Origin: Paludibacteraceae bacterium
Lineage (GTDB): Bacteria; Bacteroidota; Bacteroidia; Bacteroidales; Paludibacteraceae
Length of the DNA stretch: 64,000 nucleotides
Reading direction: 5' to 3'
Assembly (NCBI GenBank): GCA_024689005.1
Contig: JAILDU010000093.1
Location: forward strand, 649 to 64,648
Each line of letters opens with the position of its first letter. The stretch's first letter is position 1. Positions 1 to 64,000 of the stretch are shown piece by piece. A model generated the notes under the pieces. The model was not told the DNA's origin. It was given only the letters and a program-made list of their open reading frames with translations, and searched no databases. The position numbers and the translations under genes were made by a program.

Positions 1-1
1 T

Positions 2-1027
2 AAATTCTTTAACGGCCGTTTGGGTCTGGAGGCAAGTTACTATCATCGTATAACTAAGGATCAAATATTCCCTCTGCCTGTAGATCCAGCAACCGGTTAT
101 AATCGTATGGTGACAAACTTCGGTAAGGTTCGTAACACCGGTTTTGAGTTGGTTCTCAATACAGTTCCGGTTAAGACGAAAAACTTCCAGTGGAATTTGG
201 ATTTCAATGTGGCTCGCAACTGGAATACAGTACTTGAATTGCCGGAAGGCTTGGATGGCGGAAAAAGCATCATAGAATCCTTCTCTACTTCTAAAGACAA
301 GGTTTATGCATACGCAGAGGTAGGTAAGCCTATGGGAGAAATCTATACTAACCTTCCGCAATACACCGATGACGGCAAGCTTATTGTAGGAAAAGATGGT
401 CAGCCTTTGTTAGGCGCTGACATTGAAGATACCGGAAAGAATTTGCAATGCAAGTGGACCGGAGGTATCTCTACATCGCTATCATTCTATGGCGTAACCT
501 TGAGCGCAACATTGGATGCTCGTTTGGGCGGATATATGTTCTCGCGTACCAAGAACTTAATGGAGTTCACCGGTAATGGTATTATTACTACTTACAATGG
601 TCGTAAACCGTTTGTTATTCCTAATTCGGTTGTTGCGATAAAGGATGCTGAAGGAAATGTAACCGGATATACAGAGAATACAACTCCAATCTATCTGTAT
701 GATGGTAGTTATCAGAAGTATTTTGATGAAACCGGCGCAGCTCAAGGTGGTGAGTTTTTCCTAATCGACCGTTCGTTTGCCAAATTGCGTAATATCAGTC
801 TGTCGTGGGATCTGCCTTCGAAATGGATGCAAGCAATCCATTTCGAAGGAATGTCTATTACAGCATACGTAAACAATGTGGCAACCTTTACTGCTAAGGA
901 TAATTACTATATTGACCCAGAGACAACTTCATATGCAACTGATGGTGACTTGGCTGCTCAATTTGGAGAATCGTATTCCAACCCGACAAGCCGTCAATAT
1001 GGTGTAAATGTTAATATTAAATTCTAA
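2..1027 (+). CDS. SusC/RagA-family TonB-dependent outer-membrane transporter, C-terminal part (5' end lies outside the window)
   Basis: The frame is open from the window edge. The sequence is beta-barrel-like and ends ...YGVNVNIKF with a terminal aromatic residue. A SusD-like gene follows 17 nt downstream. Confidence 0.85.
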   Translation, partial: KFFNGRLGLEASYYHRITKDQIFPLPVDPATGYNRMVTNFGKVRNTGFELVLNTVPVKTKNFQWNLDFNVARNWNTVLELPEGLDGGKSIIESFSTSKDKVYAYAEVGKPMGEIYTNLPQYTDDGKLIVGKDGQPLLGADIEDTGKNLQCKWTGGISTSLSFYGVTLSATLDARLGGYMFSRTKNLMEFTGNGIITTYNGRKPFVIPNSVVAIKDAEGNVTGYTENTTPIYLYDGSYQKYFDETGAAQGGEFFLIDRSFAKLRNISLSWDLPSKWMQAIHFEGMSITAYVNNVATFTAKDNYYIDPETTSYATDGDLAAQFGESYSNPTSRQYGVNVNIKF

Positions 1028-1044
1028 TCAAGGAGGACAAAGAT

Positions 1045-2574
1045 ATGAAAAAGATAGTAAATAAGCTTTCGACTTTGAGTCTGAGTGGCCTTCTGGCATT
1101 AACGTTATGTTTCTCCGGTTGTAAGGAGTATTTGGATATCAACTATGATCCAAACTCTCCTGCTGAGAAAAATATGACAAACGATATGCTTATGCCTGCT
1201 GTAGAGATGAACCTCGCAACTTCCTATGGATGTCGTTTGCATATAATCGGCGCGTACAATATTCAATACTATGCGCAGCAATTCGGAACTCCAAACTACA
1301 TATCGTATTCGCAGTTTGAGGTTTCTGCCGGTAATGGTAGTGGTTTTTATACCCAATTGTTCCAACGCGTATTGGGCAACTTGAACTTGATTAAAAACAA
1401 GGCAGAGGCGAGTGGTGAAAATGGAGTTTTGCTCCAAGCGGCTGTATTACGTGCATTTGCCTATCAACTGTTGGTTGATGCATTTGGTGAGGTTCCATAT
1501 ACAGAGGCATTTGATGTGGCAAACATGACTCCCAAGTATGATGACGGTAAAGATATTTATAAAGGCATTATTCAAGAAATAGATGATGCACTTGCACAGG
1601 TGAAGAGCGGTGATGCTGTAACCACCAGTTTTATCTTCCCGAGTAAGTCTCTCAACGATTGGATTAGTTTTGCCTATGCTGAGAAACTGAAGTTGCTGAG
1701 CCGCTATAATAGTTATGAGGATGTGTCATCGCAGATTCAGGCCGTCATAGAATCCGGTAAATTGCCCAAAAACGATATTCAAATTGCGGGTTGTTGGGCA
1801 AACGCGACTGGTCAAGCGAATCCATTCTACTCGGAGGAACGCGCCACTTGGGGACGCGTAACGCATAATATCATAGCAAACCTTGCTTTGGTAGGAACGT
1901 TGCAAACTGCCACTTATACGGATCCGCGTTTGGCAGCATGGTTCCAACCTAATAAGGATGGAAAGTTCCAAGGAAGTATATCCGGAACCAACCTTTCAAC
2001 AGTTGATGCTCCGTATAATAATACAAATGCATGGTGCGAATTGGAACTCGAGTATGATGCTCCTATTATCCTGATTAGCCGTGCGGAAATTGATTTCTTC
2101 CTTGCAGAATATTATGCACGCAAAGGTGATGCCGCTAATGCCAAAGCTTCGTATGATGCTGCAATAACTGCATCCTTCGCTACAGCAGACGCAGACGGTG
2201 CTGCTGCGCATTTGGCTCAATATCCATTTCCAAGTGATCCGAAAGAATGGAAAGAGAAAATTGCTCTGGAGAAATGGAAAGCATTGGCAGGAATTAACGG
2301 ATTTGAAGGCTATACGGAAGCACGTCGTTTGAATTATCCGCAATTTGGAAGTGTGCAAGCAAAAGATATGTTCTCCGGTAGCGGTGCTTTGGATTTGTCC
2401 AAATATGTGAGAGGAAAATTATATACTCCATTCCAGGTGTTTAACCAAGTCGGCGATAACACGCTATTAGCACGTTTCCCTTATCCGGAGAGTAGTACGT
2501 CCCGCAATAGTAACGCACCTGAGTTTCCCGGTTACAAAAAGCCTGTTTTCTGGGGAAATGATACAAAATGGTAA
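1045..2574 (+). CDS. SusD/RagB-family nutrient-binding outer-membrane lipoprotein
   Basis: Lipoprotein signal (ALTLCFSGC), 509 aa, SusD-like sequence character, and the canonical position directly after SusC. Confidence 0.88.
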   Translation: MKKIVNKLSTLSLSGLLALTLCFSGCKEYLDINYDPNSPAEKNMTNDMLMPAVEMNLATSYGCRLHIIGAYNIQYYAQQFGTPNYISYSQFEVSAGNGSGFYTQLFQRVLGNLNLIKNKAEASGENGVLLQAAVLRAFAYQLLVDAFGEVPYTEAFDVANMTPKYDDGKDIYKGIIQEIDDALAQVKSGDAVTTSFIFPSKSLNDWISFAYAEKLKLLSRYNSYEDVSSQIQAVIESGKLPKNDIQIAGCWANATGQANPFYSEERATWGRVTHNIIANLALVGTLQTATYTDPRLAAWFQPNKDGKFQGSISGTNLSTVDAPYNNTNAWCELELEYDAPIILISRAEIDFFLAEYYARKGDAANAKASYDAAITASFATADADGAAAHLAQYPFPSDPKEWKEKIALEKWKALAGINGFEGYTEARRLNYPQFGSVQAKDMFSGSGALDLSKYVRGKLYTPFQVFNQVGDNTLLARFPYPESSTSRNSNAPEFPGYKKPVFWGNDTKW

Positions 2575-2603
2575 TTACATTAACCTGTTAAAGAATTACG
2601 AAT

Positions 2604-3428
2604 ATGAAAAAGCAATTATTTTATATAGTAGCGATTTCGCTTCTCACACTTGGATTCTCTTCCTGTGAGAAAAAGTCGGCAGGTCTGACCGGTACTGTGG
2701 ACTATGTGGTCCTCAAGTTGAATGGAGACTCGCAGATTAAACTTGCTTTGGGCGAACCCTACGTAGAGCCCGGTTTTACTGCTACCGACAAGGGCAAGGA
2801 TGTGAGCGAATCAGTAGAAATAACCATTGTAAATGTGGTAGGTGAGAAAGTGGATGCTGTGACTACTTCTTCGCCCGGTATTTTCACGATTACTTATTCG
2901 GCCGTAAGTGAGGATAACATGTATATCTCCGAAAGTCGTAAGGTTTTTGTCTTTGATCCGGACTTGGCTGTGTCTATCAAGGGAACGTTTGCTGTTGATT
3001 TCGAAAAATCGAAGCGTGTAGAGAGCAGTAAAGATTGGACTTGGGCTCAATGGTCGGCGCAATATACCGACCCGGAGGCATGGGCATATGCGTCTTACTC
3101 ACTGAAAGAGATTGATATCAAATTCAATGAGTTGGTTCCCGGTATCTACGAGGTAGATGACTACCTTGGTGGATTCTATTTCGGTCTTCGCGGATATGGA
3201 CCATATTACAAAGAAAACGTTGATGCGTCTTACTATTATTACTATGCAATGGGAGGTATGATAGTACTCAATGCGGATCTCTCTTTGAGTATGGTTTCCA
3301 GTTATATTCCGGCATGGGGAGATGGCCTTTCGGACTTTAGCGGAACGTATGATGACAATACCAAGACGATTGAGTTCCACTCTATCTATGGTGGTATGGA
3401 TTTTAATGTAGTAATGGTTAAAAAATAA
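2604..3428 (+). CDS. PUL-associated surface lipoprotein with an N-terminal Ig-like (DUF5011-like) module; function unknown
   Basis: Lipoprotein signal (LTLGFSSC). An Ig-like stretch (GEPYVEPGFTATD...GIFTITYSA) is present. It is the third gene of the SusC/D string. Confidence 0.6.
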   Translation: MKKQLFYIVAISLLTLGFSSCEKKSAGLTGTVDYVVLKLNGDSQIKLALGEPYVEPGFTATDKGKDVSESVEITIVNVVGEKVDAVTTSSPGIFTITYSAVSEDNMYISESRKVFVFDPDLAVSIKGTFAVDFEKSKRVESSKDWTWAQWSAQYTDPEAWAYASYSLKEIDIKFNELVPGIYEVDDYLGGFYFGLRGYGPYYKENVDASYYYYYAMGGMIVLNADLSLSMVSSYIPAWGDGLSDFSGTYDDNTKTIEFHSIYGGMDFNVVMVKK

Positions 3429-3433
3429 GCGTT

Positions 3434-3949
3434 ATGAAAAAGATATTTTATGCAATGTGTGCATTGGCAACTCTGACGTTTGCCTCGTGCGAGAAGGAGC
3501 CTATCGGTGGAACGGCTGTCGAGGCTATGTCCGGTCAATGGTATGTGCAAATCTCGGGAGTTGATGAAAACGGTGAATTGCTTCTAGAGGATGCAGACTT
3601 GTTTGAATTGGGATCCTATATCCTGTTGACTTATAATACAGCGAGCAACAGGGGTGATTCGTTGTGGCTAAGTGCGATAAGAGATTTTGCAGATGATGGC
3701 CTTGATTTCTTGGATTACAAGTTGAAGGTAGAGTGTGATCAAGGAGGACTCATTTTTGAGCGTAAAGGTGATGATGTCGCAATCTTCGAAGGAAAAATCC
3801 TTCCGGGTGCAGCGACTACTCCAAGCGGTCAACCTGCGGATTCGATTGTATATGATGTTTCTATAGCAGCCGATCCTTATGCTGGCGTTTATTACCACCA
3901 TTTGCGAGTATCAGGTTATCGCTACACAGGCTTGGCTAATGATGATTAG
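3434..3949 (+). CDS. Small PUL-associated lipoprotein, function unknown
   Basis: Lipoprotein signal (LTFASC). It starts 5 nt after the upstream gene and is the last gene before a strong hairpin terminator. Confidence 0.55.
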   Translation: MKKIFYAMCALATLTFASCEKEPIGGTAVEAMSGQWYVQISGVDENGELLLEDADLFELGSYILLTYNTASNRGDSLWLSAIRDFADDGLDFLDYKLKVECDQGGLIFERKGDDVAIFEGKILPGAATTPSGQPADSIVYDVSIAADPYAGVYYHHLRVSGYRYTGLANDD

Positions 3950-4002
3950 TAATAAACTGCGTAAATACTGATAATTGTTTGCTTTTGGAGAAGGCGGCAT
4001 CG

Positions 4003-4029
4003 CGAGAGAGCGATGCCGCCTTTGTTTTT
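4003..4029 (+). terminator. Rho-independent terminator of the PUL string
   Basis: An 11-bp perfect stem GGCGGCATCGC/GCGATGCCGCC with a 6-nt loop, followed by TTTGTTTTT. Confidence 0.8.
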
Positions 4030-4204
4030 CTTTACACTCCAAAGTGGGGGGGGACAGTACAATTGGCAATAGCTCCTGATTGAAGCAATTTTAATGCTTC
4101 CAGTTTGACCTCTAAGGGCACTTTCTTCCACATAATAAAGTATTTAAAGTGTCCCAAAAACGGGGTACACTACAAGTCTGGACACGGTGTGATCAGCATA
4201 ATAT

Positions 4205-4314
4205 ATCGTATATGTATCGTGTATCTATCGTATATATAACGTGTATCTATCGTATATCTAACGTGTATCTATCGTATATCTTTCGTGTATCTATCGTGTA
4301 TGTATCGTAGTCGT
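4205..4314. repeat. Tandem array of ten contiguous 11-bp units (consensus ATCGTRTATCT)
   Basis: Units read directly from the sequence: atcgtatatgt, atcgtgtatct, atcgtatatat, aacgtgtatct, atcgtatatct, aacgtgtatct, atcgtatatct, ttcgtgtatct, atcgtgtatgt, atcgtagtcgt. CG occupies unit positions 3-4 in all ten. Confidence 0.95.
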
Positions 4315-4410
4315 CCGCTGATTAGACAAAGAATGTGTTCGAAATAGGAGAGTCTCTGCAGGCGAGCAGCTATGCGGACTAAAGGGCCGTAAGATTTGAG
4401 TGAATTTGTA

Positions 4411-4446
4411 TTGAGAATTGTGGGAATTGTGGGAATTGTGAGAATT
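4411..4446. repeat. Tandem array of four 9-bp units (GTGGGAATT family)
   Basis: Units are ttgagaatt, gtgggaatt, gtgggaatt, gtgagaatt. The array ends 12 nt before the -33 element of the waaA promoter. Confidence 0.9.
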
Positions 4447-4458
4447 CTATGTGCAAAA

Positions 4459-4490
4459 TTTGCGTATATCAAAAAAAAGCAGTAATTTTG
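4459..4490 (+). promoter_or_regulatory. Bacteroidota sigma-A type promoter (-33 TTTG / -7 TAnnTTTG) upstream of waaA
   Basis: TTTG (4459-4462), a 20-nt spacer containing an A8 tract, then TAATTTTG (4483-4490) followed by CGCGG. Confidence 0.75.
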
Positions 4491-4656
4491 CGCGGTAATT
4501 TGGAGTGGTGTGTTCTATCGAAAGCGGAAAGCTGATCCATTAGTTTGGTCACAATGCCTGCATCGCACCTTTGTTCAAATCAGCGATTTGCAAAAGAGAA
4601 ACGTTGAAATCATCGTTAAACAATTTGTAGAAAGACCCTAAACACAATAACTGAAT

Positions 4657-5922
4657 ATGTGGATATATTTTTTAGCGATACGAATAGCTGCATTGTTCGG
4701 GCATAGGAAGGCTCGAAAACTGGTAGCGGGACAGCAGGAAACCCTGGCGCGACTCAAGACAGAGTTTGTCAATTACAAAGCGCCTATATGGATTCATGCT
4801 GCATCGGTGGGAGAGTTTGAACAGGCTCGTCCGCTGATAGAGCGTTTGCGTCGTGAGCAGCCCAACAGAAAGATAGTGCTGACCTTTTTCTCGCCGTCCG
4901 GATATGAGATGCGCAAGAACTATAATCAAGTGGATACGGTGTTGTATCTGCCGTTTGCCACGCGCAGAAATGCACGATTGTTTCTGGATGCGTTGCAGCC
5001 GAAGATGGCTATCTTTGTTAAGTATGAGTTCTGGCCGGCCTATCTGCGCGAACTGAAGAAACGCAAGATACGGACGTATAGTATCTCTGCTATCTTCCGT
5101 CCGGGACAGCTGTTCTTCCTGCCTTGGGGCAAGATGCACCTGCGCTTGCTGAAGTGCTTTACGCACATCTTCGTGCAGGACGAATCGTCGTACAATCTGC
5201 TGCAAAAGCACGGAATAAAAGATTGCTCCGTAGCCGGAGATACGCGATTTGACAGGATGCAAGAGGTGATGGCAAACCGCAAGCAAGTGCCTGTAGTAGA
5301 GGAGTTTATCAAGGGCGCAGAACGCGTGATAGTAGCCGGCAGCACGTGGCCGAAAGACGAAGAAATGCTGGTGCGTTATATAATAGAGCGCGGAGACTTG
5401 CAGCTGAACGGCACGACCAAGCTGGTATTGGTTCCGCACGAGATCAATGACGAACATCTGCATTTGATCTTCCAGATGCTGCAGGGCCGCATGGTTCGTT
5501 ATTCGGTAGTGAGCGAGCAGTTGACGACCAACGCCGGCAATGTGTCCACAGCGAGTGTGGAGAATATACTGCATCTGGCTCACGTGCTGGTTATAGACAC
5601 GATGGGCTTGCTGTCGTCTCTCTACCCGTACGGCCAGGTGGCATATGTGGGCGGCGGATTCGGAGTGGGTATTCACAATACGGTAGAGGCTGCAGTCTAT
5701 GGCATGCCTGTATTGTTCGGACCTAACTACAGCCATTTCCGCGAGGCGAAAGGCTTGATAGCAGCCGGGGCAGCACGCAGCGTGAAGAAATACAAGGAGT
5801 TGAAGGCCGCGCTGGACGATGCGCTCGTTCGCTACGAAGAGATGGGCGCCAAGGCGACCGAATATGTGGCAGCAGAGACGGGCGCTACGGACAAGATATA
5901 CACCAAGCTGTTTGCTAACTGA
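4657..5922 (+). CDS. waaA: 3-deoxy-D-manno-octulosonic acid (Kdo) transferase
   Basis: Characteristic N-terminus ...PIWIHAASVGEFEQARPLIERL...VLTFFSPSG, and 421 aa, which is typical for KdtA/WaaA. Confidence 0.9.
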   Translation: MWIYFLAIRIAALFGHRKARKLVAGQQETLARLKTEFVNYKAPIWIHAASVGEFEQARPLIERLRREQPNRKIVLTFFSPSGYEMRKNYNQVDTVLYLPFATRRNARLFLDALQPKMAIFVKYEFWPAYLRELKKRKIRTYSISAIFRPGQLFFLPWGKMHLRLLKCFTHIFVQDESSYNLLQKHGIKDCSVAGDTRFDRMQEVMANRKQVPVVEEFIKGAERVIVAGSTWPKDEEMLVRYIIERGDLQLNGTTKLVLVPHEINDEHLHLIFQMLQGRMVRYSVVSEQLTTNAGNVSTASVENILHLAHVLVIDTMGLLSSLYPYGQVAYVGGGFGVGIHNTVEAAVYGMPVLFGPNYSHFREAKGLIAAGAARSVKKYKELKAALDDALVRYEEMGAKATEYVAAETGATDKIYTKLFAN

Positions 5923-5940
5923 TGTTCCACGCCTGGATTA

Positions 5941-5984
5941 CCTTCGATATGCCTTCGATATGAGTTCGACAAGACCTCGATCGT
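5941..5984. repeat. Tandem array of four 11-bp units (CCTTCGATATG family)
   Basis: Units are ccttcgatatg, ccttcgatatg, agttcgacaag, acctcgatcgt. CG occupies unit positions 5-6 in all four. The array lies between waaA and hisS. Confidence 0.85.
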
Positions 5985-6061
5985 GGAACAATAGAGAAAA
6001 TGAAATAGAAAACGACAGGTCCATAGGGCCCGGTAAACGATAAAAAAGAATTGTAACAATA

Positions 6062-7375
6062 ATGGCACAAAAACCAAGTATACCCAAAGGCACGCGTGAT
6101 TTCGGACAAGTGGAGATGGCGCGCCGCAATTATATTTTCGACACCATTCGTGGTGTCTTCGCCCTGTACGGATTTCAGCAGATAGAGACTCCGGCGATGG
6201 AGAACCTGAGTACGCTGATGGGCAAGTATGGAGAGGAAGGCGACAAGTTGCTCTTTCGTATCCAGAATAGCGGTGAGAAAGCCGCGCTGGCACCAGAGAA
6301 AGGACTGCGCTACGACCTGACCGTTCCTTTTGCGCGCTACGTAGTGCAACACAGAGAGGAAATCAGTTTTCCGTTCAAGCGCTTTCAGATTCAACCGGTA
6401 TGGCGCGCAGACCGTCCGCAGAAAGGCCGTTACCGCGAGTTCTACCAGTGTGATGTGGACGTGATAGGCAGCGACAGTCTGGTGGGCGAACTGGAGTTGA
6501 TACAGATAGTGGAAGAAGTATATCGCCGCTTGGGCATCAACGTATGCCTGCATATCAATAACCGCAAAGTGCTGGCCGGCATAGCCGAAGTGATAGGCGC
6601 TCCGGATAAGATGATTGACATCACTGTGGCTATCGACAAACTCGACAAGATAGGCGTGGATGCCGTGAATGCGGAACTGCAAGAACGCGGTTTGTCGGTC
6701 GAGGCTGTCAACGCTCTGCAGCCGATACTCAACCTCAGCGGAACAACGGCCGAGAAACTGGTTGCGCTGCGCGACGTATTGGCAAGCAGCCCAACGGGAC
6801 TGAAGGGAGTAGAGGAACTGGAGACCCTGTTCGGACTGATAGAGAATACCGGCGTGACACTCAACATAGAGTTGGACTTGTGTCTGGCTCGCGGATTGAA
6901 TTACTACACAGGTGCAATCTTTGAAGTCAAGGCTCTGGATGCGCAGATAGGCAGTATAACGGGTGGCGGTCGCTACGACAATCTGACGGGTATCTTCGGC
7001 ATGCCGGATGTGTCGGGTGTGGGTATATCGTTCGGCGCAGACCGTATCTACGATGTGCTGACTGAACTGAATCTGTTCCCGGCGGCTCTACAATCGACGA
7101 CGCAAGTGCTCTTTACGACCTTTGGTCAGGACGAATTGCGCTATGCACTGGGATGGGCTAAACTGTTGCGAGACAAGGGCATAGCTGTGGAGGTATATCC
7201 CGAACCGACGAAGATGAAGAAGCAGATGGGTTACGCCGACGCCAAACAGATACCATTCGTGGCAATCGTGGGTGGCGACGAGATGGCGCAACAGAAAGTG
7301 ATGCTCAAGAATATGGCTTCAGGCGAGCAACAACTCGTTGCCATAGATGAGCTGGTAGGGCAACTGAAAGCATAA
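6062..7375 (+). CDS. hisS: Histidine--tRNA ligase
   Basis: N-terminus [14 protein letters not shown], class II aaRS motifs (FRIQ..., [17 protein letters not shown]), 437 aa. Confidence 0.95.
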
Positions 7376-7386
7376 AAGAGTCGTAC

Positions 7387-7414
7387 AAAGCTAATTATCA
7401 ATTGTCAATTATCA
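7387..7414. repeat. Four tandem 7-bp units (ATCAATT family) in the spacer just upstream of a start codon
   Basis: Units are atcaatt, gtcaatt, atcaact, atcaatt. The 21-mer tcaattatcaactatcaatta (7395-7415) recurs exactly at 59702-59722. Confidence 0.85.
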
Positions 7415-7430
7415 ACTATCAATTACCGAA

Positions 7431-7967
7431 ATGGCTGATACGAACAAACAATTTGACCAAGTGACGGCTAAGTGCCGGAAGATCTTCATCGACAAGATGC
7501 AGGATTACGGCGCATCGTGGCGTATCTTTCGCCTGCACGGCATATCAGACCAATTATATATTAAGGTCAAGAATATCCGTCAGCGTCAGGAAACAGGCGT
7601 CAGTCTGGTTGGAGATGATATAGAGGACAACTTACGCGCGATTATCAATTACGGTGTGATGGCTATCATCCAGGAGCGTAAAGGTTATGCCGACGCGGTG
7701 GATATAACCAACGAGAATGCGATCAAGTTGTATGATCAAGTGCTGGCTGAGGCCAAGGAACTGATGCTTCGCAAGAATCATGACTACGGTGAGGCGTGGC
7801 GCGAGATGAGCAAAGAAGGAATAGTGGATATGATCATGGCGAAGATCATTCGCATCAAAACCATCCTTTCGCATGAGGGAAAGACTATCGCCTCGGAAGG
7901 TGTGGAGGGTAACTATTTTGATATAATCAACTATGCGATCTTTGATCTCATCCATTACGAGAATTAA
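7431..7967 (+). CDS. DUF1599-like protein (two KNxDYGxxWR repeats)
   Basis: Two internal repeats, KMQDYGASWRIFR and KNHDYGEAWREM, in 178 aa. This is recalled family resemblance only. Confidence 0.65.
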   Translation: MADTNKQFDQVTAKCRKIFIDKMQDYGASWRIFRLHGISDQLYIKVKNIRQRQETGVSLVGDDIEDNLRAIINYGVMAIIQERKGYADAVDITNENAIKLYDQVLAEAKELMLRKNHDYGEAWREMSKEGIVDMIMAKIIRIKTILSHEGKTIASEGVEGNYFDIINYAIFDLIHYEN

Positions 7968-7995
7968 GAATCATTAACACAAAATAATAATAAGG

Positions 7996-9120
7996 ATGAA
8001 AAAGGCAGCACACATCATCGGCAGTATAGCCCGTACATTGTTGGCATTGACATTTTTGTTCTCGGGCTTCGTAAAGGCAGTGGACCCGCTGGGCACGGTA
8101 TATAAGATAGAAGATTACCTGAAGGCGTTTGGCGGCATATTCGCGGAATGGTTGCCCTGGGCCGGCGCGGCCGCAGTATGCCTGATCAGCGTGGAGATGC
8201 TGTTGGGCGTGTGCATGTTGCTGAACGTGCGAACCAATTGGACGGCTTGGCTATCACTGTTGTTCTATCTGGTGATGACGCCGTTGACATTGTGGATAGC
8301 GCTGACTAATCCCGTGACCGACTGTGGATGCTTCGGAGACGCAGTCGTTCTGACCAACTGGCAGACATTCTGGAAGAACATCGTCTTGCTGACGCTCGTG
8401 ATAGTGCTGCTATGTACCAAACGTCATATACCGCAACTATTCGTCGGATGGATGGAAATAATCATTGCATTGTGCGGTTTGGGTATAGCCGGAGGAATAA
8501 TGGCATATAGTTACACTCATCTGCCGCCAATCGACTTCCGTCCGTATAAGGTGGGTAACAATATTGTCGAGCTGATGGAAATACCGGACGATGCAGAGCC
8601 GGATGTCTATGAGATCACTCTGATCTATGAGAAAGATGGTGTGCAACAGGAGTTCACTCCGGAGAATTATCCTAAGGGCGATTCGACCTGGACGTTCGTT
8701 GATCAGAAGTCTGTTCTTGTGAAGAAAGGTTATGAGGCTCCGATACATGATTTTGAGATCTTGACGATGGAGTACGAGGACCTGACAGACGCTATACTGG
8801 GTTTTGACGAACCGGTAACATTCATTACCATGTATGATCTGAACAAGACCGACCGTACTCAATTGAACAAGGTGCGCCGCCTATACGAGCAATGCAAGGA
8901 ACGCGGCGAAGAGTGCTTCCTGCTCACCGGTTCGGGCGAAGACGAGATATATGCGTTTGCCGCAGAAATGGGATGGACAGACCAACAAGCAGAAGAGGCA
9001 TTCTGCACGATAGACCCCGTAACGTTGAAAACAATAGTGCGCGCTAACCCCGGTATGTTTGTGCTGCAAAACGCAGTGGTAAAGGAGAAACATAACTTGC
9101 GCCAAATGGAGATAGAATAA
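7996..9120 (+). CDS. DoxX/MauE-like integral membrane protein with a C-terminal soluble domain
   Basis: N-terminal multi-TM region ([18 protein letters not shown]..., CGCFGD motif) followed by a ~190-aa hydrophilic domain. Confidence 0.6.
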
Positions 9121-9125
9121 TAAAT

Positions 9126-10901
9126 ATGAAGAATATACGAAATTTTTGCATCATAGCCCATATTGATCACGGTAAGAGCACGCTGGCAGACCGAATGTTG
9201 GAGCTCACCCAGACGGTGGATGTGCGCCAAATGGAAAACCAAGTGCTGGATGATATGGATCTGGAGAAAGAGCGCGGTATAACGATTAAGAGTCACGCTA
9301 TACAGATGAATTACAAGGGTTATACCCTCAACCTGATAGACACTCCGGGTCACGTGGATTTCTCGTACGAGGTGAGTCGCTCTATAGCAGCCTGCGAAGG
9401 AGCAGTGTTGGTGGTGGATGCTACGCAAGGCGTTCAGGCTCAGACAATCAGTAACCTCTATATGGCTATTGAGCATGACCTGGAGATCATACCGGTACTC
9501 AACAAATGTGATATGGATCAGGCCATGCCCGAGCGTGTGGAGGATGAGATCATCGAACTGCTGGGCTGCAAGCGCGAAGAGATATTACGATGCTCCGCCA
9601 AGACCGGTGCAGGAGTGCCGGAGATATTGGACGCAATAGTGGAGCGCGTGCCTGCGCCTAAGGGCGATCCGAATGCACCGTTGCAATGTCTGGTGTTTGA
9701 CTCCGTGTTCAACTCCTTCCGTGGTATCATAGCATACTTCAAGGTAGTGAATGGAACGATGCACACCGGAGATCAAGTGCGCTTCGTCAATACAGGCAAA
9801 GAGTACGACGCTGACGAGATAGGCATATTGAAACTCGATATGAGCCCGCGTAAGGAGATAAGCGCCGGCAATGTGGGCTATATCATATCAGGTATCAAAA
9901 CCAGTACGGAGGTGAAAGTGGGCGATACGATCACGCACGTGGAGCGCCCGTGTGAGAAAGCTATCGCGGGTTTTGAAGAAGCTAAGCCGATGGTCTTTGC
10001 CGGCGTATATCCTATTGAGAGCGAAGATTATGAGGACTTGCGCGCCAGCTTGGAGAAACTGCAACTGAATGATGCCAGCCTGACCTTCCAACCGGAGAGT
10101 TCGATGGCGTTGGGCTTCGGTTTCCGCTGCGGATTCTTGGGCCTGCTGCATATGGAGATTGTGCAAGAGCGTCTGGATCGAGAGTTTGATATGGACGTGA
10201 TAACAACGGTGCCGAACGTTAGTTACAATGTCTATACCAAAGACGGCAATATGGTGGAGGTTCACAATCCTGCCGGCATGCCGGATCTAACTGAAATAGA
10301 CCGCATAGAGGAACCGTATATTCGTGCCAGTGTGATCACAACGGCTGATTATATTGGTCCGATTATGACGCTCTGTCTGAGCAAACGAGGCGAGTTGGTC
10401 AAGCAGGAATATATATCCGGTAACCGAATGGAGTTGCTGTTTGACATGCCGTTGGGCGAGATAGTGATAGACTTCTACGACAAGCTGAAGTCCATATCCA
10501 AGGGTTACGCTTCGTTCGACTGGCACATGAACGGTTTCCGTCCGTCTAATCTGGTGAAACTGGATATATTGCTGAACGGTGAGCAAGTAGATGCGTTGAG
10601 CACGTTGACACACAGAGACAATGCCGTGGATTTCGGGCGTCGTATGTGTGAGAAACTGAAGGAACTGCTGCCTCGTCAGCAATTCGATATTGCTATCCAG
10701 GCGGCAATAGGCGCTAAGATTATTGCGCGTGAGACGGTAAAACAAGTGCGCAAAGATGTGTTGGCAAAGTGCTACGGAGGTGACGTGAGCCGTAAGCGCA
10801 AACTGCTGGAGAAACAGAAACGCGGTAAGAAGCGAATGAAGCAGATAGGAAATGTCGAGGTACCGCAGAAAGCATTCTTGGCCGTGTTGAAACTTGACTA
10901 A
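9126..10901 (+). CDS. lepA: Translation elongation factor 4
   Basis: [28 protein letters not shown] and NKCD G-motifs, 591 aa, LepA-specific C-terminus. Confidence 0.97.
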
Positions 10902-10921
10902 AGAACAACAACTTAACTTAA

Positions 10922-11587
10922 ATGTTATATAGCGTGAAACGAATCGGGTACATCGTAATGTTGGCTCTATGGTCTATTGCGGCCATGGCGGAGACATATG
11001 AGGAGCGTGTCCAATGGCGCAATGAGTTGCGTTTGGGCTGGGGTGATCAGTTGTTCGAGACACTGATTTGGCACCCAGCCGGTAGTGTAGTCAATACGAT
11101 GCCGACCAGTTTCTCTAAATGTTATCTGGAGGACTATCATTACGACCAACATTTGTGGGTGGAGTATCAATATCGCTTCACGCACTGGTTCTCGTTCGGC
11201 GGAATGCTGGATATGAGTGAGGTTCACTGGGATGAAGTGTGGCGCGATGGAACGGGAGCAGAGATAGACCGTGACCCCGGCCATTATTTCTGCAATGTAG
11301 TATTGATGCCAACTGTTCGTTTTACCTATTTCCACCATCCTTATGTCAATCTCTATTCCGGTCTGGGAATAGGAATGGGCATCAATGGCGGAACAGAAGA
11401 AAACTCCAAAGGTCACAAGACCGATGTCGGATTAGCGTTCAATATAACCGTAGTGGGAGTGAGTGCCAATTATAAACGCGCATTTATGGCGTTGGAGTTT
11501 GGCGGGATGAATTCGCTTAGGAATACTAATACTGTGTTTTTGCTTGGTTCGCGCCTGATTAACGTCAGTTTGGGAGCCAGGTTCTAA
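10922..11587 (+). CDS. Hypothetical secreted or outer-membrane protein
   Basis: Signal-like N-terminus (MLALWSIAAMA), an aromatic-rich alternating pattern, and a terminal ...SLGARF. Confidence 0.45.
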   Translation: MLYSVKRIGYIVMLALWSIAAMAETYEERVQWRNELRLGWGDQLFETLIWHPAGSVVNTMPTSFSKCYLEDYHYDQHLWVEYQYRFTHWFSFGGMLDMSEVHWDEVWRDGTGAEIDRDPGHYFCNVVLMPTVRFTYFHHPYVNLYSGLGIGMGINGGTEENSKGHKTDVGLAFNITVVGVSANYKRAFMALEFGGMNSLRNTNTVFLLGSRLINVSLGARF

Positions 11588-11607
11588 AAAAAGAAACGGA
11601 GGCGAGC

Positions 11608-12960
11608 ATGAAAACGATAACAAAAATAGTTTTGGCCTTAGTCGCTCTATGTGTCACTTCTTGCCGTTTCGGGCACGAAGAGTTTGTCGATTTTACGGAT
11701 ATAGAAGCGGCTAAAGGACTATCGTTCAAAGTGATAGGACAGAGTGAGACAGACCTGACCAACGGCCTGCCTGTCAACTGCTATCTGCCGGACGGCATAA
11801 TGGCGTCAGAGATTTCCATGCACCCGGAGTTGTCCGGTAGTTTGGATGTATCTGAAGGAAACAATGATGGGCCTCATCGTGTAAACAGTACGACAGGAAC
11901 GAATATCGTGCAACAACTGATGCGGTATGGCAACAAATACAAAGTGACCGAGATAGTTGGTACATATCCCAGTCGGGATGTCAATTATCATCCTATCCGC
12001 CTCTCGGGCAAAGTGATGCTGCCGAAGGGCCATAAACCCAAACGAATGATACTTGTCAGTCACTATACAGTCGGCAGTAACGCTGAGGCTCCGAGTAACT
12101 GCTTCTCGTTGGAGGGCGTCTTGGTGAAGATGGGTTACGGATTGATTATACCGGATTATTTGGGTTATGGAATGACATCAGACAGGGTGCATCCCTATTT
12201 GGTGATGGACTTGACAGCCCGTAATGTGCTGGATATGTATCTGGCCGTTCGTCCGTGGTTGGAGGCAGTGGGTAAGTCACCGGAAAAGGAGGATATCTAT
12301 TTGATGGGGTATAGTCAGGGAGGAGCTACAACGATGGCCGTTGAGCATTTGATAGAGGCCGAATACAGCGCAGAAAATGATCCTGAACGTGTATTGGTTC
12401 ACCGCGTCTTTGCAGGTGGCGGACCATATGACGTCAAGGCTACGTACGAGCGCTTTGTCAATACTGATACAGCCGGCTATCCGGTTGCAGTCCCGTTGGT
12501 GTTGCAAGGAATGATCAAAGGTAATAATCTGAAAATAGATACGCGTGATTTGATGCAAGAATGGCTTTATGATAAGATGAACGATTGGGTGAACAGTAAG
12601 CACTATACTACTGCGCAAGTGAACAAACTAATCGGTACTACGGTGACTCATGATTTGCTAACCCAGGAAGCCATGACGCAGACTTCGGACAATGTGGCAG
12701 AACTATACAAAGCGATGACAGTCAATTCGATTATCAGTTACAACTGGCAGCCGCAAGCGAGTGTGTATATCATGCATTCGATGGATGACGAGACTGTGCC
12801 ATATACCAACGCGACAAACGCCAAATCCAAATGGCACAATGCAAATATAACGTATAATTTCGGTCACTATGGCAGTCACGTGATGACTTGTTTGCGATTC
12901 ATCTATTCCGTACAATCGTTGATCAAACAAGAAGAAGAGGAGGAGAGTATATATGAGTAG
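11608..12960 (+). CDS. Alpha/beta-hydrolase (lipase/esterase-like) lipoprotein
   Basis: Lipoprotein signal (LCVTSC) and the nucleophile elbow GYSQGG. Confidence 0.65.
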   Translation: MKTITKIVLALVALCVTSCRFGHEEFVDFTDIEAAKGLSFKVIGQSETDLTNGLPVNCYLPDGIMASEISMHPELSGSLDVSEGNNDGPHRVNSTTGTNIVQQLMRYGNKYKVTEIVGTYPSRDVNYHPIRLSGKVMLPKGHKPKRMILVSHYTVGSNAEAPSNCFSLEGVLVKMGYGLIIPDYLGYGMTSDRVHPYLVMDLTARNVLDMYLAVRPWLEAVGKSPEKEDIYLMGYSQGGATTMAVEHLIEAEYSAENDPERVLVHRVFAGGGPYDVKATYERFVNTDTAGYPVAVPLVLQGMIKGNNLKIDTRDLMQEWLYDKMNDWVNSKHYTTAQVNKLIGTTVTHDLLTQEAMTQTSDNVAELYKAMTVNSIISYNWQPQASVYIMHSMDDETVPYTNATNAKSKWHNANITYNFGHYGSHVMTCLRFIYSVQSLIKQEEEEESIYE

Positions 12961-13846
12961 CAAATATATCATAGGGCTGCTGTTGCTCGGTATAATCGGC
13001 ATGTGTGCATGCAATCCGGAGGCCAAATGGAAGACGGATGATGTACAGATATACATGACGCTTGAGACCGTGTCCGCAGGTTTCATAGAGTGCACATTCT
13101 CGACTAACAAGGAAGCCTATTACCTTATTGCTGTAGAAGAGGCCAAAGAGGACTATAATCCTCTGGAACATCAGAAGCAATTTATGATGCTTGCGCTTGA
13201 CTCGGCCAACAAGGAGTATATCAACTGGCGAAATTCGTTGCTAAAAAAGAGTGAGTTCAACATCGCCCCGTTTGCCAGCCACGCCCTGCAATATGGATTC
13301 ACAGACAAGTTCTTTACCGGCTTGTATCCTGATACCGAATATTGGGTATATGCATTTGTCGTTAATCCTAATACGCTGACACCTTCCGGCAGACTCTATA
13401 TGATGAATGTGAAAACGACGCGTGAGAGTGTGGTGGATGTTCATTTTGCATATCGCGTCAAAGGCAACTGGGATTATATATACCCGATGGATAGTACCGG
13501 AAATATCTATAGTCAATTTCCTTATATAGCCACGACACGTGATAGTTTGGAATTGGTGGCAGAAGGAGCCGTCGATCCGCAATTCTATTTCATGACATGG
13601 ATGTTCGGGCTGTTCCTTTATCCGGAAAATGCAAGTGTGTACTATGGTGTGAAGGCCATGAATAACGATGGCATAGATTCGCACTTGTCTTTTCAGAACG
13701 GACATACATATTACACAGGGATAGGCGGCTTTGATGGTAGTTTCAAGCAGACTACTATATACAAGTTTAAATGGCATGGCGAAGATACGGAGTATTACTT
13801 TGTGGATACCGACAAGGCCAATATAGCTCAAGATACTATTTGGTAA
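12953..13846 (+). CDS. Hypothetical lipoprotein
   Basis: Lipoprotein signal (IIGMCAC). It overlaps the upstream hydrolase gene by 8 nt. No recognisable family. Confidence 0.5.
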   Translation: MSSKYIIGLLLLGIIGMCACNPEAKWKTDDVQIYMTLETVSAGFIECTFSTNKEAYYLIAVEEAKEDYNPLEHQKQFMMLALDSANKEYINWRNSLLKKSEFNIAPFASHALQYGFTDKFFTGLYPDTEYWVYAFVVNPNTLTPSGRLYMMNVKTTRESVVDVHFAYRVKGNWDYIYPMDSTGNIYSQFPYIATTRDSLELVAEGAVDPQFYFMTWMFGLFLYPENASVYYGVKAMNNDGIDSHLSFQNGHTYYTGIGGFDGSFKQTTIYKFKWHGEDTEYYFVDTDKANIAQDTIW

Positions 13847-13849
13847 GCG

Positions 13850-14320
13850 ATGAAGATAACACTTTTGGTCGTCGGACGAACGACAGATAGCCATTTAAGT
13901 GCAATGATAGACGATTATTGTCAACGCTTGCGACACTATGTGCCGTTCGAGTTGGTAGTCGTACCGGATATCAAGAATGCCAAGTCGTTGAGTGAAGAGC
14001 AACTCAAGAGTGCAGAGGGAGAACAGATTCTTGCGCGTCTCACACCGGTTGCAGACGTTGTCCTATTGGATGAACACGGTAGTGAGTTTCGTTCGGTTGA
14101 ATATGCGCAATGGATACAAAAGAAGATGACTTCAGGCCGTGATTTGATGCTCGTTATAGGCGGTGCCTATGGTTTTAGCGAAGCTGTTTATCAGCGCGCT
14201 AACGGCAAGTTGTCGCTCAGTAAGATGACTTTCTCTCACCAGATGATTCGTCTGCTGGCAGTAGAGCAACTCTACCGCGCCCTGACCATCCTCCGCGGTG
14301 AACCCTATCACCATGAGTAG
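13850..14320 (+). CDS. rlmH: 23S rRNA (pseudouridine1915-N3)-methyltransferase
   Basis: 156 aa SPOUT protein with VIGGAYGFS...LSLSKMTFSHQMIRLLAVEQLYRA. Confidence 0.92.
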   Translation: MKITLLVVGRTTDSHLSAMIDDYCQRLRHYVPFELVVVPDIKNAKSLSEEQLKSAEGEQILARLTPVADVVLLDEHGSEFRSVEYAQWIQKKMTSGRDLMLVIGGAYGFSEAVYQRANGKLSLSKMTFSHQMIRLLAVEQLYRALTILRGEPYHHE

Positions 14321-15089
14321 AAAAAACTATATGATACCTAAAATCATTCATTATATATGGTTCGGAGGTAATCCTTTGACTCCACTTGCAGAGGATTGTC
14401 TTAAGTCTTGGAAACAGCATATGCCTGAATGGGAATATATGCGTTGGGATGAAAGTAATTTTGATATTTCGGAAGCGCCGAAGTATGTACGACAAGCATA
14501 TGAAACGCGCAAATATGCGTTTGTGTCGGACTATGTGAGGCTTTGGGCATTGGAGCAATATGGTGGAATATATCTTGATACGGACGTCAAGGTGTTAAAA
14601 AGTTACGAACCATTACTTGATGATATTGCATTTATTGGAGTGGAAGAGTCAAAAGCACATCTGCCAGGAACTTGTGTTATAGGTTGTGAACCTCATTGTA
14701 TCTGGGTGAAAGATATGTTATCACTATACGAGAATGCAGAGTTCGTTAAGCCGGATGGGAAGTTAGATCTTACTACGAATGTAGAGCGAATGGGTATGAG
14801 CATGATTACAGCCGGTCTTAATCAACCTAATGAAGATACAAATAAGCCATGGAAGTTTATCCAATATATACCGAAATGGGGACTTCGTGTTTATCCACAT
14901 GATTATTTTTCTCCCATTACATCTACCCGTGTAATGCGTAAAACTAAGAATACATATTCAATTCATTACTTCGCCGAGAGTTGGCGAGATACGAAAAAGA
15001 GATCAACTTGGCGTACGTGGGTTGTAACTCGTGAGATAGTCAATGCATTAGTACAACTTAAACGTATTTTAGTGGAACACAAATTTTAA
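14298..15089 (+). CDS. Glycosyltransferase with a DXD sugar-binding region (GT32 / Gly_transf_sug-like)
   Basis: IPKIIHYIWFGG...SDYVRLWALEQYGGIYLDTDV. The start is uncertain; alternative ATGs at 14313 and 14331 would reduce the overlap with rlmH. Confidence 0.72.
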   Translation: MNPITMSRKNYMIPKIIHYIWFGGNPLTPLAEDCLKSWKQHMPEWEYMRWDESNFDISEAPKYVRQAYETRKYAFVSDYVRLWALEQYGGIYLDTDVKVLKSYEPLLDDIAFIGVEESKAHLPGTCVIGCEPHCIWVKDMLSLYENAEFVKPDGKLDLTTNVERMGMSMITAGLNQPNEDTNKPWKFIQYIPKWGLRVYPHDYFSPITSTRVMRKTKNTYSIHYFAESWRDTKKRSTWRTWVVTREIVNALVQLKRILVEHKF

Positions 15090-15117
15090 ATCGGTATTTG
15101 ATACTATAAATTCTGCA

Positions 15118-16059
15118 ATGAACAAAACATTAAGAAATATTAAAAGAGCGATAAAATATCTTTTGACCCCCAAGAGGTATTATAAAGGGATTGTGGTAAC
15201 GGGAAAAGGATGTGATTTTCTAGCTCAGTTTATTACAGATAGAATGCAACTTAATGTCAAAAGAGGTGACGTAACTGTATTTTCTGCATATAGTATTCTC
15301 TATGGTCTGTATTGGAATAGGGCCAAGTATAAGTTTTTCTTCACAGCAGAGAATACTCATGCCCCAACATCTCATTGGCTTCAGTTCGAAAATATTCATC
15401 TTCGCATACCATCTCTAACTCTTAGTCTTGGGTTTGACTATTGTGACCATCCTCGTTATATGAGATTTCCGTATTGGTTAGAGCGCCCATTCGGGCCATT
15501 CTCGACGTTAGAAAGTGTGTCTGAATTTGTCCACCAACATAATTATGCTGATATTGCCAGTCGTACAAAGCAATGTGCCTTTATATGCAGAAAGGATTAT
15601 TATGATGATCGTGCATTGTTCGCTGACATGGTTGAGCAGATTATGCCTATATCATATCCATCAGATTTTCGACATAACGATGATGATATGCGAGGAAAAT
15701 ATAATGATGACAAGATAGCCTATCTTCGTCAATTCCGTTTTAATTTATGTCCTGAGAATACCAATAGTCGAGGTTATGTTACGGAGAAAATATTCGAAGC
15801 TATAGCCGCAGGCTGTGTACCTATATATTGGGGAAATGAGGGCTACCCGGAACCGGATATTTTAAATCCTAAGGCAATAGTCTATTTGGACAAAGATAAT
15901 CCCACTGAAGGGCTTGAACTCCTTCGTAAGTTAAAAGAAGATCCGGAGGCTTATGCTGAGTTTGCATCTCAGCCACGTTTCTTGCCAAATGCGGAAAAAA
16001 CGATATACGCATACTACGAACGTTTGGAAAAGAAAATGAAAGATATATTTAAAAATTAG
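15118..16059 (+). CDS. GT10-family (alpha-1,3/4-fucosyltransferase-like) glycosyltransferase
   Basis: Hallmark C-terminal motif FRFNLCPENTNSRGYVTEKIFEAIAAGCVPIYWGN. The gene is very AT-rich. Confidence 0.72.
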   Translation: MNKTLRNIKRAIKYLLTPKRYYKGIVVTGKGCDFLAQFITDRMQLNVKRGDVTVFSAYSILYGLYWNRAKYKFFFTAENTHAPTSHWLQFENIHLRIPSLTLSLGFDYCDHPRYMRFPYWLERPFGPFSTLESVSEFVHQHNYADIASRTKQCAFICRKDYYDDRALFADMVEQIMPISYPSDFRHNDDDMRGKYNDDKIAYLRQFRFNLCPENTNSRGYVTEKIFEAIAAGCVPIYWGNEGYPEPDILNPKAIVYLDKDNPTEGLELLRKLKEDPEAYAEFASQPRFLPNAEKTIYAYYERLEKKMKDIFKN

Positions 16060-16066
16060 TATAACC

Positions 16067-16657
16067 ATGAAAAATGAAATAGAAACGATTAAGCAGGCAG
16101 AACGATTGTTTAGAGACGGAATAGAGCTGCGAGAACGCTTTATCAACGATCGACAAAATCTAGAGCAACTATGTCTAATAGCTGATAGAATTTATATGGC
16201 GCTCAAAAACGGGAATAAGATTTTGCTATGTGGTAATGGCGGTTCTGCCGCAGATGCTCAGCATATAGCAGCAGAACTAGTGGGACGGTTTGAAATCGCA
16301 GATAGAAAAGGACTTCCCGCCATAGCGTTAACAACCGATACGTCAATATTAACTGCGGTGGGAAACGATTATGGATATGATTATGTTTTCCAGCGTCAAG
16401 TAGAAGCATTAGGATTACCCGGTGACGTTTTAATTGCGCTGTCTACAAGTGGAAAATCGCTCAATATCGCCCGCGCATTAGATGCTGCGAACAAGCAAGG
16501 GTTAGTATCTGTAGCTTTATTAGGTGGAACGGGAGGTATATGTAAAGATAAATCTTCAATAAGCATTGTCGTGCCATCAATATCTTCCGCACGAATTCAG
16601 GAAATGCATATTACAATAGGCCATATACTATGTGCTATTGTGGAGCAAAACTTTTAG
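16067..16657 (+). CDS. gmhA: D-sedoheptulose-7-phosphate isomerase
   Basis: SIS domain with LLCGNGGSAADAQHIAAELVGRF, 196 aa. Confidence 0.9.
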   Translation: MKNEIETIKQAERLFRDGIELRERFINDRQNLEQLCLIADRIYMALKNGNKILLCGNGGSAADAQHIAAELVGRFEIADRKGLPAIALTTDTSILTAVGNDYGYDYVFQRQVEALGLPGDVLIALSTSGKSLNIARALDAANKQGLVSVALLGGTGGICKDKSSISIVVPSISSARIQEMHITIGHILCAIVEQNF

Positions 16658-16661
16658 TGTT

Positions 16662-17150
16662 ATGAACAAAGCAATATTTTTGGACCGAGATGGTACAATC
16701 ATAGAAGATAAATCGTATATGTACCATGTGGAAGACCTTATTCTGCTAGACAATGTAGTCGAGGCTCTTCGAAAATTCAAAGATATGGGATATTTGCTGA
16801 TAGTAATCACAAATCAATCGGGGATAGGGCGTGGCTATTTTACTATGCAGCAAGCAGAATCATTTCACAAGGCGTTTGTTGAATTGTTAAAAGAAAAAGG
16901 CTGCACTATTGATGCCACCTATACTTGTCCACATGCTCCTGAAGAAGGTTGCGCATGTAGAAAGCCGTCTCCATTATTAGTTCAAAGAGCAATTCAAGAT
17001 TGGCAGATTAATCCGAATGAATCATATATGTTCGGTGATAAAGAAACAGACGTATTATGTGGCTCCAATGCCGGAGTTAAGTCATACAAAGTATCCGCGC
17101 AAAATAATCTATTATATTGGGCAAACAAAATTGAAAGACATGAAATTTGA
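16662..17150 (+). CDS. gmhB: D-glycero-D-manno-heptose 1,7-bisphosphate phosphatase (HAD-IIIA)
   Basis: MNKAIFLDRDGTII, ITNQSGIGRGYF, CPH...CACRKP. The ATG at 16662 is preferred to the ORF-track start at 16632 because it lies 4 nt after the gmhA stop. Confidence 0.85.
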   Translation: MNKAIFLDRDGTIIEDKSYMYHVEDLILLDNVVEALRKFKDMGYLLIVITNQSGIGRGYFTMQQAESFHKAFVELLKEKGCTIDATYTCPHAPEEGCACRKPSPLLVQRAIQDWQINPNESYMFGDKETDVLCGSNAGVKSYKVSAQNNLLYWANKIERHEI

Positions 17151-18564
17151 TTCAAATCAATTTAAAAATAAGCGTATATTGCTAGTTGGAGATATAATGT
17201 TAGATGTCTATACCATCGGGTCCATAGAACGTATCTCTCCCGAAGCTCCAATACCTATAGTACGCGTAACTAAAACCTATGATTCATTAGGAGGCTGTGC
17301 TAATGTGGCAAATAATATTGCATCATTAGGCGCTGTCCCATATATTATCGGAATGATCGGTAATGATGCATCCGGAGAACGAGTAAAAGTGCTGCTGGAA
17401 GAAAAAGGAATCCCTAACACTTTGTTCGTTTCAGATAATCCCACAGTAACTAAGAATAGGATAGTCGGAAACAATCAACAGGTAGTGCGAGTGGATTATG
17501 AATCTGCTGTGATGAGTATAGAAGATGAAACAACTGAGGAAATCAAGAAATGTGTGGCGGAAATTCTTCTCCAAACAGATGTGGTGGTGCTTTCTGATTA
17601 TGCAAAAGGATTTTGTACAAAAGAGATATGTCAGTACATTATTCAGCAAGCCAGAAGAAAAGGTGTTCCCGTAGTAGTGGATCCCAAAGGGGCAGACTGG
17701 AAAAAATATCATGGCGCAACTACGATAACGCCAAATCTTAAAGAACTCTCAGAAAAAGCTCATTGTTCGTTGCCCAATAGTGAACCCGAAATCTCAAACG
17801 TGGCACGTACGATAGTAAAAGAGTGCGGGTTGGATTTTATTTTGGTAACCCGTTCGGACAAAGGAATGTCTTATGTGGATACAACGTCGTATTGTGAATT
17901 CCAAACAGAAGCGCGTGAAGTAGCGGATGTATCCGGTGCCGGTGATACAGTGGTGGCGGTATTGGCTACTTGTTTGGCTGCGCAATATGAAGTGAAAGAT
18001 GCGATACGAATTGCTAATTCTGCAGCAGGAATTGTTGTGGGGAAGATGGGAACAAAGCCAATTTTCAGTTCGGAACTTGAATCTTACTATAACTCAAATA
18101 CCGAGAGCAAGATAATTAGTAAAAATGCTCTTTCACAGGTAATGCAGTTGTTGAGAGAGAAACAGAAGAGAATTGTATTTACGAATGGTTGCTTCGATAT
18201 ATTGCATTGTGGACATGTGACGTATCTACAGCAAGCAAAACAACTCGGTGATATACTGATCGTCGGAGTTAATTCCGATGCATCAGTCAAGCGACTGAAG
18301 GGAGATGCCAGACCTATAAACAATATCGAAGCTCGTACTACAGTACTACAAGGATTAAGTAGCGTTGATTACATAGTTGTATTTGACGAAGATACTCCGT
18401 ATGAAATACTTTCTGTAATCCGTCCGGATGTATTAGTGAAAGGTGGAGACTATAAAGTAGAAGACATAGTCGGAAGAGAATTCGCCGGTGTAGTAAAAGT
18501 ACTTCCATTTGTAGATGGGTACTCAACCACCGGAATTGTAGAATCCATTCGGTTACAACAATGA
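17140..18564 (+). CDS. hldE: Bifunctional D-beta-D-heptose-7-phosphate kinase / heptose-1-phosphate adenylyltransferase
   Basis: N-terminal kinase (ILLVGDIMLDVY...RISPEAPIPIV) and C-terminal cytidylyltransferase (FTNGCFDILHCGHVTYL). The ATG at 17140 gives 474 aa and is preferred to 17017, which would overlap gmhB by 134 nt. Confidence 0.9.
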   Translation: MKFDSNQFKNKRILLVGDIMLDVYTIGSIERISPEAPIPIVRVTKTYDSLGGCANVANNIASLGAVPYIIGMIGNDASGERVKVLLEEKGIPNTLFVSDNPTVTKNRIVGNNQQVVRVDYESAVMSIEDETTEEIKKCVAEILLQTDVVVLSDYAKGFCTKEICQYIIQQARRKGVPVVVDPKGADWKKYHGATTITPNLKELSEKAHCSLPNSEPEISNVARTIVKECGLDFILVTRSDKGMSYVDTTSYCEFQTEAREVADVSGAGDTVVAVLATCLAAQYEVKDAIRIANSAAGIVVGKMGTKPIFSSELESYYNSNTESKIISKNALSQVMQLLREKQKRIVFTNGCFDILHCGHVTYLQQAKQLGDILIVGVNSDASVKRLKGDARPINNIEARTTVLQGLSSVDYIVVFDEDTPYEILSVIRPDVLVKGGDYKVEDIVGREFAGVVKVLPFVDGYSTTGIVESIRLQQ

Positions 18565-19517
18565 ATGCACCGCGCTTAAAATATTTAGTATCTGCTATTC
18601 GTAAGGTACGCGAGATAAATCAACTCTCGCGCAGTAACCACGGATGTGTGTCCGTAGTAGTTTTGGATCGAGGATTGGGTGATGCTGTAGTATGTGAACC
18701 CATATTTCGCTATTTGGCAGAAGAAAAGAATCATAAAACGGTTTGTCTGGTTCGCAAAGCAAATGCCCCCGTATGTACGTTATTTCCCAGTGTTAGTATG
18801 GTAATACCTTTTGCTTGCGAATGGGAGTTTCTCTTTATGACAGCGTTGTCAGATACTCGAAATTGGTATTTCCCTGATTTCCGTTGTAGGAAATGGGGGA
18901 AGTGGGGATATAAGAAGTTATTTTTACCAAAAAGTTTTACCAAAGAGACCCCCTATAACTACGGCAATTTTCAAGATAAAGGAACATTATTAGAGGTGTA
19001 TTCTGAAATGGGAGGATTCCCACGATTGAACACGCGACCGATATTAGACATAAGCAAAGGCTCATTTTCTAAAATAGCGCTTCCTCAGCGTCCATATATC
19101 GCAATACAAACAGCTGCAGCCAATCCTCTAAGATCTTGGGATTCCGATAAATGGGAACGATTAATACAGCAGTTTCCCTCCGTTACTTTTGTGGAAATAG
19201 GAACAAAACCACTTATAAAGAACGCTATTAACTGCGATTCTAATTTATGTGGGAAACTATCTGTTGCAGATATAGCATATGTAGTTAATAATAGTATAGG
19301 ATTTATCGGAACAGATAGTTCTTGTGCGCATTATGCCAGTGCTCTGTGTAAACGTTCCCTCATAATCATGTCTAAGTATTATGATTGGAAACAATACAAT
19401 CCTTTCTCCGGAATAGAAGATGATTCGTCTTTTCGCTTGGCATATTTCCCATGCGAGATGAAAGACGTTCCAGTTGAAAAGGTTGTGGAATATGTTAAGC
19501 AGCATTTTAATTTCTAA
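18561..19517 (+). CDS. GT9-family glycosyltransferase (heptosyltransferase-like)
   Basis: ATGA overlap with hldE. GT9-like features are LDRGLGDAVVCEPIFRYL and GTDSSCAHYASAL. Confidence 0.68.
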   Translation: MNAPRLKYLVSAIRKVREINQLSRSNHGCVSVVVLDRGLGDAVVCEPIFRYLAEEKNHKTVCLVRKANAPVCTLFPSVSMVIPFACEWEFLFMTALSDTRNWYFPDFRCRKWGKWGYKKLFLPKSFTKETPYNYGNFQDKGTLLEVYSEMGGFPRLNTRPILDISKGSFSKIALPQRPYIAIQTAAANPLRSWDSDKWERLIQQFPSVTFVEIGTKPLIKNAINCDSNLCGKLSVADIAYVVNNSIGFIGTDSSCAHYASALCKRSLIIMSKYYDWKQYNPFSGIEDDSSFRLAYFPCEMKDVPVEKVVEYVKQHFNF

Positions 19518-19546
19518 GTTTCACACAAAACACATAATATTTTTGT

Positions 19547-20218
19547 ATGACAATGAGATTATTGATGCAGGCTATGGGGAAGTACACGGCGGGAATAGTG
19601 ATTGTAGGCGGACTGCTGTTTGGAACAGCAGGCACGTTTGATTATTGGCAAGCATGGTTGTTCATGGGCTTGCTGTTTGTTCCCATGTTCGTTGCGGGCT
19701 GTGTGCTGATGGTTCGTCAACCGGAGTTTCTTCGTCATCGGTTGGATGCCAAAGAAGGACAAAAAGAACAAAAATGGGTGGTTGCGTTGAGCGGATTACT
19801 CTTTGTGAGCATGTTTGTGGTAGCAGGTTTGAATAATCGCTTCGGGTGGTACATATTACCAGATTGGGCGGTATATACGGCCGGGGGCGTATTTTTGGCT
19901 GCCTATGCGTTATATGCAGAAGTAATGCGCGAGAATGTGTGGCTGTCGCGGACAATCGAAGTGCAGGAAGATCAACAGGTGGTGGATAGCGGTTTGTACG
20001 GCATAGTTCGCCACCCGATGTATGGCGCGACCTTGATTCTTTTTCTGGCAATGCCTCTTGTGCTGGCTTCTGTTTGGTCGTTTATTATCATGTTACTGTA
20101 TATACCTGTAATCGCTTTGCGTATTTGTAACGAAGAGGAAATGTTGGAACGCGAATTGAAAGGTTATAAGGAATACAAACAACGCGTTAAATACAAAGTG
20201 ATTCCATTCGTGTGGTAA
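19547..20218 (+). CDS. Isoprenylcysteine carboxyl / phospholipid methyltransferase-family membrane protein
   Basis: Multi-TM protein with DSGLYGIVRHPMYGATLILFLAMPL. Confidence 0.72.
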   Translation: MTMRLLMQAMGKYTAGIVIVGGLLFGTAGTFDYWQAWLFMGLLFVPMFVAGCVLMVRQPEFLRHRLDAKEGQKEQKWVVALSGLLFVSMFVVAGLNNRFGWYILPDWAVYTAGGVFLAAYALYAEVMRENVWLSRTIEVQEDQQVVDSGLYGIVRHPMYGATLILFLAMPLVLASVWSFIIMLLYIPVIALRICNEEEMLERELKGYKEYKQRVKYKVIPFVW

Positions 20219-20236
20219 AAGAAAACGGGCAAGTCT

Positions 20237-20545
20237 ATGTGTAACGAAGATCTGGTGCAATATATAACTGAGCAGGCAGCAAAAGCAGGTGAGATAGCGG
20301 CCAAGAAGATGTTTGGCGACTATGCGCTCTATTGCGACGGCAAAGTGGTCGGGCTGATTTGTGACGATTATTTGTATCTGAAGCCTCTCAAGCCATTGGA
20401 GTCTGTATTGCACGAATGCGACCGCCAAATGCGTCCACCATATGATGGCGCAAAACCGCATTTCGTAATAACAGACGTAGATGACGCGGATTATGTGTCA
20501 CAGTTGGTAAAAATCACAGCGGACCATTTGCCCAAGAAACGCTAA
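20237..20545 (+). CDS. TfoX/Sxy N-terminal-domain protein
   Basis: KKMFGDYALYCDGKVVGLICDDYLYLKP, 102 aa. Confidence 0.62.
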   Translation: MCNEDLVQYITEQAAKAGEIAAKKMFGDYALYCDGKVVGLICDDYLYLKPLKPLESVLHECDRQMRPPYDGAKPHFVITDVDDADYVSQLVKITADHLPKKR

Positions 20546-20558
20546 CAGAAAAAATGAT

Positions 20559-21038
20559 ATGGCTCAGAAGGTACAGAAAACAAATGTGTGCAGATTGCTG
20601 GATGCGGCAAATATTACGTACGAACTGATAGAATATGCTGTAGATGAGTCGGATTTGAGTGCGACGCACGTAGCGGAACAACTGGGAGAAGATACAGATG
20701 CTGTATTTAAGACCATCGTGCTGGAAGGCGATAAGATAAAGCATTTTGTGTGCGTAGTGCCGGGAGCGTGCGAAGTGGATCTAAAGAAAGCAGCGCGCGT
20801 AAGCGGTAATAAGTCGTGCAAGCCGATAGCACAAAAAGAATTGTTGCCGTTGACAGGTTATATACGTGGCGGTTGTTGCCCGATAGGCATGAAGAAATTA
20901 TTTCCGTCATATATAGACGAGACCTGTCTGCTGCATGAGAAAATCTATGTGTCAGCCGGACAACGCGGTATGCAAATCCGGATTCGTCCTCAGGATTTGG
21001 TCGGATATGTTCCGTTGGAGATAAGCGATTTGATATAA
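20559..21038 (+). CDS. ybaK: Cys-tRNA(Pro)/Cys-tRNA(Cys) deacylase
   Basis: YbaK/EbsC pattern: VFKTIVLEGDK..., LLPLTGYIRGGCCPIGMKK, IYVSAGQRGMQI. Confidence 0.85.
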   Translation: MAQKVQKTNVCRLLDAANITYELIEYAVDESDLSATHVAEQLGEDTDAVFKTIVLEGDKIKHFVCVVPGACEVDLKKAARVSGNKSCKPIAQKELLPLTGYIRGGCCPIGMKKLFPSYIDETCLLHEKIYVSAGQRGMQIRIRPQDLVGYVPLEISDLI

Positions 21039-21172
21039 GGCACTTCTAAAAAATCCATGTTTAAGGAGTTTCCCATAGTTAATAATATTTGAACTTTAAC
21101 ATGCTTTCGCGTTTACTCTTTGTCTTGCTATAAAAGAACCCTTAAAAAGAGTGTGGAGAATCTGCTTAACAT

Positions 21173-21282
21173 CAGCGTAAGGTCAGCGTAAGGTCTGCTG
21201 ATTATCTCGAGTATTGTCTAGGATTGTCTCGATATTAACTCGAAGTCAACTCGAAGTCAACTCGAAAGCATCTCGAAAAGTT
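21173..21282. repeat. Tandem array of ten 11-bp units in perfect register (mixed unit sequences)
   Basis: Units are cagcgtaaggt, cagcgtaaggt, ctgctgattat, ctcgagtattg, tctaggattgt, ctcgatattaa, ctcgaagtcaa, ctcgaagtcaa, ctcgaaagcat, ctcgaaaagtt. The array contains the dispersed 26-mer ctcgagtattgtctaggattgtctcg (21206-21231). Confidence 0.93.
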
Positions 21283-21346
21283 TTCGGTTATAAATAGAAA
21301 GTGCTCTGCGCAAATTATTGTTAGCAGAGTGATAAATCGTGTAATG

Positions 21347-21378
21347 CTTGCGTAATTGAAAAAAAAATAGTATCTTTG
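21347..21378 (+). promoter_or_regulatory. Bacteroidota -33/-7 promoter upstream of the HXXEE membrane protein gene
   Basis: CTTG (21347-21350), a 20-nt spacer containing an A9 tract, then TATCTTTG (21371-21378) followed by CGCGG. Confidence 0.72.
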
Positions 21379-21404
21379 CGCGGTTTTTGTGCGCAGAAAA
21401 GTAA

Positions 21405-21995
21405 ATGAACCGAATCGGGAAATATTTGGTGAGAAATTCAGCATGGTTGTTGCTATCCTATAGTATAGGTTGGCTGGTGTGGTTGAGCATGAATTGGGAG
21501 AGTATCAGTTCGGTACAACGATTGCTGGCGGGCATGTTTGTGCTGCTGGCTGCGCATGAGATAGAAGAGACATACCAGGACCGTTTTGTTGCGATGATGG
21601 GAAGAGTGGTCGGTTTTGACCCGGAGAAATTGCCTATGCAGGGCATTATTCATTTGCCGGCCGATATCGGAATAGGAGTGCTGATGACGTTGAGTATAGT
21701 GTATTCGGACCGGATATGGCTGGTGTTGCCGGTATTTATGCTCGGTATAGTGGAGATGATAGTTCACAACACGTGCATAGCGGCTTTTCGTCTAAAGAGT
21801 CTGTCGTCCGGTTGGTACTCGGCCATGCTACAAGGGATATACAGTATATATGCGTTGGTTCTCATCTGCCGTTTTGTCGCAATAGATAGAAACGATTGGC
21901 TGTTGGGTGCATTATTGCTTGCTTGTTGTTTCGGGATGCTGGAAGTGTGGATATTGTGGGTGACAGGAAAACTGACAAAATGGCAGAAGAAGTAG
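21405..21995 (+). CDS. HXXEE-domain integral membrane protein
   Basis: Multi-TM protein with an AAHEIEETYQ motif. Confidence 0.55.
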   Translation: MNRIGKYLVRNSAWLLLSYSIGWLVWLSMNWESISSVQRLLAGMFVLLAAHEIEETYQDRFVAMMGRVVGFDPEKLPMQGIIHLPADIGIGVLMTLSIVYSDRIWLVLPVFMLGIVEMIVHNTCIAAFRLKSLSSGWYSAMLQGIYSIYALVLICRFVAIDRNDWLLGALLLACCFGMLEVWILWVTGKLTKWQKK

Positions 21996-22037
21996 TGTTG
22001 GCACACTATTTGAGCAAGGGAAGTGGGGAATAGTGTA

Positions 22038-22081
22038 AAACCCCGATGAAACCCCGATAAAATATCGAAAAAAGAGAAAGG
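22038..22081. repeat. Short 11-bp-register array (AAACCCCGATR family) upstream of grpE
   Basis: Units are aaaccccgatg, aaaccccgata, aaatatcgaaa, aaagagaaagg. The reverse complement of the ATCGGGGTTT units appears at 42612-42655. Confidence 0.75.
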
Positions 22082-22093
22082 ATAAACATAGAT

Positions 22094-22660
22094 ATGAAGA
22101 AAGATAAGAAAATAGAAGAACAAGAGTTGACGAATGAAGAAGTTAATGAAACAACCCAAGAGAATGTTGAAGAATTAACTAACGAAGGCGTTAACGAACA
22201 AGAAGAACAAGGTCCGAGTGTGGAAGAACTGCAATCCCGCATAGCAGACTTGGAGGACAAGAACCTGCGAATGATGGCAGAGTTTGACAATTTCCGTCGT
22301 CGTACGAATAAGGAGAAATTAGAATTGATGGAGACAGCCGGCGAGCGCATTTTCAAGGAGATGCTGCCACTGGTTGATGATTTTGAGCGTGCGACATCGG
22401 CGATGGAAAAGACGGAAGATATAAATGCCGTGCGCGAGGGAATCAAACTGATTCAGCAGAAGTTTATCTCCTTCTTGGACAAGAATGATGTTCATACCAT
22501 TGAGACTGAAGGCGCAGACTTTAATACGGATGAGCATGAGGCAGTAACAACTTTTGCCGCCGGCGAGGACAAGAAAGGCAAGGTGATAGATTGTACTCAG
22601 AAAGGGTATAAATTGGGCGAGAAGGTGATTCGATTTGCGAAAGTGGTTGTGGGAGAATAA
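22094..22660 (+). CDS. grpE: Nucleotide exchange factor GrpE
   Basis: Acidic N-terminus followed by RMMAEFDNFRRRTNKEK...LPLVDDFERA. Confidence 0.95.
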   Translation: MKKDKKIEEQELTNEEVNETTQENVEELTNEGVNEQEEQGPSVEELQSRIADLEDKNLRMMAEFDNFRRRTNKEKLELMETAGERIFKEMLPLVDDFERATSAMEKTEDINAVREGIKLIQQKFISFLDKNDVHTIETEGADFNTDEHEAVTTFAAGEDKKGKVIDCTQKGYKLGEKVIRFAKVVVGE

Positions 22661-22695
22661 AAAGAAAAGTTTTTTTTTAATATAATAATGTCTAT

Positions 22696-23859
22696 ATGGC
22701 AGAGAAACGTGATTATTATGAAGTGCTTGGCGTTGATAAAAACGCCAGTGCGGAAGAGATAAAGAAAGCTTACCGCAAGAAAGCGATACAATACCACCCT
22801 GATAAGAACCCCGGTGACAAAGAAGCTGAGGAGAAATTCAAGGAGGCCGCTGAGGCATATGAAGTGCTGAGCGATCCGCAGAAACGTCAGCGTTATGACC
22901 AGTTTGGTCATGCGGGAATGGGCGGTGCCGGTGGCTTCAGTGGCGGAGGTATGTCGATGGAAGATATATTCTCACATTTCGGCGATATATTCCAAGGAGC
23001 AGGTTTCGACCTGGGTGATATAGGCGAGATGTTCATGGGCGGCGGTGGTCGTAGCCGCGGTCCGCGTGTTCGTCGCGGAAGTGACATGCGTGTGAAAGTG
23101 CGTTTGACCTTGGAAGAGATAGCTAAAGGATGCGAGAAGAAGATCAAGGTTCGCAAACTGGTTCAATGTAAGGATTGTAACGGAACCGGTAGTGCTGACG
23201 GAACGTCTGAGACCTGTCCTACGTGTAAGGGCTCGGGTAGGGTGATACGCCAGCAGCGCGGAATCTTCGGTATGATGCAAGTGCAGAGCGAGTGCGACAC
23301 TTGTCACGGCGAAGGTCGTATAATCAAGAATAAGTGCCCGAAATGTAATGGTGAGGGCGTATTGCGCGACGAAGAAATCATCACAATCAATATCCCAGCC
23401 GGAGTGATGGGCGGCATGCAGCTGACCATCCCGGGCAAGGGAAATGCGGCTCCACGTGGTGGTGTGAACGGCGATTTGCTGGTACTGATAGAGGAAGAAG
23501 AGCACAAGGATTTTGTACGTCAGGAAAGTGATTTGGTATATAACCTGCTGCTGGATGTGCCGACAGCCATACTGGGTGGTCAGGTGCAAATACCGACTCT
23601 GTCCGGCGATGTGAAGATAACCATTACTCCGGGAACTCAACCAGGTAAGGTGTTGAGAATGAGAGGAAAAGGTCTGCCTCGCATAGATCAATACGGCCGC
23701 AATTATGGTGTGGGTGACCTGCTGATAAATGTGGGCGTATATATACCGGAACACCTGAATAAGGATGAAAAGAAACTGGTTGAGCAATTGCAAGACAGTC
23801 CGAATATAGCACCCGGAGCGAGTGACAAGAAGAATTTCTTCTCAAACTTGTTCGGATAA
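22696..23859 (+). CDS. dnaJ: Molecular chaperone DnaJ
   Basis: J domain (DYYEVLGV...YHPDKNPGD), a G/F region and four CxxCxGxG zinc-finger motifs. Confidence 0.97.
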
Positions 23860-23895
23860 AGGTTCTATAGAACTAAGGAACTAAAGAGCGAGGGA

Positions 23896-24759
23896 GTGAA
23901 AAGGAATATTTTATTAGTAGGGCTAATATTTTGTCTCTGTGCGGCAGGCCGTGCAGAGACTCCTGTTGTTCATCCGGATCTGCATCAACCGACCGGCATA
24001 GCGCCGGCTTATTTTGGCCCTAATGCTTTTCCAGTGCCCGACATGACAGATGGTACGACATATAGCCAACTACGTATGGAACTGGCAGCAGAAGGCTATT
24101 TGGGGTATAATGACAATCGAACGATAGATATTTTTGCGCGCGTTCATGTGCCTTTGTTTACTCGTTGGGCAAATCTGAGTATATGGATGCCGGTGTTCGG
24201 TTGGTATTCGCAATATGACGGCAAAGGAAAAGGAGCAGGTGACGCGTATATATCAACGGATATACAAATTTTGCATAACGATTGGTTTGCTGCGGAAAAG
24301 GCTCGTTGGATACCTCAGATGACGCTTCGTTTGGGAATGAAGACCGCGAGCGGTGAGCAGTTTGAACGCCGCAGACACTATGATTGTCCGGGCTATTTCT
24401 TTGACGCCTCGATAGGAGAAAACTTGTGTCTATCGCCGGTGACAGTTCGCTTGTCTGCCTCGGCAGGTTTTCTGTGTTGGCAGACCGATAACGGGCGTCA
24501 GAATGACGCTGTGATGTATGGTGTGCAATTAGCAGTAAAGCACGAATATGTCTCGCTGCAAGCCACCTGGGGAGGTTATATAGGTTGGGAAGAACACGGT
24601 GATGCGCCGATGACAATCAAAGCGCGTGTAGCGGGTCATGTGAAAGGATTTGAGCCCTATGTGCAATACCAATACGGCATAAAAGATTATCCTTATCACC
24701 AGGTAAGAGTCGGCATGGCATATTCGTTAGATATACTAAACAAACGTTCGCAAGAATGA
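23896..24759 (+). CDS. Hypothetical secreted or outer-membrane protein (GTG start)
   Basis: Signal peptide (LIFCLCAAGRA). ATGA overlap with the next gene. No recognisable family. Confidence 0.45.
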   Translation: MKRNILLVGLIFCLCAAGRAETPVVHPDLHQPTGIAPAYFGPNAFPVPDMTDGTTYSQLRMELAAEGYLGYNDNRTIDIFARVHVPLFTRWANLSIWMPVFGWYSQYDGKGKGAGDAYISTDIQILHNDWFAAEKARWIPQMTLRLGMKTASGEQFERRRHYDCPGYFFDASIGENLCLSPVTVRLSASAGFLCWQTDNGRQNDAVMYGVQLAVKHEYVSLQATWGGYIGWEEHGDAPMTIKARVAGHVKGFEPYVQYQYGIKDYPYHQVRVGMAYSLDILNKRSQE

Positions 24760-27164
24760 GTAAACGTACAATCATATTTGCATTGCTCCTTTGGATAAGC
24801 GGAATAAGCGTCCGTGCATCGGAAGTTCCGTACACATCGATGGAAGGAATAGACAGTGTATCCGCCTCGTATTTTCGCACATGGTATCATCGTGCGGATT
24901 TGTTGTATTATCTGGAGGCGTGGAATGACCATTCCATAGTAGAAGTGCCGGTAGTAGGGCAGTGGTGGCAGGCCGATCGCTTGACGTTTGCTATAGACGG
25001 AATGTCGTGTTACTCGAATCGGTATTACATTGACGGTATGCGAGCAGATGATCGGTTTCAGCCTGGAAATACGGTTTATGTGCCGAATATGCAACGTTAT
25101 GATTTGTTGGTAGATTGTCATAATGCTTCGCTATATTTTTCGAGAGATATGACGAGTGGCAATTATGCGCAAGTGAGTTATAATTTTGGTCAAGTGGGCA
25201 ACGGACAGCCGGCATTGGGCACAAAAGAAATAATTAATATATCCCACCGATCGGCAATGGAGAGTGCGGATGTATTTAAGCACATAACCGACCGTCGGCA
25301 TTTGGCCGGTGCAGGTACGATAGATGCGGCATATTCGTTTAAAGGAACTAATGGGGAAAAATACAGGCAACATTTGTATGCAGCATTTGGTCAGCGCGTG
25401 TTGACCAAAGAGGATCATTGCGGTCTCATGTTAGACGATCCGATATATAAGTCGAATTACTATAAAGTGCAGGCTGATGGTAGATTGCCTATGGCGGCTA
25501 ATCGTGTTTTCTCGGAGTTGAATTACAGAATGAATTTTTCGGGAAAAGAAGATGGTGGAAGCGAATATCTGTATAATTGGAATGAGGTGTATGATCTCAA
25601 GAATTACACGGGTACAATATATGCAAAGCGCCAATATTTGACAACCGGTTTGACATGGGCGACAAATGTTGTGAAGCATAGCGATCAAGAATTCAGAAAG
25701 AATATATTGGATCAAGACGGAGAGAGTTTTGCTCCTTGGATAGCCGATGGCAAAACGCATGAGTTGAGTTGGGCGGTTAATTATGAGCAGCCTGTGCTTG
25801 ATTGGTTGTCGGTACATGTGGATGCTTATAACTCGTTTTTATCATTCCGCCCGACCCAAACTACATATGCGAATGTTGTGTACATGCAGTCTCCTATAGC
25901 CGCAATGCCGACAGATTTGTATCGCTATGAGTGGAGTAGTCACGCATTTGCAGGTGGATTGTTGGAGAATACTATTGGATTGAAAGCCCATTATTCGCTG
26001 TGCAAGCAGTTAGATATCAACGGATTTGTCGATTTTACGTTAGATGGAATGCTGTTACGTGGCAAAAGCAAGGTGAGTCCGAACTGGCAAGCGGGAGTAA
26101 ATCTGGACCTGCATCCTTGCAGATGGTTTAAGATGGGATTGACAGTATCGCACGAACGTGTGCCATATACAGCAGATTATCTGCGTTATTTCTCAGATGA
26201 CTACATGAATGCAAACATCTATTATGTCGGGACGAATAATCTGTTTGCAACAACAGGAGGTAAGTATCACTCGTACAGCAAGAGATTGCATCAGACTTCA
26301 TTTATGGAAGTGAATATACCGATACATTTCCAATTCGGACGTCATGAGATAGTGCTGCAGAATAGTTATAAGAAGTTCTTCAATGTATGGCATACCTATT
26401 ATGCTGGCGGAGCAGATGTAAATGGCTATTACAAGCAGGAAGGCGACGTTAATGTGTTTTATCTGAACGGAGGAGAGAAGTTTTATGAAGTTGGATATAC
26501 AGAGCCGTTTGGAACGAATGGTTTGCTTAATTCACCATATTTCTTTTCCCAACTGACGCGCTATACATATACCGGACGTAAGGTGACAGTTGGAATTAGT
26601 TGGCAATCGATGCAGGCAGCAGGGTACACAGGAATAGGAAACGGGCCTAACAGCAATACGATAGGTGTACTTTCGGAGACAACGGCTAATCCAAACACTA
26701 CGAATGTAGTGACCAATCCCGGTGCAAAGTATCCGGGAGTCAGCCGTATGGATTTGGATAAGGGATATGTGTGTCGGTTCTATTTGGGGTATAATATTTG
26801 CAAATGGGTTCAGGCCGGTTTGACTGTGAAATGGACAGATGGCAAGCCATTTACATCGTATAACTATTATACAGATGGTCAGCAGATAGCTATATTGCCA
26901 ACCAGTTCACGCGGAACAAATCCAACAGACGGGAATTTCGGAACACGTCATGGCGCGTGGTATAATGTAGATTTGCATGTGCAAGGAAAATGGGCTGTAC
27001 GCGACGTGGAAATGTGCTTGTCGTTGGAATGCTATAACATGTGGGATTTCTGCAATGATTTAGCAGAATTGGCTTTTGATCAGGACATTCCTTACGCCAC
27101 TCGTGCGTCAATGACGATGTCAGTCCCAACAGGAATATTGGTTAATTATACTATTGATTTCTAA
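24756..27164 (+). CDS. Large outer-membrane beta-barrel protein (distantly TonB-dependent-receptor-like)
   Basis: Signal peptide, 802 aa, rich in aromatic/Gly alternation, and a terminal ...NYTIDF typical of OM barrels. Confidence 0.5.
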   Translation: MSKRTIIFALLLWISGISVRASEVPYTSMEGIDSVSASYFRTWYHRADLLYYLEAWNDHSIVEVPVVGQWWQADRLTFAIDGMSCYSNRYYIDGMRADDRFQPGNTVYVPNMQRYDLLVDCHNASLYFSRDMTSGNYAQVSYNFGQVGNGQPALGTKEIINISHRSAMESADVFKHITDRRHLAGAGTIDAAYSFKGTNGEKYRQHLYAAFGQRVLTKEDHCGLMLDDPIYKSNYYKVQADGRLPMAANRVFSELNYRMNFSGKEDGGSEYLYNWNEVYDLKNYTGTIYAKRQYLTTGLTWATNVVKHSDQEFRKNILDQDGESFAPWIADGKTHELSWAVNYEQPVLDWLSVHVDAYNSFLSFRPTQTTYANVVYMQSPIAAMPTDLYRYEWSSHAFAGGLLENTIGLKAHYSLCKQLDINGFVDFTLDGMLLRGKSKVSPNWQAGVNLDLHPCRWFKMGLTVSHERVPYTADYLRYFSDDYMNANIYYVGTNNLFATTGGKYHSYSKRLHQTSFMEVNIPIHFQFGRHEIVLQNSYKKFFNVWHTYYAGGADVNGYYKQEGDVNVFYLNGGEKFYEVGYTEPFGTNGLLNSPYFFSQLTRYTYTGRKVTVGISWQSMQAAGYTGIGNGPNSNTIGVLSETTANPNTTNVVTNPGAKYPGVSRMDLDKGYVCRFYLGYNICKWVQAGLTVKWTDGKPFTSYNYYTDGQQIAILPTSSRGTNPTDGNFGTRHGAWYNVDLHVQGKWAVRDVEMCLSLECYNMWDFCNDLAELAFDQDIPYATRASMTMSVPTGILVNYTIDF

Positions 27165-28980
27165 TCAGATGCGACAACGAATAGCATATTTTATAAAGAT
27201 CTATATTTTCTGGATACTCTTTTTTGTGATACAGAAGCCATTATTTATGGCATGGCAATACAACATATTGGGTAATGTCAGGCCAATAGATTGGTTTTTG
27301 GTGCCAATGCATGGCTTGCCCCTAGATTTGAGTGTTGCTGCATATGTAACAGTAATATATGGATTGTTGTTATGTGCAAGTATATGGATTAGGTGGGAGA
27401 TAATTAGTAGGATAGCAGATGTCTGGACTGCGATAGTGTTGATGGTCGGCATTTGGATAGTCTTAGGAGATAATGGTTGTTTTCCTTCGTGGGGTTATCA
27501 TATCGATAAGGATATCTTCACCTATTTGTCCTCTCCGCGTGAAGCAATAGCCTGTGCACCTTGTTGGCAGTGGTGTTTGGCATTTGCGTGCTTCATGCTC
27601 CTATTTTTGTCGTGTGGATGGATTTATAGTAAGTTCATCTCTATGGATATAGACAATCTATCCGGTTCGTGGTTAAAGAAGTTCGGGGCATCGTTCGCAA
27701 TGTTTGGAATGACAGCTTTGCTGTTTCTTCCTATTCGTGGGAGTGTGACAGTATCGACAATTAATACGGGTCGTGTCTATTATTCTACGAATCACATGCT
27801 GAATTTAGCGGCTGTAAATCCTCTATTCAATCTTATGGAGTCAGTAAGCGAGAATACGTTTGACGCTCAGCGATATCGCTATATGTCTGCAGAAGAAGCT
27901 GATAGACTCTATAAATCTTTGCGTGCGTCTCAAGGAGAGCCATCGGAGTATCTGTTGCGTAACAATCGTCCCAATGTGGTGTTATTCGTATTGGAAAGTT
28001 TTTCGCTGAACGCGTGGGAAGCAATGCCACAATTGCAACGGATAGCATCAGAAGGAGTATTTTTTGATAACGTGTATGCTAATAGTTATAGAACAGATCG
28101 TGGCGTTACAGCAGTATTGGGAGCGTTCCCAGGGTGCGCAACGGCATCGGTAATGCTTACTCCTTCTAAATCACAACAATTGCCGCAAGTAGGCCAAGTG
28201 ATGCAAGAAAATGAGTATCAACTAAAGTTCTACTATGGTGGAGATGAGGACTTTACCAATATGCGGTCATATCTAACCATAGGAGGGTTTGAGCAGCGAG
28301 TGAGTGATCATTCGTTTCCGCTGACATCGCGATTAAGCAAGTGGGGCGTTCCAGATCATATATTGTTTGATTATGCTTGTAAAGACATACTCAAACATAA
28401 TACTGTAGATAAGCATTTTGATGTGATATTATCCCTGTCTTCTCATGAACCATTTGAGGTGGCATATAGGCACTATGACGATCCATACCTGAACGCGATA
28501 GCATATACAGACAGTTGTCTTGGCGCATTTGTTGACTCGTTGCAGCATAGTCCGCTATGGGATAGTACGCTGCTTGTAATCATGGCAGATCATGGTTACC
28601 CATTCCCGAAAGGAGTGAGTAACTATGAGCCTCGCCGCTATAGAATACCCCTTGTATTTGCCGGGGGTGCAATATCGCAATCTAAAGTTATTACTACGTT
28701 AGGTTCGCAGATAGATTGGGTTCCAACGCTGTTGCATCAGATGCATATAGATGCAGAATCGTTCTCTTTCGCAAAAGATATATTGGATACCACCAACCAA
28801 GAATATGCATATTATCATTTTGTAGATGGTTTTGCTCTGCTGACCGACTCAACAACTACAATATACGATGCTGCGGTAGATCGAGTATTGTCGGCTCAAC
28901 CGGTTGATTCTCAAGCATTACGTCAAGCGCAAGCAATCACACAGATAGTATATACAGTTTGCACCGGACGTGTTAAATAA
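27154..28980 (+). CDS. LTA-synthase / sulfatase-family membrane transferase (phosphoglycerol or phosphoethanolamine transferase-like)
   Basis: N-terminal multi-TM region plus an alkaline-phosphatase-superfamily domain (VVLFVLESFS, SSHEPF, IMADHG). It overlaps the upstream gene by 11 nt. Confidence 0.72.
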   Translation: MISNQMRQRIAYFIKIYIFWILFFVIQKPLFMAWQYNILGNVRPIDWFLVPMHGLPLDLSVAAYVTVIYGLLLCASIWIRWEIISRIADVWTAIVLMVGIWIVLGDNGCFPSWGYHIDKDIFTYLSSPREAIACAPCWQWCLAFACFMLLFLSCGWIYSKFISMDIDNLSGSWLKKFGASFAMFGMTALLFLPIRGSVTVSTINTGRVYYSTNHMLNLAAVNPLFNLMESVSENTFDAQRYRYMSAEEADRLYKSLRASQGEPSEYLLRNNRPNVVLFVLESFSLNAWEAMPQLQRIASEGVFFDNVYANSYRTDRGVTAVLGAFPGCATASVMLTPSKSQQLPQVGQVMQENEYQLKFYYGGDEDFTNMRSYLTIGGFEQRVSDHSFPLTSRLSKWGVPDHILFDYACKDILKHNTVDKHFDVILSLSSHEPFEVAYRHYDDPYLNAIAYTDSCLGAFVDSLQHSPLWDSTLLVIMADHGYPFPKGVSNYEPRRYRIPLVFAGGAISQSKVITTLGSQIDWVPTLLHQMHIDAESFSFAKDILDTTNQEYAYYHFVDGFALLTDSTTTIYDAAVDRVLSAQPVDSQALRQAQAITQIVYTVCTGRVK

Positions 28981-28998
28981 TAGATAAAGATGTAATAA

Positions 28999-30258
28999 AT
29001 GGAAAAGTTTAAACAAATATTTGCTTATATTCCATCCATCGGGTTATTGATGGTGTTGTGTACGTTGCCATATTTATATGGAGGCCTTCAACGTTTTGTT
29101 CTATATTTTGCTTGCATTAGTTATCTTATTGACTACGTACTAAATAAACGTTGGAAAGGTTGGCAATTAGACAAAGAGAAATGGGTATATATAGTATTTA
29201 TGTTTTTTTATCTATGTATCCCAATACGTCAGTTGTTTGATCCTTCGTGTACTTGGTTATATGAGCATAAGTTGGAATCTTATTTGCCATTTCTTGTCTT
29301 GGGGATAATGGGAATGATGGGATATAATCACACATTAAGATTGGAGCATGTAGCACTCGCCATGTCTCTCACTTGCTTGTTCTTCGGTTGTCAGTTGGCT
29401 TATCTCATGTCAGACGTGGTGTGTGACAATTTTCAGTCATGGCGCTCCCAACTGAACGAGATGCGTATATCGCATATTAATTCTCATATGGCAGTTAATG
29501 TTTACTGCAATCTAACGCTTGTGTTTGCTGCATGGACGATATTACAATCCTCTTGTCGCGTTTGGCTTAAATGGGTAATCGGACTCCTCTCAATCGGCAT
29601 TGTTGTCGGAATATTGTTGTCAGAAGGAAGAACGGGGCAAATAACTTTGGCAGTTCTCCTTATGATATTTGTTATTGTGTGGCTATGGAAACAATCGGAA
29701 AGTAAGTGGATCGTTCCAGCGTTGATTGCGCTGATGATAGGTGGAGGCTCGTATTGGTACTATTCTCCGCGTTTTCATGGTCCTTCTGCCTATGATAACC
29801 CTCGCCTCTATTTGTGGAAAATAGGTGTGCAAATAGCAAAAGAGAAACCATTAGCAGGGTGGGGCGTAAGTTCAGCACGTGCAGAATATGTAAAACGTGG
29901 ATTGGCAGATAAGGATTTTCAGATACACTACTTGCATGAATACGAGCACGCTTCTATGGAGCGATACGGTGTGGTCAGCTACGAAATTATTCACCCGCAT
30001 AATGTGTGCTTGGAAACTATGATGGAGTTTGGCATAATAGGCGTACTGATACTCTTTTTGTGCATGCTTTTGCCGATATGCTTGTCGCCTATAGGGAAAC
30101 TCCGTTGGTATTTGGCAGCTTGCATTTTTGTGTTTTTTATGCAAGCAATGTTCGAGAGTTTAGGCACAAGCCTATTGCCGATATGGTTGCCGTTGATGAC
30201 TTTTATATGGAGATATAATGCTGAGACAAAGAATGAAGTTGGTGTAGCAGTATCATAA
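28999..30258 (+). CDS. O-antigen ligase (WaaL / Wzy_C) family membrane protein
   Basis: Polytopic membrane protein with a central loop (LLSEGRTGQITLAVLL). Very AT-rich. It lies in a glycosylation context. Confidence 0.72.
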   Translation: MEKFKQIFAYIPSIGLLMVLCTLPYLYGGLQRFVLYFACISYLIDYVLNKRWKGWQLDKEKWVYIVFMFFYLCIPIRQLFDPSCTWLYEHKLESYLPFLVLGIMGMMGYNHTLRLEHVALAMSLTCLFFGCQLAYLMSDVVCDNFQSWRSQLNEMRISHINSHMAVNVYCNLTLVFAAWTILQSSCRVWLKWVIGLLSIGIVVGILLSEGRTGQITLAVLLMIFVIVWLWKQSESKWIVPALIALMIGGGSYWYYSPRFHGPSAYDNPRLYLWKIGVQIAKEKPLAGWGVSSARAEYVKRGLADKDFQIHYLHEYEHASMERYGVVSYEIIHPHNVCLETMMEFGIIGVLILFLCMLLPICLSPIGKLRWYLAACIFVFFMQAMFESLGTSLLPIWLPLMTFIWRYNAETKNEVGVAVS

Positions 30259-31101
30259 AACCTGTTTCGGTTTGCAACGTCCCGCGTACATTCCTCTTAT
30301 GTAGTTCTTGATTTTGTTGCACTTGTCATCCCAATCATAGAGACATAAGCGTTTCAATTCTTTTCTTAAGTACTTCTTGTAGTATTTGGCCATGTCCGGA
30401 TACAATTGAGCCATCCAACGCATATTTCGTGCTATGTAGAAATATCGCCAAGCAGTATGTGACGTGTAAGGATGATGTATTATCTTCACAATTTGTACGC
30501 CATTGCCCAAACTATGCGTTAACAGAATTTTGTTGGTACGAACGATTTGCCAGCCTTCTTGGCGCAAGTGACAGCATATTTCATCGTCCACATTATCTAT
30601 AAAGAAGTCTTCTCTAAACCCATTGACTTCTTGCCATGCCTTGAGGCGTAGCAGATTGCCTGAGCACATGATAATTTTCTTTTGTTCAAATCGCCCGAGT
30701 GTTTTGTGCACCTCCGGATGTCCATCGCAATCATGGAAAGGAGCAAAGATACCAACTTTTTCAAAATCAGGATATTGCGCTGCTTCGTCTATGTATTGCT
30801 GTACAGAATGTTGATTCCAAAGAGAATCTTGGTCCATGGTTAAGACCCATTCTGCTCCTAATTGAAGTGCCTTGTTGCAGCCGATATTTAGTGCTGCAGC
30901 AATCCCCTTGTTGGCGCAAAGAGGGATGTAGTGAGCATTTGCAATATCAGCGCATAATCTGCTATTGTCCGTATCACTATTATCAACTATGATGACGTGT
31001 TCAAAATTGTCCTTGTAGAGTGATAGCGCATGCACCTCTTTTTGCGAAGGATGGAACCAAATAACAAGGGCAACAATACTATTAAATTTTTCGAATGCCA
31101 T
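30253..31101 (-). CDS. GT2-family glycosyltransferase (rhamnosyltransferase-like)
   Basis: VALVIWFHP...IIVDNSDTDN...NKGIAAALN...TMDQDS. Its 3' end overlaps the convergent waaL-like gene by 6 nt. Confidence 0.78.
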   Translation of the reverse strand: MAFEKFNSIVALVIWFHPSQKEVHALSLYKDNFEHVIIVDNSDTDNSRLCADIANAHYIPLCANKGIAAALNIGCNKALQLGAEWVLTMDQDSLWNQHSVQQYIDEAAQYPDFEKVGIFAPFHDCDGHPEVHKTLGRFEQKKIIMCSGNLLRLKAWQEVNGFREDFFIDNVDDEICCHLRQEGWQIVRTNKILLTHSLGNGVQIVKIIHHPYTSHTAWRYFYIARNMRWMAQLYPDMAKYYKKYLRKELKRLCLYDWDDKCNKIKNYIRGMYAGRCKPKQVL

Positions 31102-31855
31102 TATCGCAGATGTATTTATTCATTTTTTGTTGTTGTGTGCAGTAGATGGAGTTGATCTCGTGATCCTGCCAATTCTCTTTGTGATATAAGTGATACTGAA
31201 CGGCCAAGTTGCGTAGAGAAACAATTTTGCATCCCATGGCTTGCATGCGCCATTCAATATCGTAGTCCTCTCCAGTAGCAGGCAGAATGTAGTTCTCGTC
31301 AAATCCATTGATGGCAATTAAATCCTCACGAGACATGGACATGTTGCTTCCCACCAAATGCTTTACCGGTCTGCGTATCCATTGTGCCAATCCGCAATAG
31401 AAAGCTTCTTCAATGTAGCGACATCCTCTGTGGCAGAACAAGTATGGCCATAATAGTAATTGTTCTCCATTTATACAGCGTTCACTCAACTCCGGGCTTA
31501 GTTTAATGCGTTTTCCGGCAAGCATTACCCCGCGTTGCCTATAGCGGCAGTGCCATTCAACAAATTTCGGGTGTAATACGCAGTCTCCGTCAATGAAGAT
31601 AAGCCAATCATTCTTAGCCGCCATAACTGCACGGTTGAGTGCCAACTCTTTTCTCCACCCTTTGTCTTCTTGTGTCAAATGCTGCATGACCCACGGAAAA
31701 TCGTAGCGCTGTATAAAGTCCGCCATTTGTTTATCATTGCCGTCTTCAGACAAAATGAGTTCGAAATCTTGTTCTGTCTGCTTTTTGAGACTATCGAGAA
31801 CCGCCTTGAGTGCGCGAGTGTTCTTGTATATTGATATGATGATAGTTGCTTTCAT
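31082..31855 (-). CDS. GT2-family glycosyltransferase
   Basis: MKATIIISIYKNTRALKAVLDSLKKQTEQDFELILSEDGN, IFIDGDC, GEDYDIEWR. Confidence 0.8.
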   Translation of the reverse strand: MKATIIISIYKNTRALKAVLDSLKKQTEQDFELILSEDGNDKQMADFIQRYDFPWVMQHLTQEDKGWRKELALNRAVMAAKNDWLIFIDGDCVLHPKFVEWHCRYRQRGVMLAGKRIKLSPELSERCINGEQLLLWPYLFCHRGCRYIEEAFYCGLAQWIRRPVKHLVGSNMSMSREDLIAINGFDENYILPATGEDYDIEWRMQAMGCKIVSLRNLAVQYHLYHKENWQDHEINSIYCTQQQKMNKYICDNGIRKI

Positions 31856-33384
31856 CGAATTCCGTATTGTGTGGTTGTCAGATGTTGTTTTTTTGTTTCG
31901 TTCCAGATGGCTTTGTTTCGTCTAAAGTCCTCTTCGTTACGGTAAGGGCGTTTGTGAAAGAGATGTAAGAGTGGCGTTCCGTATCTCAATTGAATACCGG
32001 TTATACCAGCATTCTCCAATCGTTGACCAAATTCGCGGTCTTCAGCTCCGTAACGCATACGTGTATCAAAACCATTTGCACGGATGATATATTCGCGCCA
32101 TGTAGAAGCATTTCCTCCGTTCCATGAAGCCTTCGTTGGCGTAATCCAATTCATCACTTTGCATACAAAAGAGTTGTGCCATAGTTTGCTCATCTTCCAA
32201 TTCCATGGCATTCCATGTTGTCTCAACCAATTGATGCAGAACGCATTTCCGCTTGCAATATCCTCTTCTGATAAAGCATGACTCAATTGTTCGGGCAACA
32301 TGATTGCACCACCGGAAACAAAGTGTCCATGCGCGGCATGTCTGTAATGCTGACTGATAAAATCTTTTCTCGGTATTAAGTCTTGATCGATAAAGATCAG
32401 ATAATCGCTTTGGGCAATAGTAACGGCTTTGTTCAGTATTTCTGTTTTGCGGAAACCATGGTCCTCGTGCCATACATGTCTTAAAGGTAATAGCGTAGAG
32501 TATTGCTCTATGAGCGCAGCAGTTCGTTGGTCTGAGCCATCATCGGCAATGATTATTTCGGTAGACCGGTGCGTTTGATATTTCAGTCCCCAGAGAACTT
32601 TCTCAAGCCAAGTCGGATTGTTGTATGTGGATACAATAACACCAACAGAAAATGTGTCATCGGTAACGAAATGTTCATGTGAATGGTGCTTCCAAAAACG
32701 TGTTCGCGCAGTTTGTATCCATTGTATGCAATCAGTTTCGCTTATATTTCTATCTGCAGCATAAATCGGACACAAAGATTCAAAGAAATCCTTTTTCCCC
32801 CAAAGGCGGCACAAGTTGTTACACCCCTGGCGAGGAGAAACATAGCCGAACTGCATTCGGTTGATATCCACCAATTCAAACTGCCACTTGTTATTAACCT
32901 TTCCGTAGAGAATGTTTCCCGGAGACAAATCTTTGTGCAACACGCCTGCATTATGTAACGATGCTGCAAAATGTGCGAAAGCCTCAATCAAGTCCTCTTT
33001 GCCTGCAATATTACCATCTCTGAAGTTGTAGAAACTCTGAGTGAACCGGCTTTGCAGGGTGATGAGATAAGATTCTTCTATAAGACCATTTCCGCAAAGA
33101 ATGTATGCTATAGGAGTCGGTGTCGCAATTCCTCGTTTCTTTAACTCAAAAGCATTTCTGTATGCAGATTCTGCCTTTGGAGTGCGAAACAAAGTATAAA
33201 CTAAGCGATTGAACCAAATGGGTCGTTTATAACGTTTTACGCACAACGAAAATCCGTTATACGTGATTAGTCTTATTTGGTTGCGTTCGTTATAGATTAC
33301 CTTTCCTAATTGTTCAAACTGCTGTGGAATCAATTGCAGCCATTCACGCAACTGTTCATATTGTGGATTGACTATTATCTTCAT
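31852..33384 (-). CDS. Fusion protein with an N-terminal LPS-kinase (Kdo/WaaP/InaA family) domain and a C-terminal GT2 glycosyltransferase domain
   Basis: The kinase catalytic loop is LHKDLSPGNILY, followed by ELVDINRMQF. The GT2 start is VGVIVSTYNNPTWLEKVL...IIADDGSD...FIDQD. Confidence 0.75.
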   Translation of the reverse strand: MKIIVNPQYEQLREWLQLIPQQFEQLGKVIYNERNQIRLITYNGFSLCVKRYKRPIWFNRLVYTLFRTPKAESAYRNAFELKKRGIATPTPIAYILCGNGLIEESYLITLQSRFTQSFYNFRDGNIAGKEDLIEAFAHFAASLHNAGVLHKDLSPGNILYGKVNNKWQFELVDINRMQFGYVSPRQGCNNLCRLWGKKDFFESLCPIYAADRNISETDCIQWIQTARTRFWKHHSHEHFVTDDTFSVGVIVSTYNNPTWLEKVLWGLKYQTHRSTEIIIADDGSDQRTAALIEQYSTLLPLRHVWHEDHGFRKTEILNKAVTIAQSDYLIFIDQDLIPRKDFISQHYRHAAHGHFVSGGAIMLPEQLSHALSEEDIASGNAFCINWLRQHGMPWNWKMSKLWHNSFVCKVMNWITPTKASWNGGNASTWREYIIRANGFDTRMRYGAEDREFGQRLENAGITGIQLRYGTPLLHLFHKRPYRNEEDFRRNKAIWNETKKQHLTTTQYGIR

Positions 33385-34325
33385 TTCGTTTCCAGTAGTT
33401 TGTTAACAATTTCTTCAGGTGTGATATCCAGGCAGCGATAGTCGCCATATTTGCATTTCTTGTTGCCATAGATAGAGCAAGGACGGCATGGCATATCATG
33501 TTGTATGCAGTCGGACTCTTTTTGTCCGAAGCCTAAGAATCCAGCATTGGGATGCGTAGCGCCCCAAATAGAGATGACTCGTGTCCCAGCCAAAGAAGCA
33601 AGGTGCATGTTTGCGCTATCCATAGTAAGCATGACGCGCAGGTTTTTCATTCGCTTTAGGTCGCTCAAGATCCCGGAATTGACTCGAGTATTGTCTAGGA
33701 TTGTCTCGGAATCAACCCACGATTGTAATATACTTATTTCTTTTTCTCCTGCTCCAAACAAGACGACCTTTTCTCCTCGGTTACGTAGCAATTTGACCAC
33801 CTGTTCCATCTTGTCGATGGGATATATTTTTCCTCTGTGTGCAGCAAAAGGTGCGATACCGATACCCTCTCCTGATGTGCTGATGGATGGTTGCGGCAAA
33901 AGAATAGGAAAACCTATGCGTCGCAGTACATCAGCATATCGCTCAATCATCGGCACGAGAGGTTTCCGTATCCAACCATGAGTGAGCATCCATTTTTGGA
34001 TGCGTCCTTTGTGTAAGGTTGCCACGTGTGCGCCGCGTAGTCTCATGCACCAACGAATGTAGAGCGAGCGCCAGACACCATGCATGTCTGCCACATAATC
34101 GTATTTGCCCAAACGATTTATTATCTCTCGAAGTGACTCTTTTTTTGTGTCCACTCCCAGAAAATGTACGTTATGCGGCATGTCAGCGTACAAGTCCGCC
34201 ATGCGTTGTCGCGAAAGCATGGTAATTTCCGTGTCCGGATATTGTTCGGCTAGTGCGCGAACAACGGGAACCAGCATAGCGACATCGCCTAAAGCGGAGA
34301 AACGTATGACAAGTATGCGTATCAT
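33381..34325 (-). CDS. GT9-family glycosyltransferase (heptosyltransferase)
   Basis: MIRILVIRFSALGDVAMLVPVVRAL...MDSANMHLASLAGTRVISIWGATHP. Confidence 0.85.
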   Translation of the reverse strand: MIRILVIRFSALGDVAMLVPVVRALAEQYPDTEITMLSRQRMADLYADMPHNVHFLGVDTKKESLREIINRLGKYDYVADMHGVWRSLYIRWCMRLRGAHVATLHKGRIQKWMLTHGWIRKPLVPMIERYADVLRRIGFPILLPQPSISTSGEGIGIAPFAAHRGKIYPIDKMEQVVKLLRNRGEKVVLFGAGEKEISILQSWVDSETILDNTRVNSGILSDLKRMKNLRVMLTMDSANMHLASLAGTRVISIWGATHPNAGFLGFGQKESDCIQHDMPCRPCSIYGNKKCKYGDYRCLDITPEEIVNKLLETK

Positions 34326-34936
34326 TTCTTGTTGTACAGAACAGGATTGAGTGTCGGGTCGTTGTACATCTTCATTTGGCGATACACTTTCATGATACGT
34401 GTACCATCCTGATAATCTGCCAATAGTTGACTGATAGAAGTGGTCATGTCGGCGAGTTGCTCTTTGAGAACCGCCATTTTGTCAGCGCATTTCTTGTGTT
34501 GCTCTGCGCTAACATCGTTGCGGTCCACTTGTTCTTGCATGTGCCAAAGTTTGACATGTAGAATACTGAGTCTGTCGATAGCCCAAGCCGGACTTTCGGT
34601 ATTGATACGTGCGTTTGGTTGCGGTTGGATGTCATGGAATTGCTCCCAGAAATAACTATCAATGCGCTCTACCAAATCCGTACGATCCTGATTGCTCTTG
34701 TCTATTCGGCGTTTGAGGTTCAAAGCAGCAATTGGGTCAATATTCGGGTCGCGAATGATGTCCTCCAAGTGCCATTGTACGGTGTCAATCCAGTTTTTTA
34801 AGTACAAATCATGTTCGATAGTACCTGCAGCATACGGATTGTTAATTGGTGCATCTACATTGTCTGTACGATGATAATCCTTTACTGCTTGTGCAAAAAT
34901 GTTGTTGCTTGATTCTACAAAATTCATATTTACCAT
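34322..34936 (-). CDS. DUF4254-like protein (commonly adjacent to GT9 genes in Bacteroidota)
   Basis: 204-aa soluble helical protein with ATGA-type coupling to the GT9 gene. The family assignment comes from recalled resemblance only. Confidence 0.5.
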   Translation of the reverse strand: MVNMNFVESSNNIFAQAVKDYHRTDNVDAPINNPYAAGTIEHDLYLKNWIDTVQWHLEDIIRDPNIDPIAALNLKRRIDKSNQDRTDLVERIDSYFWEQFHDIQPQPNARINTESPAWAIDRLSILHVKLWHMQEQVDRNDVSAEQHKKCADKMAVLKEQLADMTTSISQLLADYQDGTRIMKVYRQMKMYNDPTLNPVLYNKK

Positions 34937-36411
34937 TTACATATTAGTCCTTGTTTGCATATAGTCAGCATGGCTCCGAATCTGTTGCCGAATTGGTTTC
35001 CGAAATCGCCGCATAGTGCAACTCCAAACTCAAGATTCCATGCTTGCGGAACGCATTTTTTTACCTCCAACAATAATGCAGTGTTGTGCATGCTAATAGG
35101 GCGAAGGTATGTTCCGTAGTTGTCTGTATATGTGCATAATGTGCGGTATCTCCAACCAAAGATATCGCCTTTGATTCCGATATGGTGTGCCATGACCCGC
35201 GTATTGTCTTGGCTTAATAAAGGTGATCCTAGGTTGCGTCCAAAATAAGTCCATCCCTGCGTGTAGATGCTATTCGTATAATAGCTATCGTTGCCGCCAT
35301 AAACGCAACCATCCTTGTCGTGAAAAGGTCCACTCTGATCCGTAGTGTTGACAAACTCATATGTTATACCGCTAATAAATAGCCAGCGTGTTTGTTGCAA
35401 ACAGACGCCCCAAAGGCCATCTTTGGCGTTCATTCCTTTACCTATAAATCTTATTGGCCCGTCTTCATTGATAGTCTGCCAATAAACACTTACTATCCAC
35501 CCATCTCCTTTGACATCCATTGTCAATTGCTGATAGCCGATATGATTGCCTTGCGCATTGATTTGGTCATTTCGCATTGTGCCGCCAGAGTGTACAAGCA
35601 GTGCGTTCAGCCATGCGTTGAAATTATTACCGAGGTCGCCATAGACGGTAGAATAACCTCCCCATTGTGCTACATGGTGAAACTCGTAACTGACATTGAC
35701 AGGCAGTCGTCCTCCCACACGACCTCCGATGAATTTGTGATGCAAAAGCGTTTTGCTGACGACCTCCGCATTATCGCCTAACCAACCATGTGTCAGTCCG
35801 CCTTTGATCTCTGCGTAGCCAAACAATCCCGGAATAGCTGTCCATTTGTCAATGCCGATAGTAATGCGCGGGAAAGCGTGCGCATTGGTCGAGAAGAGTA
35901 AGTTTCCGCAACTCAAGGCAGGATCTCCTGCGCTGTAATCCAATGGTTTGATGCCAGCCGTTAAGTCAAAAAACAACAAGCGAATATGTGCGTATAGCTG
36001 GTTGAAATAACCTATTGCTATCGGTTGATTGATGCTCGGAATGTGCGATTGTAGTCGCGCAGTCAGTTGCACTGCAAAATCGTAGTCCCACCAGCGTTCC
36101 GGGTGAGATTCATTTTTATATAAGCAAAGATTTAGATTGCCGCTGTACGGGCTGCTACTGACATCACCATGCTGATTGTTTTGTAACCAAAACGGAGCTT
36201 GTCGTCCGCCAGAGACAAGTGCGCCAACTTGCCAACTATAATGCAGACTGTCATTTCCGGCAGTTACGCTATCGTCGAATCCTGTTGGCCACCACGTCCA
36301 ACTCAACTCGCGTGCATTCATCGCGAGTGAACAGAATAGCAAAATATAGAGTAGTTTAGTTCTCAATGTAGTATAATTGGTTGATAATCTGTCCTTCTTC
36401 ATTTTCTCCAA
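34930..36411 (-). CDS. Outer-membrane protein, possibly capsule-assembly Wzi-like
   Basis: Signal peptide (LLYILLFCSLAMNA), 493 aa, aromatic-rich beta-type sequence. The start overlaps the upstream Kelch gene by ~50 nt, so it is uncertain. Confidence 0.42.
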   Translation of the reverse strand: MEKMKKDRLSTNYTTLRTKLLYILLFCSLAMNARELSWTWWPTGFDDSVTAGNDSLHYSWQVGALVSGGRQAPFWLQNNQHGDVSSSPYSGNLNLCLYKNESHPERWWDYDFAVQLTARLQSHIPSINQPIAIGYFNQLYAHIRLLFFDLTAGIKPLDYSAGDPALSCGNLLFSTNAHAFPRITIGIDKWTAIPGLFGYAEIKGGLTHGWLGDNAEVVSKTLLHHKFIGGRVGGRLPVNVSYEFHHVAQWGGYSTVYGDLGNNFNAWLNALLVHSGGTMRNDQINAQGNHIGYQQLTMDVKGDGWIVSVYWQTINEDGPIRFIGKGMNAKDGLWGVCLQQTRWLFISGITYEFVNTTDQSGPFHDKDGCVYGGNDSYYTNSIYTQGWTYFGRNLGSPLLSQDNTRVMAHHIGIKGDIFGWRYRTLCTYTDNYGTYLRPISMHNTALLLEVKKCVPQAWNLEFGVALCGDFGNQFGNRFGAMLTICKQGLICKW

Positions 36412-37333
36412 GTCCGAAATACACTCGTCCGTTCAGACTGAATGCTATCTGATTTTCTGCGCGTCCGCACGGCATTTGTCCGCACATAGTCCATCGGTTT
36501 GTTTCCGGAGAATACCGCAAGTATGTATCAAATACTTCACCGCCAGTCATGTCCCCTCCGAAGTAACGTCCCCCTATAATGTAAACGTAATCTTTGTTAG
36601 CCGCGCACGCAGCAAACTCGCGTCCTTTGCCCGGCAGAGAACGCCTTATCCTCCATGTGTCGGTCTGCAGGTCTGCTTCGTACCATTGTGTCAGATTGCG
36701 TGTGTCAAAACCTAAGCCGAAATATAATAGTCCGTTGCATAAAGCACCTCTTCCGCCGAAACAAATCTTCGCGCGTGAGGAGTTGTGCGGTTCGGTTGTC
36801 CAACTATCTTCCGAAACATCATATCGGCACACATCGCGTGTGAAACTATAACCGAATCCGTAGATGGTGTATATGTTGCCATCCACAGCAAACGAAGATG
36901 CTGCAACGGTATTACTATTTGGAAAATCCGCCAGACGTGTCCAAGTGTCAGTGGTCGGAGAATAACTCCACCAATCGCGCATATATGCAGTGTCCCGATA
37001 TGCCTTTGTTGTGGAATAGCCTAAACCGACATAGAGCAAACCATTAGCCGCGGCCATGGTGGCATTGACGCGTGGAGTGAGCGGAGATGAGGATACATGA
37101 GTCCATGTGTCCGTTGCAGCGTCATAAGCCCAAAGGTCATTCAAAAAATGCCCCGTAGTATCGCGTCCTCCAAACACAAAAACTTTCCCGTCAATTGTGG
37201 CGGCGCACGCACTTGCACGGCCACCACAAGGCATAGGAGCACACGTACGCACTTCTATTTTCTCTTGCGATATATTGTTGCATGCAAAAAGTGCTGTAGC
37301 CAACAAGAATATGATTAGTTTTCTACTTTCCAC
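36356..37333 (-). CDS. Kelch-repeat beta-propeller lipoprotein
   Basis: Lipoprotein signal (LATALFAC) and about six repeats of the ...GGR...W.YD...W... type. Confidence 0.65.
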   Translation of the reverse strand: MESRKLIIFLLATALFACNNISQEKIEVRTCAPMPCGGRASACAATIDGKVFVFGGRDTTGHFLNDLWAYDAATDTWTHVSSSPLTPRVNATMAAANGLLYVGLGYSTTKAYRDTAYMRDWWSYSPTTDTWTRLADFPNSNTVAASSFAVDGNIYTIYGFGYSFTRDVCRYDVSEDSWTTEPHNSSRAKICFGGRGALCNGLLYFGLGFDTRNLTQWYEADLQTDTWRIRRSLPGKGREFAACAANKDYVYIIGGRYFGGDMTGGEVFDTYLRYSPETNRWTMCGQMPCGRAENQIAFSLNGRVYFGLGENEEGQIINQLYYIEN

Positions 37334-37335
37334 GA

Positions 37336-38088
37336 TCAGTTATCCACCACTTTAGTCTTTTTCTTCAATTCAAAATCTCGTCCCAAATAGTTCTGTCTAA
37401 CCACCGGGTTGGCTGCCAGTTCCTCAGGAGTGCCGTGGAAAAGGATTTTTCCCTCAAACAATAGATAAGCGCGGTCTGTAATCATTAGCGTTTCATCTAC
37501 GTTATGGTCTGTAATCAGAATACCTATATTCTTGTCTTTTAGACGCCAAACAACGTCTTGAATCTCTTGTACAGCAATCGGGTCCACTCCGGCAAAAGGT
37601 TCGTCCAACATGACGAACTTAGGTTCTATGGCCAGACAGCGTGCAATCTCTGTACGGCGGCGTTCTCCACCACTCAGGCGGTCACCCAGATTCTTGCGAA
37701 CGTGCGCCAAGTTGAACTCTTTGATCAACTGCTCCAGTTTTTCCTCCTGATACTCTTTGCTGAATTCAGTCAGTTCCAATACAGAGCGAATATTGTCTTC
37801 TACTGTCATTTTTCGAAAGACACTCGCTTCCTGTGGTAGATAACCGATTCCCATCTTGGCACGTTTGTACATTGGAAATGCTGTTATGTCTTGGTCGTTA
37901 AGAAATATCTTACCATGATTGGCCGTTACCAAGCCGGTTGTCATATAGAAGGTGGTTGTCTTGCCGGCTCCGTTCGGGCCCAGCAACCCCACTATCTCAC
38001 CTTGTTCCAGCTCGATAGACACATCGTTGACAACAGTTCGTTTGCCGTATTTCTTTATGAGATGTTCTGTGCGTAACTTATCCATCAA
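37336..38088 (-). CDS. lptB: LPS export ABC transporter ATP-binding protein
   Basis: [40 protein letters not shown], and the LptB-type C-terminal extension. Confidence 0.9.
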
Positions 38089-38098
38089 TTCTCGATTA

Positions 38099-38863
38099 TC
38101 AATTATCTATTTGCACCATCACTGGGCAGTGGTCAGAATGGACTGCATCGGTCAGTATCTTTGCATCTTTGAGTCGGCTGCGCAAGGGTTCGCTTACCCA
38201 ATGGTAATCGATTCGCCAGCCCACATTGCGTGCGCGTGCTCCGGCTCGCCAACTCCACCAACTATAGCGCTCTGCACTTTGGTCAAACACGCGAAAACTA
38301 TCCACCATGCCGCTTGCTTCCCAACGATCCATCCATTCGCGCTCTTCCGGTAAGAAGCCGGACACGCCTATTTGGCGTTCGGGGTGATTAATATCTATTG
38401 GCTTGTGACAAATGTTATAATCTCCGCATACCACTATGTTCGGTCGCTCTTTGCGCAGGTCGTTGATCCACACTAAGAAATCCTCCAGAAATTCCATCTT
38501 GAAGTCTTGGCGAACATCGCCGGTAGTGCCACTCGGAATATATGCATCCACTATAGTTATGTCACCGAAGTCTGCTCTTAGTACACGTCCTTCGCGGTCG
38601 TATTTGGGATTACCCATACCCACAACCACTTTGTCCGGTTGCTGTTTGCAAAAGATACACACGCCCGAGTAGCCTTTCTTTTCAGCCGAATGGATGTAAC
38701 TGTGATATCCCAGTTCTTGCATTGCCAGCACGTCTATCTGTTCCGGCTGTGCTTTACTTTCCTGAATGCAGAATACATCCGGTTTTTCCGTTTGCAGCCA
38801 ATCCAATAGTCCTTTGCCTATGGCAGATCGTATTCCGTTGAGATTATAACTGATGATTTTCAT
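38099..38863 (-). CDS. xth: Exodeoxyribonuclease III
   Basis: [14 protein letters not shown]..., DVFCIQE, GDYNICH, SDHCPV. Confidence 0.93.
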
Positions 38864-40467
38864 AACTTACGTCCCATTGTGTCGTACTCGACACCTCCAC
38901 GTTTGATTACTACTTGTCCAACGCGCAGGAGTTTGGTACATTGTGTTCCATCATTTTGTACGTTCTCTATCGGGGTTTCAGCCCAACGATGGTAACATGT
39001 GACGTTTCCGTCTTGACCCAATTCGATCCATTGAATCTCATGACCTGGGAAACCAAGGAAGTATGTGCATCCGGCTGGGAATGCATCCGTTCTGCTGCCT
39101 CTTTGGACGTTAGTATTCTCTTTTGCCTCAATCATATCAACACCCATAGCAGCCGGGATGTTATTGACAATGTTGTTTCTCCATTTGTTGGCACTATATG
39201 CAATTTTTGTAATCAGCAAGCCTTTGCCTGGCAGATATTGGTCCCAACCTGTATTATCTCGGTTCTCTAACATATAGAAAAACGAGGGATTAGGGTTGTA
39301 GCCAATCAGGTTATGTTCATTGCCGTCGCACATCAACAGTGCGACAGTGTCTTGGTTTAATTTTCCGATAGTTAGTTTAGTGGGATCAGCCAGCACTTTC
39401 GGCGTTATCCATCCCATGTAAAAACGTTCATAGGATGAATAAGCGGGTGGGGTGTTTCCTTCGTTGTTATAGCAGCCGAGATCCATTATATCCCAGTTAG
39501 CTAATGTGCGGTGGGATGTGCCATTGACTGTTGCATATAGGTCCGGGAAACCCAACACGTGAGTAAACTCATGGCAGAAGGTTGCGATGCCATCGTATTG
39601 TTTGGTGCCATAACTCAATTCACTACTGCATGCGTAACGATCTATCCTAAGATCATCTACGAAGCAACTGATTCTACCATCTTTCCATAAGTTCCATTGA
39701 TGTTGCCAAATGCTGTTGGCACTACCACCGTCTGCTTCACCAAAGCCGGCATATATAACAAACACAAAATCCACTTTGCCATCGTTGTCGTTGTCGTATA
39801 TGGTAAAATCGACACCCAATAGTGAATCTGCCAATATACAAGCTTCTTGAATCATCTCTTCCGGTCTCTTGTCATTTCCGCGGCTGTCATTTTCGCCATA
39901 GTAAGCCATCTCTTTACTTACTGTCACCGGGCCGACTACGTCAAAAATAGGGTTATATGTGCCGTAACTTTGGTCATGAAAATATTGGCGCGCGCTGCCT
40001 TCGCTATGTATAGTTTGATTGTACTTTTTGCCGTTCGACCACATAGTATAACTATAATTGCGAACGAAGTTGGCTGCATTCAGCATGGTATCAATTGTAT
40101 CTTTGTGCGTAGTAACGGCAAGATCTTTGAAGTTGACAAGTATAACCAATCCACGCGGTGCAAGATTCGGCGCATCTCCAATGCCTTCTGTGACTTGTGG
40201 TGCACGCGCGGTGCGAGCAGCCTTGGCTGCTATACTTGCATCCAGGCGGGCTCTTTTTTGCGCTGCAGTCATCGGCTTCAGACTTGTCTCGTCCAACCAT
40301 TGTCCGTTTTCATCGGTGGTATAGTGAAACCACTCGTCGCCATGCAGATAGACTACCTGTTCGGTGCCATCTTCTGCGGTACGTACTATCGGTCCGCGTT
40401 TAGCGGGTTTAGCCATTGCTATCGCACTCACTGCGATGAGCAATACAATACTGATTATCTTTTTCAT
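38860..40467 (-). CDS. Secreted M6-like (immune inhibitor A-type) zinc metalloprotease with a short C-terminal 'NGQL-type' tail
   Basis: [13 protein letters not shown] zinc motif. The signal peptide [19 protein letters not shown] begins at the ATG at 40467, which is preferred to the ORF-track start at 40554. Confidence 0.72.
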
Positions 40468-40808
40468 ATGTTGTTTTTTAGATTGATACCATGTTTCTCC
40501 AACCAGCGTTTCTCGCACTTGCTGCGATTGCTTTCGTTGTGTGCTTTTTTGCAACTAGGCACGGCGTTGCCTTTCTTGTCCGGTTTGGCGTACACGAGCC
40601 AGCCTTTCTTGTTCTCTCGTAATTGCCAGCCATCTACTGTCATTAACCAGTGCATATGTTCATCGCCGCGCAGGTATGTCTGTACCTTGTCGCCGTTGGG
40701 TTGTTCACGCTCTATCATGCCGGGATATGCCGGAACGCGTGCCGGACCCTGTGCTTCCAAACTCAATGTCATTGCCACCATCATGACCATTAAAAAGAAC
40801 TTTTTCAT
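40464..40808 (-). CDS. Small secreted protein homologous only to the N-terminal (propeptide-like) module of the adjacent M6 protease
   Basis: Signal peptide MKKFFLMVMMVAMTLSLEA. PAYPGMIEREQPNGDKVQTYLRGDEHMHWLMTVDGWQL aligns with [38 protein letters not shown] of the protease. The two genes share an ATGA overlap. Confidence 0.5.
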   Translation of the reverse strand: MKKFFLMVMMVAMTLSLEAQGPARVPAYPGMIEREQPNGDKVQTYLRGDEHMHWLMTVDGWQLRENKKGWLVYAKPDKKGNAVPSCKKAHNESNRSKCEKRWLEKHGINLKNNI

Positions 40809-40855
40809 ATCTGTAGATTTTATGGATTTTCTGTGTGGAAATTTGTTTTCCGTCA

Positions 40856-41620
40856 TCAATTATCTTTGTTGGCTGCCTTCACTTTCTTGAATAGTTCGGA
40901 GGCGAAGACAAAATCGTTGAGTGCTTCGTTGTCGCTGTTCATTATCTCGTGTCGGCTGCCTTGCCACTCTTTCTTGCCGCCTTTCATGAAGATGATATTG
41001 TCGCCTATCTCCATGATGGAGTTCATGTCGTGGCTGTTCACTATTGTACAAATCTTATATTCGCGAGTGATGTCTTGTATCAGCGCGTCTATCACGAGAC
41101 TGGTCTTTGGATCGAGTCCCGAGTTCGGTTCGTCGCAAAACAGGTATTTGGGTTCCAATACGCTGGCGCGCGCAATAGCCACCCGTTTCTGCTGTCCACC
41201 GCTTATCTCGCTCGGCATCAGGTTCCACACTCGCTCGGGTATCTCTACGCGTCGCAGGCAAAACTCTGCACGTGCCTGCATCTCTTCGCGGGAGTGATGG
41301 GCGAACATCTCCATAGGGAAAAGCACGTTTTCCATCACCGTAAGCGAGTCGAACAAGGCGCATCCCTGAAACAGCATTCCCACTTCGCGGTGGAGCGCGC
41401 GTATCTCTTTGTTTTTCATTCTGGCTATGTCTCGTCCGTCATAGAGTATCGAGCCGCTGTCCACATTGTGCAGACCGATGAGCGACTTCATGAACACGGT
41501 CTTACCGCTACCCGATTGACCGATGATCATGTTCACTTCGCCATCGTGCAATTCGGTTGAAACATGGTTCAATACCACATTTCCGTCAAAACTCTTAACT
41601 ATATCTCTAACCTCAATCAT
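40856..41620 (-). CDS. mlaF: MlaF-like ABC transporter ATP-binding protein
   Basis: IEVRDIVKSFDG..., GQSGSGKT, ISGGQQKRVAIARA. Confidence 0.82.
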   Translation of the reverse strand: MIEVRDIVKSFDGNVVLNHVSTELHDGEVNMIIGQSGSGKTVFMKSLIGLHNVDSGSILYDGRDIARMKNKEIRALHREVGMLFQGCALFDSLTVMENVLFPMEMFAHHSREEMQARAEFCLRRVEIPERVWNLMPSEISGGQQKRVAIARASVLEPKYLFCDEPNSGLDPKTSLVIDALIQDITREYKICTIVNSHDMNSIMEIGDNIIFMKGGKKEWQGSRHEIMNSDNEALNDFVFASELFKKVKAANKDN

Positions 41621-42354
41621 AGCAGCAATTTACTTAAAACAAGGTCTAAGAACAATATCATGATATTGCTGTTCACCACGGCATTGGTACTTGCCTTACC
41701 CACTTCCAGCGCACCGCCGCGTGCGTAATAGCCGTAGTAACTGGACATGCTGGTTATCACGAATGCAAACACCAGCGCTTTGATCATGGCGTACCATACA
41801 AAATACGGATTGAATGCGTATTGCACTCCCAGCAAGTAATCGTGAATGGTGATGATGTCCGTTAGCGCTCCCACGCCATAACCGCCCACCAGGCCGGCTG
41901 CAGTGGAGATAATCACCAGCAGCGGCATCATGCTCATGAACGCAAGAATCTTCGGCAATATCAGATAATTGGCACTATTCACGCCCATTATCTCCAATGC
42001 GTCTATCTGCTCTGTTATGCGCATCGTGCCTATCTCTGAGGCAATATTACTGCCCACTTTGCCCGCCAATATCAAGCACAGAATGGTACTCGAAAATTCC
42101 AGCAACAACGTGTCGCGCGTAAGCAATCCTACTATATACGTTGGCAGTAACGGGTTCTCTGTGTTTGTCTTGGCCTGAATGGTCAGAATTGCGCCAATGA
42201 AAACCGATATCAACAGCACAATCGGCAACGACTGAAGTCCTTGCTTCTCCAACTCACGGCTGTACTGACGCCAAAACATTCGCTGACGGTCAGGCATTCG
42301 CAATACCCTGCCCATCAGTAATGTATATTCTCCTATGTGTCGAAACAATTGCAT
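41617..42354 (-). CDS. mlaE: MlaE-family ABC transporter permease
   Basis: Polytopic protein with an MlaE-like pattern (...ITEQIDALEIMGVN...). The ATG at 42354 is preferred because the 42381 start overlaps the -7 box of the promoter. Confidence 0.82.
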   Translation of the reverse strand: MQLFRHIGEYTLLMGRVLRMPDRQRMFWRQYSRELEKQGLQSLPIVLLISVFIGAILTIQAKTNTENPLLPTYIVGLLTRDTLLLEFSSTILCLILAGKVGSNIASEIGTMRITEQIDALEIMGVNSANYLILPKILAFMSMMPLLVIISTAAGLVGGYGVGALTDIITIHDYLLGVQYAFNPYFVWYAMIKALVFAFVITSMSSYYGYYARGGALEVGKASTNAVVNSNIMILFLDLVLSKLLL

Positions 42355-42378
42355 ATTTGTCCAATATAAAAAATCGCG

Positions 42379-42410
42379 CAAAGATACTACTTTTTTCTCA
42401 TATATGCAAA
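42379..42410 (-). promoter_or_regulatory. Bacteroidota -33/-7 promoter driving the mlaE...LOS gene string
   Basis: On the minus strand: TTTG (42410-42407), a 20-nt spacer with an A6 tract, then TATCTTTG (42386-42379) followed by CGCGA. Confidence 0.75.
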
Positions 42411-42490
42411 TATCGAGCCACCTTTTTGCATATTTTGTGTTTTCCTAAAATTTGCAGACATTATATTGGCTATTCTTAGTACCAATAGGT

Positions 42491-42655
42491 TAATTGTCTC
42501 GGAATTGACTCGGAGTTGACCCACGTATTGTCTAGGATTGACTCGTAATCGTCCCGTAATCGTCCCGTAATTGTCTTGAAGACATATCGAAGGCAATTCG
42601 AAGACAATTCGAATTTTTATCGGGGTTTGTTCGGGGTTTTATCGGGGTTTGGTCA
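42491..42655. repeat. Tandem array of fifteen 11-bp units in perfect register (165 bp)
   Basis: Units are taattgtctcg, gaattgactcg, gagttgaccca, cgtattgtcta, ggattgactcg, taatcgtcccg, taatcgtcccg, taattgtcttg, aagacatatcg, aaggcaattcg, aagacaattcg, aatttttatcg, gggtttgttcg, gggttttatcg, gggtttggtca. CG sits at the unit end in 11 of 15 units. Confidence 0.95.
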
Positions 42656-43150
42656 GGCTTTCTCAGAATGTAGCAATTCTTCTACCATATTGGAGTTGTA
42701 GTATTCGGGTTGTCCGGTTACTTCTTGTCCGAGCCATTCCGGGCGTTCGTACTGTTCGTTCTCGTCCTCCATCTCCAGTTCGGCGAGTCTGCGTCCTTCG
42801 AGGCGTCCGTGGAAGACGTCCACTTCCCATTTGCGTCCTTGCACTCCTTTTACGTTAGCGGGAATGATGTAACGTGTCTTTTCTATAATGCACGGCAGGC
42901 ACGCTTTGAGCATCTGTCGCGCGTCGTCCACATCTATCTCGCGTTCCCACTCAAAGCGCCCGATACCCACCTGGTCGATGGTTGATTTGATGGTGAGGAA
43001 TGCCTGGTTGTCGCGCAAACGGATACGTATCGTACGCTCGGGGTCCAAGCAGAGATAACCCTGCGTAATATGGTGACTATCAGTTGCTTCTGATATGAAT
43101 GCATCAGATGTAACGAGAAACTTGCGCTCAATCTCTTTGTTCTTTGACAT
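42653..43150 (-). CDS. CYTH-domain protein (triphosphatase / CyaB-like)
   Basis: N-terminal EIERKFLV signature, 165 aa. Confidence 0.85.
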   Translation of the reverse strand: MSKNKEIERKFLVTSDAFISEATDSHHITQGYLCLDPERTIRIRLRDNQAFLTIKSTIDQVGIGRFEWEREIDVDDARQMLKACLPCIIEKTRYIIPANVKGVQGRKWEVDVFHGRLEGRRLAELEMEDENEQYERPEWLGQEVTGQPEYYNSNMVEELLHSEKA

Positions 43151-43153
43151 GAT

Positions 43154-43918
43154 TTATTTTTTGTTTTGTGATTCGATGAGTCGGCTTAGTAGTTGGTACA
43201 CTTCTGTTTTTTCCTCTGTGCTGAATCGGTTGCCTGCAACGGCCTGTTGCAGCACTTTTAAATGGTGGTCAAGCACATTCTCATCGCCTCGTTGTGCCGG
43301 GCCTGTCTGTGCCGTTTCCGGAGCGAGTGTGTGCACTTTTTCTGCCGTTTGGTCTATCAGAGGCAGCAATGCCGCAAAAGGAATGCTTGTGCCGCGCAGA
43401 ATGTCTTCTGCCATGCGGAACATGAGATTCGAGAAGTTGTTGGCAAACACTCCCGCTACATGCAGTCGTTCACGATCGCGTTGTGTACATTCGTAGATGC
43501 GGTCCGTGAGTGTTTGGGCAAGGGTGTAGATGGCTGCCACATCATCGACCGAACGTCCTTCGATAAAGACAGGAATGTCGCTCCAATCTTCTATCAAACG
43601 AGACTTGCTGAACGATTGGAAGAAATATGCTACGCCTGCGTGTGGTTTATCGTCTCCAAACACATCGATAGCAACTGAACCCGAAGTGTGCAGATGGAGC
43701 GCTTTGGGCGCGTCAACTGCGGCAATTACTTCGCTCAACGCGTGGTCGGCGATGGTGTAAATATAGACATCCGCGACAGGTAGCGTAGTGTTGCCTAACG
43801 CGTCTGCGTTATCCAATAGAGCCCGCGCTTGCACTAATTCTACATTCGCACCCCTTCGGGCGAAAGCATAGTGCAAGTTTGTCCCCACATTACCTCTACC
43901 TATTATGACTATCTTCAT
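43154..43918 (-). CDS. Rossmann-fold / DUF2520-like oxidoreductase-type protein
   Basis: MKIVIIGRGNVGTNL dinucleotide-binding motif. The ATG at 43918 is preferred to 43933. Confidence 0.65.
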   Translation of the reverse strand: MKIVIIGRGNVGTNLHYAFARRGANVELVQARALLDNADALGNTTLPVADVYIYTIADHALSEVIAAVDAPKALHLHTSGSVAIDVFGDDKPHAGVAYFFQSFSKSRLIEDWSDIPVFIEGRSVDDVAAIYTLAQTLTDRIYECTQRDRERLHVAGVFANNFSNLMFRMAEDILRGTSIPFAALLPLIDQTAEKVHTLAPETAQTGPAQRGDENVLDHHLKVLQQAVAGNRFSTEEKTEVYQLLSRLIESQNKK

Positions 43919-43948
43919 GTTTGTGTCGCACAAAAAAATTGCTACTAA

Positions 43949-44497
43949 TTATTTAACTACTTGTCCTTGTACACTATACATCGCCCCGTTGCGCACCAGA
44001 TATAGTTGTCCATTGCGCAAAACCTTTGTACATTGTGTACGGTCCTTTTCTATCTTTTCAATAGATGTAGAAAGTGCCTCTACGCGAACCGAAACAGGAA
44101 TGATTTGCTCAATCTCGTTATAATCAACATAATCGGTATATGTAGATACGCGGATATTGCAGGTATAGGTGCCCGGTGCATCTCCCAAAAAGGACAGCCA
44201 CACGTCCGGCTCTGCAGGATTAGTATATTCATCGCCTCCATACAAGTAAACTGTTGAGAGTTCAAAGTAATAGTGACCATTATCCACAGTGTCTAAGAGT
44301 TCGATGGAAACACCACCGTATTCGAGCAGGTCGCTCCAAGTGACGGTGAAATGCTCTGTCGTATCAACCCAACCACTATTGTCCAGATATATGGTTCCAA
44401 AGTCGATGCTATCGGTAGATACGGTGAAACTTGGCGTTGCCAAAGCAATCATGCTGAACAATGTCAGCATCAATAAGGTATAAATTTTCTTCATCAT
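43949..44497 (-). CDS. Small secreted Ig-like protein with a C-terminal 'NGQL-type' tail
   Basis: Signal peptide MMKKIYTLLMLTLFSMIALA, with the start taken at 44497. The C-terminus is CTKVLRNGQLYLVRNGAMYSVQGQVVK. Confidence 0.5.
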   Translation of the reverse strand: MMKKIYTLLMLTLFSMIALATPSFTVSTDSIDFGTIYLDNSGWVDTTEHFTVTWSDLLEYGGVSIELLDTVDNGHYYFELSTVYLYGGDEYTNPAEPDVWLSFLGDAPGTYTCNIRVSTYTDYVDYNEIEQIIPVSVRVEALSTSIEKIEKDRTQCTKVLRNGQLYLVRNGAMYSVQGQVVK

Positions 44498-44501
44498 TAT
44501 G

Positions 44502-45884
44502 TTAATGTTTGTTTGCGTACTCACGATAAAACTCGCTTACGGCTATAATACCTTTCTCCCACACCTCAAGATCCATAGATTCGTTAGGCGAGTGAATGGC
44601 ATTCTTCTCAAGTCCAAAGCCCATTAGGATGGTCTTGCACCCCAATATCTGCTCGAAAGCCGATATGATAGGAATACTACCACCGCGACGTGCCGCCAAC
44701 GGACGTTTGCCAAAGGCAATCTCAAAGCCTTTCTCTGCCGCTTTGTAAGCCGGTATGTCTATCGGGCAGACGTATCCTTGTCCGCCGTGCATAGGCGTTA
44801 CCTTGACGCGCACACCCTTCGGCGCTATTGCCTGCATATAATCGGCGAATGCGTGAGAAATCTTCTCATGGTCCTGATTGGCTACTAATCGGCATGACAC
44901 TTTGGCGAAGGCTTTGCTTGGCAAAACGGTCTTGCTTCCTTCGCCCGTATATCCTCCCCATATACCGCAAACGTCAAATGAAGGACGACACGAATTGCGT
45001 TCCAACGTATTGTAGCCCTTTTCGCCAAAGACATCGTCCACATCTATTGCGCGGTTGTAGGCCTCTTGCGAGAATGGAATCTGCGCAATCATCTTTCGTT
45101 CCTCATCCGGAATAGGCAACACGTCGTCGTAAAATCCGGGGATAGTGATTCGTCCGTCCCGGTCCACCACTTGCGCAATCATCTCGCATAGCGCATTGAC
45201 AGGGTTCTTTACTGCTCCTCCGAAATGTCCGGAATGTAGGTCTCTGTTCGGCCCGTCCACCTCTATCTGCCAATAAGCCAATCCGCGCAGCCCCGTGGTG
45301 ATGGATGGCGTCTCTTTGCCTATCATAGAGGTGTCGCTGACGAGAATTATATCTGCTTTGAGCAGTTCTTTGTGCTTACCGATGAAGGTTTCCAACGATG
45401 GAGAACCAATCTCTTCTTCGCCCTCAAAGATAAATTTGACATTACATTTCATCAGTCCTTCATGTACCAAGTATTCGAAGGCTTTTGCCTGAATCATGGC
45501 TTGTCCTTTGTCGTCGTCTGCTCCGCGTGCATAGAGTCGGCCGTCGCGAATAGCCGGTTCCCACGGGTCGGATTTCCATTGCTCCAAAGGCTCGGCAGGC
45601 ATAACGTCATAATGCGCGTACACCAGAACAGTTGGGCGGCGAGCCTCCGCAGGCGAACAGCCATTCGGTGTGTACTCTCCGTATACAAAGGGGTTGCCGT
45701 CCGACGGCATCACTTCTGCTCTTTGGCAACCGGCTTGCAACAGCAGTTCGCGCCAACGCTCTGCGCAACGTATCATATCGGCTTTGTGCTCGACTTGGCA
45801 ACTGACACTCGGAATGCGAATCAGACTTGCCCATTCCTCTATAAATCGCTCACGGTGAGCGGCTATATACTCTTGAATTGTCAT
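44502..45884 (-). CDS. M20-family dipeptidase
   Basis: VLVYAHYDVMP...ARGADDDKGQ...FEGEEEIGS, 460 aa. Confidence 0.87.
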   Translation of the reverse strand: MTIQEYIAAHRERFIEEWASLIRIPSVSCQVEHKADMIRCAERWRELLLQAGCQRAEVMPSDGNPFVYGEYTPNGCSPAEARRPTVLVYAHYDVMPAEPLEQWKSDPWEPAIRDGRLYARGADDDKGQAMIQAKAFEYLVHEGLMKCNVKFIFEGEEEIGSPSLETFIGKHKELLKADIILVSDTSMIGKETPSITTGLRGLAYWQIEVDGPNRDLHSGHFGGAVKNPVNALCEMIAQVVDRDGRITIPGFYDDVLPIPDEERKMIAQIPFSQEAYNRAIDVDDVFGEKGYNTLERNSCRPSFDVCGIWGGYTGEGSKTVLPSKAFAKVSCRLVANQDHEKISHAFADYMQAIAPKGVRVKVTPMHGGQGYVCPIDIPAYKAAEKGFEIAFGKRPLAARRGGSIPIISAFEQILGCKTILMGFGLEKNAIHSPNESMDLEVWEKGIIAVSEFYREYANKH

Positions 45885-46480
45885 AACTGTGAGAGTATTT
45901 GGTCAACTATATCTTTGATTTCTAATGAACCATCGTTGGTGACACGTATGGTTGGGCAATGCAAGTCCGTCAGAGAGTCTTTCTGCGCGTTCATGCGTGC
46001 TCGTATTCGTTCTATATTCAATGCGGAGTTCTTGCCGTAATAGTCGCGGTCTAATACGCGCCTGATACGCGTCTCTACGGGAGCATCAACTATCACTATC
46101 TTGTCACACAATTTGTCCAACCCGGATTCTTTGAAGACAGCACTTTCTACAAAGAGTTTGTCCGTTGCGCCTCTTGAGTCTCTGAAGATTTTTATGTCCT
46201 GCAGATCCTTGTACACCCACGGATGAATCAATTCGTTCAGCGCTTGCAGCAATTCCGGCTCTGCAAAAACACGCTTGCTCACGTATGGAATATTGTAGTG
46301 GTTGTCTTTGTAGGCTTTTTTGCCTAACAGTCTTTTGATGCGAAACTGCACAATCGATTCCTCTGCGATAATCTCTTTGGCTCTTTTGTCGCAGTTGTAA
46401 ATACCAAATCCACGATATGCTAATTCTTTGGCTATAGTGGACTTTCCACTCCCTATTCCTCCTGTTATTCCTATTATCAT
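45881..46480 (-). CDS. coaE: Dephospho-CoA kinase
   Basis: MIIGITGGIGSGKST, 199 aa. Confidence 0.92.
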   Translation of the reverse strand: MIIGITGGIGSGKSTIAKELAYRGFGIYNCDKRAKEIIAEESIVQFRIKRLLGKKAYKDNHYNIPYVSKRVFAEPELLQALNELIHPWVYKDLQDIKIFRDSRGATDKLFVESAVFKESGLDKLCDKIVIVDAPVETRIRRVLDRDYYGKNSALNIERIRARMNAQKDSLTDLHCPTIRVTNDGSLEIKDIVDQILSQL

Positions 46481-46492
46481 TTCATTCCTTTT

Positions 46493-48763
46493 CTAGAATT
46501 GAAAATAAATGAATGGTTGCATGTCTGCCGTTACGAACTGGTAGATAATCAGGATAGCCACGCATACTGCTCCAACCATCAGCCACAACGGCATGGCGGC
46601 GAACCATAAGCGATAGCGACGCTTCCAATTAGTTGGCAACCAGTGGATTATCATTCCTATTACAAACATTGCCACGACCCATCTGTATTCGTACATAAAG
46701 TCCGGAATGATGGCATTGCTCCAAGCTCCGCCTATCTGATTAACCATATTCTTGGCCGTTTCCCATGCCACCTTGTTGGCTGTTGCAGGGTCCAGATTAC
46801 TACTGCTGCGGAAGAACAAACGTGTGAATGTGATAAAAGTGAATGTCTGAATGATTGCCCACGCAGTAGAAAGGCCCTTAGTCAAACGATTGTCCGGGCC
46901 GCTGAATAGCCAATATATATATCGGATGAGGGTGCCGCCCAGAATGATGATTGCCCATACGGCAAATAGGCGTAGCGCAGGCAAGTGCCACACATAGTCT
47001 GCTGCACACAAACCACCTGCCGTCAGTAGCATTAGTAACATGCGTACGTACCAATTCATTTCACGCCATATCTTATTGACAATCATGCCGATACCGTTGA
47101 TTCCTCCCCATATGATGAAGTTCCAACTGGCTCCATGCCAAAGTCCTCCTAATACCTGTGTGATGAATGAGTTGAGGTTGGAGTAGAGTAGTTTCTGCTT
47201 GTTGGTGATAGTTGTCAGACTATTAGCAGCGATTCGTCTCCAACGCAGATTGATAATACCAACTACCAACAAGAAACAGCCGATTACTACTACTATCCAC
47301 CACCATCCGGTTAGTGCGGCCGACACGACGGCGATTAGTGACATCCAGAAATAGGTACCAAAACCTATTTTGCGATTACCTCCCAACGGAATGTACAGAT
47401 ACGTTTTGAGCCAGCGACCCAGCGACATGTGCCAACGACGCCAGAACTCCTGCGGATTCTGCGATTTATAGGGAGAATCGAAGTTCTTCGGCAGATAGAA
47501 TCCCATCAGCAATGCTACTCCTATGGCAATATCTGTGTAACCCGAGAAATCTGCATATACTTGCAGCGAATAGGCAAAGAGTGCAAATAGGTTCTCAAAG
47601 CCTGAGAATAACAAAGGGTTGTCAAAGACGCGGTCTATCAGATTGACTGCCAGATAGTCCGACATGATAATCTTCTTCGCCAAACCATTCAAGATCCAGA
47701 ACACGGCCAAACCGAAGTAACGGCGGCTGAGGTTAAATGGCTTATACAACTGCGGTATAAACTCCTCAGCGCGCACGATAGGTCCTGCTACCAATTGTGG
47801 GAAGAACGACACGTAGAAACCGAAGTCCAAGATGTTCTTTACCGGTTGAATACGCTTGCGGAAGACATCTGCCGTATATGATATGACTTGGAATATGTAG
47901 AACGAAATGCCCACTGGCAGAATGATTTGATCTACACAGAAACGGCCTGTAGCGCTCATGCCATTGCCGATATACGCAAAGATATCAAACACGCGAAAAC
48001 CTGTACCAAACAGGTCGTTGAGCATGTTAGTGAAAAAATATGCGTACTTGAAATATGCCAATAATCCCAGATCAATGCAGACCGATAGGCATAGCCAAAC
48101 TTTTGCAATCGGTTTATCTTCGTTGGCTTTTATTCGTTGAGCAATCAGCCAATCGCTGATGGTAACAAATGCCAATATCAGTAAGAACAAACCACTGGTT
48201 TTGTAGTAGAAGAACCAACTGACAAATAGCAAATACACATTGCGCAAATGCAGTCTGCGATTGTCTGTTTCGGGCTGCAATGTCGGTAGTTCAGGTGCAA
48301 CCTGCGGTTCAGAAGAGATTTTGTTGCGAGGCTTTCTTGTTCTAACCGAAGCGGTTTTTGTTGTGTTTTTAGCCGTTGTACTCTTCTTAGTGGCAGAACT
48401 TTTCTTTTTCGTTGTGCTTTTTTTCTCTGCTACCTCTTCGACATCCGTCGCATCTTTTTTGCTGGCAGATGTTTTTCTCCTCGTCGTCTTTTGGGCGGAG
48501 TCGTCACTCTTAGGCGTGACGCTTTTGCCGCGTTTGGGAGTTTTGATCTCTTCCTTTTGATCGACAACCTCTGAAGACTTTTTGGCAGTCTTCTTTGTTG
48601 CTTTCTTCTTGTCTCCTTTCTTCTCATTCTTTTTCTTGTGTCCGACTTCCAAAATCAACGCATACAACGCATATACGAGGGCAAAGAATGCCCAGAAATA
48701 GAACTGAGTAAACAGCAGAGGTGAGTCTGCATCAAAAGCAAATATGTGACGTAAAAAATCCAA
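46493..48763 (-). CDS. MBOAT-family membrane O-acyltransferase (AlgI/DltB-like) with a Lys-rich insertion and a C-terminal extension (TTG start)
   Basis: FYIFQVISYTADVF..., FFPQLVAGPIVRAEEF, WRRWHMSLGRWLKTYLYIPLGGNR, WHGASWNFIIWG. At 756 aa it is longer than my recollection of about 480-500 aa for this family. Confidence 0.85.
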   Translation of the reverse strand: MDFLRHIFAFDADSPLLFTQFYFWAFFALVYALYALILEVGHKKKNEKKGDKKKATKKTAKKSSEVVDQKEEIKTPKRGKSVTPKSDDSAQKTTRRKTSASKKDATDVEEVAEKKSTTKKKSSATKKSTTAKNTTKTASVRTRKPRNKISSEPQVAPELPTLQPETDNRRLHLRNVYLLFVSWFFYYKTSGLFLLILAFVTISDWLIAQRIKANEDKPIAKVWLCLSVCIDLGLLAYFKYAYFFTNMLNDLFGTGFRVFDIFAYIGNGMSATGRFCVDQIILPVGISFYIFQVISYTADVFRKRIQPVKNILDFGFYVSFFPQLVAGPIVRAEEFIPQLYKPFNLSRRYFGLAVFWILNGLAKKIIMSDYLAVNLIDRVFDNPLLFSGFENLFALFAYSLQVYADFSGYTDIAIGVALLMGFYLPKNFDSPYKSQNPQEFWRRWHMSLGRWLKTYLYIPLGGNRKIGFGTYFWMSLIAVVSAALTGWWWIVVVIGCFLLVVGIINLRWRRIAANSLTTITNKQKLLYSNLNSFITQVLGGLWHGASWNFIIWGGINGIGMIVNKIWREMNWYVRMLLMLLTAGGLCAADYVWHLPALRLFAVWAIIILGGTLIRYIYWLFSGPDNRLTKGLSTAWAIIQTFTFITFTRLFFRSSSNLDPATANKVAWETAKNMVNQIGGAWSNAIIPDFMYEYRWVVAMFVIGMIIHWLPTNWKRRYRLWFAAMPLWLMVGAVCVAILIIYQFVTADMQPFIYFQF

Positions 48764-48777
48764 TTCTTAATTATCAA

Positions 48778-50127
48778 CTATTGATTATCAATTCCGTTTA
48801 GTATCCAATCGGCAACGGCGTTGCCTGCCTTTCGTGCGCCGGAACGTTGAAAATGCACTCCGTCGCTTCCGGCCAGCCCTATCTCTTGCCAGCGTATCAT
48901 ACTGCCGGCTCCTCCCATCCATCGGAAGAGACTGAAATAGGCTATTTCTTCCTCTTGTGCCATCTTGCGAAGCAGGCGGTCCATGTATGGCACTAACGGA
49001 TAGGTGGTCAGTTCGCCGTCTATGGTTGTCAGCATATCGCTCGGGCCGATGAAGAGAATAGAAGCGTCCGGCGCACATCGTTTCAGGTAGCGTACTTGTT
49101 CGCGCAGTCCCTTGACAATGCTATATATTGTGCTTGGTTTTTCGTTTGAAGGAATGGCATTGCCGCCGAATTGCATGATTATTAGAGATACGTTAGCATC
49201 ATTGTAGAATTGTGTCAACTGCTCAGCATCCATGCGGGTAAAGACTAATCCCAAACAACCGCGCATAGCTATATTATCCACGATAATACCGGTGGACGAT
49301 TCTTGTGATAGCCCATATACATTGCCCTTGCCATAGAGGTAGAGTGTATCTCCGTTGTGCATGTATTCAATGGACTTATCTGCCAACACGCGCCAGCGCG
49401 TATAGCGCGCACGTCCATCTATAGGTGTGCAGACTGTTTTGATTTTTTCGCTGCCTTTGACCAGACTGTCTGCCATCACAGCCATCTGGCCCATCGGACC
49501 ATATTTGCCGTCTGTGCGCTGCATACTTCTCAATCCGTAAACCATATATCGTTTGGGACCTTGTTGAGCCGTTACCAGATGATCGTTCATATATACTTTC
49601 TGATCAACGCTGAGGCTGCGTATCGTTTGTACCAACGGCATCAGTCCGACACCTGCACCACCGAAACGGTCTTGCAGTTTATGACGTATTTGTGCCGTCA
49701 TTCTATCTTCTTCTATTTGGCTGTCTCCATAGTGCAGCACGCGAATCTGACGATTGTCTGCATGTTGCAGCGCTGCGTAGAATGTAGCGAGATATCGGCG
49801 ACTGTCGTCAGTTGTATCTACTTGCACTACGGGAGGAGTTATGCGTTGAGTCTGCTGTGCCGGTGTTGTTGCTGCTTCTTCAACACTATCGTTGTTGGTT
49901 TCACTTGCTGTTTCCTCTAATTCGGGAAATTCCGGAAGCTCAAGAATAGTATTTTCTTCCTTTTCGGCGAGTTCTGCTTCCTGTTGCTTTATGTCGAACA
50001 CATCTGCTAAGGAAGGACTGCGCAACGTGCGAGTCCCCACCACAACTTGGTGAGGCAACGTTACGCATAGAGCCCCCAGACAGAGCATACAACACGCAAT
50101 GAAAAAGAATATTCTATATGGCCGCAT
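48778..50127 (-). CDS. SGNH/GDSL-type hydrolase or acyltransferase partner of the MBOAT protein
   Basis: Signal or anchor N-terminus, then SGNH blocks YGDSQ, QFGGNA and SDGVH. Confidence 0.62.
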   Translation of the reverse strand: MRPYRIFFFIACCMLCLGALCVTLPHQVVVGTRTLRSPSLADVFDIKQQEAELAEKEENTILELPEFPELEETASETNNDSVEEAATTPAQQTQRITPPVVQVDTTDDSRRYLATFYAALQHADNRQIRVLHYGDSQIEEDRMTAQIRHKLQDRFGGAGVGLMPLVQTIRSLSVDQKVYMNDHLVTAQQGPKRYMVYGLRSMQRTDGKYGPMGQMAVMADSLVKGSEKIKTVCTPIDGRARYTRWRVLADKSIEYMHNGDTLYLYGKGNVYGLSQESSTGIIVDNIAMRGCLGLVFTRMDAEQLTQFYNDANVSLIIMQFGGNAIPSNEKPSTIYSIVKGLREQVRYLKRCAPDASILFIGPSDMLTTIDGELTTYPLVPYMDRLLRKMAQEEEIAYFSLFRWMGGAGSMIRWQEIGLAGSDGVHFQRSGARKAGNAVADWILNGIDNQ

Positions 50128-50130
50128 AAC

Positions 50131-51630
50131 TTATTTCTTCCAAAGTGCTTTGCTGAATAATAACAATACGGTGAATATTTCCAAACGACCTATCAACATA
50201 ACGACTGTAGAAGTCCATTTGGCTACAGTCGGATAGGCAGCATATGTACCTGACGGGCCAAATTGTCCAATTGAAACACCCACGTTGCCTATTGCTGATA
50301 CTGCAGTGCCGACTGCTTCATCAAATTCCACTCCTGAACCGCATATAATCAGTACTGCCACTACTATAATCGTGATGTAAAAGAACATGAAGGCCATTAC
50401 GTTACTGGTGGTCTGCTCTGTCACAGAACGTCCGTTGAAACGTACCGGAATGACTGCATTCGGGTGTATACGGCGCTTGATTTCTGCTAAAGCAGATTTG
50501 GCAAAGATGCCTATTCTTACCCACTTGATACCTCCCGAGGTAGAACCGGACGAGGCGCCGGTGAACATTAGGAAAAATACAAACACCCACAGCAGTTTTG
50601 GCCATTCCATGTAATCGCTGGCTGCAAAACCCGTACTCGTCATGGCTGAACATGTCATGAAAAATCCTTTGCGCAATGCACGCTCTATGGTTGCGACTAT
50701 ATTTCCAATTCCTTTTATATTGCTGATGTCGTGTTCTATTCCGTAGTGTACGAATAGGCCGATAGCAAGGAATATTGTAGCTACGCAAATAGCTCCGGCA
50801 TACCACCGTGTCTCCTCATCGCTAAATATGCGTTTGGGCTTGCCGCGGAATAGGTATATTAATTGTGTAAAGTTGATACCCGACAGGAACATGAAGATAG
50901 CAATCGTCCATTGGATGGCAGCATTGTCGCTGATAATACTGTCATTACGAGTGGAGAAGCCTCCTGTAGAGATAGTGCTAAGCGAATGGCATATAGAATC
51001 GAACATGCCCATTCCTTCCAGGTTTAGCAAGGCTGTTTCTGTAATGGTCAGTACAATATACGTGAGCCACATATGCTTGGCTGTGTCTGCTATACGCGGA
51101 CTCAGTTTCTCATAACTGACGCCGGTCACCTCGGCGCTATATAACTGCATACCGCCCAAACCGAAGAGCGGCAGAATAGCTACACTCAGTACGATGATAC
51201 CCATACCTCCTATCCATTGCATTAGCGCGCGCCATAACAGGATAGAATGTGTCACACGGGTAACATCATCAATAACCGTTGCACCTGTTGTTGTAAACCC
51301 TGCCATGGTCTCAAACCATGCGTCCACCAGGTCCGGTAGCGCACCGCTCAACCAGAACGGCAGCATGCCGAAGATAGAATAGACAACCCATACCGATGCA
51401 ACAATGACATATCCTTCTCTTTCGCCCACGCGTTTCTCTGCATGACGGCTCGCTAACAAAAACCACAGGCTTGAGCATCCTGTGATGAGTGCCGAAACAA
51501 TCCACACACCGAGATCCGGCTCGCGGTACCACCACGCAGCCAAAGTAGGAACCAGCATGAATAGTGCCTCCAGCGTGGTCAGCACGCCCATTGTCTTGAA
51601 GACCAACCGCCAATTGAATGTTCGTGTCAT
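50131..51630 (-). CDS. trkH: TrkH-family potassium uptake protein
   Basis: Polytopic 499-aa protein with TrkH-like repeated M1-P-M2 motifs (...TTTGATV..., ...STGGFS..., ...TSTGF...). Confidence 0.9.
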   Translation of the reverse strand: MTRTFNWRLVFKTMGVLTTLEALFMLVPTLAAWWYREPDLGVWIVSALITGCSSLWFLLASRHAEKRVGEREGYVIVASVWVVYSIFGMLPFWLSGALPDLVDAWFETMAGFTTTGATVIDDVTRVTHSILLWRALMQWIGGMGIIVLSVAILPLFGLGGMQLYSAEVTGVSYEKLSPRIADTAKHMWLTYIVLTITETALLNLEGMGMFDSICHSLSTISTGGFSTRNDSIISDNAAIQWTIAIFMFLSGINFTQLIYLFRGKPKRIFSDEETRWYAGAICVATIFLAIGLFVHYGIEHDISNIKGIGNIVATIERALRKGFFMTCSAMTSTGFAASDYMEWPKLLWVFVFFLMFTGASSGSTSGGIKWVRIGIFAKSALAEIKRRIHPNAVIPVRFNGRSVTEQTTSNVMAFMFFYITIIVVAVLIICGSGVEFDEAVGTAVSAIGNVGVSIGQFGPSGTYAAYPTVAKWTSTVVMLIGRLEIFTVLLLFSKALWKK

Positions 51631-52961
51631 TTGAAGAATCGCTCTAAGTTACGTATAACGTGGCTTTTGCAGAATACAACTACCAGGTCGCCTGCTATTA
51701 TCTGCGTTTCGCCGTTAACCAATACTCCTTCTCCCGCGCGCACTATGCCTCCTATGTTGGCTTCATCCGGCAGATCCAAGTCACGCACTTTATGACGCGT
51801 GATCGGGCTGTTTTCTTTGGCATAGAACTCCACAATCTCGGCATCTGCGCTTGTCAGGTTGTGTACGCCGCGTACGCTGGCATCCAAGAGCATTTGGTAA
51901 ATATAGCTTGCGGCAATCGTTTTCTTGTTGAGCACAGTGCCTATATCCAGTCCTTCGGCCATAGGGATATAATCCAAGTTCTCCACCTCAGCGATGGTCT
52001 TGTGTACGCCAAATCGTTTGGCTGCCAGGCAAGCAAAGATGTTAGCTTCGCTGCTTTCTGTTACGGCAACAAAAGCGTCAGCGTCCTGAATCCCTTCCTC
52101 TTTCAGTACGTCCATGTCGCTACCATCTGCGTTGATAATCAATGCATTTGGTACTTTCTCGCTTAGCGTGCGGCACAGGTCGCGGTCGCGTTCTATTATC
52201 TTGATATTCTTGCCTCCCGCCATTTCTGTTGCTGCTTTGCGGGCAATACGTCCGCCGCCGAAGAAGATGACGTTGTTAATTTCGCGTTTCGATTTGCCGA
52301 GTTCTTCACGCAGGAATTCCATATCTTCCTTGGTACAAACGCAATAGACCATATCGCCGTCTTGTACGGTGTCTTGACCGCGCGGAATGAGCGTCTCCTG
52401 ATCACGTTTGATGGCCACGATACGATACTTGCCGTGGTTGTACAGGCCGGAAGAGAATGGTTGTCCTATTACCTTAGCGCCGTTGCGCACTTTCACTACG
52501 CATAGTTCCAGTGCACCTTGACTCAACTGCAAGTGATAACGCATCCAGTTGGTTTGCAGACTTTCTTCAATCTCGTTGGCAGCCAGCACTTCCGGATAAA
52601 TCAGGTGGTTAAGACCCATTCCTTCAAAGAACTTGCGGTTCTCCGGTAACAGGTACTCGTAGTTGTCGATACGCGCCAGTGTGCGCTTAGCACCCATCTG
52701 ATTGGCTATCAGACACGCAGTCATGTTCTCAGCCTCGTAAGGTGTGACGGAGATGAACAGATCGGCATCCTTGACACCGATATCTTTTAGGTCGTGAATG
52801 GATGTCGGGTTGCCTACGCGTGTGAGCAAATCGTAGTTGGCGCTCAGGTCACCCAAGCGTTCCGGTTGCTCATCCAGCAGACTAATCTCCATATCCTCGC
52901 GGCTCAGTAGTTTGGCCAAGTGTGTGCCTACTTCCCCTGCACCTGCAATAACGATTCGCAT
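51627..52961 (-). CDS. trkA: Trk system potassium uptake protein TrkA
   Basis: Two RCK/NAD-binding halves (MRIVIAGAGEVG; VIFFGGGRIA), 444 aa. Confidence 0.92.
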   Translation of the reverse strand: MRIVIAGAGEVGTHLAKLLSREDMEISLLDEQPERLGDLSANYDLLTRVGNPTSIHDLKDIGVKDADLFISVTPYEAENMTACLIANQMGAKRTLARIDNYEYLLPENRKFFEGMGLNHLIYPEVLAANEIEESLQTNWMRYHLQLSQGALELCVVKVRNGAKVIGQPFSSGLYNHGKYRIVAIKRDQETLIPRGQDTVQDGDMVYCVCTKEDMEFLREELGKSKREINNVIFFGGGRIARKAATEMAGGKNIKIIERDRDLCRTLSEKVPNALIINADGSDMDVLKEEGIQDADAFVAVTESSEANIFACLAAKRFGVHKTIAEVENLDYIPMAEGLDIGTVLNKKTIAASYIYQMLLDASVRGVHNLTSADAEIVEFYAKENSPITRHKVRDLDLPDEANIGGIVRAGEGVLVNGETQIIAGDLVVVFCKSHVIRNLERFFK

Positions 52962-54843
52962 AAGCCTTCTTTATCAAGTTTTAACATATGATACAATTCT
53001 CTTGTGCTACCGTGTTCAACGAATTGGTCGTTGATACCCAGTCTGATGACGCGTGGCGTATAGCCGTGATCGGCCATCCACTCTAAGACTGCGCTTCCCA
53101 GACCTCCGGCTATCATGCCGTCTTCGGCTGTCACTATTGTGCGGTATTTCTTGCCCACCTCATGCAGTATATCTTCGTCCATCGGTTTGAGCCAGCGCAT
53201 ATCGTAGTGCGCAAAGGTTGCTCCTTGATCCACGGAAGCGATAGCTTCGCTCATCGTGTTGCCTATACTACCGATGGTGAGGACCGCTACGTCGTTGCCG
53301 TTGCGCAACTTGATACCTTTGCCGTATCGGAGAGGCTCCGAAGCCGGACCTCCTTGCGGCGTGCGGCCGCGTGGGTAGCGGATGGCCACCGGTCCGTCCA
53401 GTGTCTCGGCCATGATCATCATCTCGCGCAAGTCTTCGCCCGTTCGCGGAGCGCATATCTGCATATTGGGGATGGGTCGGAGGTACGTCAAATCCAACAG
53501 TCCATGGTGAGTGGCACCGTCATTACCGACTATGCCCGCCCTATCTATGCAGAGTACGACATGCAGGTTCTGCAATGCTACGTCATGTACTATATTGTCG
53601 TACGCGCGTTGTAAGAAGGTGGAATAGACGTTGCAATAGGGCAGCATGCCGGCCTTGGCCAGACCTGCACTGAAGGTTACAGCGTGTCCTTCTGCTATAC
53701 CCACATCAAAAACGCGGTCCGGTAACTCTTTCTGCATGATAGACATGGAACAGCCCGACGGCATCGCCGGAGTGATACCGACTATCTTCTCATTCTTCTT
53801 CGCCAGGTCCAGCAATGTCTCGCCGAACACTTCTTGCCACAACGGCGGCACGGCATTTGTTCCTTGTTGCTTGTTGCTCTGTACATCAGCTGAGCGCAAT
53901 CCGGTCTCTACGTTGAACTCGCCGGGTGCATGCCACACCGTTTGATCATTCTCTGCCGGCGCATATCCTTTACCTTTCTTGGTGATGATATGCAGCACTT
54001 TCGGTCCGCGGTGGTTCTTTATCTCGCTGAGAATACGAACCAGTCCTTCCACATCGTGTCCGTCCGTCGGGCCGAAATAGCGGATATTGAGTCCGGTGAA
54101 TATATTGCTCTGCTGACGCGATAATACGGCTTTCAGGTTGTTGTTGCGGCGCAACATGCGTGCTTTCTTGCGGTCGTCTATCAGACGTAACATCACCGCT
54201 GCGCGGTAGAGGTTCCATCGCACGCGGTTATAGGATGCGCTGGTCGTAATATCCACCAGATACTGCGTTATGCCGCCTTTCAACGGATCGATAGCCATGT
54301 GATTGTCGTTGAGCACTATCAGCAGGTTGTTCTTGTCCATCGAGGTGTTGTTCAGACCCTCAAAGGCCAAACCGCCTGTCATGGCTCCATCGCCGATGAT
54401 GGCCACCACGTTCCTCGCCGTTTTGTCGTCGGCTGCATGCATCTTGGAGTTGGCTATGTCTATACCCAACGCTGCGGAAATGCTATTGCTGGCATGTCCG
54501 GCTATGAAGGCGTCATATTCGCTCTCGGCGGGATTGGTGAACGGGCTGAGGCCTTTGAACTGACGGTTGGTGTTGAATCGGTCGCGACGTCCGGTCAATA
54601 TCTTGTGCGCATAAGCCTGGTGTCCCACATCCCAAACCAGTTTGTCTTCCGGTGTGTCAAAGACGTAGTGCAAGGCCACGGTCAGCTCAATAGCTCCGAG
54701 TGACGAAGCCAGGTGACCGGGGTTCTTGCTCAGTGCTTCGATGATGAACTGTCGCAGTTCAGCACAAACGGCCGGCAACTCCTCAATCGACAAGCGCTTG
54801 AGATCCTTAGGCGAATCAATATGATTGATATACTTATACTCCA

Positions 54844-54844
<1 letters not shown>
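52928..54844 (-). CDS. dxs: 1-deoxy-D-xylulose-5-phosphate synthase
   Basis: GHLASSLG, VWDVGHQAYAHK, IGDGAMTGG, 638 aa. Confidence 0.97.
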
Positions 54845-57477
<2,633 letters not shown>

Positions 57478-57564
57478 ATATTATTTTTTATTTTGTGCCT
57501 TGTAAATAATCCTTATTTACGCTCTTCTGCTCTTGGCAAGATGAACTGAAAGGAAAAAATCGCG

Positions 57565-57596
57565 CAAAGGTACAACATTTTTTTTGAATATGCAAA
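57565..57596 (-). promoter_or_regulatory. Bacteroidota -33/-7 promoter upstream of valS
   Basis: On the minus strand: TTTG (57596-57593), a 20-nt spacer with an A8 tract, then TACCTTTG (57572-57565) followed by CGCGA. Confidence 0.75.
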
Positions 57597-57705
57597 TTAT
57601 TACTGCGCTTTTTGTCTTAAATTAACTTATCGGCGTATTCCTACTATACAAAAAACGGACTCCCAAACACTGTTGAGAGCCCGAATATAATCGTCAGGAT
57701 AAATA

Positions 57706-58482
57706 TTATTCCATGCTGATTACAGTCACTTCTGCGATTGTTCTTCCTCCCTCGCGAAGATGCAGCTTCTGGCCGATGAATGATACAAGTCCGCAATAGG
57801 CTTGCTTAATTTCAATAGTAGCATTGTAGCATGTATCGCCCGGCATCAACAAGTCTGTTACCTCATTCTTACTATTAGTTCCAAGGGATGTCACTTCCGA
57901 AAGAATATCAGTTTTTCCGTTGTTGAGCATCGGTTTATAACCGGCGAAGAAAGGTGTGTGAGTTCCGCCTTCTTCCTTGGTAAATTTATGTATGTCGCAA
58001 AAGAACTTGTGCGCTTTGAAGTACGGAGAATTCTCTGCTGCCACAATGGCTCCGCCTCTCTGACCTGTCAGTTTTTCCTTGACTGAAGTGCTAACAAGGA
58101 ATCCGAGTCGGTTGACTGTGTCCATTTCTGCCGTAGATTGATAGGTCTTTTTGCCTCTCTGAAGGCCTTTGATGGTGTCGCAGAATGAAGCCAGCGTGTC
58201 GGACACAGGGATGAAACGAATGACGTCGCCCACGCTGAGAGTGGTATTGCTGAGCAAAGTGTCGCATGTGACTATTGTTCCTCTGCCTGTGAGTTGCAAT
58301 ATGTCGTCTATGTAGGCCAATATGTCGTTACTCTTGGCAAAAGTGATGCTATCTACCATCTCAAAAGCTTTCTGTTCTACAATGTGGCCGTTCTTCCAGA
58401 TCTTCATGATTCGTGTCTGTTCCTGGGCCATAGCACTTGTTGCTACTATGGCAGCAAGTGCAAAAAGTATAATCTTTTTCAT
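57706..58482 (-). CDS. Secreted protein homologous to EF-Tu domains II and III (no G domain)
   Basis: Signal peptide MKKIILFALAAIVATSAMA. Colinear EF-Tu matches are GRGTIVT, VGDVIRF, KEEGGTHTPFFAGYKP, LLMPGD and LREGGRTIAEVTV. Confidence 0.7.
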   Translation of the reverse strand: MKKIILFALAAIVATSAMAQEQTRIMKIWKNGHIVEQKAFEMVDSITFAKSNDILAYIDDILQLTGRGTIVTCDTLLSNTTLSVGDVIRFIPVSDTLASFCDTIKGLQRGKKTYQSTAEMDTVNRLGFLVSTSVKEKLTGQRGGAIVAAENSPYFKAHKFFCDIHKFTKEEGGTHTPFFAGYKPMLNNGKTDILSEVTSLGTNSKNEVTDLLMPGDTCYNATIEIKQAYCGLVSFIGQKLHLREGGRTIAEVTVISME

Positions 58483-58522
58483 ATTCTTTAATTCTTTAAT
58501 TCTTTCATTCGTTCACTCTTTA

Positions 58523-59011
58523 TCATTTCTTGATAAATTTGACTATTTCTGCTCCGACTTGCAGCAGGTAATCGCCGCTATTTAGGCCGGACACGTTGAT
58601 TACGGCGTTGCCGTCAGATGTGCGGCTTGCTGAGATCAGCTGGCCGTTCAGGCTGTAGATGCGAATCGTTTGATCCCCGTCCATCCCTTCTACCGTGATG
58701 ATGTCTGCCGTTGGATTCGGGTAAACATAAATACCGGTTTTTACGTTGTCAATGGCCTCATCCTCAGGAGGAGTAGGCGGAACGCGGTTAGCAAAAAAGA
58801 TTTTGCGAATCTGGTCGGCAGGGGTGCTTCCGAGTTCGTTGCCCGAAACATCGTAGAGTACCACGTTCTTTCCGTGAAACTCCAGATGCCCGATCGTGCT
58901 CAACGCCGTCGCTTGCTCAGAGCCTTCTATAGGAAGGATGATCAGGCACTTCTCTGCCATCACCATTACTGCACACAGCAGCATGGGGAGAATTGAGAAA
59001 AATTTTTTCAT
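58523..59011 (-). CDS. Small secreted protein with a T9SS (Por) C-terminal sorting domain
   Basis: Signal peptide, a PPTPPEDE linker, then a type-A CTD pattern (IYVYPNPTADIITVEG...IRIYSLNGQLI...LNSGDYLLQV...KFIKK). Confidence 0.7.
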   Translation of the reverse strand: MKKFFSILPMLLCAVMVMAEKCLIILPIEGSEQATALSTIGHLEFHGKNVVLYDVSGNELGSTPADQIRKIFFANRVPPTPPEDEAIDNVKTGIYVYPNPTADIITVEGMDGDQTIRIYSLNGQLISASRTSDGNAVINVSGLNSGDYLLQVGAEIVKFIKK

Positions 59012-59223
59012 AAATAATAATTTTTTGTTACCATATGTTTCGTTTTGTTACGAATAATGCATAACTATTGTTGCACTTGGTATCTGTACCGAGCGCGTAC
59101 CGCAATTAGGACGAGTTGTGTTAATAGATTGATTGTTAGTAATTTAGTGTTTATCTCAGTATCTCTCATAACACCCGTTATCATACTACCTTCCGCTAAT
59201 TTACTGCAATAATCTGATATATG

Positions 59224-59256
59224 CAAATATACCGACACTTTTTTTTGTCACGCAAT
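59224..59256 (-). promoter_or_regulatory. Candidate -33/-7 promoter for the T9SS-CTD / EF-Tu-like gene pair
   Basis: On the minus strand: ATTG, a 21-nt spacer with an A8 tract, then TATATTTG (59231-59224). The -33 element and the spacer length are slightly off consensus. Confidence 0.45.
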
Positions 59257-59321
59257 ACCGCAAATCTTAAAAATCGTATATTTTTCAACATGTTTTGCAA
59301 GTCCTCATTTTTATCTGTCTT

Positions 59322-59354
59322 TCGTCGGTATCTCGTCGGTATCTCGTCGGTATC
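59322..59354. repeat. Three perfect tandem 11-bp units (TCGTCGGTATC)
   Basis: tcgtcggtatc occurs three times, contiguous, with degenerate flanks. Confidence 0.9.
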
Positions 59355-59413
59355 TTCTCAGCCTCTTTTTTCGTTTTTTTTAACGAGTATATTTGATAAA
59401 TCAAATAGAATAT

Positions 59414-59490
59414 TTTTCGGACCCGTTTTCCGCGCATTTCGGTATTGAGGTTTTATCGAGGTTTTGACGGGTTTTATTGAGCTTATTTCC
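59414..59490. repeat. Degenerate 11-bp-register array with phased T-tracts (GAGGTTTTATC family)
   Basis: The core units are gaggttttatc, gaggttttgac, gggttttattg. TTT(T) tracts recur at about 10-14 bp intervals from 59414 to 59488. Confidence 0.7.
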
Positions 59491-59622
59491 TATGCAAATC
59501 GCAGATGTTCTTCTTCCGAAAAATCTTAAAATTTTGCACTTATCAATAATCAATTGTCAAGATTTTTGTCTATCGAAAATAATCGGTCGGCAAAGCGAGA
59601 TAAGAATTATTTACTATCAAAA

Positions 59623-59654
59623 TTTGCATATGTCGAAAAATAGTATTACCTTTG
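59623..59654 (+). promoter_or_regulatory. Bacteroidota -33/-7 promoter upstream of the small Pmp3-like ORF and the 327-aa secreted protein gene
   Basis: TTTG (59623-59626), a 20-nt spacer, then TACCTTTG (59647-59654). Confidence 0.7.
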
Positions 59655-59727
59655 CTGCGTTTTTGTAAATTATCAATCAACATCCGCTTAACGAAAAACT
59701 ATCAATTATCAACTATCAATTATCCTC

Positions 59728-59886
59728 GTGTCTTTCCTTCGTGTTATATTAGCTGTTTTCTTTCCGCCGCTGGCGGTTATTGACCGTGGCTGCGGTTCGG
59801 TTCTTATCGTTTTTCTCCTGACTTTGTGCGGCTGGGTGCCCGGGGCCATCAGCGCCCTCGTCATCCTTAATAATAATAATAACTAA
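59728..59886 (+). CDS. YqaE/Pmp3-family small hydrophobic membrane protein (52 aa, GTG start; absent from the ORF track)
   Basis: The hand translation is VSFLRVILAVFFPPLAVIDRGCGSVLIVFLLTLCGWVPGAISALVILNNNNN*. The FPPLAV...LLTL.GW.PG...AL pattern matches the Pmp3/UPF0057 family. The start codon is uncertain. Confidence 0.65.
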   Translation: MSFLRVILAVFFPPLAVIDRGCGSVLIVFLLTLCGWVPGAISALVILNNNNN

Positions 59887-59901
59887 AAAACAACAACTCT
59901 T

Positions 59902-60885
59902 ATGAAAAAATTCTACTTCCTGTGCGCTCTTTGCGCTGCTGTTCTTACTGCCAATGCCACCGAGGGTGCGCTCAGCGGATTGTTCTCCGTCAACGAAGAT
60001 GGCAAGCAGATTCAGTTCTCTCAAGGCAATCTGCAGTACCACTGTACTAACCATGTCTGGCAGTTTGCTGAGCATCAGTACGATATCATCGATAGTGTCT
60101 CCAATTCGTCCATATCCGATACCTACAATGGTTGGGTCGATCTCTTCGGTTGGGGCACCGGCGACGATCCTACTTCGAGACAGCGGAAAAACTCGTTCAC
60201 CGACTGGGGAATAAATGCCATCAGCAATGGTGGAAACTTGCCTAATACATGGCGTACTCTGACCTCGGATGAATGGAATTACCTGTTGGTCGAGCGAACA
60301 GATGCTGCAGTCCTTTTTACGCTGGGAACCGTGAATAATGTGCCCGGTCTTATCCTGCTGCCGGATAATTGGGAGGAACCGGACGGAGTGGCTCTTACTA
60401 TCAGTAATGAAGAGGGATTGGCTTATGTCCCAAACTATGCTACCTATCGGGATATGGACGAGACTAACGACCACTATACGGACAATATCTTAACCACCAC
60501 AGAGTGGGCAGCTGTGGAAGCAGCCGGTGCAGTTTTCCTTCCTACTAATCCTTATCGCGTAGAAAATAATACCCAAGCAGGTTCTTTTGATGATTATAGA
60601 ACTGCAGGCGGTTATTGGACAAGTACAGGTAAACAACCTCATATATACGGAACGGCCTATAATTTCTTGTTCTCTCCGACAGAAGTGTGGCCCGCTGAGT
60701 CAATCAACGCGTCAGAGAATGGTTTCGCTGTCCGTATGGTTTATTGCCCTGAATGTGCTGCTACTACGGCTATCTACCAAGTCGAAGATGCTCTGCCGTC
60801 TAATCGTAAATGCATCAAAGACGGTCAACTACTCATTTATCATAACGGCCAAACCTTCACCGCCCAGGGTTCCCAACTGCGATAG
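59902..60885 (+). CDS. Secreted protein with DUF1566/FISUMP-like motifs and a C-terminal 'NGQL-type' tail
   Basis: Signal peptide MKKFYFLCALCAAVLTANA. Motifs present are FSQGNLQY, DLFGWGTG, WRTLTSDEWNYLL, AVFLPT and GGYWTST. The C-terminus is KCIKDGQLLIYHNGQTFTAQGSQLR. Confidence 0.5.
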   Translation: MKKFYFLCALCAAVLTANATEGALSGLFSVNEDGKQIQFSQGNLQYHCTNHVWQFAEHQYDIIDSVSNSSISDTYNGWVDLFGWGTGDDPTSRQRKNSFTDWGINAISNGGNLPNTWRTLTSDEWNYLLVERTDAAVLFTLGTVNNVPGLILLPDNWEEPDGVALTISNEEGLAYVPNYATYRDMDETNDHYTDNILTTTEWAAVEAAGAVFLPTNPYRVENNTQAGSFDDYRTAGGYWTSTGKQPHIYGTAYNFLFSPTEVWPAESINASENGFAVRMVYCPECAATTAIYQVEDALPSNRKCIKDGQLLIYHNGQTFTAQGSQLR

Positions 60886-60946
60886 AGTGTGGCCTCTCCC
60901 TTATCGAGAGAATATTGGGGCGTTTCCGTGTCGCTCTCGAGTGACT

Positions 60947-61001
60947 ACCATAGGATAACCATAGGATAACCATAGAATAACCATAGGATAACCATAGGAT
61001 A
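60947..61001. repeat. Five tandem 11-bp units (ACCATAGGATA)
   Basis: Units are accataggata x2, accatagaata, accataggata x2, contiguous. This is the only array with no CpG in its unit. Confidence 0.95.
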
Positions 61002-61168
61002 AAGCCACCTTTCCCGTACTCTGTCTTCTGTCTCTCGCGTTATCTACTATATATACTTTGTATATATACTTTTTTCACAATGTCTTGTGGAAACGAATCG
61101 GACTAAAACCGCCCAAATATCCCGATAATCACACCTTTGTACTTTTTTTACAAAAAAATCAAGAAATA

Positions 61169-61200
61169 TTTGGTCATGTCAAAAAAAAGTAGTAATTTTG
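61169..61200 (+). promoter_or_regulatory. Bacteroidota -33/-7 promoter of the rplM-rpsI(-rpsB-tsf) cluster
   Basis: TTTG (61169-61172), a 20-nt spacer with an A8 tract, then TAATTTTG (61193-61200). Confidence 0.75.
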
Positions 61201-61357
61201 CAGGCTTTTTCGCGTGAACGTGTATAATGTACATGCGGAAAGGCGCATTTAACAATAATTATTAATCGTAAGATCGGGCGGTGGATAACGTGGGTTTTTT
61301 CCGTAAAACGAAAGTCGTAAAGGATGTCCGTCGGTCTTATCAAAACTAACAAAATTA

Positions 61358-61813
61358 ATGGAATACAATTCTTACAAGACAGCGTCTTTCAACAAGGCTA
61401 CCGCTAAGAAAGAGTGGGTGGTTATTGACGCTGAGGGCCAGATTCTTGGTCGTATGTGCTCCAAAGTAGCTAAACTGCTGCGCGGTAAGTACAAACCGTC
61501 TTACACTCCTAACGTGGATTGTGGAGACAACGTAATCATCATCAATGCTGCTAAGGTTCAGTTGACCGGTAACAAGTGGAACGATCGCGTTTATGTTCGT
61601 TACACCGGCTTCCCGGGTGGACAACGTGAGTTCACACCGGCTGACCTCATGAAGAAGGGCGCTGACAAACTCGTTCGCCGCGTGGTAAAGGGTATGCTGC
61701 CTAAGAACCGTCTGGGTGCTCGTCAGATTACCAATCTGTACATCTTTGATGGCGCTGAGCACAATATGCAGGCTCAACAACCGAAACAAATTGATATCAA
61801 CATCCTCAAATAA
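61358..61813 (+). CDS. rplM: 50S ribosomal protein L13
   Basis: ...WVVIDAEGQILGRMCSKVAKLLRGKYKPSYTPNVDCGDNVIIINA... Confidence 0.97.
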   Translation: MEYNSYKTASFNKATAKKEWVVIDAEGQILGRMCSKVAKLLRGKYKPSYTPNVDCGDNVIIINAAKVQLTGNKWNDRVYVRYTGFPGGQREFTPADLMKKGADKLVRRVVKGMLPKNRLGARQITNLYIFDGAEHNMQAQQPKQIDINILK

Positions 61814-61824
61814 AATAGAAGAAA

Positions 61825-62211
61825 ATGGAAACAGTTAATGCATTAGGTCGTCGTAAAGAGGCAGTTGCCCGCGTTTACGTTAATGAAGGTGCCGGCAAGA
61901 TCACGATCAACGGTCGTGACATCGAGAGCTACTTCCCATCTTCTATTCTTCGTTACATCGTTCTCCAACCGCTGAACAAACTCAGCGTGGCTGAGAAATA
62001 TGATATCAAGGCTAATCTTGACGGTGGTGGATTCAAGGGACAGGCTGAGGCTCTCCGTCTCGCTATCGCTCGCGCACTCGTTAAGATCAATCCTGAGGAT
62101 AAGGTCGCTCTGAAGGCAGAAGGCTTCATGACTCGTGACGCTCGCGAAGTTGAGCGTAAGAAACCGGGTCAGCCGAAGGCTCGTAAGCACTTCCAATTCA
62201 GCAAGCGTTAA
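61825..62211 (+). CDS. rpsI: 30S ribosomal protein S9
   Basis: ...GRRKEAVARVYV...GGGFKGQAEALRLAIARAL...KKPGQPKARKHFQFSKR. Confidence 0.97.
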   Translation: METVNALGRRKEAVARVYVNEGAGKITINGRDIESYFPSSILRYIVLQPLNKLSVAEKYDIKANLDGGGFKGQAEALRLAIARALVKINPEDKVALKAEGFMTRDAREVERKKPGQPKARKHFQFSKR

Positions 62212-62223
62212 TCTTTGCTACAA

Positions 62224-62272
62224 CTCCAAACCGTGTGGATTCCTTCGGGACTACCACATGGTTGTTTTGGAG
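62224..62272 (+). other. Long imperfect stem-loop capped by a UUCG-containing apical hairpin, between rpsI and rpsB
   Basis: ctccaaa+ccgtgtgg pairs with ccacatgg+(ttgt bulge)+tttggag. The apical sequence is tcc-ttcg-gga. No U-tract follows. Confidence 0.5.
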
Positions 62273-62386
62273 ACTCAAACGCTTATGCGTGCGCGTGTTC
62301 TTAATAATGTACTATGCGCGTGAAAGAGTGCTCCAAAATACACGGATATTAATAAACATTACACAATCAACATTACACATTACAAA

Positions 62387-63220
62387 ATGAGAACTAATTT
62401 TGATCAACTTCTCGAGGCTGGCTGCCACTTCGGCCACCTCAAACGCAAATGGAATCCGGCTATGGCTCCTTAAATCTACATGGAGCGCAACGGTATTCAC
62501 ATCTTTGACCTCAACAAGACTGCAGTTAAGATTGACGAGGCTGCTGAGGCTCTGAAGAACCTGGCTCGTAGCGGCCGCAAGATCCTCTTCGTTGGTACCA
62601 AAAAGCAGGCTCAAGAAGTCGTTGCTGCTCGTGCTCAAGAGGTTAGCATGCCGTACATCACCGAGCGTTGGGCTGGTGGTATGCTCACCAACTTCCCTAC
62701 TATCCGCAAGGCTGTTAAGAAAATGGGTCAGATCGACAAGATGACTACTGATGGTACTCTCGACAACGTTTCTAAGCGTGAGAAACTCCAGATCAGCCGT
62801 CAGCGTGAGAAACTCGAGAAGAACCTCGGATCTATCGCAGATATGACCCGCCTCCCGAGCGCTATCTTCGTTGTTGACGTACTCAAAGAGAAGATCGCTG
62901 TTGCAGAGGCTAACCGTCTCGGTATCCCTGTTTTCGGTATCGTTGATACTAACAGCAATCCTAACAATATCGATTTCGTTATTCCGGCTAACGATGACGC
63001 TACCAAGTCTATCGATACTATCCTTGCTGCTGTTTGCGAGGCTATCAAAGAGGGTCTCGAGGAGCGTAAGGTAGAGAAGGCTGACGAGAACGCTGCTGAG
63101 GCTCAGGCTAACGACGAGGCTCCGGCACCAAAAGAGCGCCGTCAACGTATCCGCAAAGCTGCTCCGGCTGACAAAAAAGCTGAGAAAGTAGCTGAGGCTA
63201 AAGAAGAAGCTGCTGAGTAA
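62387..63220 (+). CDS. rpsB: 30S ribosomal protein S2, interrupted by an in-frame TAA at 62471-62473
   Basis: From the ATG at 62387 the frame reads [41 protein letters not shown]..., which is the conserved S2 N-terminus. The stop replaces the expected Tyr. The ORF track only shows 62480-63220. Confidence 0.85.
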
Positions 63221-63252
63221 TCACAATCGACAATTGATAATAGAGAATTATT

Positions 63253-64000
63253 ATGGCAATATCATTAGCAGATATTAAGAAACTGCGCGACATCACCGGC
63301 GCAGGTATGATGGATGTTAAGAAGGCCCTGGAAGAGGCTAACGGCGACTTCGAGGTAGCCAAGGACTTGCTCCGCAAGCGCGGACAGGCTATCGCTGCTA
63401 AACGTAGCGACCGTGAGGCTTCCGAAGGATGCGTACTCGCTAAGGCTAACGGTGGCTTCGGCGCTATCGTAGGCGTTAAGTGCGAGACCGAGTTCGTGGC
63501 TAAGAACGAAGACTTTGTCGGCATGGTTAAGCAGATCTTGGACGCAGCTATCGAGAACAAAATCAAGAGCGCTGACGAACTCAAGAATATGAAGATCGGT
63601 AACTTCACCGTTACTGAGATCATCACAGAGCGTTCAGGCGTAACTGGTGAGAAAATGGAACTCGCTGACTACGCTTGCCTCGAGGCTCCGGTAGTGGACG
63701 CTTACAACCACCTCGGCAATAAACTCAGCTCACTCGTTGCTGCTGAAGCCGGCGCTGACCAAGAGACCGTTCACGGCATCTCTATGCAGGTGGCTGCTAT
63801 GGCTCCTATCGCTCTCGATGCTGACCACGTTGCTGAAGACGTTAAGAAGCACGAGCTCGAAGTAGCTATCGAGAAGACCAAACAAGACGAGATCAACAAG
63901 GCTGTTGAGAACGCTATCCGCAAAGCTGGTATCAACCCGGCTCACGTTGACAGCGAAGATCATATTGAGTCTAACCAGGCTAAGGGTTGGATCACCGCTG
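63253..64000 (+). CDS. tsf: Translation elongation factor Ts (3' end lies outside the window; absent from the ORF track)
   Basis: The hand translation is MAISLADIKKLRDITGAGMMDVKKALEEANGDFEVAKDLLRKRGQAIAAKRSDREASEG... The frame stays open to the window edge. Confidence 0.93.
   Translation, partial: MAISLADIKKLRDITGAGMMDVKKALEEANGDFEVAKDLLRKRGQAIAAKRSDREASEGCVLAKANGGFGAIVGVKCETEFVAKNEDFVGMVKQILDAAIENKIKSADELKNMKIGNFTVTEIITERSGVTGEKMELADYACLEAPVVDAYNHLGNKLSSLVAAEAGADQETVHGISMQVAAMAPIALDADHVAEDVKKHELEVAIEKTKQDEINKAVENAIRKAGINPAHVDSEDHIESNQAKGWITA

Follow-up and report, generated by a model that had tools for sequence, protein, structure and literature searches.

What are the ten 11-bp repeats that lie at 21173-21282, between the end of a YbaK-like gene and a promoter, and do they serve that promoter or belong to something more widespread? 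The question was addressed in the whole 64,000-nucleotide stretch of Paludibacteraceae DNA that holds them (JAILDU010000093.1:649-64648 of assembly GCA_024689005.1; hereafter the window) and in related genomes and metagenomes. We find that 21166-21286 is one full-length copy of a ~110- to 120-bp interspersed DNA element of rumen Paludibacteraceae. The element is apparently undescribed; full-text literature searches brought up no earlier account of a Bacteroidetes repeat that is interspersed and phased at 11 bp.

Register and extent of the array

The ten 11-mers listed in the original prediction are present exactly as parsed at 21173-21282, and CTCGA does open six of the last seven. TRF reports a period of 11 at 21172-21195 and 21228-21278, as well as at seven other places in the window. 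When the window was compared with itself in 33-nt segments (≥66% identity), nine regions were seen at lag 11 and five at its harmonic, lag 22, with zero to two at each of the other lags from 5 to 24. With 44-nt segments and at least 75% self-identity, regions were seen only at lags 11 and 22, apart from one at lag 8. The string CG-N9-CG-N9-CG-N9-CG occurs 16 times per strand in the 64 kb, against ~1.2 expected for both strands together; runs of four CGs number zero at a spacing of 10 and three at a spacing of 12. The period of the element is 11.0 bp. This lag specificity, together with the shuffles and the recurrence across species described below, rules out a chance or simple slippage repeat.

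In the register of the family, in which units end in CTCG, the element covers 21166-21286 and comprises 11 units: four on the left, a core two units long, and five on the right (Table 1). A profile HMM built exclusively from loci outside the window matches 21166-21284 over model positions 12-130 of 132 (nhmmer, E=4.1e-20, 66.9 bits), and the right arm reaches a four-unit PWM score of 27.0 against a null maximum of 19.2. On the left, one unit ends in YTCG and three end in CWGC in the same register, the first three forming a G-rich "left-arm" class (GTAAGGTCWGC). Left arms elsewhere in the family often belong to this GTGAAGGTACG-like class, as at loci L008, L010, L016 and L029. The array at 4205-4314 had been described as exactly equal in length to this one. 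The two are indeed similar in size, but exact equality depends on the parse, since TRF counts 9.6 copies there and a repeat search extends the array to 4190-4321. Two arrays of "10 x 11 bp" are of like size because the modal size in the family is ~10-11 units.

Table 1 Coordinates of the element, its neighbours and further family members, counted from the first nucleotide of the window
Feature	Position	Strand	Description
Upstream gene	20559-21038	+	YbaK/aminoacyl-tRNA-editing domain; stop codon 128 bp before the element
Left arm	21166-21209	+	Four 11-bp units, TTAACATCAGC, GTAAGGTCAGC, GTAAGGTCTGC, TGATTATCTCG (in-register parse)
22-bp core	21210-21231	+	AG-TATTGTCTAG followed by GATTGTCTCG; two head-to-tail half-sites (12+10 bp) in 11-bp register
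Right arm	21232-21286	+	Five units ending in YTCG: ATATTAACTCG, AAGTCAACTCG (twice), AAAGCATCTCG, AAAAGTTTTCG
Promoter of downstream operon	21348-21378	+	Bacteroidetes type; -33 TTG at 21348-21350, -7 TAtcTTTG at 21371-21378
Downstream gene	21405-21995	+	Hypothetical membrane protein; followed by grpE and dnaJ
Coreless array	4192-4320	+	~10-12 units of TGTATCTATCG type with a 22-bp super-period; weak profile matches (E=0.06-0.6)
Coreless array, kdtA-hisS spacer	5934-5992	+	ATATGCCTTCG type; profile match E=0.018
Short coreless array, hypothetical gene-grpE spacer	22032-22082	+	AAAACCCCG, ATGAAACCCCG, ATAAAATATCG
Coding host, GT9 gene	33381-34325	-	Family-9 glycosyltransferase
Family member in GT9 gene	33640-33717	+	Antisense to the gene; profile match E=2.4e-13
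Family member with core variant	42491-42666	+	Variant GACTCG at 42526-42545; profile match 42491-42594, E=2.4e-18
Coding host, ValRS gene	54844-57477	-	Valyl-tRNA synthetase
Family member in ValRS gene	55234-55340	+	Antisense to the gene; profile match E=1.2e-16

A canonical promoter does begin ~65 bp past 21282, as had been noted. It adjoins the element without being part of the repeat family, and it is 85% complementary to a minus-strand promoter at 42369-42409, of which it is an inverted copy. For the gene downstream of it, the 188-aa form found in databases would begin at 21429. A TfoX_N-domain gene adjoins the array.

Operators of the OmpR/PhoB family typically consist of direct repeats with a period of 11 bp, and the array could accordingly be an operator or UP-like array specific to the 21348-21378 promoter, bound for example by a response regulator of that type. 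The promoter association on which this reading builds is borne out in part, in that six of the seven canonical promoters in the window have an array 46-155 bp upstream of their -33 box. However, neither distance nor orientation with respect to the promoter is fixed, and copies are also found within coding sequences. The arrays at 5934-5985 and 22032-22082 are followed by no canonical promoter, and at L022, L023, L035 and L038 the element nearly fills a 100- to 160-bp spacer between co-directional genes, leaving no room for one. One and the same core lies at unrelated genes, and the array is missing where relatives lack a 7-kb insertion (see below). A promoter-specific operator is thus very improbable.

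An invariant core and a family of arrays

The array contains a 26-mer, CTCGAGTATTGTCTAGGATTGTCTCG (21206-21231), that was predicted to recur inside two coding sequences. Both recurrences are real: the GT9 gene holds an exact second copy at 33683-33708, with zero expected by chance, and the ValRS gene shares 25 nt of it (TATTGTCTAGGATTGTCTCGATATT, 55272-55296). Within the 26-mer lies the core 20-mer TATTGTCTAGGATTGNCTCG, exact at 21212-21231, in which the half-site ATTGTCT(A/C)G stands twice, head-to-tail. Counting a variant (19 of 20 positions) at 42526-42545, within the 42491-42655 array, the window has four core sites.

To what extent the core occurs elsewhere can be read from two scans. Across one genome per prokaryotic species, TATTGTCTAGGATTGNCTCG was found at 26 loci, 25 of them in MAGs of rumen Paludibacteraceae or uncultured Bacteroidales (ten in the fragmented MAG Tb.RUG.124) and one in an archaeon, a match of the kind expected by chance. 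The metagenome scan added 30 loci, and TATTGTCTAGGATTGNCTCG was absent from the viral contigs searched. Some 50 loci from several rumen Paludibacteraceae/Bacteroidales species share an identical core, a conservation that is partly built in, as loci were gathered by exact core match and orthologues lacking the core were not retrieved. In DPP-IV genes of five MAGs, also retrieved via the core, the core is invariant at 19 of 20 positions, whereas the 20-nt windows around it average 6 of 20. The core carries CTAG, a tetranucleotide that is ~8-fold depleted in these genomes (16 observed in the window against 123 expected, a ratio of 0.13), and four of these 16 sites are core copies; at L005, L006, L013 and L019 the CTAG of the core is the sole one in 8 kb.

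Once cut in the register of the core, the loci share a recurrent layout, in which several units ending in (C/T)(C/T)CG stand on either side of a 22-bp core. The family core reads AG-TATTGTCTAG followed by GATTGNCTCG, and its division into 12+10 bp keeps the 11-bp register. In 36 non-redundant contexts that were phased by the core alone, the frequency of in-register CG is 0.53-0.72 at -22, -33, +11, +22 and +33 and drops to 0.25-0.44 at ±44 and ±55, against ~0.04 in other phases. An alternation of AT-rich and GC-rich segments spans about -54 to +44 around the core, and the exact 11-bp steps of CG extend over ~4-5 units to either side. The unit consensus, approximately ATATTGTCTCG, is a degenerate core half-site, and 79 right-arm units give AWAWNSYCTCG; outside YYCG, the flanking units are poorly informative. 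Similarity within arrays owes much to local duplication, and the difference between neighbouring units is lowest at the CG (0.15-0.18 against 0.28-0.45 elsewhere). The ~50 copies have no flanking sequence in common.

At least eight arrays are present in the window itself. Those at 4205-4314 and 42491-42655, which had been linked with the array at 21173-21282, are members of one family with it. The array at 42491-42666 lies upstream of a minus-strand promoter at 42386 and carries additional unit types at its right end, and in the ValRS member the core is followed by three in-register YTCG units. Weak profile matches were also obtained for coreless arrays at 5944-5992, 60898-60941 (minus strand) and 4177-4224. 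Units lie on the plus strand for four of four cores and for eight of the nine arrays with readable orientation. GC skew indicates a single replichore throughout the window, with the plus strand probably leading; a replication terminus or Ter-like cluster was rejected on this ground. The strand bias within the window is suggestive of a polarity linked to replication.

Copies within genes, and their gain and loss

About half of all copies are intergenic, and these are oriented with or against their co-directional flanking genes at a ratio of ~10:10. They often begin a few to a few dozen bp past a stop codon; the 21212 copy is sense relative to the genes around it. No Rfam match was obtained in the window, and RNA folding of the element showed no gain over shuffles on either strand (z = -0.09 and -0.77), so that a structured RNA or known RNA family was rejected. 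Since intergenic copies take both orientations and neither folding gain nor Rfam match is seen, the element is likely to act at the level of DNA rather than RNA.

The other half of the copies lie in genes of unrelated enzymes: ValRS, GT9, DPP-IV, a DHH/NrnA-like phosphoesterase, a radical-SAM protein, an acyltransferase/amine-oxidase fusion, DNA polymerase I and an amidase. In eight of eight in-clade coding host families the core is antisense and in a single frame, encoding E-[TSP]-I-L-D-N-x, with one doubtful exception (L025). Two cases that appeared to be sense and coding (L003 and L045) are over-extended ORFs, each with a signal-peptide start after the array. The frame used in genes is open in 9 of 23 intergenic elements, as against 4-7 for each of the three alternative frames. 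Stop-codon avoidance alone predicts ~36% for that frame (9 of 25 open element-frames) and is insufficient to account for the single-frame bias. Chance matches from outside the clade (L009, L028 and L054) use the same frame, which suggests that the core settles where a common, helix-compatible peptide (ExILDN) is tolerated.

The consistent antisense placement in eight of eight coding hosts, in one frame, and the sense orientation of the 21212 copy are also what would be expected if intergenic copies were transcribed in the sense direction and paired, with perfect complementarity over 20-26 nt, with mRNAs carrying the antisense core (those of ValRS, GT9, DPP-IV and others), coupling their stability. 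We regard such an RNA network as highly improbable, because half of the intergenic copies are oriented the other way, neither a structure signal nor an Rfam match is seen, RNA pairing would make no use of the exact 11-bp phasing of the arms, and the shared frame of the out-of-clade chance matches suggests that ExILDN is no more than a common, tolerated peptide.

How the element entered these genes can be judged from homologues. In the GT9 gene of the window, an alignment of 39 homologues shows that DSETILDNTRV replaces their KKYPNVESV with the length unchanged; the region of the ValRS copy differs in length by at most 5 residues from T. thermophilus ValRS (1GAX); and the DPP-IV segment aligns gaplessly with LRTLEDN of P. 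gingivalis and LKTLINN of B. thetaiotaomicron. In the DHH/NrnA-like gene, by comparison with a B. fragilis structure (4PY9), the array is an in-frame insertion of ~42 aa. The element therefore both inserts into and overwrites coding sequence.

Length-preserving coding changes, the presence of the motif in coding as well as non-coding DNA, its strong preference for one frame and orientation within genes and the TfoX_N-domain gene beside the array would all suit a DNA uptake signal or other molecular-drive sequence comparable to the USS and DUS of Pasteurellaceae and Neisseriaceae; the Haemophilus USS is likewise known to have helically phased flanks. The density is far too low, however, with four cores in 64 kb and ten in Tb.RUG.124 against about one per kb for known uptake sequences, and competence is undocumented for the clade. 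An uptake signal is therefore scarcely credible.

A comparison with relatives bears on the age and stability of the arrays. No conspecific genome of the window organism was present in the collections searched. With Tb.RUG.124 (L018/L050), the window has only the ValRS region in common (92.8% nt identity), and there the ValRS copy is conserved. In the closest contigs that bear grpE (L058/L059; GrpE 94% identical in aa, ~79% in nt), 18 bp separate rlmH from the orthologue of the 21405 gene, and no array is present at the target locus; relative to them, the window has a 7-kb LPS-core/heptose block (14313-21038), the array and the canonical promoter interposed. The protein of the 21405 gene has one homologue (65% identity) in 5.8 billion proteins, and the contig of that homologue, like the closest grpE-bearing contigs, is without the ybaK side of the locus. 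The target array is without orthologue in the available relatives. Absence from close relatives, together with a lack of promoter association, had been named as a reason to doubt the array; it is indeed absent in L058/L059, but the element family is kept across species, and the feature stands.

Other sites are more informative. The array that separates the hypothetical gene from grpE is positionally kept, with three units in the window, 7-8 in L058 (9847-9942) and 6-7 in L001, and the near-identical contigs L007 and L024 differ by whole units. The kdtA-hisS spacer measures 139 bp and holds an array in the window, against 27 bp and no array in L058, with gene ends that also differ. These spacer and contig comparisons show arrays that stay in place at some sites, change in length by steps of 11 bp, and come and go in pieces of roughly one element length.

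Such behaviour raises the question of whether the element is simply selfish, that is, an interspersed repeat that spreads by insertion and short-patch gene conversion, grows by 11-bp slippage and has no host function, its core being kept solely for the spreading machinery. Presence and absence by about one element length at kdtA-hisS point in this direction, as do the ~42-aa DHH insertion and the length-preserving GT9 overwrite, the differences in unit number between L007 and L024 and between L001 and L058, and the functional unrelatedness of the neighbouring genes, among them recA, ftsK, GH9 cellulase, porZ, ham1 and a TetR/OEP pair. On the other hand, an inverted-repeat scan of seven window arrays revealed no conserved or shared terminal inverted repeats, target-site duplications common to copies were not found, and no transposase, recombinase or DNA-binding gene recurs beside copies, nor was a transposase or recombinase found near any of them. 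A MITE or transposon was rejected on these grounds, no other gene family being recurrent nearby. Plasmid and phage collections gave no blastn match, and since viral contigs gave none either, a phage or plasmid origin was likewise rejected. Moreover, the orthologous DPP-IV copies and those between the hypothetical gene and grpE persist across species, unlike decaying selfish copies, and the YYCG register is retained in arms that have otherwise diverged. A purely selfish repeat has a real chance of being the correct explanation, although we consider it unlikely.

A possible docking array and its relation to known systems

The spacing of one helical turn and the strong centre, with copies in the same orientation that fade over ~4-5 turns to either side, argue that double-stranded DNA is recognised from one face of the helix. 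Such recognition is further supported by the independence of orientation in non-coding DNA, the lack of RNA structure and the YYCG register kept in diverged arms. From this architecture and phasing, the conservation across species, the distribution of copies and the turnover of units, we infer a helically phased protein-docking array that is nucleated at the core, a DNA-level reading that we prefer tentatively and whose chances we place a little short of even. A sequence-specific protein would nucleate on the core and would then spread cooperatively, or wrap the DNA, over about ten helical turns of weaker N7-YYCG units, all set on one face of the helix by their 11-bp spacing. No candidate for this protein emerged from the genes beside the copies. 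At 21166-21286, the complex would lie past the end of the ybaK-like gene and ahead of the promoter that drives the downstream operon, where it may form a boundary, a roadblock or a topological landmark rather than an operator dedicated to the 21348-21378 promoter. The family would persist through gain and loss of 11-bp units, and new copies would arise by insertion and also where tolerant stretches of coding sequence are overwritten. For a host function, a binding site within conserved enzymes seems a costly arrangement, which fits selfish drive at least as well as it fits protein docking.

A more far-reaching version of the docking array can be imagined, in which the element is the cis half of a chromosome-wide Paludibacteraceae system. 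A dedicated protein would occupy ~110-bp phased tracks that serve as boundaries of domains or topology, or as barriers that stop RNA polymerase or the replisome from one direction, and that selection or drive would have written, in a single tolerated frame, even into the coding sequence of housekeeping enzymes. We consider this decidedly unlikely as it stands. Should a cognate protein exist, the element would be a ready bait for it, and might bring to light a new nucleoid, topological or insulator system in the Bacteroidetes, for which little is known of chromosome organisation and interspersed repeats. The presence of the element in essential genes (ValRS), tolerated in one frame, is a rare case of a DNA-level signal that visibly constrains protein sequence. 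There are also practical consequences for MAG quality in this clade, as the arrays inflate ORF calls (L003 and L045) and probably fragment short-read assemblies, many copies being found at the ends of contigs.

Among known systems, the element combines traits of iteron arrays and centromeres, of REP/BIME repeats and of Rickettsia palindromic elements; it is without par genes and without a palindrome, and it is not limited to insertion. A close likeness in layout is seen with parC of plasmid R1, which has two sets of five 11-bp iterons, each bound by one ParR dimer, the binding being cooperative and the complex bent or wrapped (PMC2241845). Like parC, the array at 21173-21282 consists of ten 11-bp direct repeats (~110 bp) beside a promoter. 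However, parC is a single plasmid site next to parM and parR, with its iteron sets flanking the promoter, whereas the element is found in many chromosomal copies, some of them inside coding genes, and has a distinct invariant core. No ParM- or ParR-like genes are among the neighbours of the array, which are the YbaK-like gene, the hypothetical membrane protein, grpE and dnaJ.

In E. coli, the motif for gyrase spans 130 bp, with a central region from -16 to +19 and periodic arms from -63 to -17 and from +20 to +66 in which G/C is phased (PMC6379681). Intergenic BIME-2 repeats are preferred gyrase cleavage sites, and gyrase is drawn downstream of transcribed units (PMC6379681). Like REP/BIME-2 repeats and the gyrase motif, the element is interspersed, lies at gene ends and in operon spacers, measures ~110-130 bp and has a centre with phased arms. 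It could be a strong site, fixed in the sequence, for DNA gyrase or some other type II topoisomerase, analogous to BIME-2, with a central cleavage region and arms that are wrapped. Layout and size (a centre and phased AT/GC arms, ~110-120 bp) and the frequent position just past stop codons are consistent with this idea, but the degenerate, indirect read-out of gyrase leaves an invariant 20-bp core unexplained, and the two-fold symmetry of the enzyme fits poorly with a polar direct repeat whose arms are unlike. In addition, the arrays at 59301-59375 and 59443-59481 lie between divergent promoters, where negative rather than positive supercoils build up. A gyrase site is therefore improbable. 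REPs themselves differ in being palindromic hairpins outside coding sequence, in contrast to a polar direct repeat without hairpin potential that carries an invariant 20-bp core.

Rickettsia palindromic elements are short repeats, likewise interspersed, that can lie in frame inside genes and be translated; they are palindromic and always add length. Some copies of the present element similarly lie in frame within proteins (the ~42-aa DHH insertion), but it is built of 11-bp tandem units, and several coding copies replace native sequence at the same length. In OmpR/PhoB operators, such as pho boxes and ArcA sites, head-to-tail half-sites stand ~10-11 bp apart, extra repeats varying in number (usually 2-5 repeats in all), and are bound to promoters. 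The core half-site resembles pho boxes in its TGTC and in the ~11-bp spacing of half-sites; unlike these operators, the element also lies inside unrelated coding genes and shows an identical 20-mer across loci. No cognate response regulator was found.

At E. coli oriC, a high-affinity DnaA box is followed by weak sites in the same orientation at 11-bp spacing, which guide a cooperative filament. As oriC is a single replication-initiation locus with a 9-mer DnaA box, it differs from the element, which is dispersed and unrelated to TTATCCACA. In its organisation, however, the element resembles these DnaA arrays, in that a putative strong nucleating site is joined by same-orientation units, predicted to be weaker, at a spacing of 11 bp.

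Surroundings of the target array

The array between the YbaK-like gene and the hypothetical membrane protein gene is preceded by a 7-kb LPS-core/heptose gene block, situated in the window between rlmH and that hypothetical gene. The block encodes two glycosyltransferases, a GmhA-like SIS protein, an HldE-like kinase/cytidylyltransferase and a GT9 protein, together with a PEMT/ICMT-like methyltransferase, a TfoX_N protein and a YbaK-like protein. No such block is found at this position in the two closest grpE-bearing contigs (L058 and L059) or in L001, a locus from outside the window. The small TfoX_N-domain protein belongs to the competence-regulator family, and its gene lies two genes upstream of the target array.

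Seven Bacteroidetes-type promoters of ~45 bp each are present in the window and are near-identical to one another. They share the pattern TTTGCnTAT..A8..(T)AGTAnnTTTGCGCG, and their mutual likeness far exceeds what the -33/-7 consensus demands.

Locations of the features described (the DHH/NrnA-like and DUF3987 genes lie in loci from other genomes or metagenomes)
Feature	Sequence	Positions	Strand
7-bp-unit repeats (AATTATC/AACTATC)	window	7386-7425, 38087-38112, 48762-48787, 59531-59556, 59697-59722	
Perfect 9-bp inverted repeat, TGTTCCACG/CGTGGAACA	window	5923-5931 and 5982-5990	
Five copies of ACCATAGGATA	window	60947-61002	
N7-CTCG array	window	60898-60948	minus
Promoter copies	window	4459-4496, 21339-21384, 42369-42413, 57554-57597, 59210-59260, 59620-59660, 61166-61210	
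LPS-core/heptose block	window	14313-21038	
TfoX_N-domain gene	window	20237-20545	
DHH/NrnA-like genes with array insertion	L004	5668-6918	
	L017	4592-5869	
	L031	2326-3603	
DUF3987 genes with element beyond 3' end	L010	6357-7649	
	L016	688-1992	
	L056	2118-3374	

Associated repeats and tetranucleotide composition

The five ACCATAGGATA copies abut the N7-CTCG array, and related ACCTAGGTAT repeats occur to the left of the core at three loci (L015, L021 and L027) of the rumen MAG Tb.RUG.124. Together, these arrangements suggest that the ACCATAGGATA/ACCTAGGTAT repeats are an additional module belonging to the 11-bp CTCG-array element system. The TGTTCCACG/CGTGGAACA inverted repeat brackets the array at 5934-5985, an arrangement with a roughly estimated ~5% probability of occurring by chance; an inverted-repeat scan of seven window arrays did not show it at the others. 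A second family of dispersed repeats, whose units are 7 bp long, is found at gene ends in the window.

CTAG is strongly depleted across the whole window (16 observed vs ~123 expected, with core copies accounting for four of the 16) and at loci L005, L006, L013, L019 and L058. AGCT (0.44) and GATC (0.61) are likewise low.

Element copies at recurring host genes

In DHH/NrnA-like genes of two or three species, an array is inserted and translated, adding ~42 amino acids whose sequence varies between species and whose core is identical. Orthologous DUF3987 genes of three species are each followed by an element 174-191 bp past the 3' end, which is oppositely oriented in one of the three. The DUF3987 family is associated with mobile elements.

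Follow-up and report, generated by a model that had tools for sequence, protein, structure and literature searches.

How did sequence of an 11-bp-register array element come to lie within the intact reading frame of a GT9 (heptosyltransferase-family) gene, and what accounts for its exact counterparts at other loci? The question is raised by a stretch of 64,000 nucleotides (the window) from a rumen Paludibacteraceae MAG. The relevant features of the gene are as follows:

33381–34325, minus strand: GT9 (heptosyltransferase-family) gene, an intact 314-codon ORF (Pfam PF01075)
33660–33716, minus strand: GT9 replacement tract, codons 204–222, VDSETILDNTRVNSGILSD, delimited by orthologue comparison
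33676–33688, plus strand: left array unit gaattgactcg followed by "ag"; gaattgactcg is identical to 42503–42513
33689–33708, plus strand: 20-bp core TATTGTCTAGGATTGTCTCG, read on the gene strand as E-T-I-L-D-N
33709–33719, plus strand: right unit gaatcaaccca, 8/11 identical to gagttgaccca at 42514–42524

The Pfam PF01075 profile matches residues 74–286, the C-terminal domain (E = 4.6e-14), and a profile of GT9 orthologues matches the PDB entries 3TOV and 1PSW. The gene is located in a Kelch / Wzi-like / DUF4254 / GT9 / GT2 cluster, and the orthologous locus L022 exhibits the same gene order. Its minus-strand translation includes WVDSETILDNTRVNSGI. Direct reading of the plus strand from 33676 to 33719 recovered the four 11-mers gaattgactcg, agtattgtcta, ggattgtctcg and gaatcaaccca that an earlier sequence-only reading had reported, including the identity of the first with a unit of the 42491 array. 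The last four bases of the left unit open a 26-mer that is shared with 21206–21231, and the final three bases of the right unit are the codon of the conserved Trp203. Altogether 33 bp (11 + 26 bp with a 4-bp overlap) are exactly common to GT9 and the arrays, and the tract corresponds to about five units of a lineage-specific array element. The patch is hence array-type as proposed, but its length is about 57 bp (33660–33716) instead of 44 bp.

Comparison with orthologues defines the extent and the direction of the change. In an alignment with 34 orthologues, near-zero identity (0.02) is confined to GT9 residues 204–222, a block with an orthologue conservation of 0.71 that is free of gaps in all 35 sequences. 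The corresponding tract of the orthologues is VESVAGKYSLREEL, and the motif W-A-x-K-Y-x-x-V-E-S-V-A-G-K-x-S-L-x-E-E-L, which is replaced in the window GT9, is kept in 119 of the 119 other listed orthologues. Inside 20 columns the window protein breaches seven that are conserved to at least 90%, compared with three in the next-worst sequence. DNA identity with two orthologous genes is mostly at random level (0.13–0.4) in this block only, within which a single 15-nt window reaches 0.6. The array-type tract itself is absent from all 119 other listed orthologues. Because the native motif is retained in all of these orthologues, the GT9 tract is derived and the direction was from array to gene; the comparison shows an in-frame, length-preserving replacement of resident codons. 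The proposal that array sequence had been inserted or converted while the frame stayed open accordingly stands for conversion, with equal length and no gap, and falls for insertion; the recommended alignment around residues 205–222 places the replacement at 204–222.

The replaced block comprises a strand-turn-helix motif (..V-x-x-x-A/T-G-K/E-x-x-L..) in front of (N/M)DSG/A.MH. It is retained in 119/119 other listed orthologues as well as in 3TOV and 1PSW, and the window GT9 reads ILDNTRVNSGI instead. In an AlphaFold model the pLDDT is 69/63 at the tract versus 86–92 alongside, and residues 206–218 have no predicted strand. The model suggests that the tract may damage the fold and that this copy might be a tolerated lesion, not a working element.

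The tract is known from one MAG assembly and a single contig. A GT9 allele closer than 67% but short of 100% identity, whether or not it bears the tract, is absent from the databases searched, and the metagenome scan returned no second GT9 copy; since no relative exceeds 67% identity, the event can be neither dated nor bounded at the nucleotide level. The presence in one contig only would fit an assembly chimera at a short repeat, or a common peptide converging on the same codons, but we regard such an artefact or coincidence as barely credible. Both flanks of the tract are collinear with GT9 and keep frame and length, so that a chimera needs two switches within 57 bp. Moreover, the element recurs in independent assemblies for valS, DPP4, PolA and other genes, only 0.02 matches are expected by chance in the window, and locus L054 shows that ETILDN is compatible with other codons. 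No donor carrying the entire 57-bp tract was found, the exact array match being limited to 33 bp; the outer 16 bp (33660–33675) have no known source. GT9 and the arrays share no flanking homology able to anchor conversion, and inverted repeats are absent from 33600–33780.

The 20-bp core and its 11-bp arrays

Exact copies of TATTGTCTAGGATTGTCTCG start at 21212, 33689 and 55272, and a fourth copy, at 42526, differs by one mismatch. An exact-repeat search recovered the 26-mer (21206–21231 and 33683–33708), the 20-mer at three loci, the third in valS, and the 16-mer at 42525, all of which the sequence-only reading had listed, and added a 25-mer common to 21212 and 55272 that was absent from it. 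The uniform orientation also held, as all four copies are on the plus strand when up to three mismatches are allowed, and so did the claim that sharing of the 20-mer is beyond chance (four matches versus 0.02 expected from shuffles). Two of the copies belong to intergenic arrays:

21161–21290, plus strand: intergenic 11-bp array with the core at 21212–21231; 26 bp common to GT9 and 25 bp to valS
42492–42651, plus strand: intergenic 11-bp array with a core variant (A at position 16) at 42526–42545

The first array is placed between a gene for a YbaK-type editing domain and the promoter of the 21405 gene. The second one, whose neighbours are a CYTH gene on one side and the mlaE promoter on the other, contains ATTGTCT-type half-sites in both orientations. 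An exact search with the MlaE and YbaK-type proteins encoded next to the arrays, meant to reveal strain variants, returned no record.

The core has the form TATTGTCTAGGATTG(T/A)CTCG, which corresponds to two ATTGTCT half-sites 10 bp apart. In 21 intergenic contexts it is accompanied on each side by about three degenerate (a)ATTGTCTCG-like units in strict 11-bp register. The flanking units −4 to −2 and +1 to +3 conform to (g/a)aAtTGtCTCG as consensus, the CG attaining up to 2 bits, and the second half of the core is the best copy of this unit consensus. The window contains five chains of at least four YCG units phased at 11 bp, whereas shuffles give 0.12, and such chains are absent at periods 9, 10, 12 and 13; across 410 kb, periods 11, 22 and 44 make up 61 of 139 tandem arrays. 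The core includes CTAG, a tetramer whose frequency is otherwise only 0.13 times the expected value. The 11-mers that border the core on its two sides differ from each other, and a target-site duplication was consequently rejected. Both the GC skew and the coding strand change over at about 30.25 kb, where the genes simply converge without intergenic space. The four cores keep their orientation across this point, and a link to the replication terminus appears unlikely.

The wider search for the 20-mer that the sequence-only reading had called for yielded 21 genome and 24 metagenome loci, almost all from rumen Paludibacteraceae or Bacteroidales, with a chance expectation of about 2 in the 596-Gb collection. 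Four copies are found in the 64-kb window (about one per 16 kb), ten in the MAG Tb.RUG.124 and one per 8-kb locus elsewhere. The element sits between co-oriented genes, in either orientation, and also inside genes. Neither array nor core has a match in the phage, plasmid and viral contig collections, and searching the literature for tandem repeats of 11 bp in Bacteroidetes or Paludibacteraceae, or for the motif strings, retrieved nothing relevant, the motif matches being primers or guide sequences. On these sequence data, the 20-mer is the core of a clade-wide and clade-specific motif conserved at the DNA level, whose sharpness stems largely from the exact-20-mer search itself, the unbiased support being the four copies of the window and three DPP4 genes.

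Core copies within coding sequences

The core is read in antisense as E(T/S)ILDN in eight gene families, namely valS, GT9, DPP4, PolA, a DHH phosphoesterase, a radical-SAM/SPASM gene, an acyltransferase-amine oxidase and one unknown, and one bacterial gene uses another reading frame. The antisense frames offer ETILDN, RDNPRQ or a stop, the sense frames YCLGLS, LSRIVS or a stop. The antisense position in eight of nine bacterial gene families could alternatively reflect an RNA-level function, in which intergenic arrays are transcribed in the sense direction of the core and form an antisense regulon, as their RNAs would pair perfectly over 20–26 nt with the mRNAs of valS, GT9, DPP4, PolA and others, all of which bear CGAGACAAUCCUAGACAAUA. 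The 21212 array would be suitable, as it lies in sense direction downstream of a plus-strand gene and is followed by a hairpin (21305–21330). We consider this regulon very improbable. The frame bias is more simply explained by the peptides and stops that each strand offers, and the 11-bp phasing of the half-sites suggests duplex DNA and not RNA. There is no promoter or terminator evidence, and the window has no Rfam match at gathering thresholds. Relative to their co-oriented neighbours, the intergenic copies point in sense and antisense direction about equally often, which also led us to reject a dependence on transcription polarity.

Another coding copy of the window is located in valS (54844–57477, minus strand):

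55272–55324, plus strand: valS intragenic array, consisting of the core (55272–55291) and three phased units (55292–55324)

It encodes a linker that is hypervariable between relatives and consists of array in every relative examined; one allele is longer by 33 bp, i.e. three units or 11 aa. Core and tgttgctctcg-type units are present in the linkers of PolA and valS alike. A homologous conversion tract of 50 bp was seen in valS; the low-identity spot at 56450–56500, first considered as a second array patch, turned out to be ordinary homologous short-tract exchange. Between relatives or strains, arrays gain or lose whole units (44 bp between L006 and L044, the additional 33 bp in valS) and undergo length-preserving block replacement (L032 versus L041, L005 versus L018). 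Such replacements span about 45–50 bp at constant length and occur within intergenic arrays and between diverged valS alleles. Slippage alone does not account for the exact core that separate loci have in common.

DPP4 carries the core only. Orthologues that are only 48–76% identical contain the perfect 20-mer, three of the four carriers having been ascertained by protein only, and in an NJ tree the carriers are scattered among VLEDN lineages. One orthologue encodes the same peptide with six nucleotide differences, five of them at synonymous codon positions. As the same peptide is possible with six differences, the core is, by this codon comparison, conserved in DPP4 beyond the requirement of the protein. 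The protein is normally assumed to govern its coding sequence; in this case DPP4 genes with only about 50% identity at the protein level still share one exact 20-bp motif. Its presence in diverged DPP4, in the linkers of valS and PolA and in the overwritten GT9 motif is indicative of a DNA-level force that overrides protein-level conservation.

In relatives without the core, the native peptides of valS and DPP4 resemble xILDN (xILxD / VLEDN) at the same site. This observation gives some credit to the proposal that arrays are seeded from coding DNA: the 20-mer might have begun as native E-T-I-L-D-N in valS or DPP4 and then seeded the arrays and GT9. In line with this, the array at 21159–21236 has ATCTGCTTAA.AT and the 25-mer in common with valS, with 33 extra bases between them. 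A coding source nevertheless appears improbable to us. The second half of the core is merely the best copy of the unit consensus, the arrays carrying the core far outnumber any single gene, and the Leu codon CTA, with G as the next base, gives rise to the avoided CTAG. For GT9, where the tract is derived, the proposal fails, as the direction is clearly from array type to gene.

Proposed mechanism and its implications

The explanation that we favour, with moderate confidence, is that the GT9 tract arose by non-reciprocal copying from arrays under a filter for the reading frame, with the core as a putative recognition site. The donor would have been another copy of the array, and the transfer either a short-tract ectopic gene conversion or a template switch. 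Selection may then act as the filter, so that coding copies persist only if frame and length are kept, and such copies would be favoured at sites whose native peptide was similar to (V/I)L(E/D)N beforehand. The preservation of length could thus stem from selection instead of the mechanism. The exactness of the core would be explained if it were the recognition site of a sequence-specific factor, because selection or biased conversion would then keep or re-create the exact 20 bp. The core is probably recognized by a protein; the likeliest candidate would be a DNA-binding protein on tandem half-sites along one face of the helix. More tentatively, a putative system in rumen Paludibacteraceae may write or maintain an exact DNA "address" at many chromosomal sites, recognizing the core and replacing the sequence in place 11 bp at a time, with no change in length and in essential and conserved genes as well. 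With the same reserve, such templated, length-preserving overwriting may be set apart from transposition, slippage, DGR homing and uptake-sequence drive.

Alternatively, the core may be a selfish homing or biased-conversion element. A clade-specific nuclease, nickase or recombinase would recognize the core or near-matches, and repair would copy the core and sometimes adjacent units, thereby spreading the element without benefit for the host and leaving arrays as by-products of repeated events in 11-bp steps. The perfect cores in scattered DPP4 lineages among VLEDN-type relatives agree with this scenario, as do the coding copies at sites with a similar native peptide beforehand, and the exchange of blocks between loci, such as the core with tgttgctctcg-type units in the linkers of PolA and valS. 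The GT9 copy, which overwrites a family-wide motif and lowers model confidence, likewise looks costly and not adaptive. However, no candidate enzyme gene was detected near any copy, about 37 ORFs of the window scanned with Pfam/NCBIfam being housekeeping or envelope genes, the core lacks a flanking target-site duplication, and ten copies in one MAG seem few. We consider a selfish element rather unlikely.

As a binding site, the core would represent a new regulon or a chromosome-organizing system in a rumen lineage that is abundant and uncultured. Should it spread by biased conversion, it would be a new kind of selfish sequence and would show that short stretches are replaced in nature without a change in length, a process that might be exploited as a tool. 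On the practical side, the 11-bp arrays probably break assemblies, and the hypervariable linkers derived from them can mislead analyses of orthology and selection in these MAGs.

Comparison with known repeat systems

Rickettsia palindromic elements reportedly are dispersed repeats located in frame inside protein-coding genes; they are palindromic, 100–150 bp long and add 30–50 residues. The family described here is likewise short and occurs both between genes and, in frames tolerated by the protein, in intact unrelated housekeeping ORFs. It differs in its 11-bp direct repeats around a 20-bp core, the lack of a hairpin palindrome in the GT9 tract, the equal-length replacement in GT9 without added residues and its presence in another bacterial phylum. 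In diversity-generating retroelements (DGRs), a variable region is replaced from a template that differs at adenines only, with a reverse transcriptase nearby. The replacement of a short coding tract from a non-coding template at unchanged length is reminiscent of GT9, but the differences there are not adenine-specific, the array copies lose all resemblance beyond 26 identical bp, and the tract is located in the middle of a Rossmann-type domain and not in a C-terminal variable region. A reverse transcriptase domain is missing among the window ORFs scanned.

Uptake sequences of Pasteurellaceae (USS) and Neisseriaceae (DUS) are also said to occur in coding regions. They measure 9–12 bp and reach hundreds to thousands of copies, about one per kb. 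Common traits are the exact motif kept at the DNA level across species, in coding and non-coding sequence and with a strong frame preference at sites where the protein tolerates the encoded peptide, and the bias in frame and position within genes is of the same kind, as E(T/S)ILDN prevails with a single bacterial gene as exception. The core is far sparser (4 in 64 kb, 10 per MAG), 20 bp long and embedded in phased arrays. The phasing of half-sites at 10–11 bp, about one helical turn, with a strong centre and weaker flanks resembles the parC site of plasmid R1, which consists of ten 11-bp ParR iterons, and the direct repeats bound by OmpR/PhoB-type proteins. Each of these is one locus that adjoins its own genes and is found on a plasmid or at a promoter. 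The element of the window differs from ParR/parC in its many chromosomal loci, in either orientation and some of them intragenic, its housekeeping neighbours and the lack of a plasmid match. Finally, PMC9879509 describes fast-evolving tandem direct repeats of Borg elements in intergenic DNA and ORFs, where they encode variable hydrophilic linkers. The variable linkers of valS, PolA and the DHH protein are similar to these, and the present family is distinguished by its 11-bp unit, a single in-gene step of 33 bp or 11 aa and an exact core common to separate loci.

Anatomy and distribution of the core element

Exhaustive scanning of the window for exact repeats placed the core TATTGTCTAGGATTGTCTCG at 21212, 33689 and 55272, and recovered an exact 26-mer shared by 21206 and 33683, an additional exact 25-mer shared by 21212 and 55272, and a 16-mer common to the core and 42525. 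All core copies lie on the plus strand (four matches at up to three mismatches vs 0.02 expected), and the factual statements of the sequence-only reading about these repeats all hold, including the four 11-bp units at 33676-33719 (+), which read gaattgactcg, agtattgtcta, ggattgtctcg and gaatcaaccca.

21212 (+), intergenic copy of the core
33689-33708 (+), copy inside the minus-strand ORF 33381-34325, which encodes a GT9 protein (PF01075) containing WVDSETILDNTRVNSGI
42526 (+), intergenic copy with one mismatch
55272 (+), copy inside valS, gene 54844-57477

Scanning one genome per species (596 Gb) for the exact core returned 21 loci, against a chance expectation of about two (596e9 x 2 strands x 2 variants / 4^20). 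With one exception, they derive from rumen Paludibacteraceae or Bacteroidales MAGs of sheep, goat and cattle, with 10 of the 21 in the MAG Tb.RUG.124 alone. A JGI metagenome scan added 24 loci on contigs that partly overlap the genome set, and viral, phage and plasmid collections contained zero matches. Only the T/A variant at position 16 is common, and copies with two to four mismatches are absent from these loci and the window except for valS orthologues and one match inside the valS gene of the related locus L025, which is likely due to chance; exact-match searching brings an ascertainment bias to this picture. Part of the core is CTAG, a tetranucleotide with a strong deficit in the window (16 sites vs 123 expected, ratio 0.13), and four of the 16 sites are core copies. 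AGCT (0.44) and GATC (0.61) are likewise low.

The anatomy of the element was derived from 21 non-redundant intergenic contexts registered on the core. The consensus of units -4 to -2 and +1 to +3, (g/a)aAtTGtCTCG, is a degenerate version of the second half of the core (GGATTGTCTCG), and the terminal CG of the right-hand units carries 1.5-2 bits. This phased consensus on both sides of the core defines an element of about 90 bp, which consists of weak phased half-sites, a strong core of two half-sites and again weak phased half-sites. The array at 42492-42651 harbors the half-site in reverse orientation too. Multi-unit blocks are common to several loci, as in three loci of one MAG, which share about 90 bp on the left side of the core before they diverge. 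All intergenic copies are located between co-oriented genes, about half of them in each orientation, and those of the window lie 140-190 bp upstream of -7 boxes of the Bacteroidetes type. A near-identical promoter-like stretch, AAAAAA.TAGTATCTTTGCGCG with a TAnnTTTG-type -7 box, precedes three genes of the window:

21360-21385 (+), promoter-like stretch of the 21405 ORF
42365-42400 (-), promoter-like stretch of mlaE
57554-57569, promoter-like stretch of valS

Replacement within the GT9 gene

The GT9 gene belongs to a cluster that comprises Kelch, Wzi-like, DUF4254, GT9, GT2/Kdo-kinase and two GT2 genes whose order is identical in an orthologous locus. The remaining scanned ORFs of the window are housekeeping or envelope genes; mobile-element genes were not seen among them. 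The proposal that an array patch is embedded in this gene was correct, but its extent of 44 bp is too short: the tract spans 33660-33716, i.e. 57 bp or approximately five 11-bp units.

An alignment of the window protein with 34 orthologues (59-66% identical overall) shows no gap at the tract, thereby settling the choice between insertion and replacement in favor of the latter. Within residues 206-220 the identity of the window protein is 0.02 vs an orthologue conservation of 0.71. Among the positions lost in the tract are the near-invariant Y207, V210, A214, G215, L219, E221 and E222. Seven violations of columns that are at least 90% conserved fall within 20 columns, compared with three in the next-worst sequence. 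The tract is missing from all of the 119 other orthologues listed, each of which exhibits the motif x-x-K-Y-x-x-V-x-S-x-A-G-x-x-x-L-x-E-E-L at its site, and the A/T-G-K/E-x-x-L motif is also present in the solved GT9 structures 3TOV and 1PSW. In a codon-anchored comparison with two orthologous genes, DNA identity drops to 0.13-0.4 in most 15-nt windows of the tract vs 0.8 on both sides; one 15-nt window reaches 0.6 with the related locus L023, whose native VENT resembles LDNT. The GT9 tract is thus a derived, in-frame, equal-length replacement by array-family sequence. The rest of the protein is like any other orthologue, which indicates that the gene had been under normal constraint. The tract may impair GT9 activity, as hinted at by an AlphaFold2 model on the alignment, with a pLDDT of 69/63 at residues 201-220 vs 86-92 alongside and no predicted strand across 206-218, a position at which a Rossmann-type beta-alpha-beta pattern should have a strand. 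The tract is known from a single assembly. Neither a donor with the full-length tract nor homology flanking the tract and the arrays that could anchor conversion was found.

Coding copies and constraint at the DNA level

Besides GT9, the core is located inside valS, DPP4 of several species, the linker between the PolA 5'-nuclease and Klenow domains, a DHH phosphoesterase, a radical-SAM/SPASM gene, an acyltransferase-amine oxidase fusion and an unknown ORF. In GT9 and the seven other gene families the core is antisense and read as E(T/S)ILDN; the exception is a bacterial gene in the related locus L019, which uses another frame. Two further matches, one in an archaeal genome and one on a GC-rich metagenome contig, do not exceed chance. 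The coding copies hence share one frame (8/9 with four open frames available, p ~1e-4). DPP4 and the acyltransferase-amine oxidase fusion contain the core only, and valS, PolA, DHH, radical SAM and GT9 contain the core plus phased units. In the PolA (L029), DHH (L002) and radical-SAM (L004) loci of other genomes, array units on the flanks of the core within linkers of these essential genes encode T/R/E/S/Q-rich stretches such as ESATRATREQHETILDNTRDQHGT, and similar units are common to PolA and valS linkers of different genomes.

The DPP4 site exists in two states, E(T/S)ILDN or (R/K/E)VLEDN, the latter being the state of human DPP4. In a three-species codon alignment with a nucleotide identity of 0.44 and a third-position identity of 0.18, the longest identical run of the gene falls within the core. 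Of four ETILDN carriers picked by protein alone, three harbor the perfect 20-mer, matching even in the third base of the codon before it and in an AGT Ser that keeps the final A, and the fourth encodes the same peptide with six nucleotide differences. The proteins of carriers are 48-76% identical, and in an NJ tree (without support values) carriers are scattered among VLEDN lineages. Accordingly, a force other than the protein keeps or re-makes the exact sequence. As a motif, the core is specific to the clade and is conserved as DNA.

Turnover of arrays and origin of the tract

Among 120 valS orthologues (88-100% identical), the core site is a hypervariable linker with indels, bounded by the conserved GESIM.A and IL...LK.II..R..RASKNIP. 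Its antisense strand is a CTCG-type 11-bp array in every relative with DNA examined; valS of L025 continues from a perfect core into agtttctctcg acttgctctcg actcgctctcg. The orthologue P0140 exceeds P0124 by 11 aa (33 bp, three units), the sole clean copy-number difference and a frame-preserving one. Both observations document an intragenic array that changes by units. In comparison with valS of the related locus L012 (93% identical overall), the window exhibits a tract of about 50 bp with clustered synonymous changes in near-identical DNA. Located at 56450-56500, it is 63% identical, differs mostly synonymously, lies inside 95-100% identical DNA and represents a homologous exchange of a short tract between two diverged alleles of valS.

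Three types of change appear in strain-level pairs. Between L032 and L041, strain variants of one intergenic array with flanks >99% identical, a block of ~45 bp adjoining the core has been replaced with a length conserved within 2 bp. L005 and L018, likewise variants of one intergenic array, have equal total length and a core shifted by 22 bp, so that units must have been overwritten, and L006 and L044 differ by a copy-number change of 44 bp. Together with the valS tract, these pairs establish short, length-preserving, non-reciprocal replacement as an observed mode in the lineage, and the GT9 tract fits it. We infer that ectopic gene conversion or template switching copied the tract into GT9 from an array, and it would have been retained as frame, orientation and length were tolerated at a site with a native VENT/VESV similar to LDNT. 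Together with the phased half-sites, the core would form a platform for protein recognition. The alternatives to this reading are a selfish homing or biased-conversion element, an RNA antisense network, a coding origin of the core and an artefact.

We regard the element as a family of dispersed repeats that colonises coding DNA. It resembles Rickettsia palindromic elements in its in-frame repeats in genes, uptake sequences in combining an exact motif with a frame bias of the genic copies, iteron or ParR-type arrays in phasing and DGR in replacement, and shares one or two features with Borg tandem repeats, but it lacks defining features of each. A literature search found no description of the core motif or the 11-bp arrays, and the process behind them has a real chance of being new.

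Short tandem arrays abound in the window, most commonly with a period of 11 bp. YCG falls into five chains of four or more units when phased at 11 bp (0.12 in shuffles) and into none when phased at 9, 10, 12 or 13 bp; of 139 arrays in 410 kb (window and related loci), 61 have periods of 11/22/44. The 11-bp period is a genome-wide habit, independent of any single motif. Coreless intergenic 11-bp arrays with unrelated units, among them TATCGTATATC x9.6, TCGTCGGTATC x3 (perfect) and ACCATAGGATA x5, are located at 4204-4309, 5942-5981, 59322-59355, 59443-59481 and 60947-61002. 11-bp units of the AAACCCCGATAAAA type occur at 22036-22062 (+) and 42615-42651 (read on the minus strand), and at both loci they keep one orientation with respect to the gene that comes next downstream on that strand (grpE, mlaE). 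A second dispersed family is represented by two 7-bp arrays, 52 kb apart, with a common exact 21-mer, TCAATTATCAACTATCAATTA:

7393-7425, intergenic 7-bp array
59697-59724, intergenic 7-bp array

Most of the array 21161-21290 is flanked by 17-nt arms (21101-21117 / 21255-21271) with 88% complementarity, which could be chance. An 8-bp array (58483-58522) adjoins a 258-aa ORF (57706-58482, minus strand) whose sole Pfam match is EF-Tu domain 3 (residues 157-256). At ~30250, a convergent gene pair without intergenic space marks the switch of gene strand from plus to minus, where the GC skew flips sign; the orientation of the four cores is unchanged across this point.

Follow-up and report, generated by a model that had tools for sequence, protein, structure and literature searches.

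An array of 11-bp units upstream of mlaE in a Paludibacteraceae genome is probably one copy of a dispersed, lineage-specific minisatellite

Between a CYTH-domain gene and the mlaE permease gene of a Paludibacteraceae MAG lies a run of head-to-tail 11-bp units in which the words differ while a CpG returns in one phase, and the question it raises is whether such a tract serves the neighbouring mlaE promoter or belongs to something wider. The source genome was surveyed over the 64,000-nucleotide stretch of DNA that contains the tract (the window), and its relatives were sampled as 80 loci retrieved via MlaE, 1.35 Mb in total. The reading that we consider probable is that the focal tract is a copy of a lineage-specific dispersed 11-bp minisatellite, which would evolve by slippage and by ectopic or out-of-register gene conversion, and whose host range is a clade of rumen and gut Paludibacteraceae. 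The focal array is thus unlikely to be a control element that serves the mlaE promoter in particular. The features on which the argument draws are collected in Table 1.

Table 1. Position of the focal array, its blocks, the other 11-bp arrays and the flanking genes, numbered from the first nucleotide of the window.
Feature	Position	Strand	Basis or remark
Focal array, 15 x 11 bp, one register	42491..42655		lag-11 identity, TRF
Block A, 5 units, words ATTGTCTCG / ATTGACTCG, near family consensus ATTGTCTCGAn	42491..42545	+	unit profile
Core 20-mer TATTGTCTAGGATTGACTCG, W = A variant, in block A	42526..42545	+	20-mer search
Block B, TAATCGTCCCG x2 and TAATTGTCTTG	42546..42578	+	word ATCGTCCCGTA/T also in L218, L224, L233
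Block C, AAGACAATTCG-type units	42579..42611	+	inverted block A word (AATTGTC / GACAATT), same CG register
Block D, GGGTTTTATCG-type units	42612..42655	+	only strongly curved part (predicted); word also at 22036-22066 (reverse complement) and 59443-59481
Sister array, intergenic, exact core 21212-21231	21172..21290	+	TRF, 20-mer search
GT9-gene array, 5 units, exact core 33689-33708	33667..33721	+	gene 33381..34325(-); ~16-18 codons overwritten, length unchanged
valS-linker array, exact core 55272-55291	55272..55326	+	gene 54844..57477, minus strand
11-bp array, TATCGTATATC / TATCGTGTATC	4204..4309		word also in L146, L151, L213
11-bp array, ATATGCCTTCG-type	5942..5981		word also in L233
11-bp array, TAAAACCCCGA	22036..22066		reverse complement of block D word
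11-bp array, TCGTCGGTATC x3	59322..59355		TRF, lag scan
11-bp array, TATCGAGGTTT-type	59443..59481		block D word
11-bp array, ACCATAGGATA x5, without CG	60947..61002		TRF, lag scan
CYTH-domain gene	42653..43150	-	stop codon inside last, degenerate array unit
mlaE permease gene	41617..42354	-	start ATG 42354 picked by N-terminal agreement with relatives
mlaE core promoter, -33 TTTG 42410-42407, -7 TATCTTTG 42386-42379	42379..42410	-	read from sequence

Re-reading of the focal tract bore out an earlier note on this DNA, which had parsed it without indels into 15 consecutive 11-mers. That note had also described them as fifteen different 11-mers; the number of units stands and their being all different does not, since TAATCGTCCCG is present twice and the distinct units number 14. 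CG closes 11 of the 15 units and the remaining four end in CA, TA, TG and CA, exactly as had been recorded, and it is equally correct that the period and the CpG phase are better kept than any one word. Within the unit, conservation is best at position 10, where C stands in 13/15, position 11, with G in 12/15, position 9, which T (11) and C (4) share, and position 4, with T in 11/15. Compared with itself, the array has an identity of 0.63 at lag 11; the value falls to 0.51 and 0.44 at lags 22 and 33, every other lag from 1 to 39 gives 0.16–0.34, and the best lag (5–24) among 1000 dinucleotide-preserving shuffles of the same tract did not exceed 0.41. TRF resolves the tract into four adjoining period-11 sub-arrays; at least four words are found inside this single array, and the words of blocks C and A form inverted pairs, such as I1, with 19-nt arms that are 84% complementary, and I5, with 9-nt arms that are 100% complementary. 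Runs of six TCGs spaced 11 bp apart occur twice in the window, where 0.00 are expected. With its head-to-tail units of fixed period and no spacers, the focal array has the layout of a tandem minisatellite or VNTR; a CRISPR array is rejected because the units abut and unique spacers are absent, and the tract is not an ordinary microsatellite either, both as previously stated.

The placement of the array between the CYTH stop and the mlaE promoter is as the earlier note gave it. Promoters of Bacteroidota follow the consensus TTTG / TAnnTTTG, and the mlaE core promoter (Table 1), which is kept in relatives, is separate from the array, which lies ~105–270 bp upstream of the -7 box. No intrinsic terminator was found 3' of CYTH on the minus strand. 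The CYTH protein itself has a 10-residue C-terminal extension, VEELLHSEKA (42653–42684), that is present in no aligned homologue, the homologues ending in ...YYNxNM, and an out-of-frame TAG just past the ATG of the last conserved M suggests a 1-bp insertion that removed the ancestral stop. Palindromic motifs, TTTGCATAT / ATATGCAAA, occupy 42400–42461 between the array and the mlaE -7 box, and TTGCATAT motifs occur again upstream of mlaE in relatives L129, L132, L133, L151 and L152; together these motifs may represent the -33 region and an operator.

Upstream of mlaE an 11-bp array is also found in five of 28 relatives, in each case made up of unrelated words, a share that exceeds our rough estimate of ~5% for the per-spacer array background and so counts against the minisatellite reading. 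Two relatives (L130 and L131) have no array at mlaE, despite having their upstream gene in common with the array-bearing L132. In L132 (9715–9799) the array stands between the stop codon of the upstream gene and a hairpin terminator, and would be transcribed as part of the 3' UTR, and in L133 (9662–9716) it begins just past the terminator, so that the position of arrays relative to terminators is not fixed.

Autocorrelation against shuffled controls had been proposed as a check on the 11-bp register; a lag-match scan of the 64-kb window and its relatives showed the register to be enriched in the window and in the closest relatives. Within the window no tandem period but 11, which has eight segments in the scan, is strongly enriched; other, non-multiple periods from 4 to 24 gave 0–2 segments each, and shuffles gave 0. 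The seven other arrays detected by the scan all sit between housekeeping genes. In the 1.35 Mb from relatives, tandem arrays of period 7 (n=49), 11 (n=25) and 8 (n=17) are over-represented, with only 3–7 each at periods 5, 6, 10, 12 and 13. The closest relatives (L129–L152) contribute 18 period-11 arrays in 411 kb, and the more distant ones ~5 genuine arrays in 936 kb.

Tandem arrays of other periods were seen alongside these. The window contains heptamer arrays at 7393–7425, 38084–38111 and 59697–59724 (AATTATC, ATCAATT and TATCAAT), and others are found in L151 (~4915–5000, AAGGTGA, in the mlaE 5' leader) and L129 (~8217); intergenic heptamer arrays have been reported for Paludibacter and other Bacteroidetes (PMC4679880), and the heptamers of this clade recall them. 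An 8-bp array, ATTCTTTA x5 (58483–58522), occupies the whole spacer that separates gene 57706..58482(-) from gene 58523..59011(-), and a 9-bp array, GAATTGTGG x3.6 (4415–4446), lies ~100 bp from the 4204–4309 array within one spacer. In L001 (2086–4180) an 11-bp array of TTCCTTCGTAG units (4095–4156) is located between an RVT_1 reverse-transcriptase gene and a DUF1016 gene; the instance stands alone, and no wider association was seen.

The period-11 arrays form a family, with a core and a vocabulary of words in common. The 20-mer TATTGTCTAGGATTGWCTCG has four copies in the window against 0.02 expected, located in the focal array, the intergenic array (21212), the GT9 gene (33689) and valS (55272); copies with 2–3 mismatches number zero in the window, and the sole imperfect copy is the focal one, with one mismatch. 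The same 20-mer is present in 24 metagenome contigs, of which one is orthologous to the window, and ~17 of these contig copies lie inside 11-bp-register arrays that keep CTCG/CCCG in phase for 2–5 units on each side. As one sequence at many unlinked loci, it is an interspersed repeat. Words also recur between loci and genomes, namely ATCGTCCCGTA, TATCTATCGTA / TATCCTACGTA, AAAACCCCGAT, ATGCCTTCGAT and AGTGGCTCGAG, and a comparison of unit consensus sequences from different genomes gave 40 pairs identical at 8 or more of 11 positions (15.9 +/- 3.7 in shuffled units) and eight pairs identical at 9 or more (1.7 shuffled). A conserved array 'tail', CTCGTAAAAGT, did not rise above chance. In sister species with 93–95% MlaE identity the exact core is absent except in valS, and an nhmmer model of the core region returned only the valS copies and weak array matches from the sampled DNA of these species.

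The core is oriented opposite to its flanking genes in eight cases and with them in five, and 20 arrays lie in tandem spacers, 7 in divergent and 0 in convergent ones, where spacer length predicts 17.4, 7.3 and 2.3; the mixed orientation and this split indicate no promoter or RNA role. The dispersal of the family, its coding members and its occurrence in either gene orientation speak against any role tied to the mlaE promoter alone. All four core copies of the window (4/4) are on the plus strand. At ~30250 the genes switch from plus to minus (convergent 28999..30258 and 30253..31101), GC skew changes sign and cumulative skew peaks at ~30 kb, which could be a replication terminus or a coding-strand effect; given this flip in gene orientation and skew, no consistent replication polarity of the Chi or KOPS kind can be claimed.

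The unit profile of the family is A-T-T-G-T-C-T-C-G-A-n. Of 36 unit consensus sequences, 27 contain CG, compared with 16.3 +/- 2.5 in shuffled units, and 22 contain TCG or CGA, compared with a 25% background. The profiled units were chosen for an in-phase CG, so that the CG columns themselves are weightless, and the profile has further preferences outside them, with C at position 6 (0.64) and T at position 7 (0.69) preceding CG, and C nearly excluded at position 10. The CG phase is retained in orthologous valS arrays despite their differing peptides. A Y-C-G phase that is stricter than a purely neutral model needs, in valS as elsewhere, hints at a constraint at the DNA level, imposed for instance by a protein that binds the arrays or by the way they are copied, and to that extent counts against the minisatellite reading.

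Members of the family also reside within genes, the clearest series being in valS. In the valS product, the linker that joins the anticodon-binding domain to the C-terminal coiled coil is hypervariable in sequence and length among close relatives, and in several species its DNA is an 11-bp array, each with its own homogenised word and one CG phase: ATTSTCTCGAT in the window, TTGCTCTCGTG in L235, and ATGAGTCCGAG x3 in L234, where the repeat amounts to 33 bp or 11 aa. The valS array of the window is retained in the near-conspecific contigs L209 and L227. Identity between L209 and the window is 96.7% for valS and 90.6% for the gene downstream of it, and a ~75 bp A-rich spacer separates the two genes in L209 (905–980) while they abut in the window (54844). 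In polA of L211 the core and its array lie in an interdomain linker of DNA polymerase I. The GT9 homologues are equal in length and differ in a 16–18-residue patch, in which five array units replace nearly invariant residues, the window reading SETILDNTRVNSGILSD where the consensus is KYPNVESxAGxYSLREE. Where the core occurs in real genes it is always read as ETILDN and lies in poorly conserved linkers; for some array-free coding matches, e.g. the DPP4-like orthologues of L229 and L230, the best account is a peptide motif that is conserved, together with the selection effect of an exact-match search.

Comparison of close strains reveals how such arrays change. In L214 and L223, whose flanks are 99% identical, a 45-bp patch beside the core in one corresponds to an unrelated 43-bp patch in the other, with the CG phase kept, and in L217 and L224 the total array length is equal while the core is displaced by 22 bp. 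A metagenome 20-mer scan and protein look-ups found no strain-level relative covering the focal locus, and the strain change described here was seen at other family members. Replacements with little or no net change in length (L214/L223, L217/L224 and GT9) are what out-of-register or ectopic conversion would be expected to give, and not simple insertion. The start of the core varies by lineage as well, being TATTG- in all copies of the window lineage and TAAAG- both in valS of the sister species L235 and, in three further related species (L130, L138 and L141), in intergenic arrays. The invariant part of the core, GTCTAGGATT, corresponds to the I-L-D codons of valS, of which I-L is kept even in distant homologues. 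Since the conserved double unit GTCTAGGATTG matches the valS codons of this partly conserved motif, the valS array is perhaps the oldest or master copy of the family; these sequence patterns suggest this origin, and also that copies within a genome evolve in concert, although they do not amount to proof.

On the minisatellite reading, arrays would grow, shrink and swap words by replication slippage of whole units and by homology-driven gene conversion, which may act in or out of register and within one array or between loci. Because every such event would move whole 11-bp units, the period and the phase of the best-kept part of the founder unit (Y-C-G) would be inherited. The founder would have been ATTGTCTCGAn, possibly born in valS, and the other unit positions would drift and then be homogenised locally into 'words'. 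Copies would survive where they are tolerated, in intergenic spacers and protein linkers, and the array between CYTH and mlaE would be a tolerated hypervariable passenger, perhaps with incidental effects on DNA shape, and presumably no dedicated regulator of mlaE. Against this reading counts that no route by which copies reach new loci was found, there being no sign of a transposase, of terminal inverted repeats, of target-site duplications or of hairpins.

A number of other identities were tried and set aside. Folding of the two strands was not significant (z = -1.1 and +0.8), Rfam gave no match at the gathering threshold nor at E <= 1, and a tRNA/tmRNA search returned none; with the mixed gene orientation, the folding and Rfam results rule out a structured RNA family. 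The 20-mer is absent from viral contigs, which disposes of a phage origin. An anchored alignment of 28 copies shows no conserved ends beyond the array units, and without conserved terminal or leader–tail sequences the family is not a MITE; nor is it a palindrome of the REP/RPE type, there being no significant hairpin and only short internal inverted words. Array pairs do flank single genes, as the ends of gene cassettes or transposons would, but these are housekeeping genes (waaA, hisS, grpE and rplM) and terminal repeats were not seen. A C-rich 3' UTR array resembling Rho-utilisation sites is contradicted by the sense strand of block B, which is without YC dimers, and by a core orientation of 8 to 5. 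Shuffling by restriction at TCGA and religation is contradicted by the presence of TCGA at only about one third of junctions and by an inverted block that, as read from sequence, is 1 bp off the CG register.

Of the functional readings, the one that most deserves discussion is a phased platform, in which a putative nucleoid-associated protein or regulator would bind once per helical turn with Y-C-G-R presented on one face; GTCTAGGATTG would be a site of high affinity where binding nucleates, to spread cooperatively over the degenerate flanking units, the few contacts leaving the words free to vary while selection keeps the arrays. It would account for the CG phase, with TCG/CGA far above composition, for the unit preferences outside the CG columns, for the core being kept in arrays of several species, and for the recurrence upstream of mlaE of arrays with different words in relatives; the inverted word of block C, in the same register, fits a site usable both ways, and by analogy the OmpR/PhoB-type 11-bp direct-repeat operators and the ParR–parC iterons offer precedents. 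We nevertheless regard it as rather unlikely, in view of copies inside essential genes that overwrite conserved residues, of arrays that are hypervariable between near-identical strains, of the lack of positional preference relative to promoters, and of sister species (93–95% MlaE identity) without the exact core outside valS, while the codon constraint in valS explains conservation of the core with no binding protein. In its narrower form, as an 11-bp operator of a response regulator or ParR type, it is rejected on the at least four words of the focal array, its distance of 105–270 bp from the -7 box and the coding copies. A kindred proposal, which we would place a shade lower and still call doubtful, is that an undescribed DNA-level system, either sequence-directed copying and conversion or a chromatin protein needing Y-C-G-R once per turn, writes a valS-born array into spacers and into polA and GT9, overwriting what was there with length and register kept. 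A molecular-drive signal, that is, an uptake-signal-like motif or the target of a putative sequence-directed copying enzyme, is very unlikely. Exact 20-mers in both coding and non-coding DNA, the constant ETILDN reading of the genic core in poorly conserved linkers and replacement without net change in length would all suit it, but drive by point mutation would leave many imperfect 20-mers and the window has no copies with 2–3 mismatches, some of the array-free coding matches are accounted for by a conserved peptide and the exact-match search, and no candidate enzyme was identified.

The leading idea of the earlier note, intrinsic curvature or an UP-like element, which would act by raising or tuning the activity of the mlaE promoter, does not survive as a unifying explanation and now appears quite improbable. 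Under a wedge model whose parameter values call for caution, a reservation that itself tells against the idea, the GGGTTTT/AAAACCCC words reach the 99th–100th percentile of predicted curvature, so that block D (42620–42655) and the arrays at 22036 and 59443 are predicted to be curved, and there is a well-defined promoter downstream of the focal array. By the same model, however, blocks B and C are not curved, five other arrays (4204, 5942, 21172, 59322 and 60947) fall at the 36th–79th percentile, and the end-to-end/contour ratio of the whole focal array is 0.93, near the shuffle mean of 0.95. Phased A/T tracts beside a core promoter are what define curved DNA of the UP type; here predicted curvature is confined to block D and the promoter is more than 100 bp away, the 105–270 bp to the -7 box exceeding the range of UP elements, and like arrays are found in coding DNA and in operon-internal spacers. 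A slippage-prone contingency tract had also been suggested, and of this the slippage stands at the level of the family, given the 22-bp shift of the core and the replaced units in strain pairs, and the switch does not. That changes in unit number would switch or tune mlaE or CYTH expression finds some encouragement in the 22-bp-step variation among family members of different strains and in the intergenic position of arrays, but the tract sits between the end of the CYTH coding sequence and the -33 element, clear of the -33/-7 spacer and of any mlaE reading frame, the strain changes conserve total length or nearly so, and the genes next to arrays are housekeeping ones (waaA, hisS, grpE, rplM, valS and polA) and not those of surface antigens; a contingency locus is accordingly the least credible of these readings.

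Dispersed repeats are well studied in proteobacteria (REP, ERIC, Correia and RPE) but, to our knowledge, barely described in Bacteroidota, and our literature search, which took in the motif as well as 11-bp arrays from Bacteroidota and Paludibacteraceae, found no description. Rickettsia palindromic elements (RPE) are selfish palindromes of ~100–150 bp that occur in frame in essential genes as well as between genes; the family described here resembles them as a short dispersed repeat that is both intergenic and in frame at tolerant surface or linker positions, and differs in consisting of tandem 11-mers, in having no significant hairpin and in that some events replace rather than insert. REP elements are hairpins mobilised by RAYT transposases and MIRU units are 40–100 bp long; REP/BIME and MIRU share with the 11-bp arrays a high copy number in short co-directional spacers and strain-variable copy number, but show no 11-bp register and no CpG phase. 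Operators of the OmpR/PhoB family, with the direct repeat units of the PHO box, and the 11-bp parC iterons bound by ParR support cooperative binding on one face of the DNA, and like the present arrays are direct repeats one helical turn apart; they have one conserved word, few copies and promoter or centromere-like sites, whereas here the words differ and the copies are scattered, genes included. The BrickBuilt MITE/minisatellite of Porphyromonas gingivalis is likewise a dispersed, species-restricted, spacer-free and multicopy array from Bacteroidales (PMC4596501). Its units, however, measure 23 nt, its leader and tail are conserved and have small inverted repeats, and its copies are always intergenic (PMC4596501), in place of the 11-bp unit, absence of conserved ends and genic copies seen here. 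Long simple-sequence repeats, or prokaryotic minisatellites with units of 5–11 nt (Mrazek et al. 2007, as presented in PMC4679880), resemble the family in being spacer-free and head-to-tail, mostly non-coding, sporadic and lineage-specific in abundance, with change between strains of a kind that slippage would give. According to that source (PMC4679880) heptamers are usually commonest, in contrast to the strong enrichment of period 11 alongside 7 and 8 found here, and mixed words in one register, a core common to several loci and entry into coding sequence in 33-bp steps set the present family apart from the repeats as treated there. The family fits the definition of a dispersed minisatellite and lacks what defines MITEs, REP/RPE hairpins, CRISPR and repeat operators.

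For annotation, the practical consequence is that arrays of this kind should not be taken as locus-specific regulatory elements. What makes the family unusual is a period locked at the helical turn, interchangeable words in a single CpG register, and copies that form or overwrite parts of the essential products of valS, polA and a GT9 glycosyltransferase gene. If it is neutral or selfish, it would provide a clean natural case of concerted evolution and ectopic conversion shaping spacers and linkers in uncultured gut bacteria, and a ready VNTR marker for typing strains of these MAG lineages; if instead a bound protein or enzyme lies behind the CpG phase, the family would point to an unknown chromatin or DNA-copying activity.
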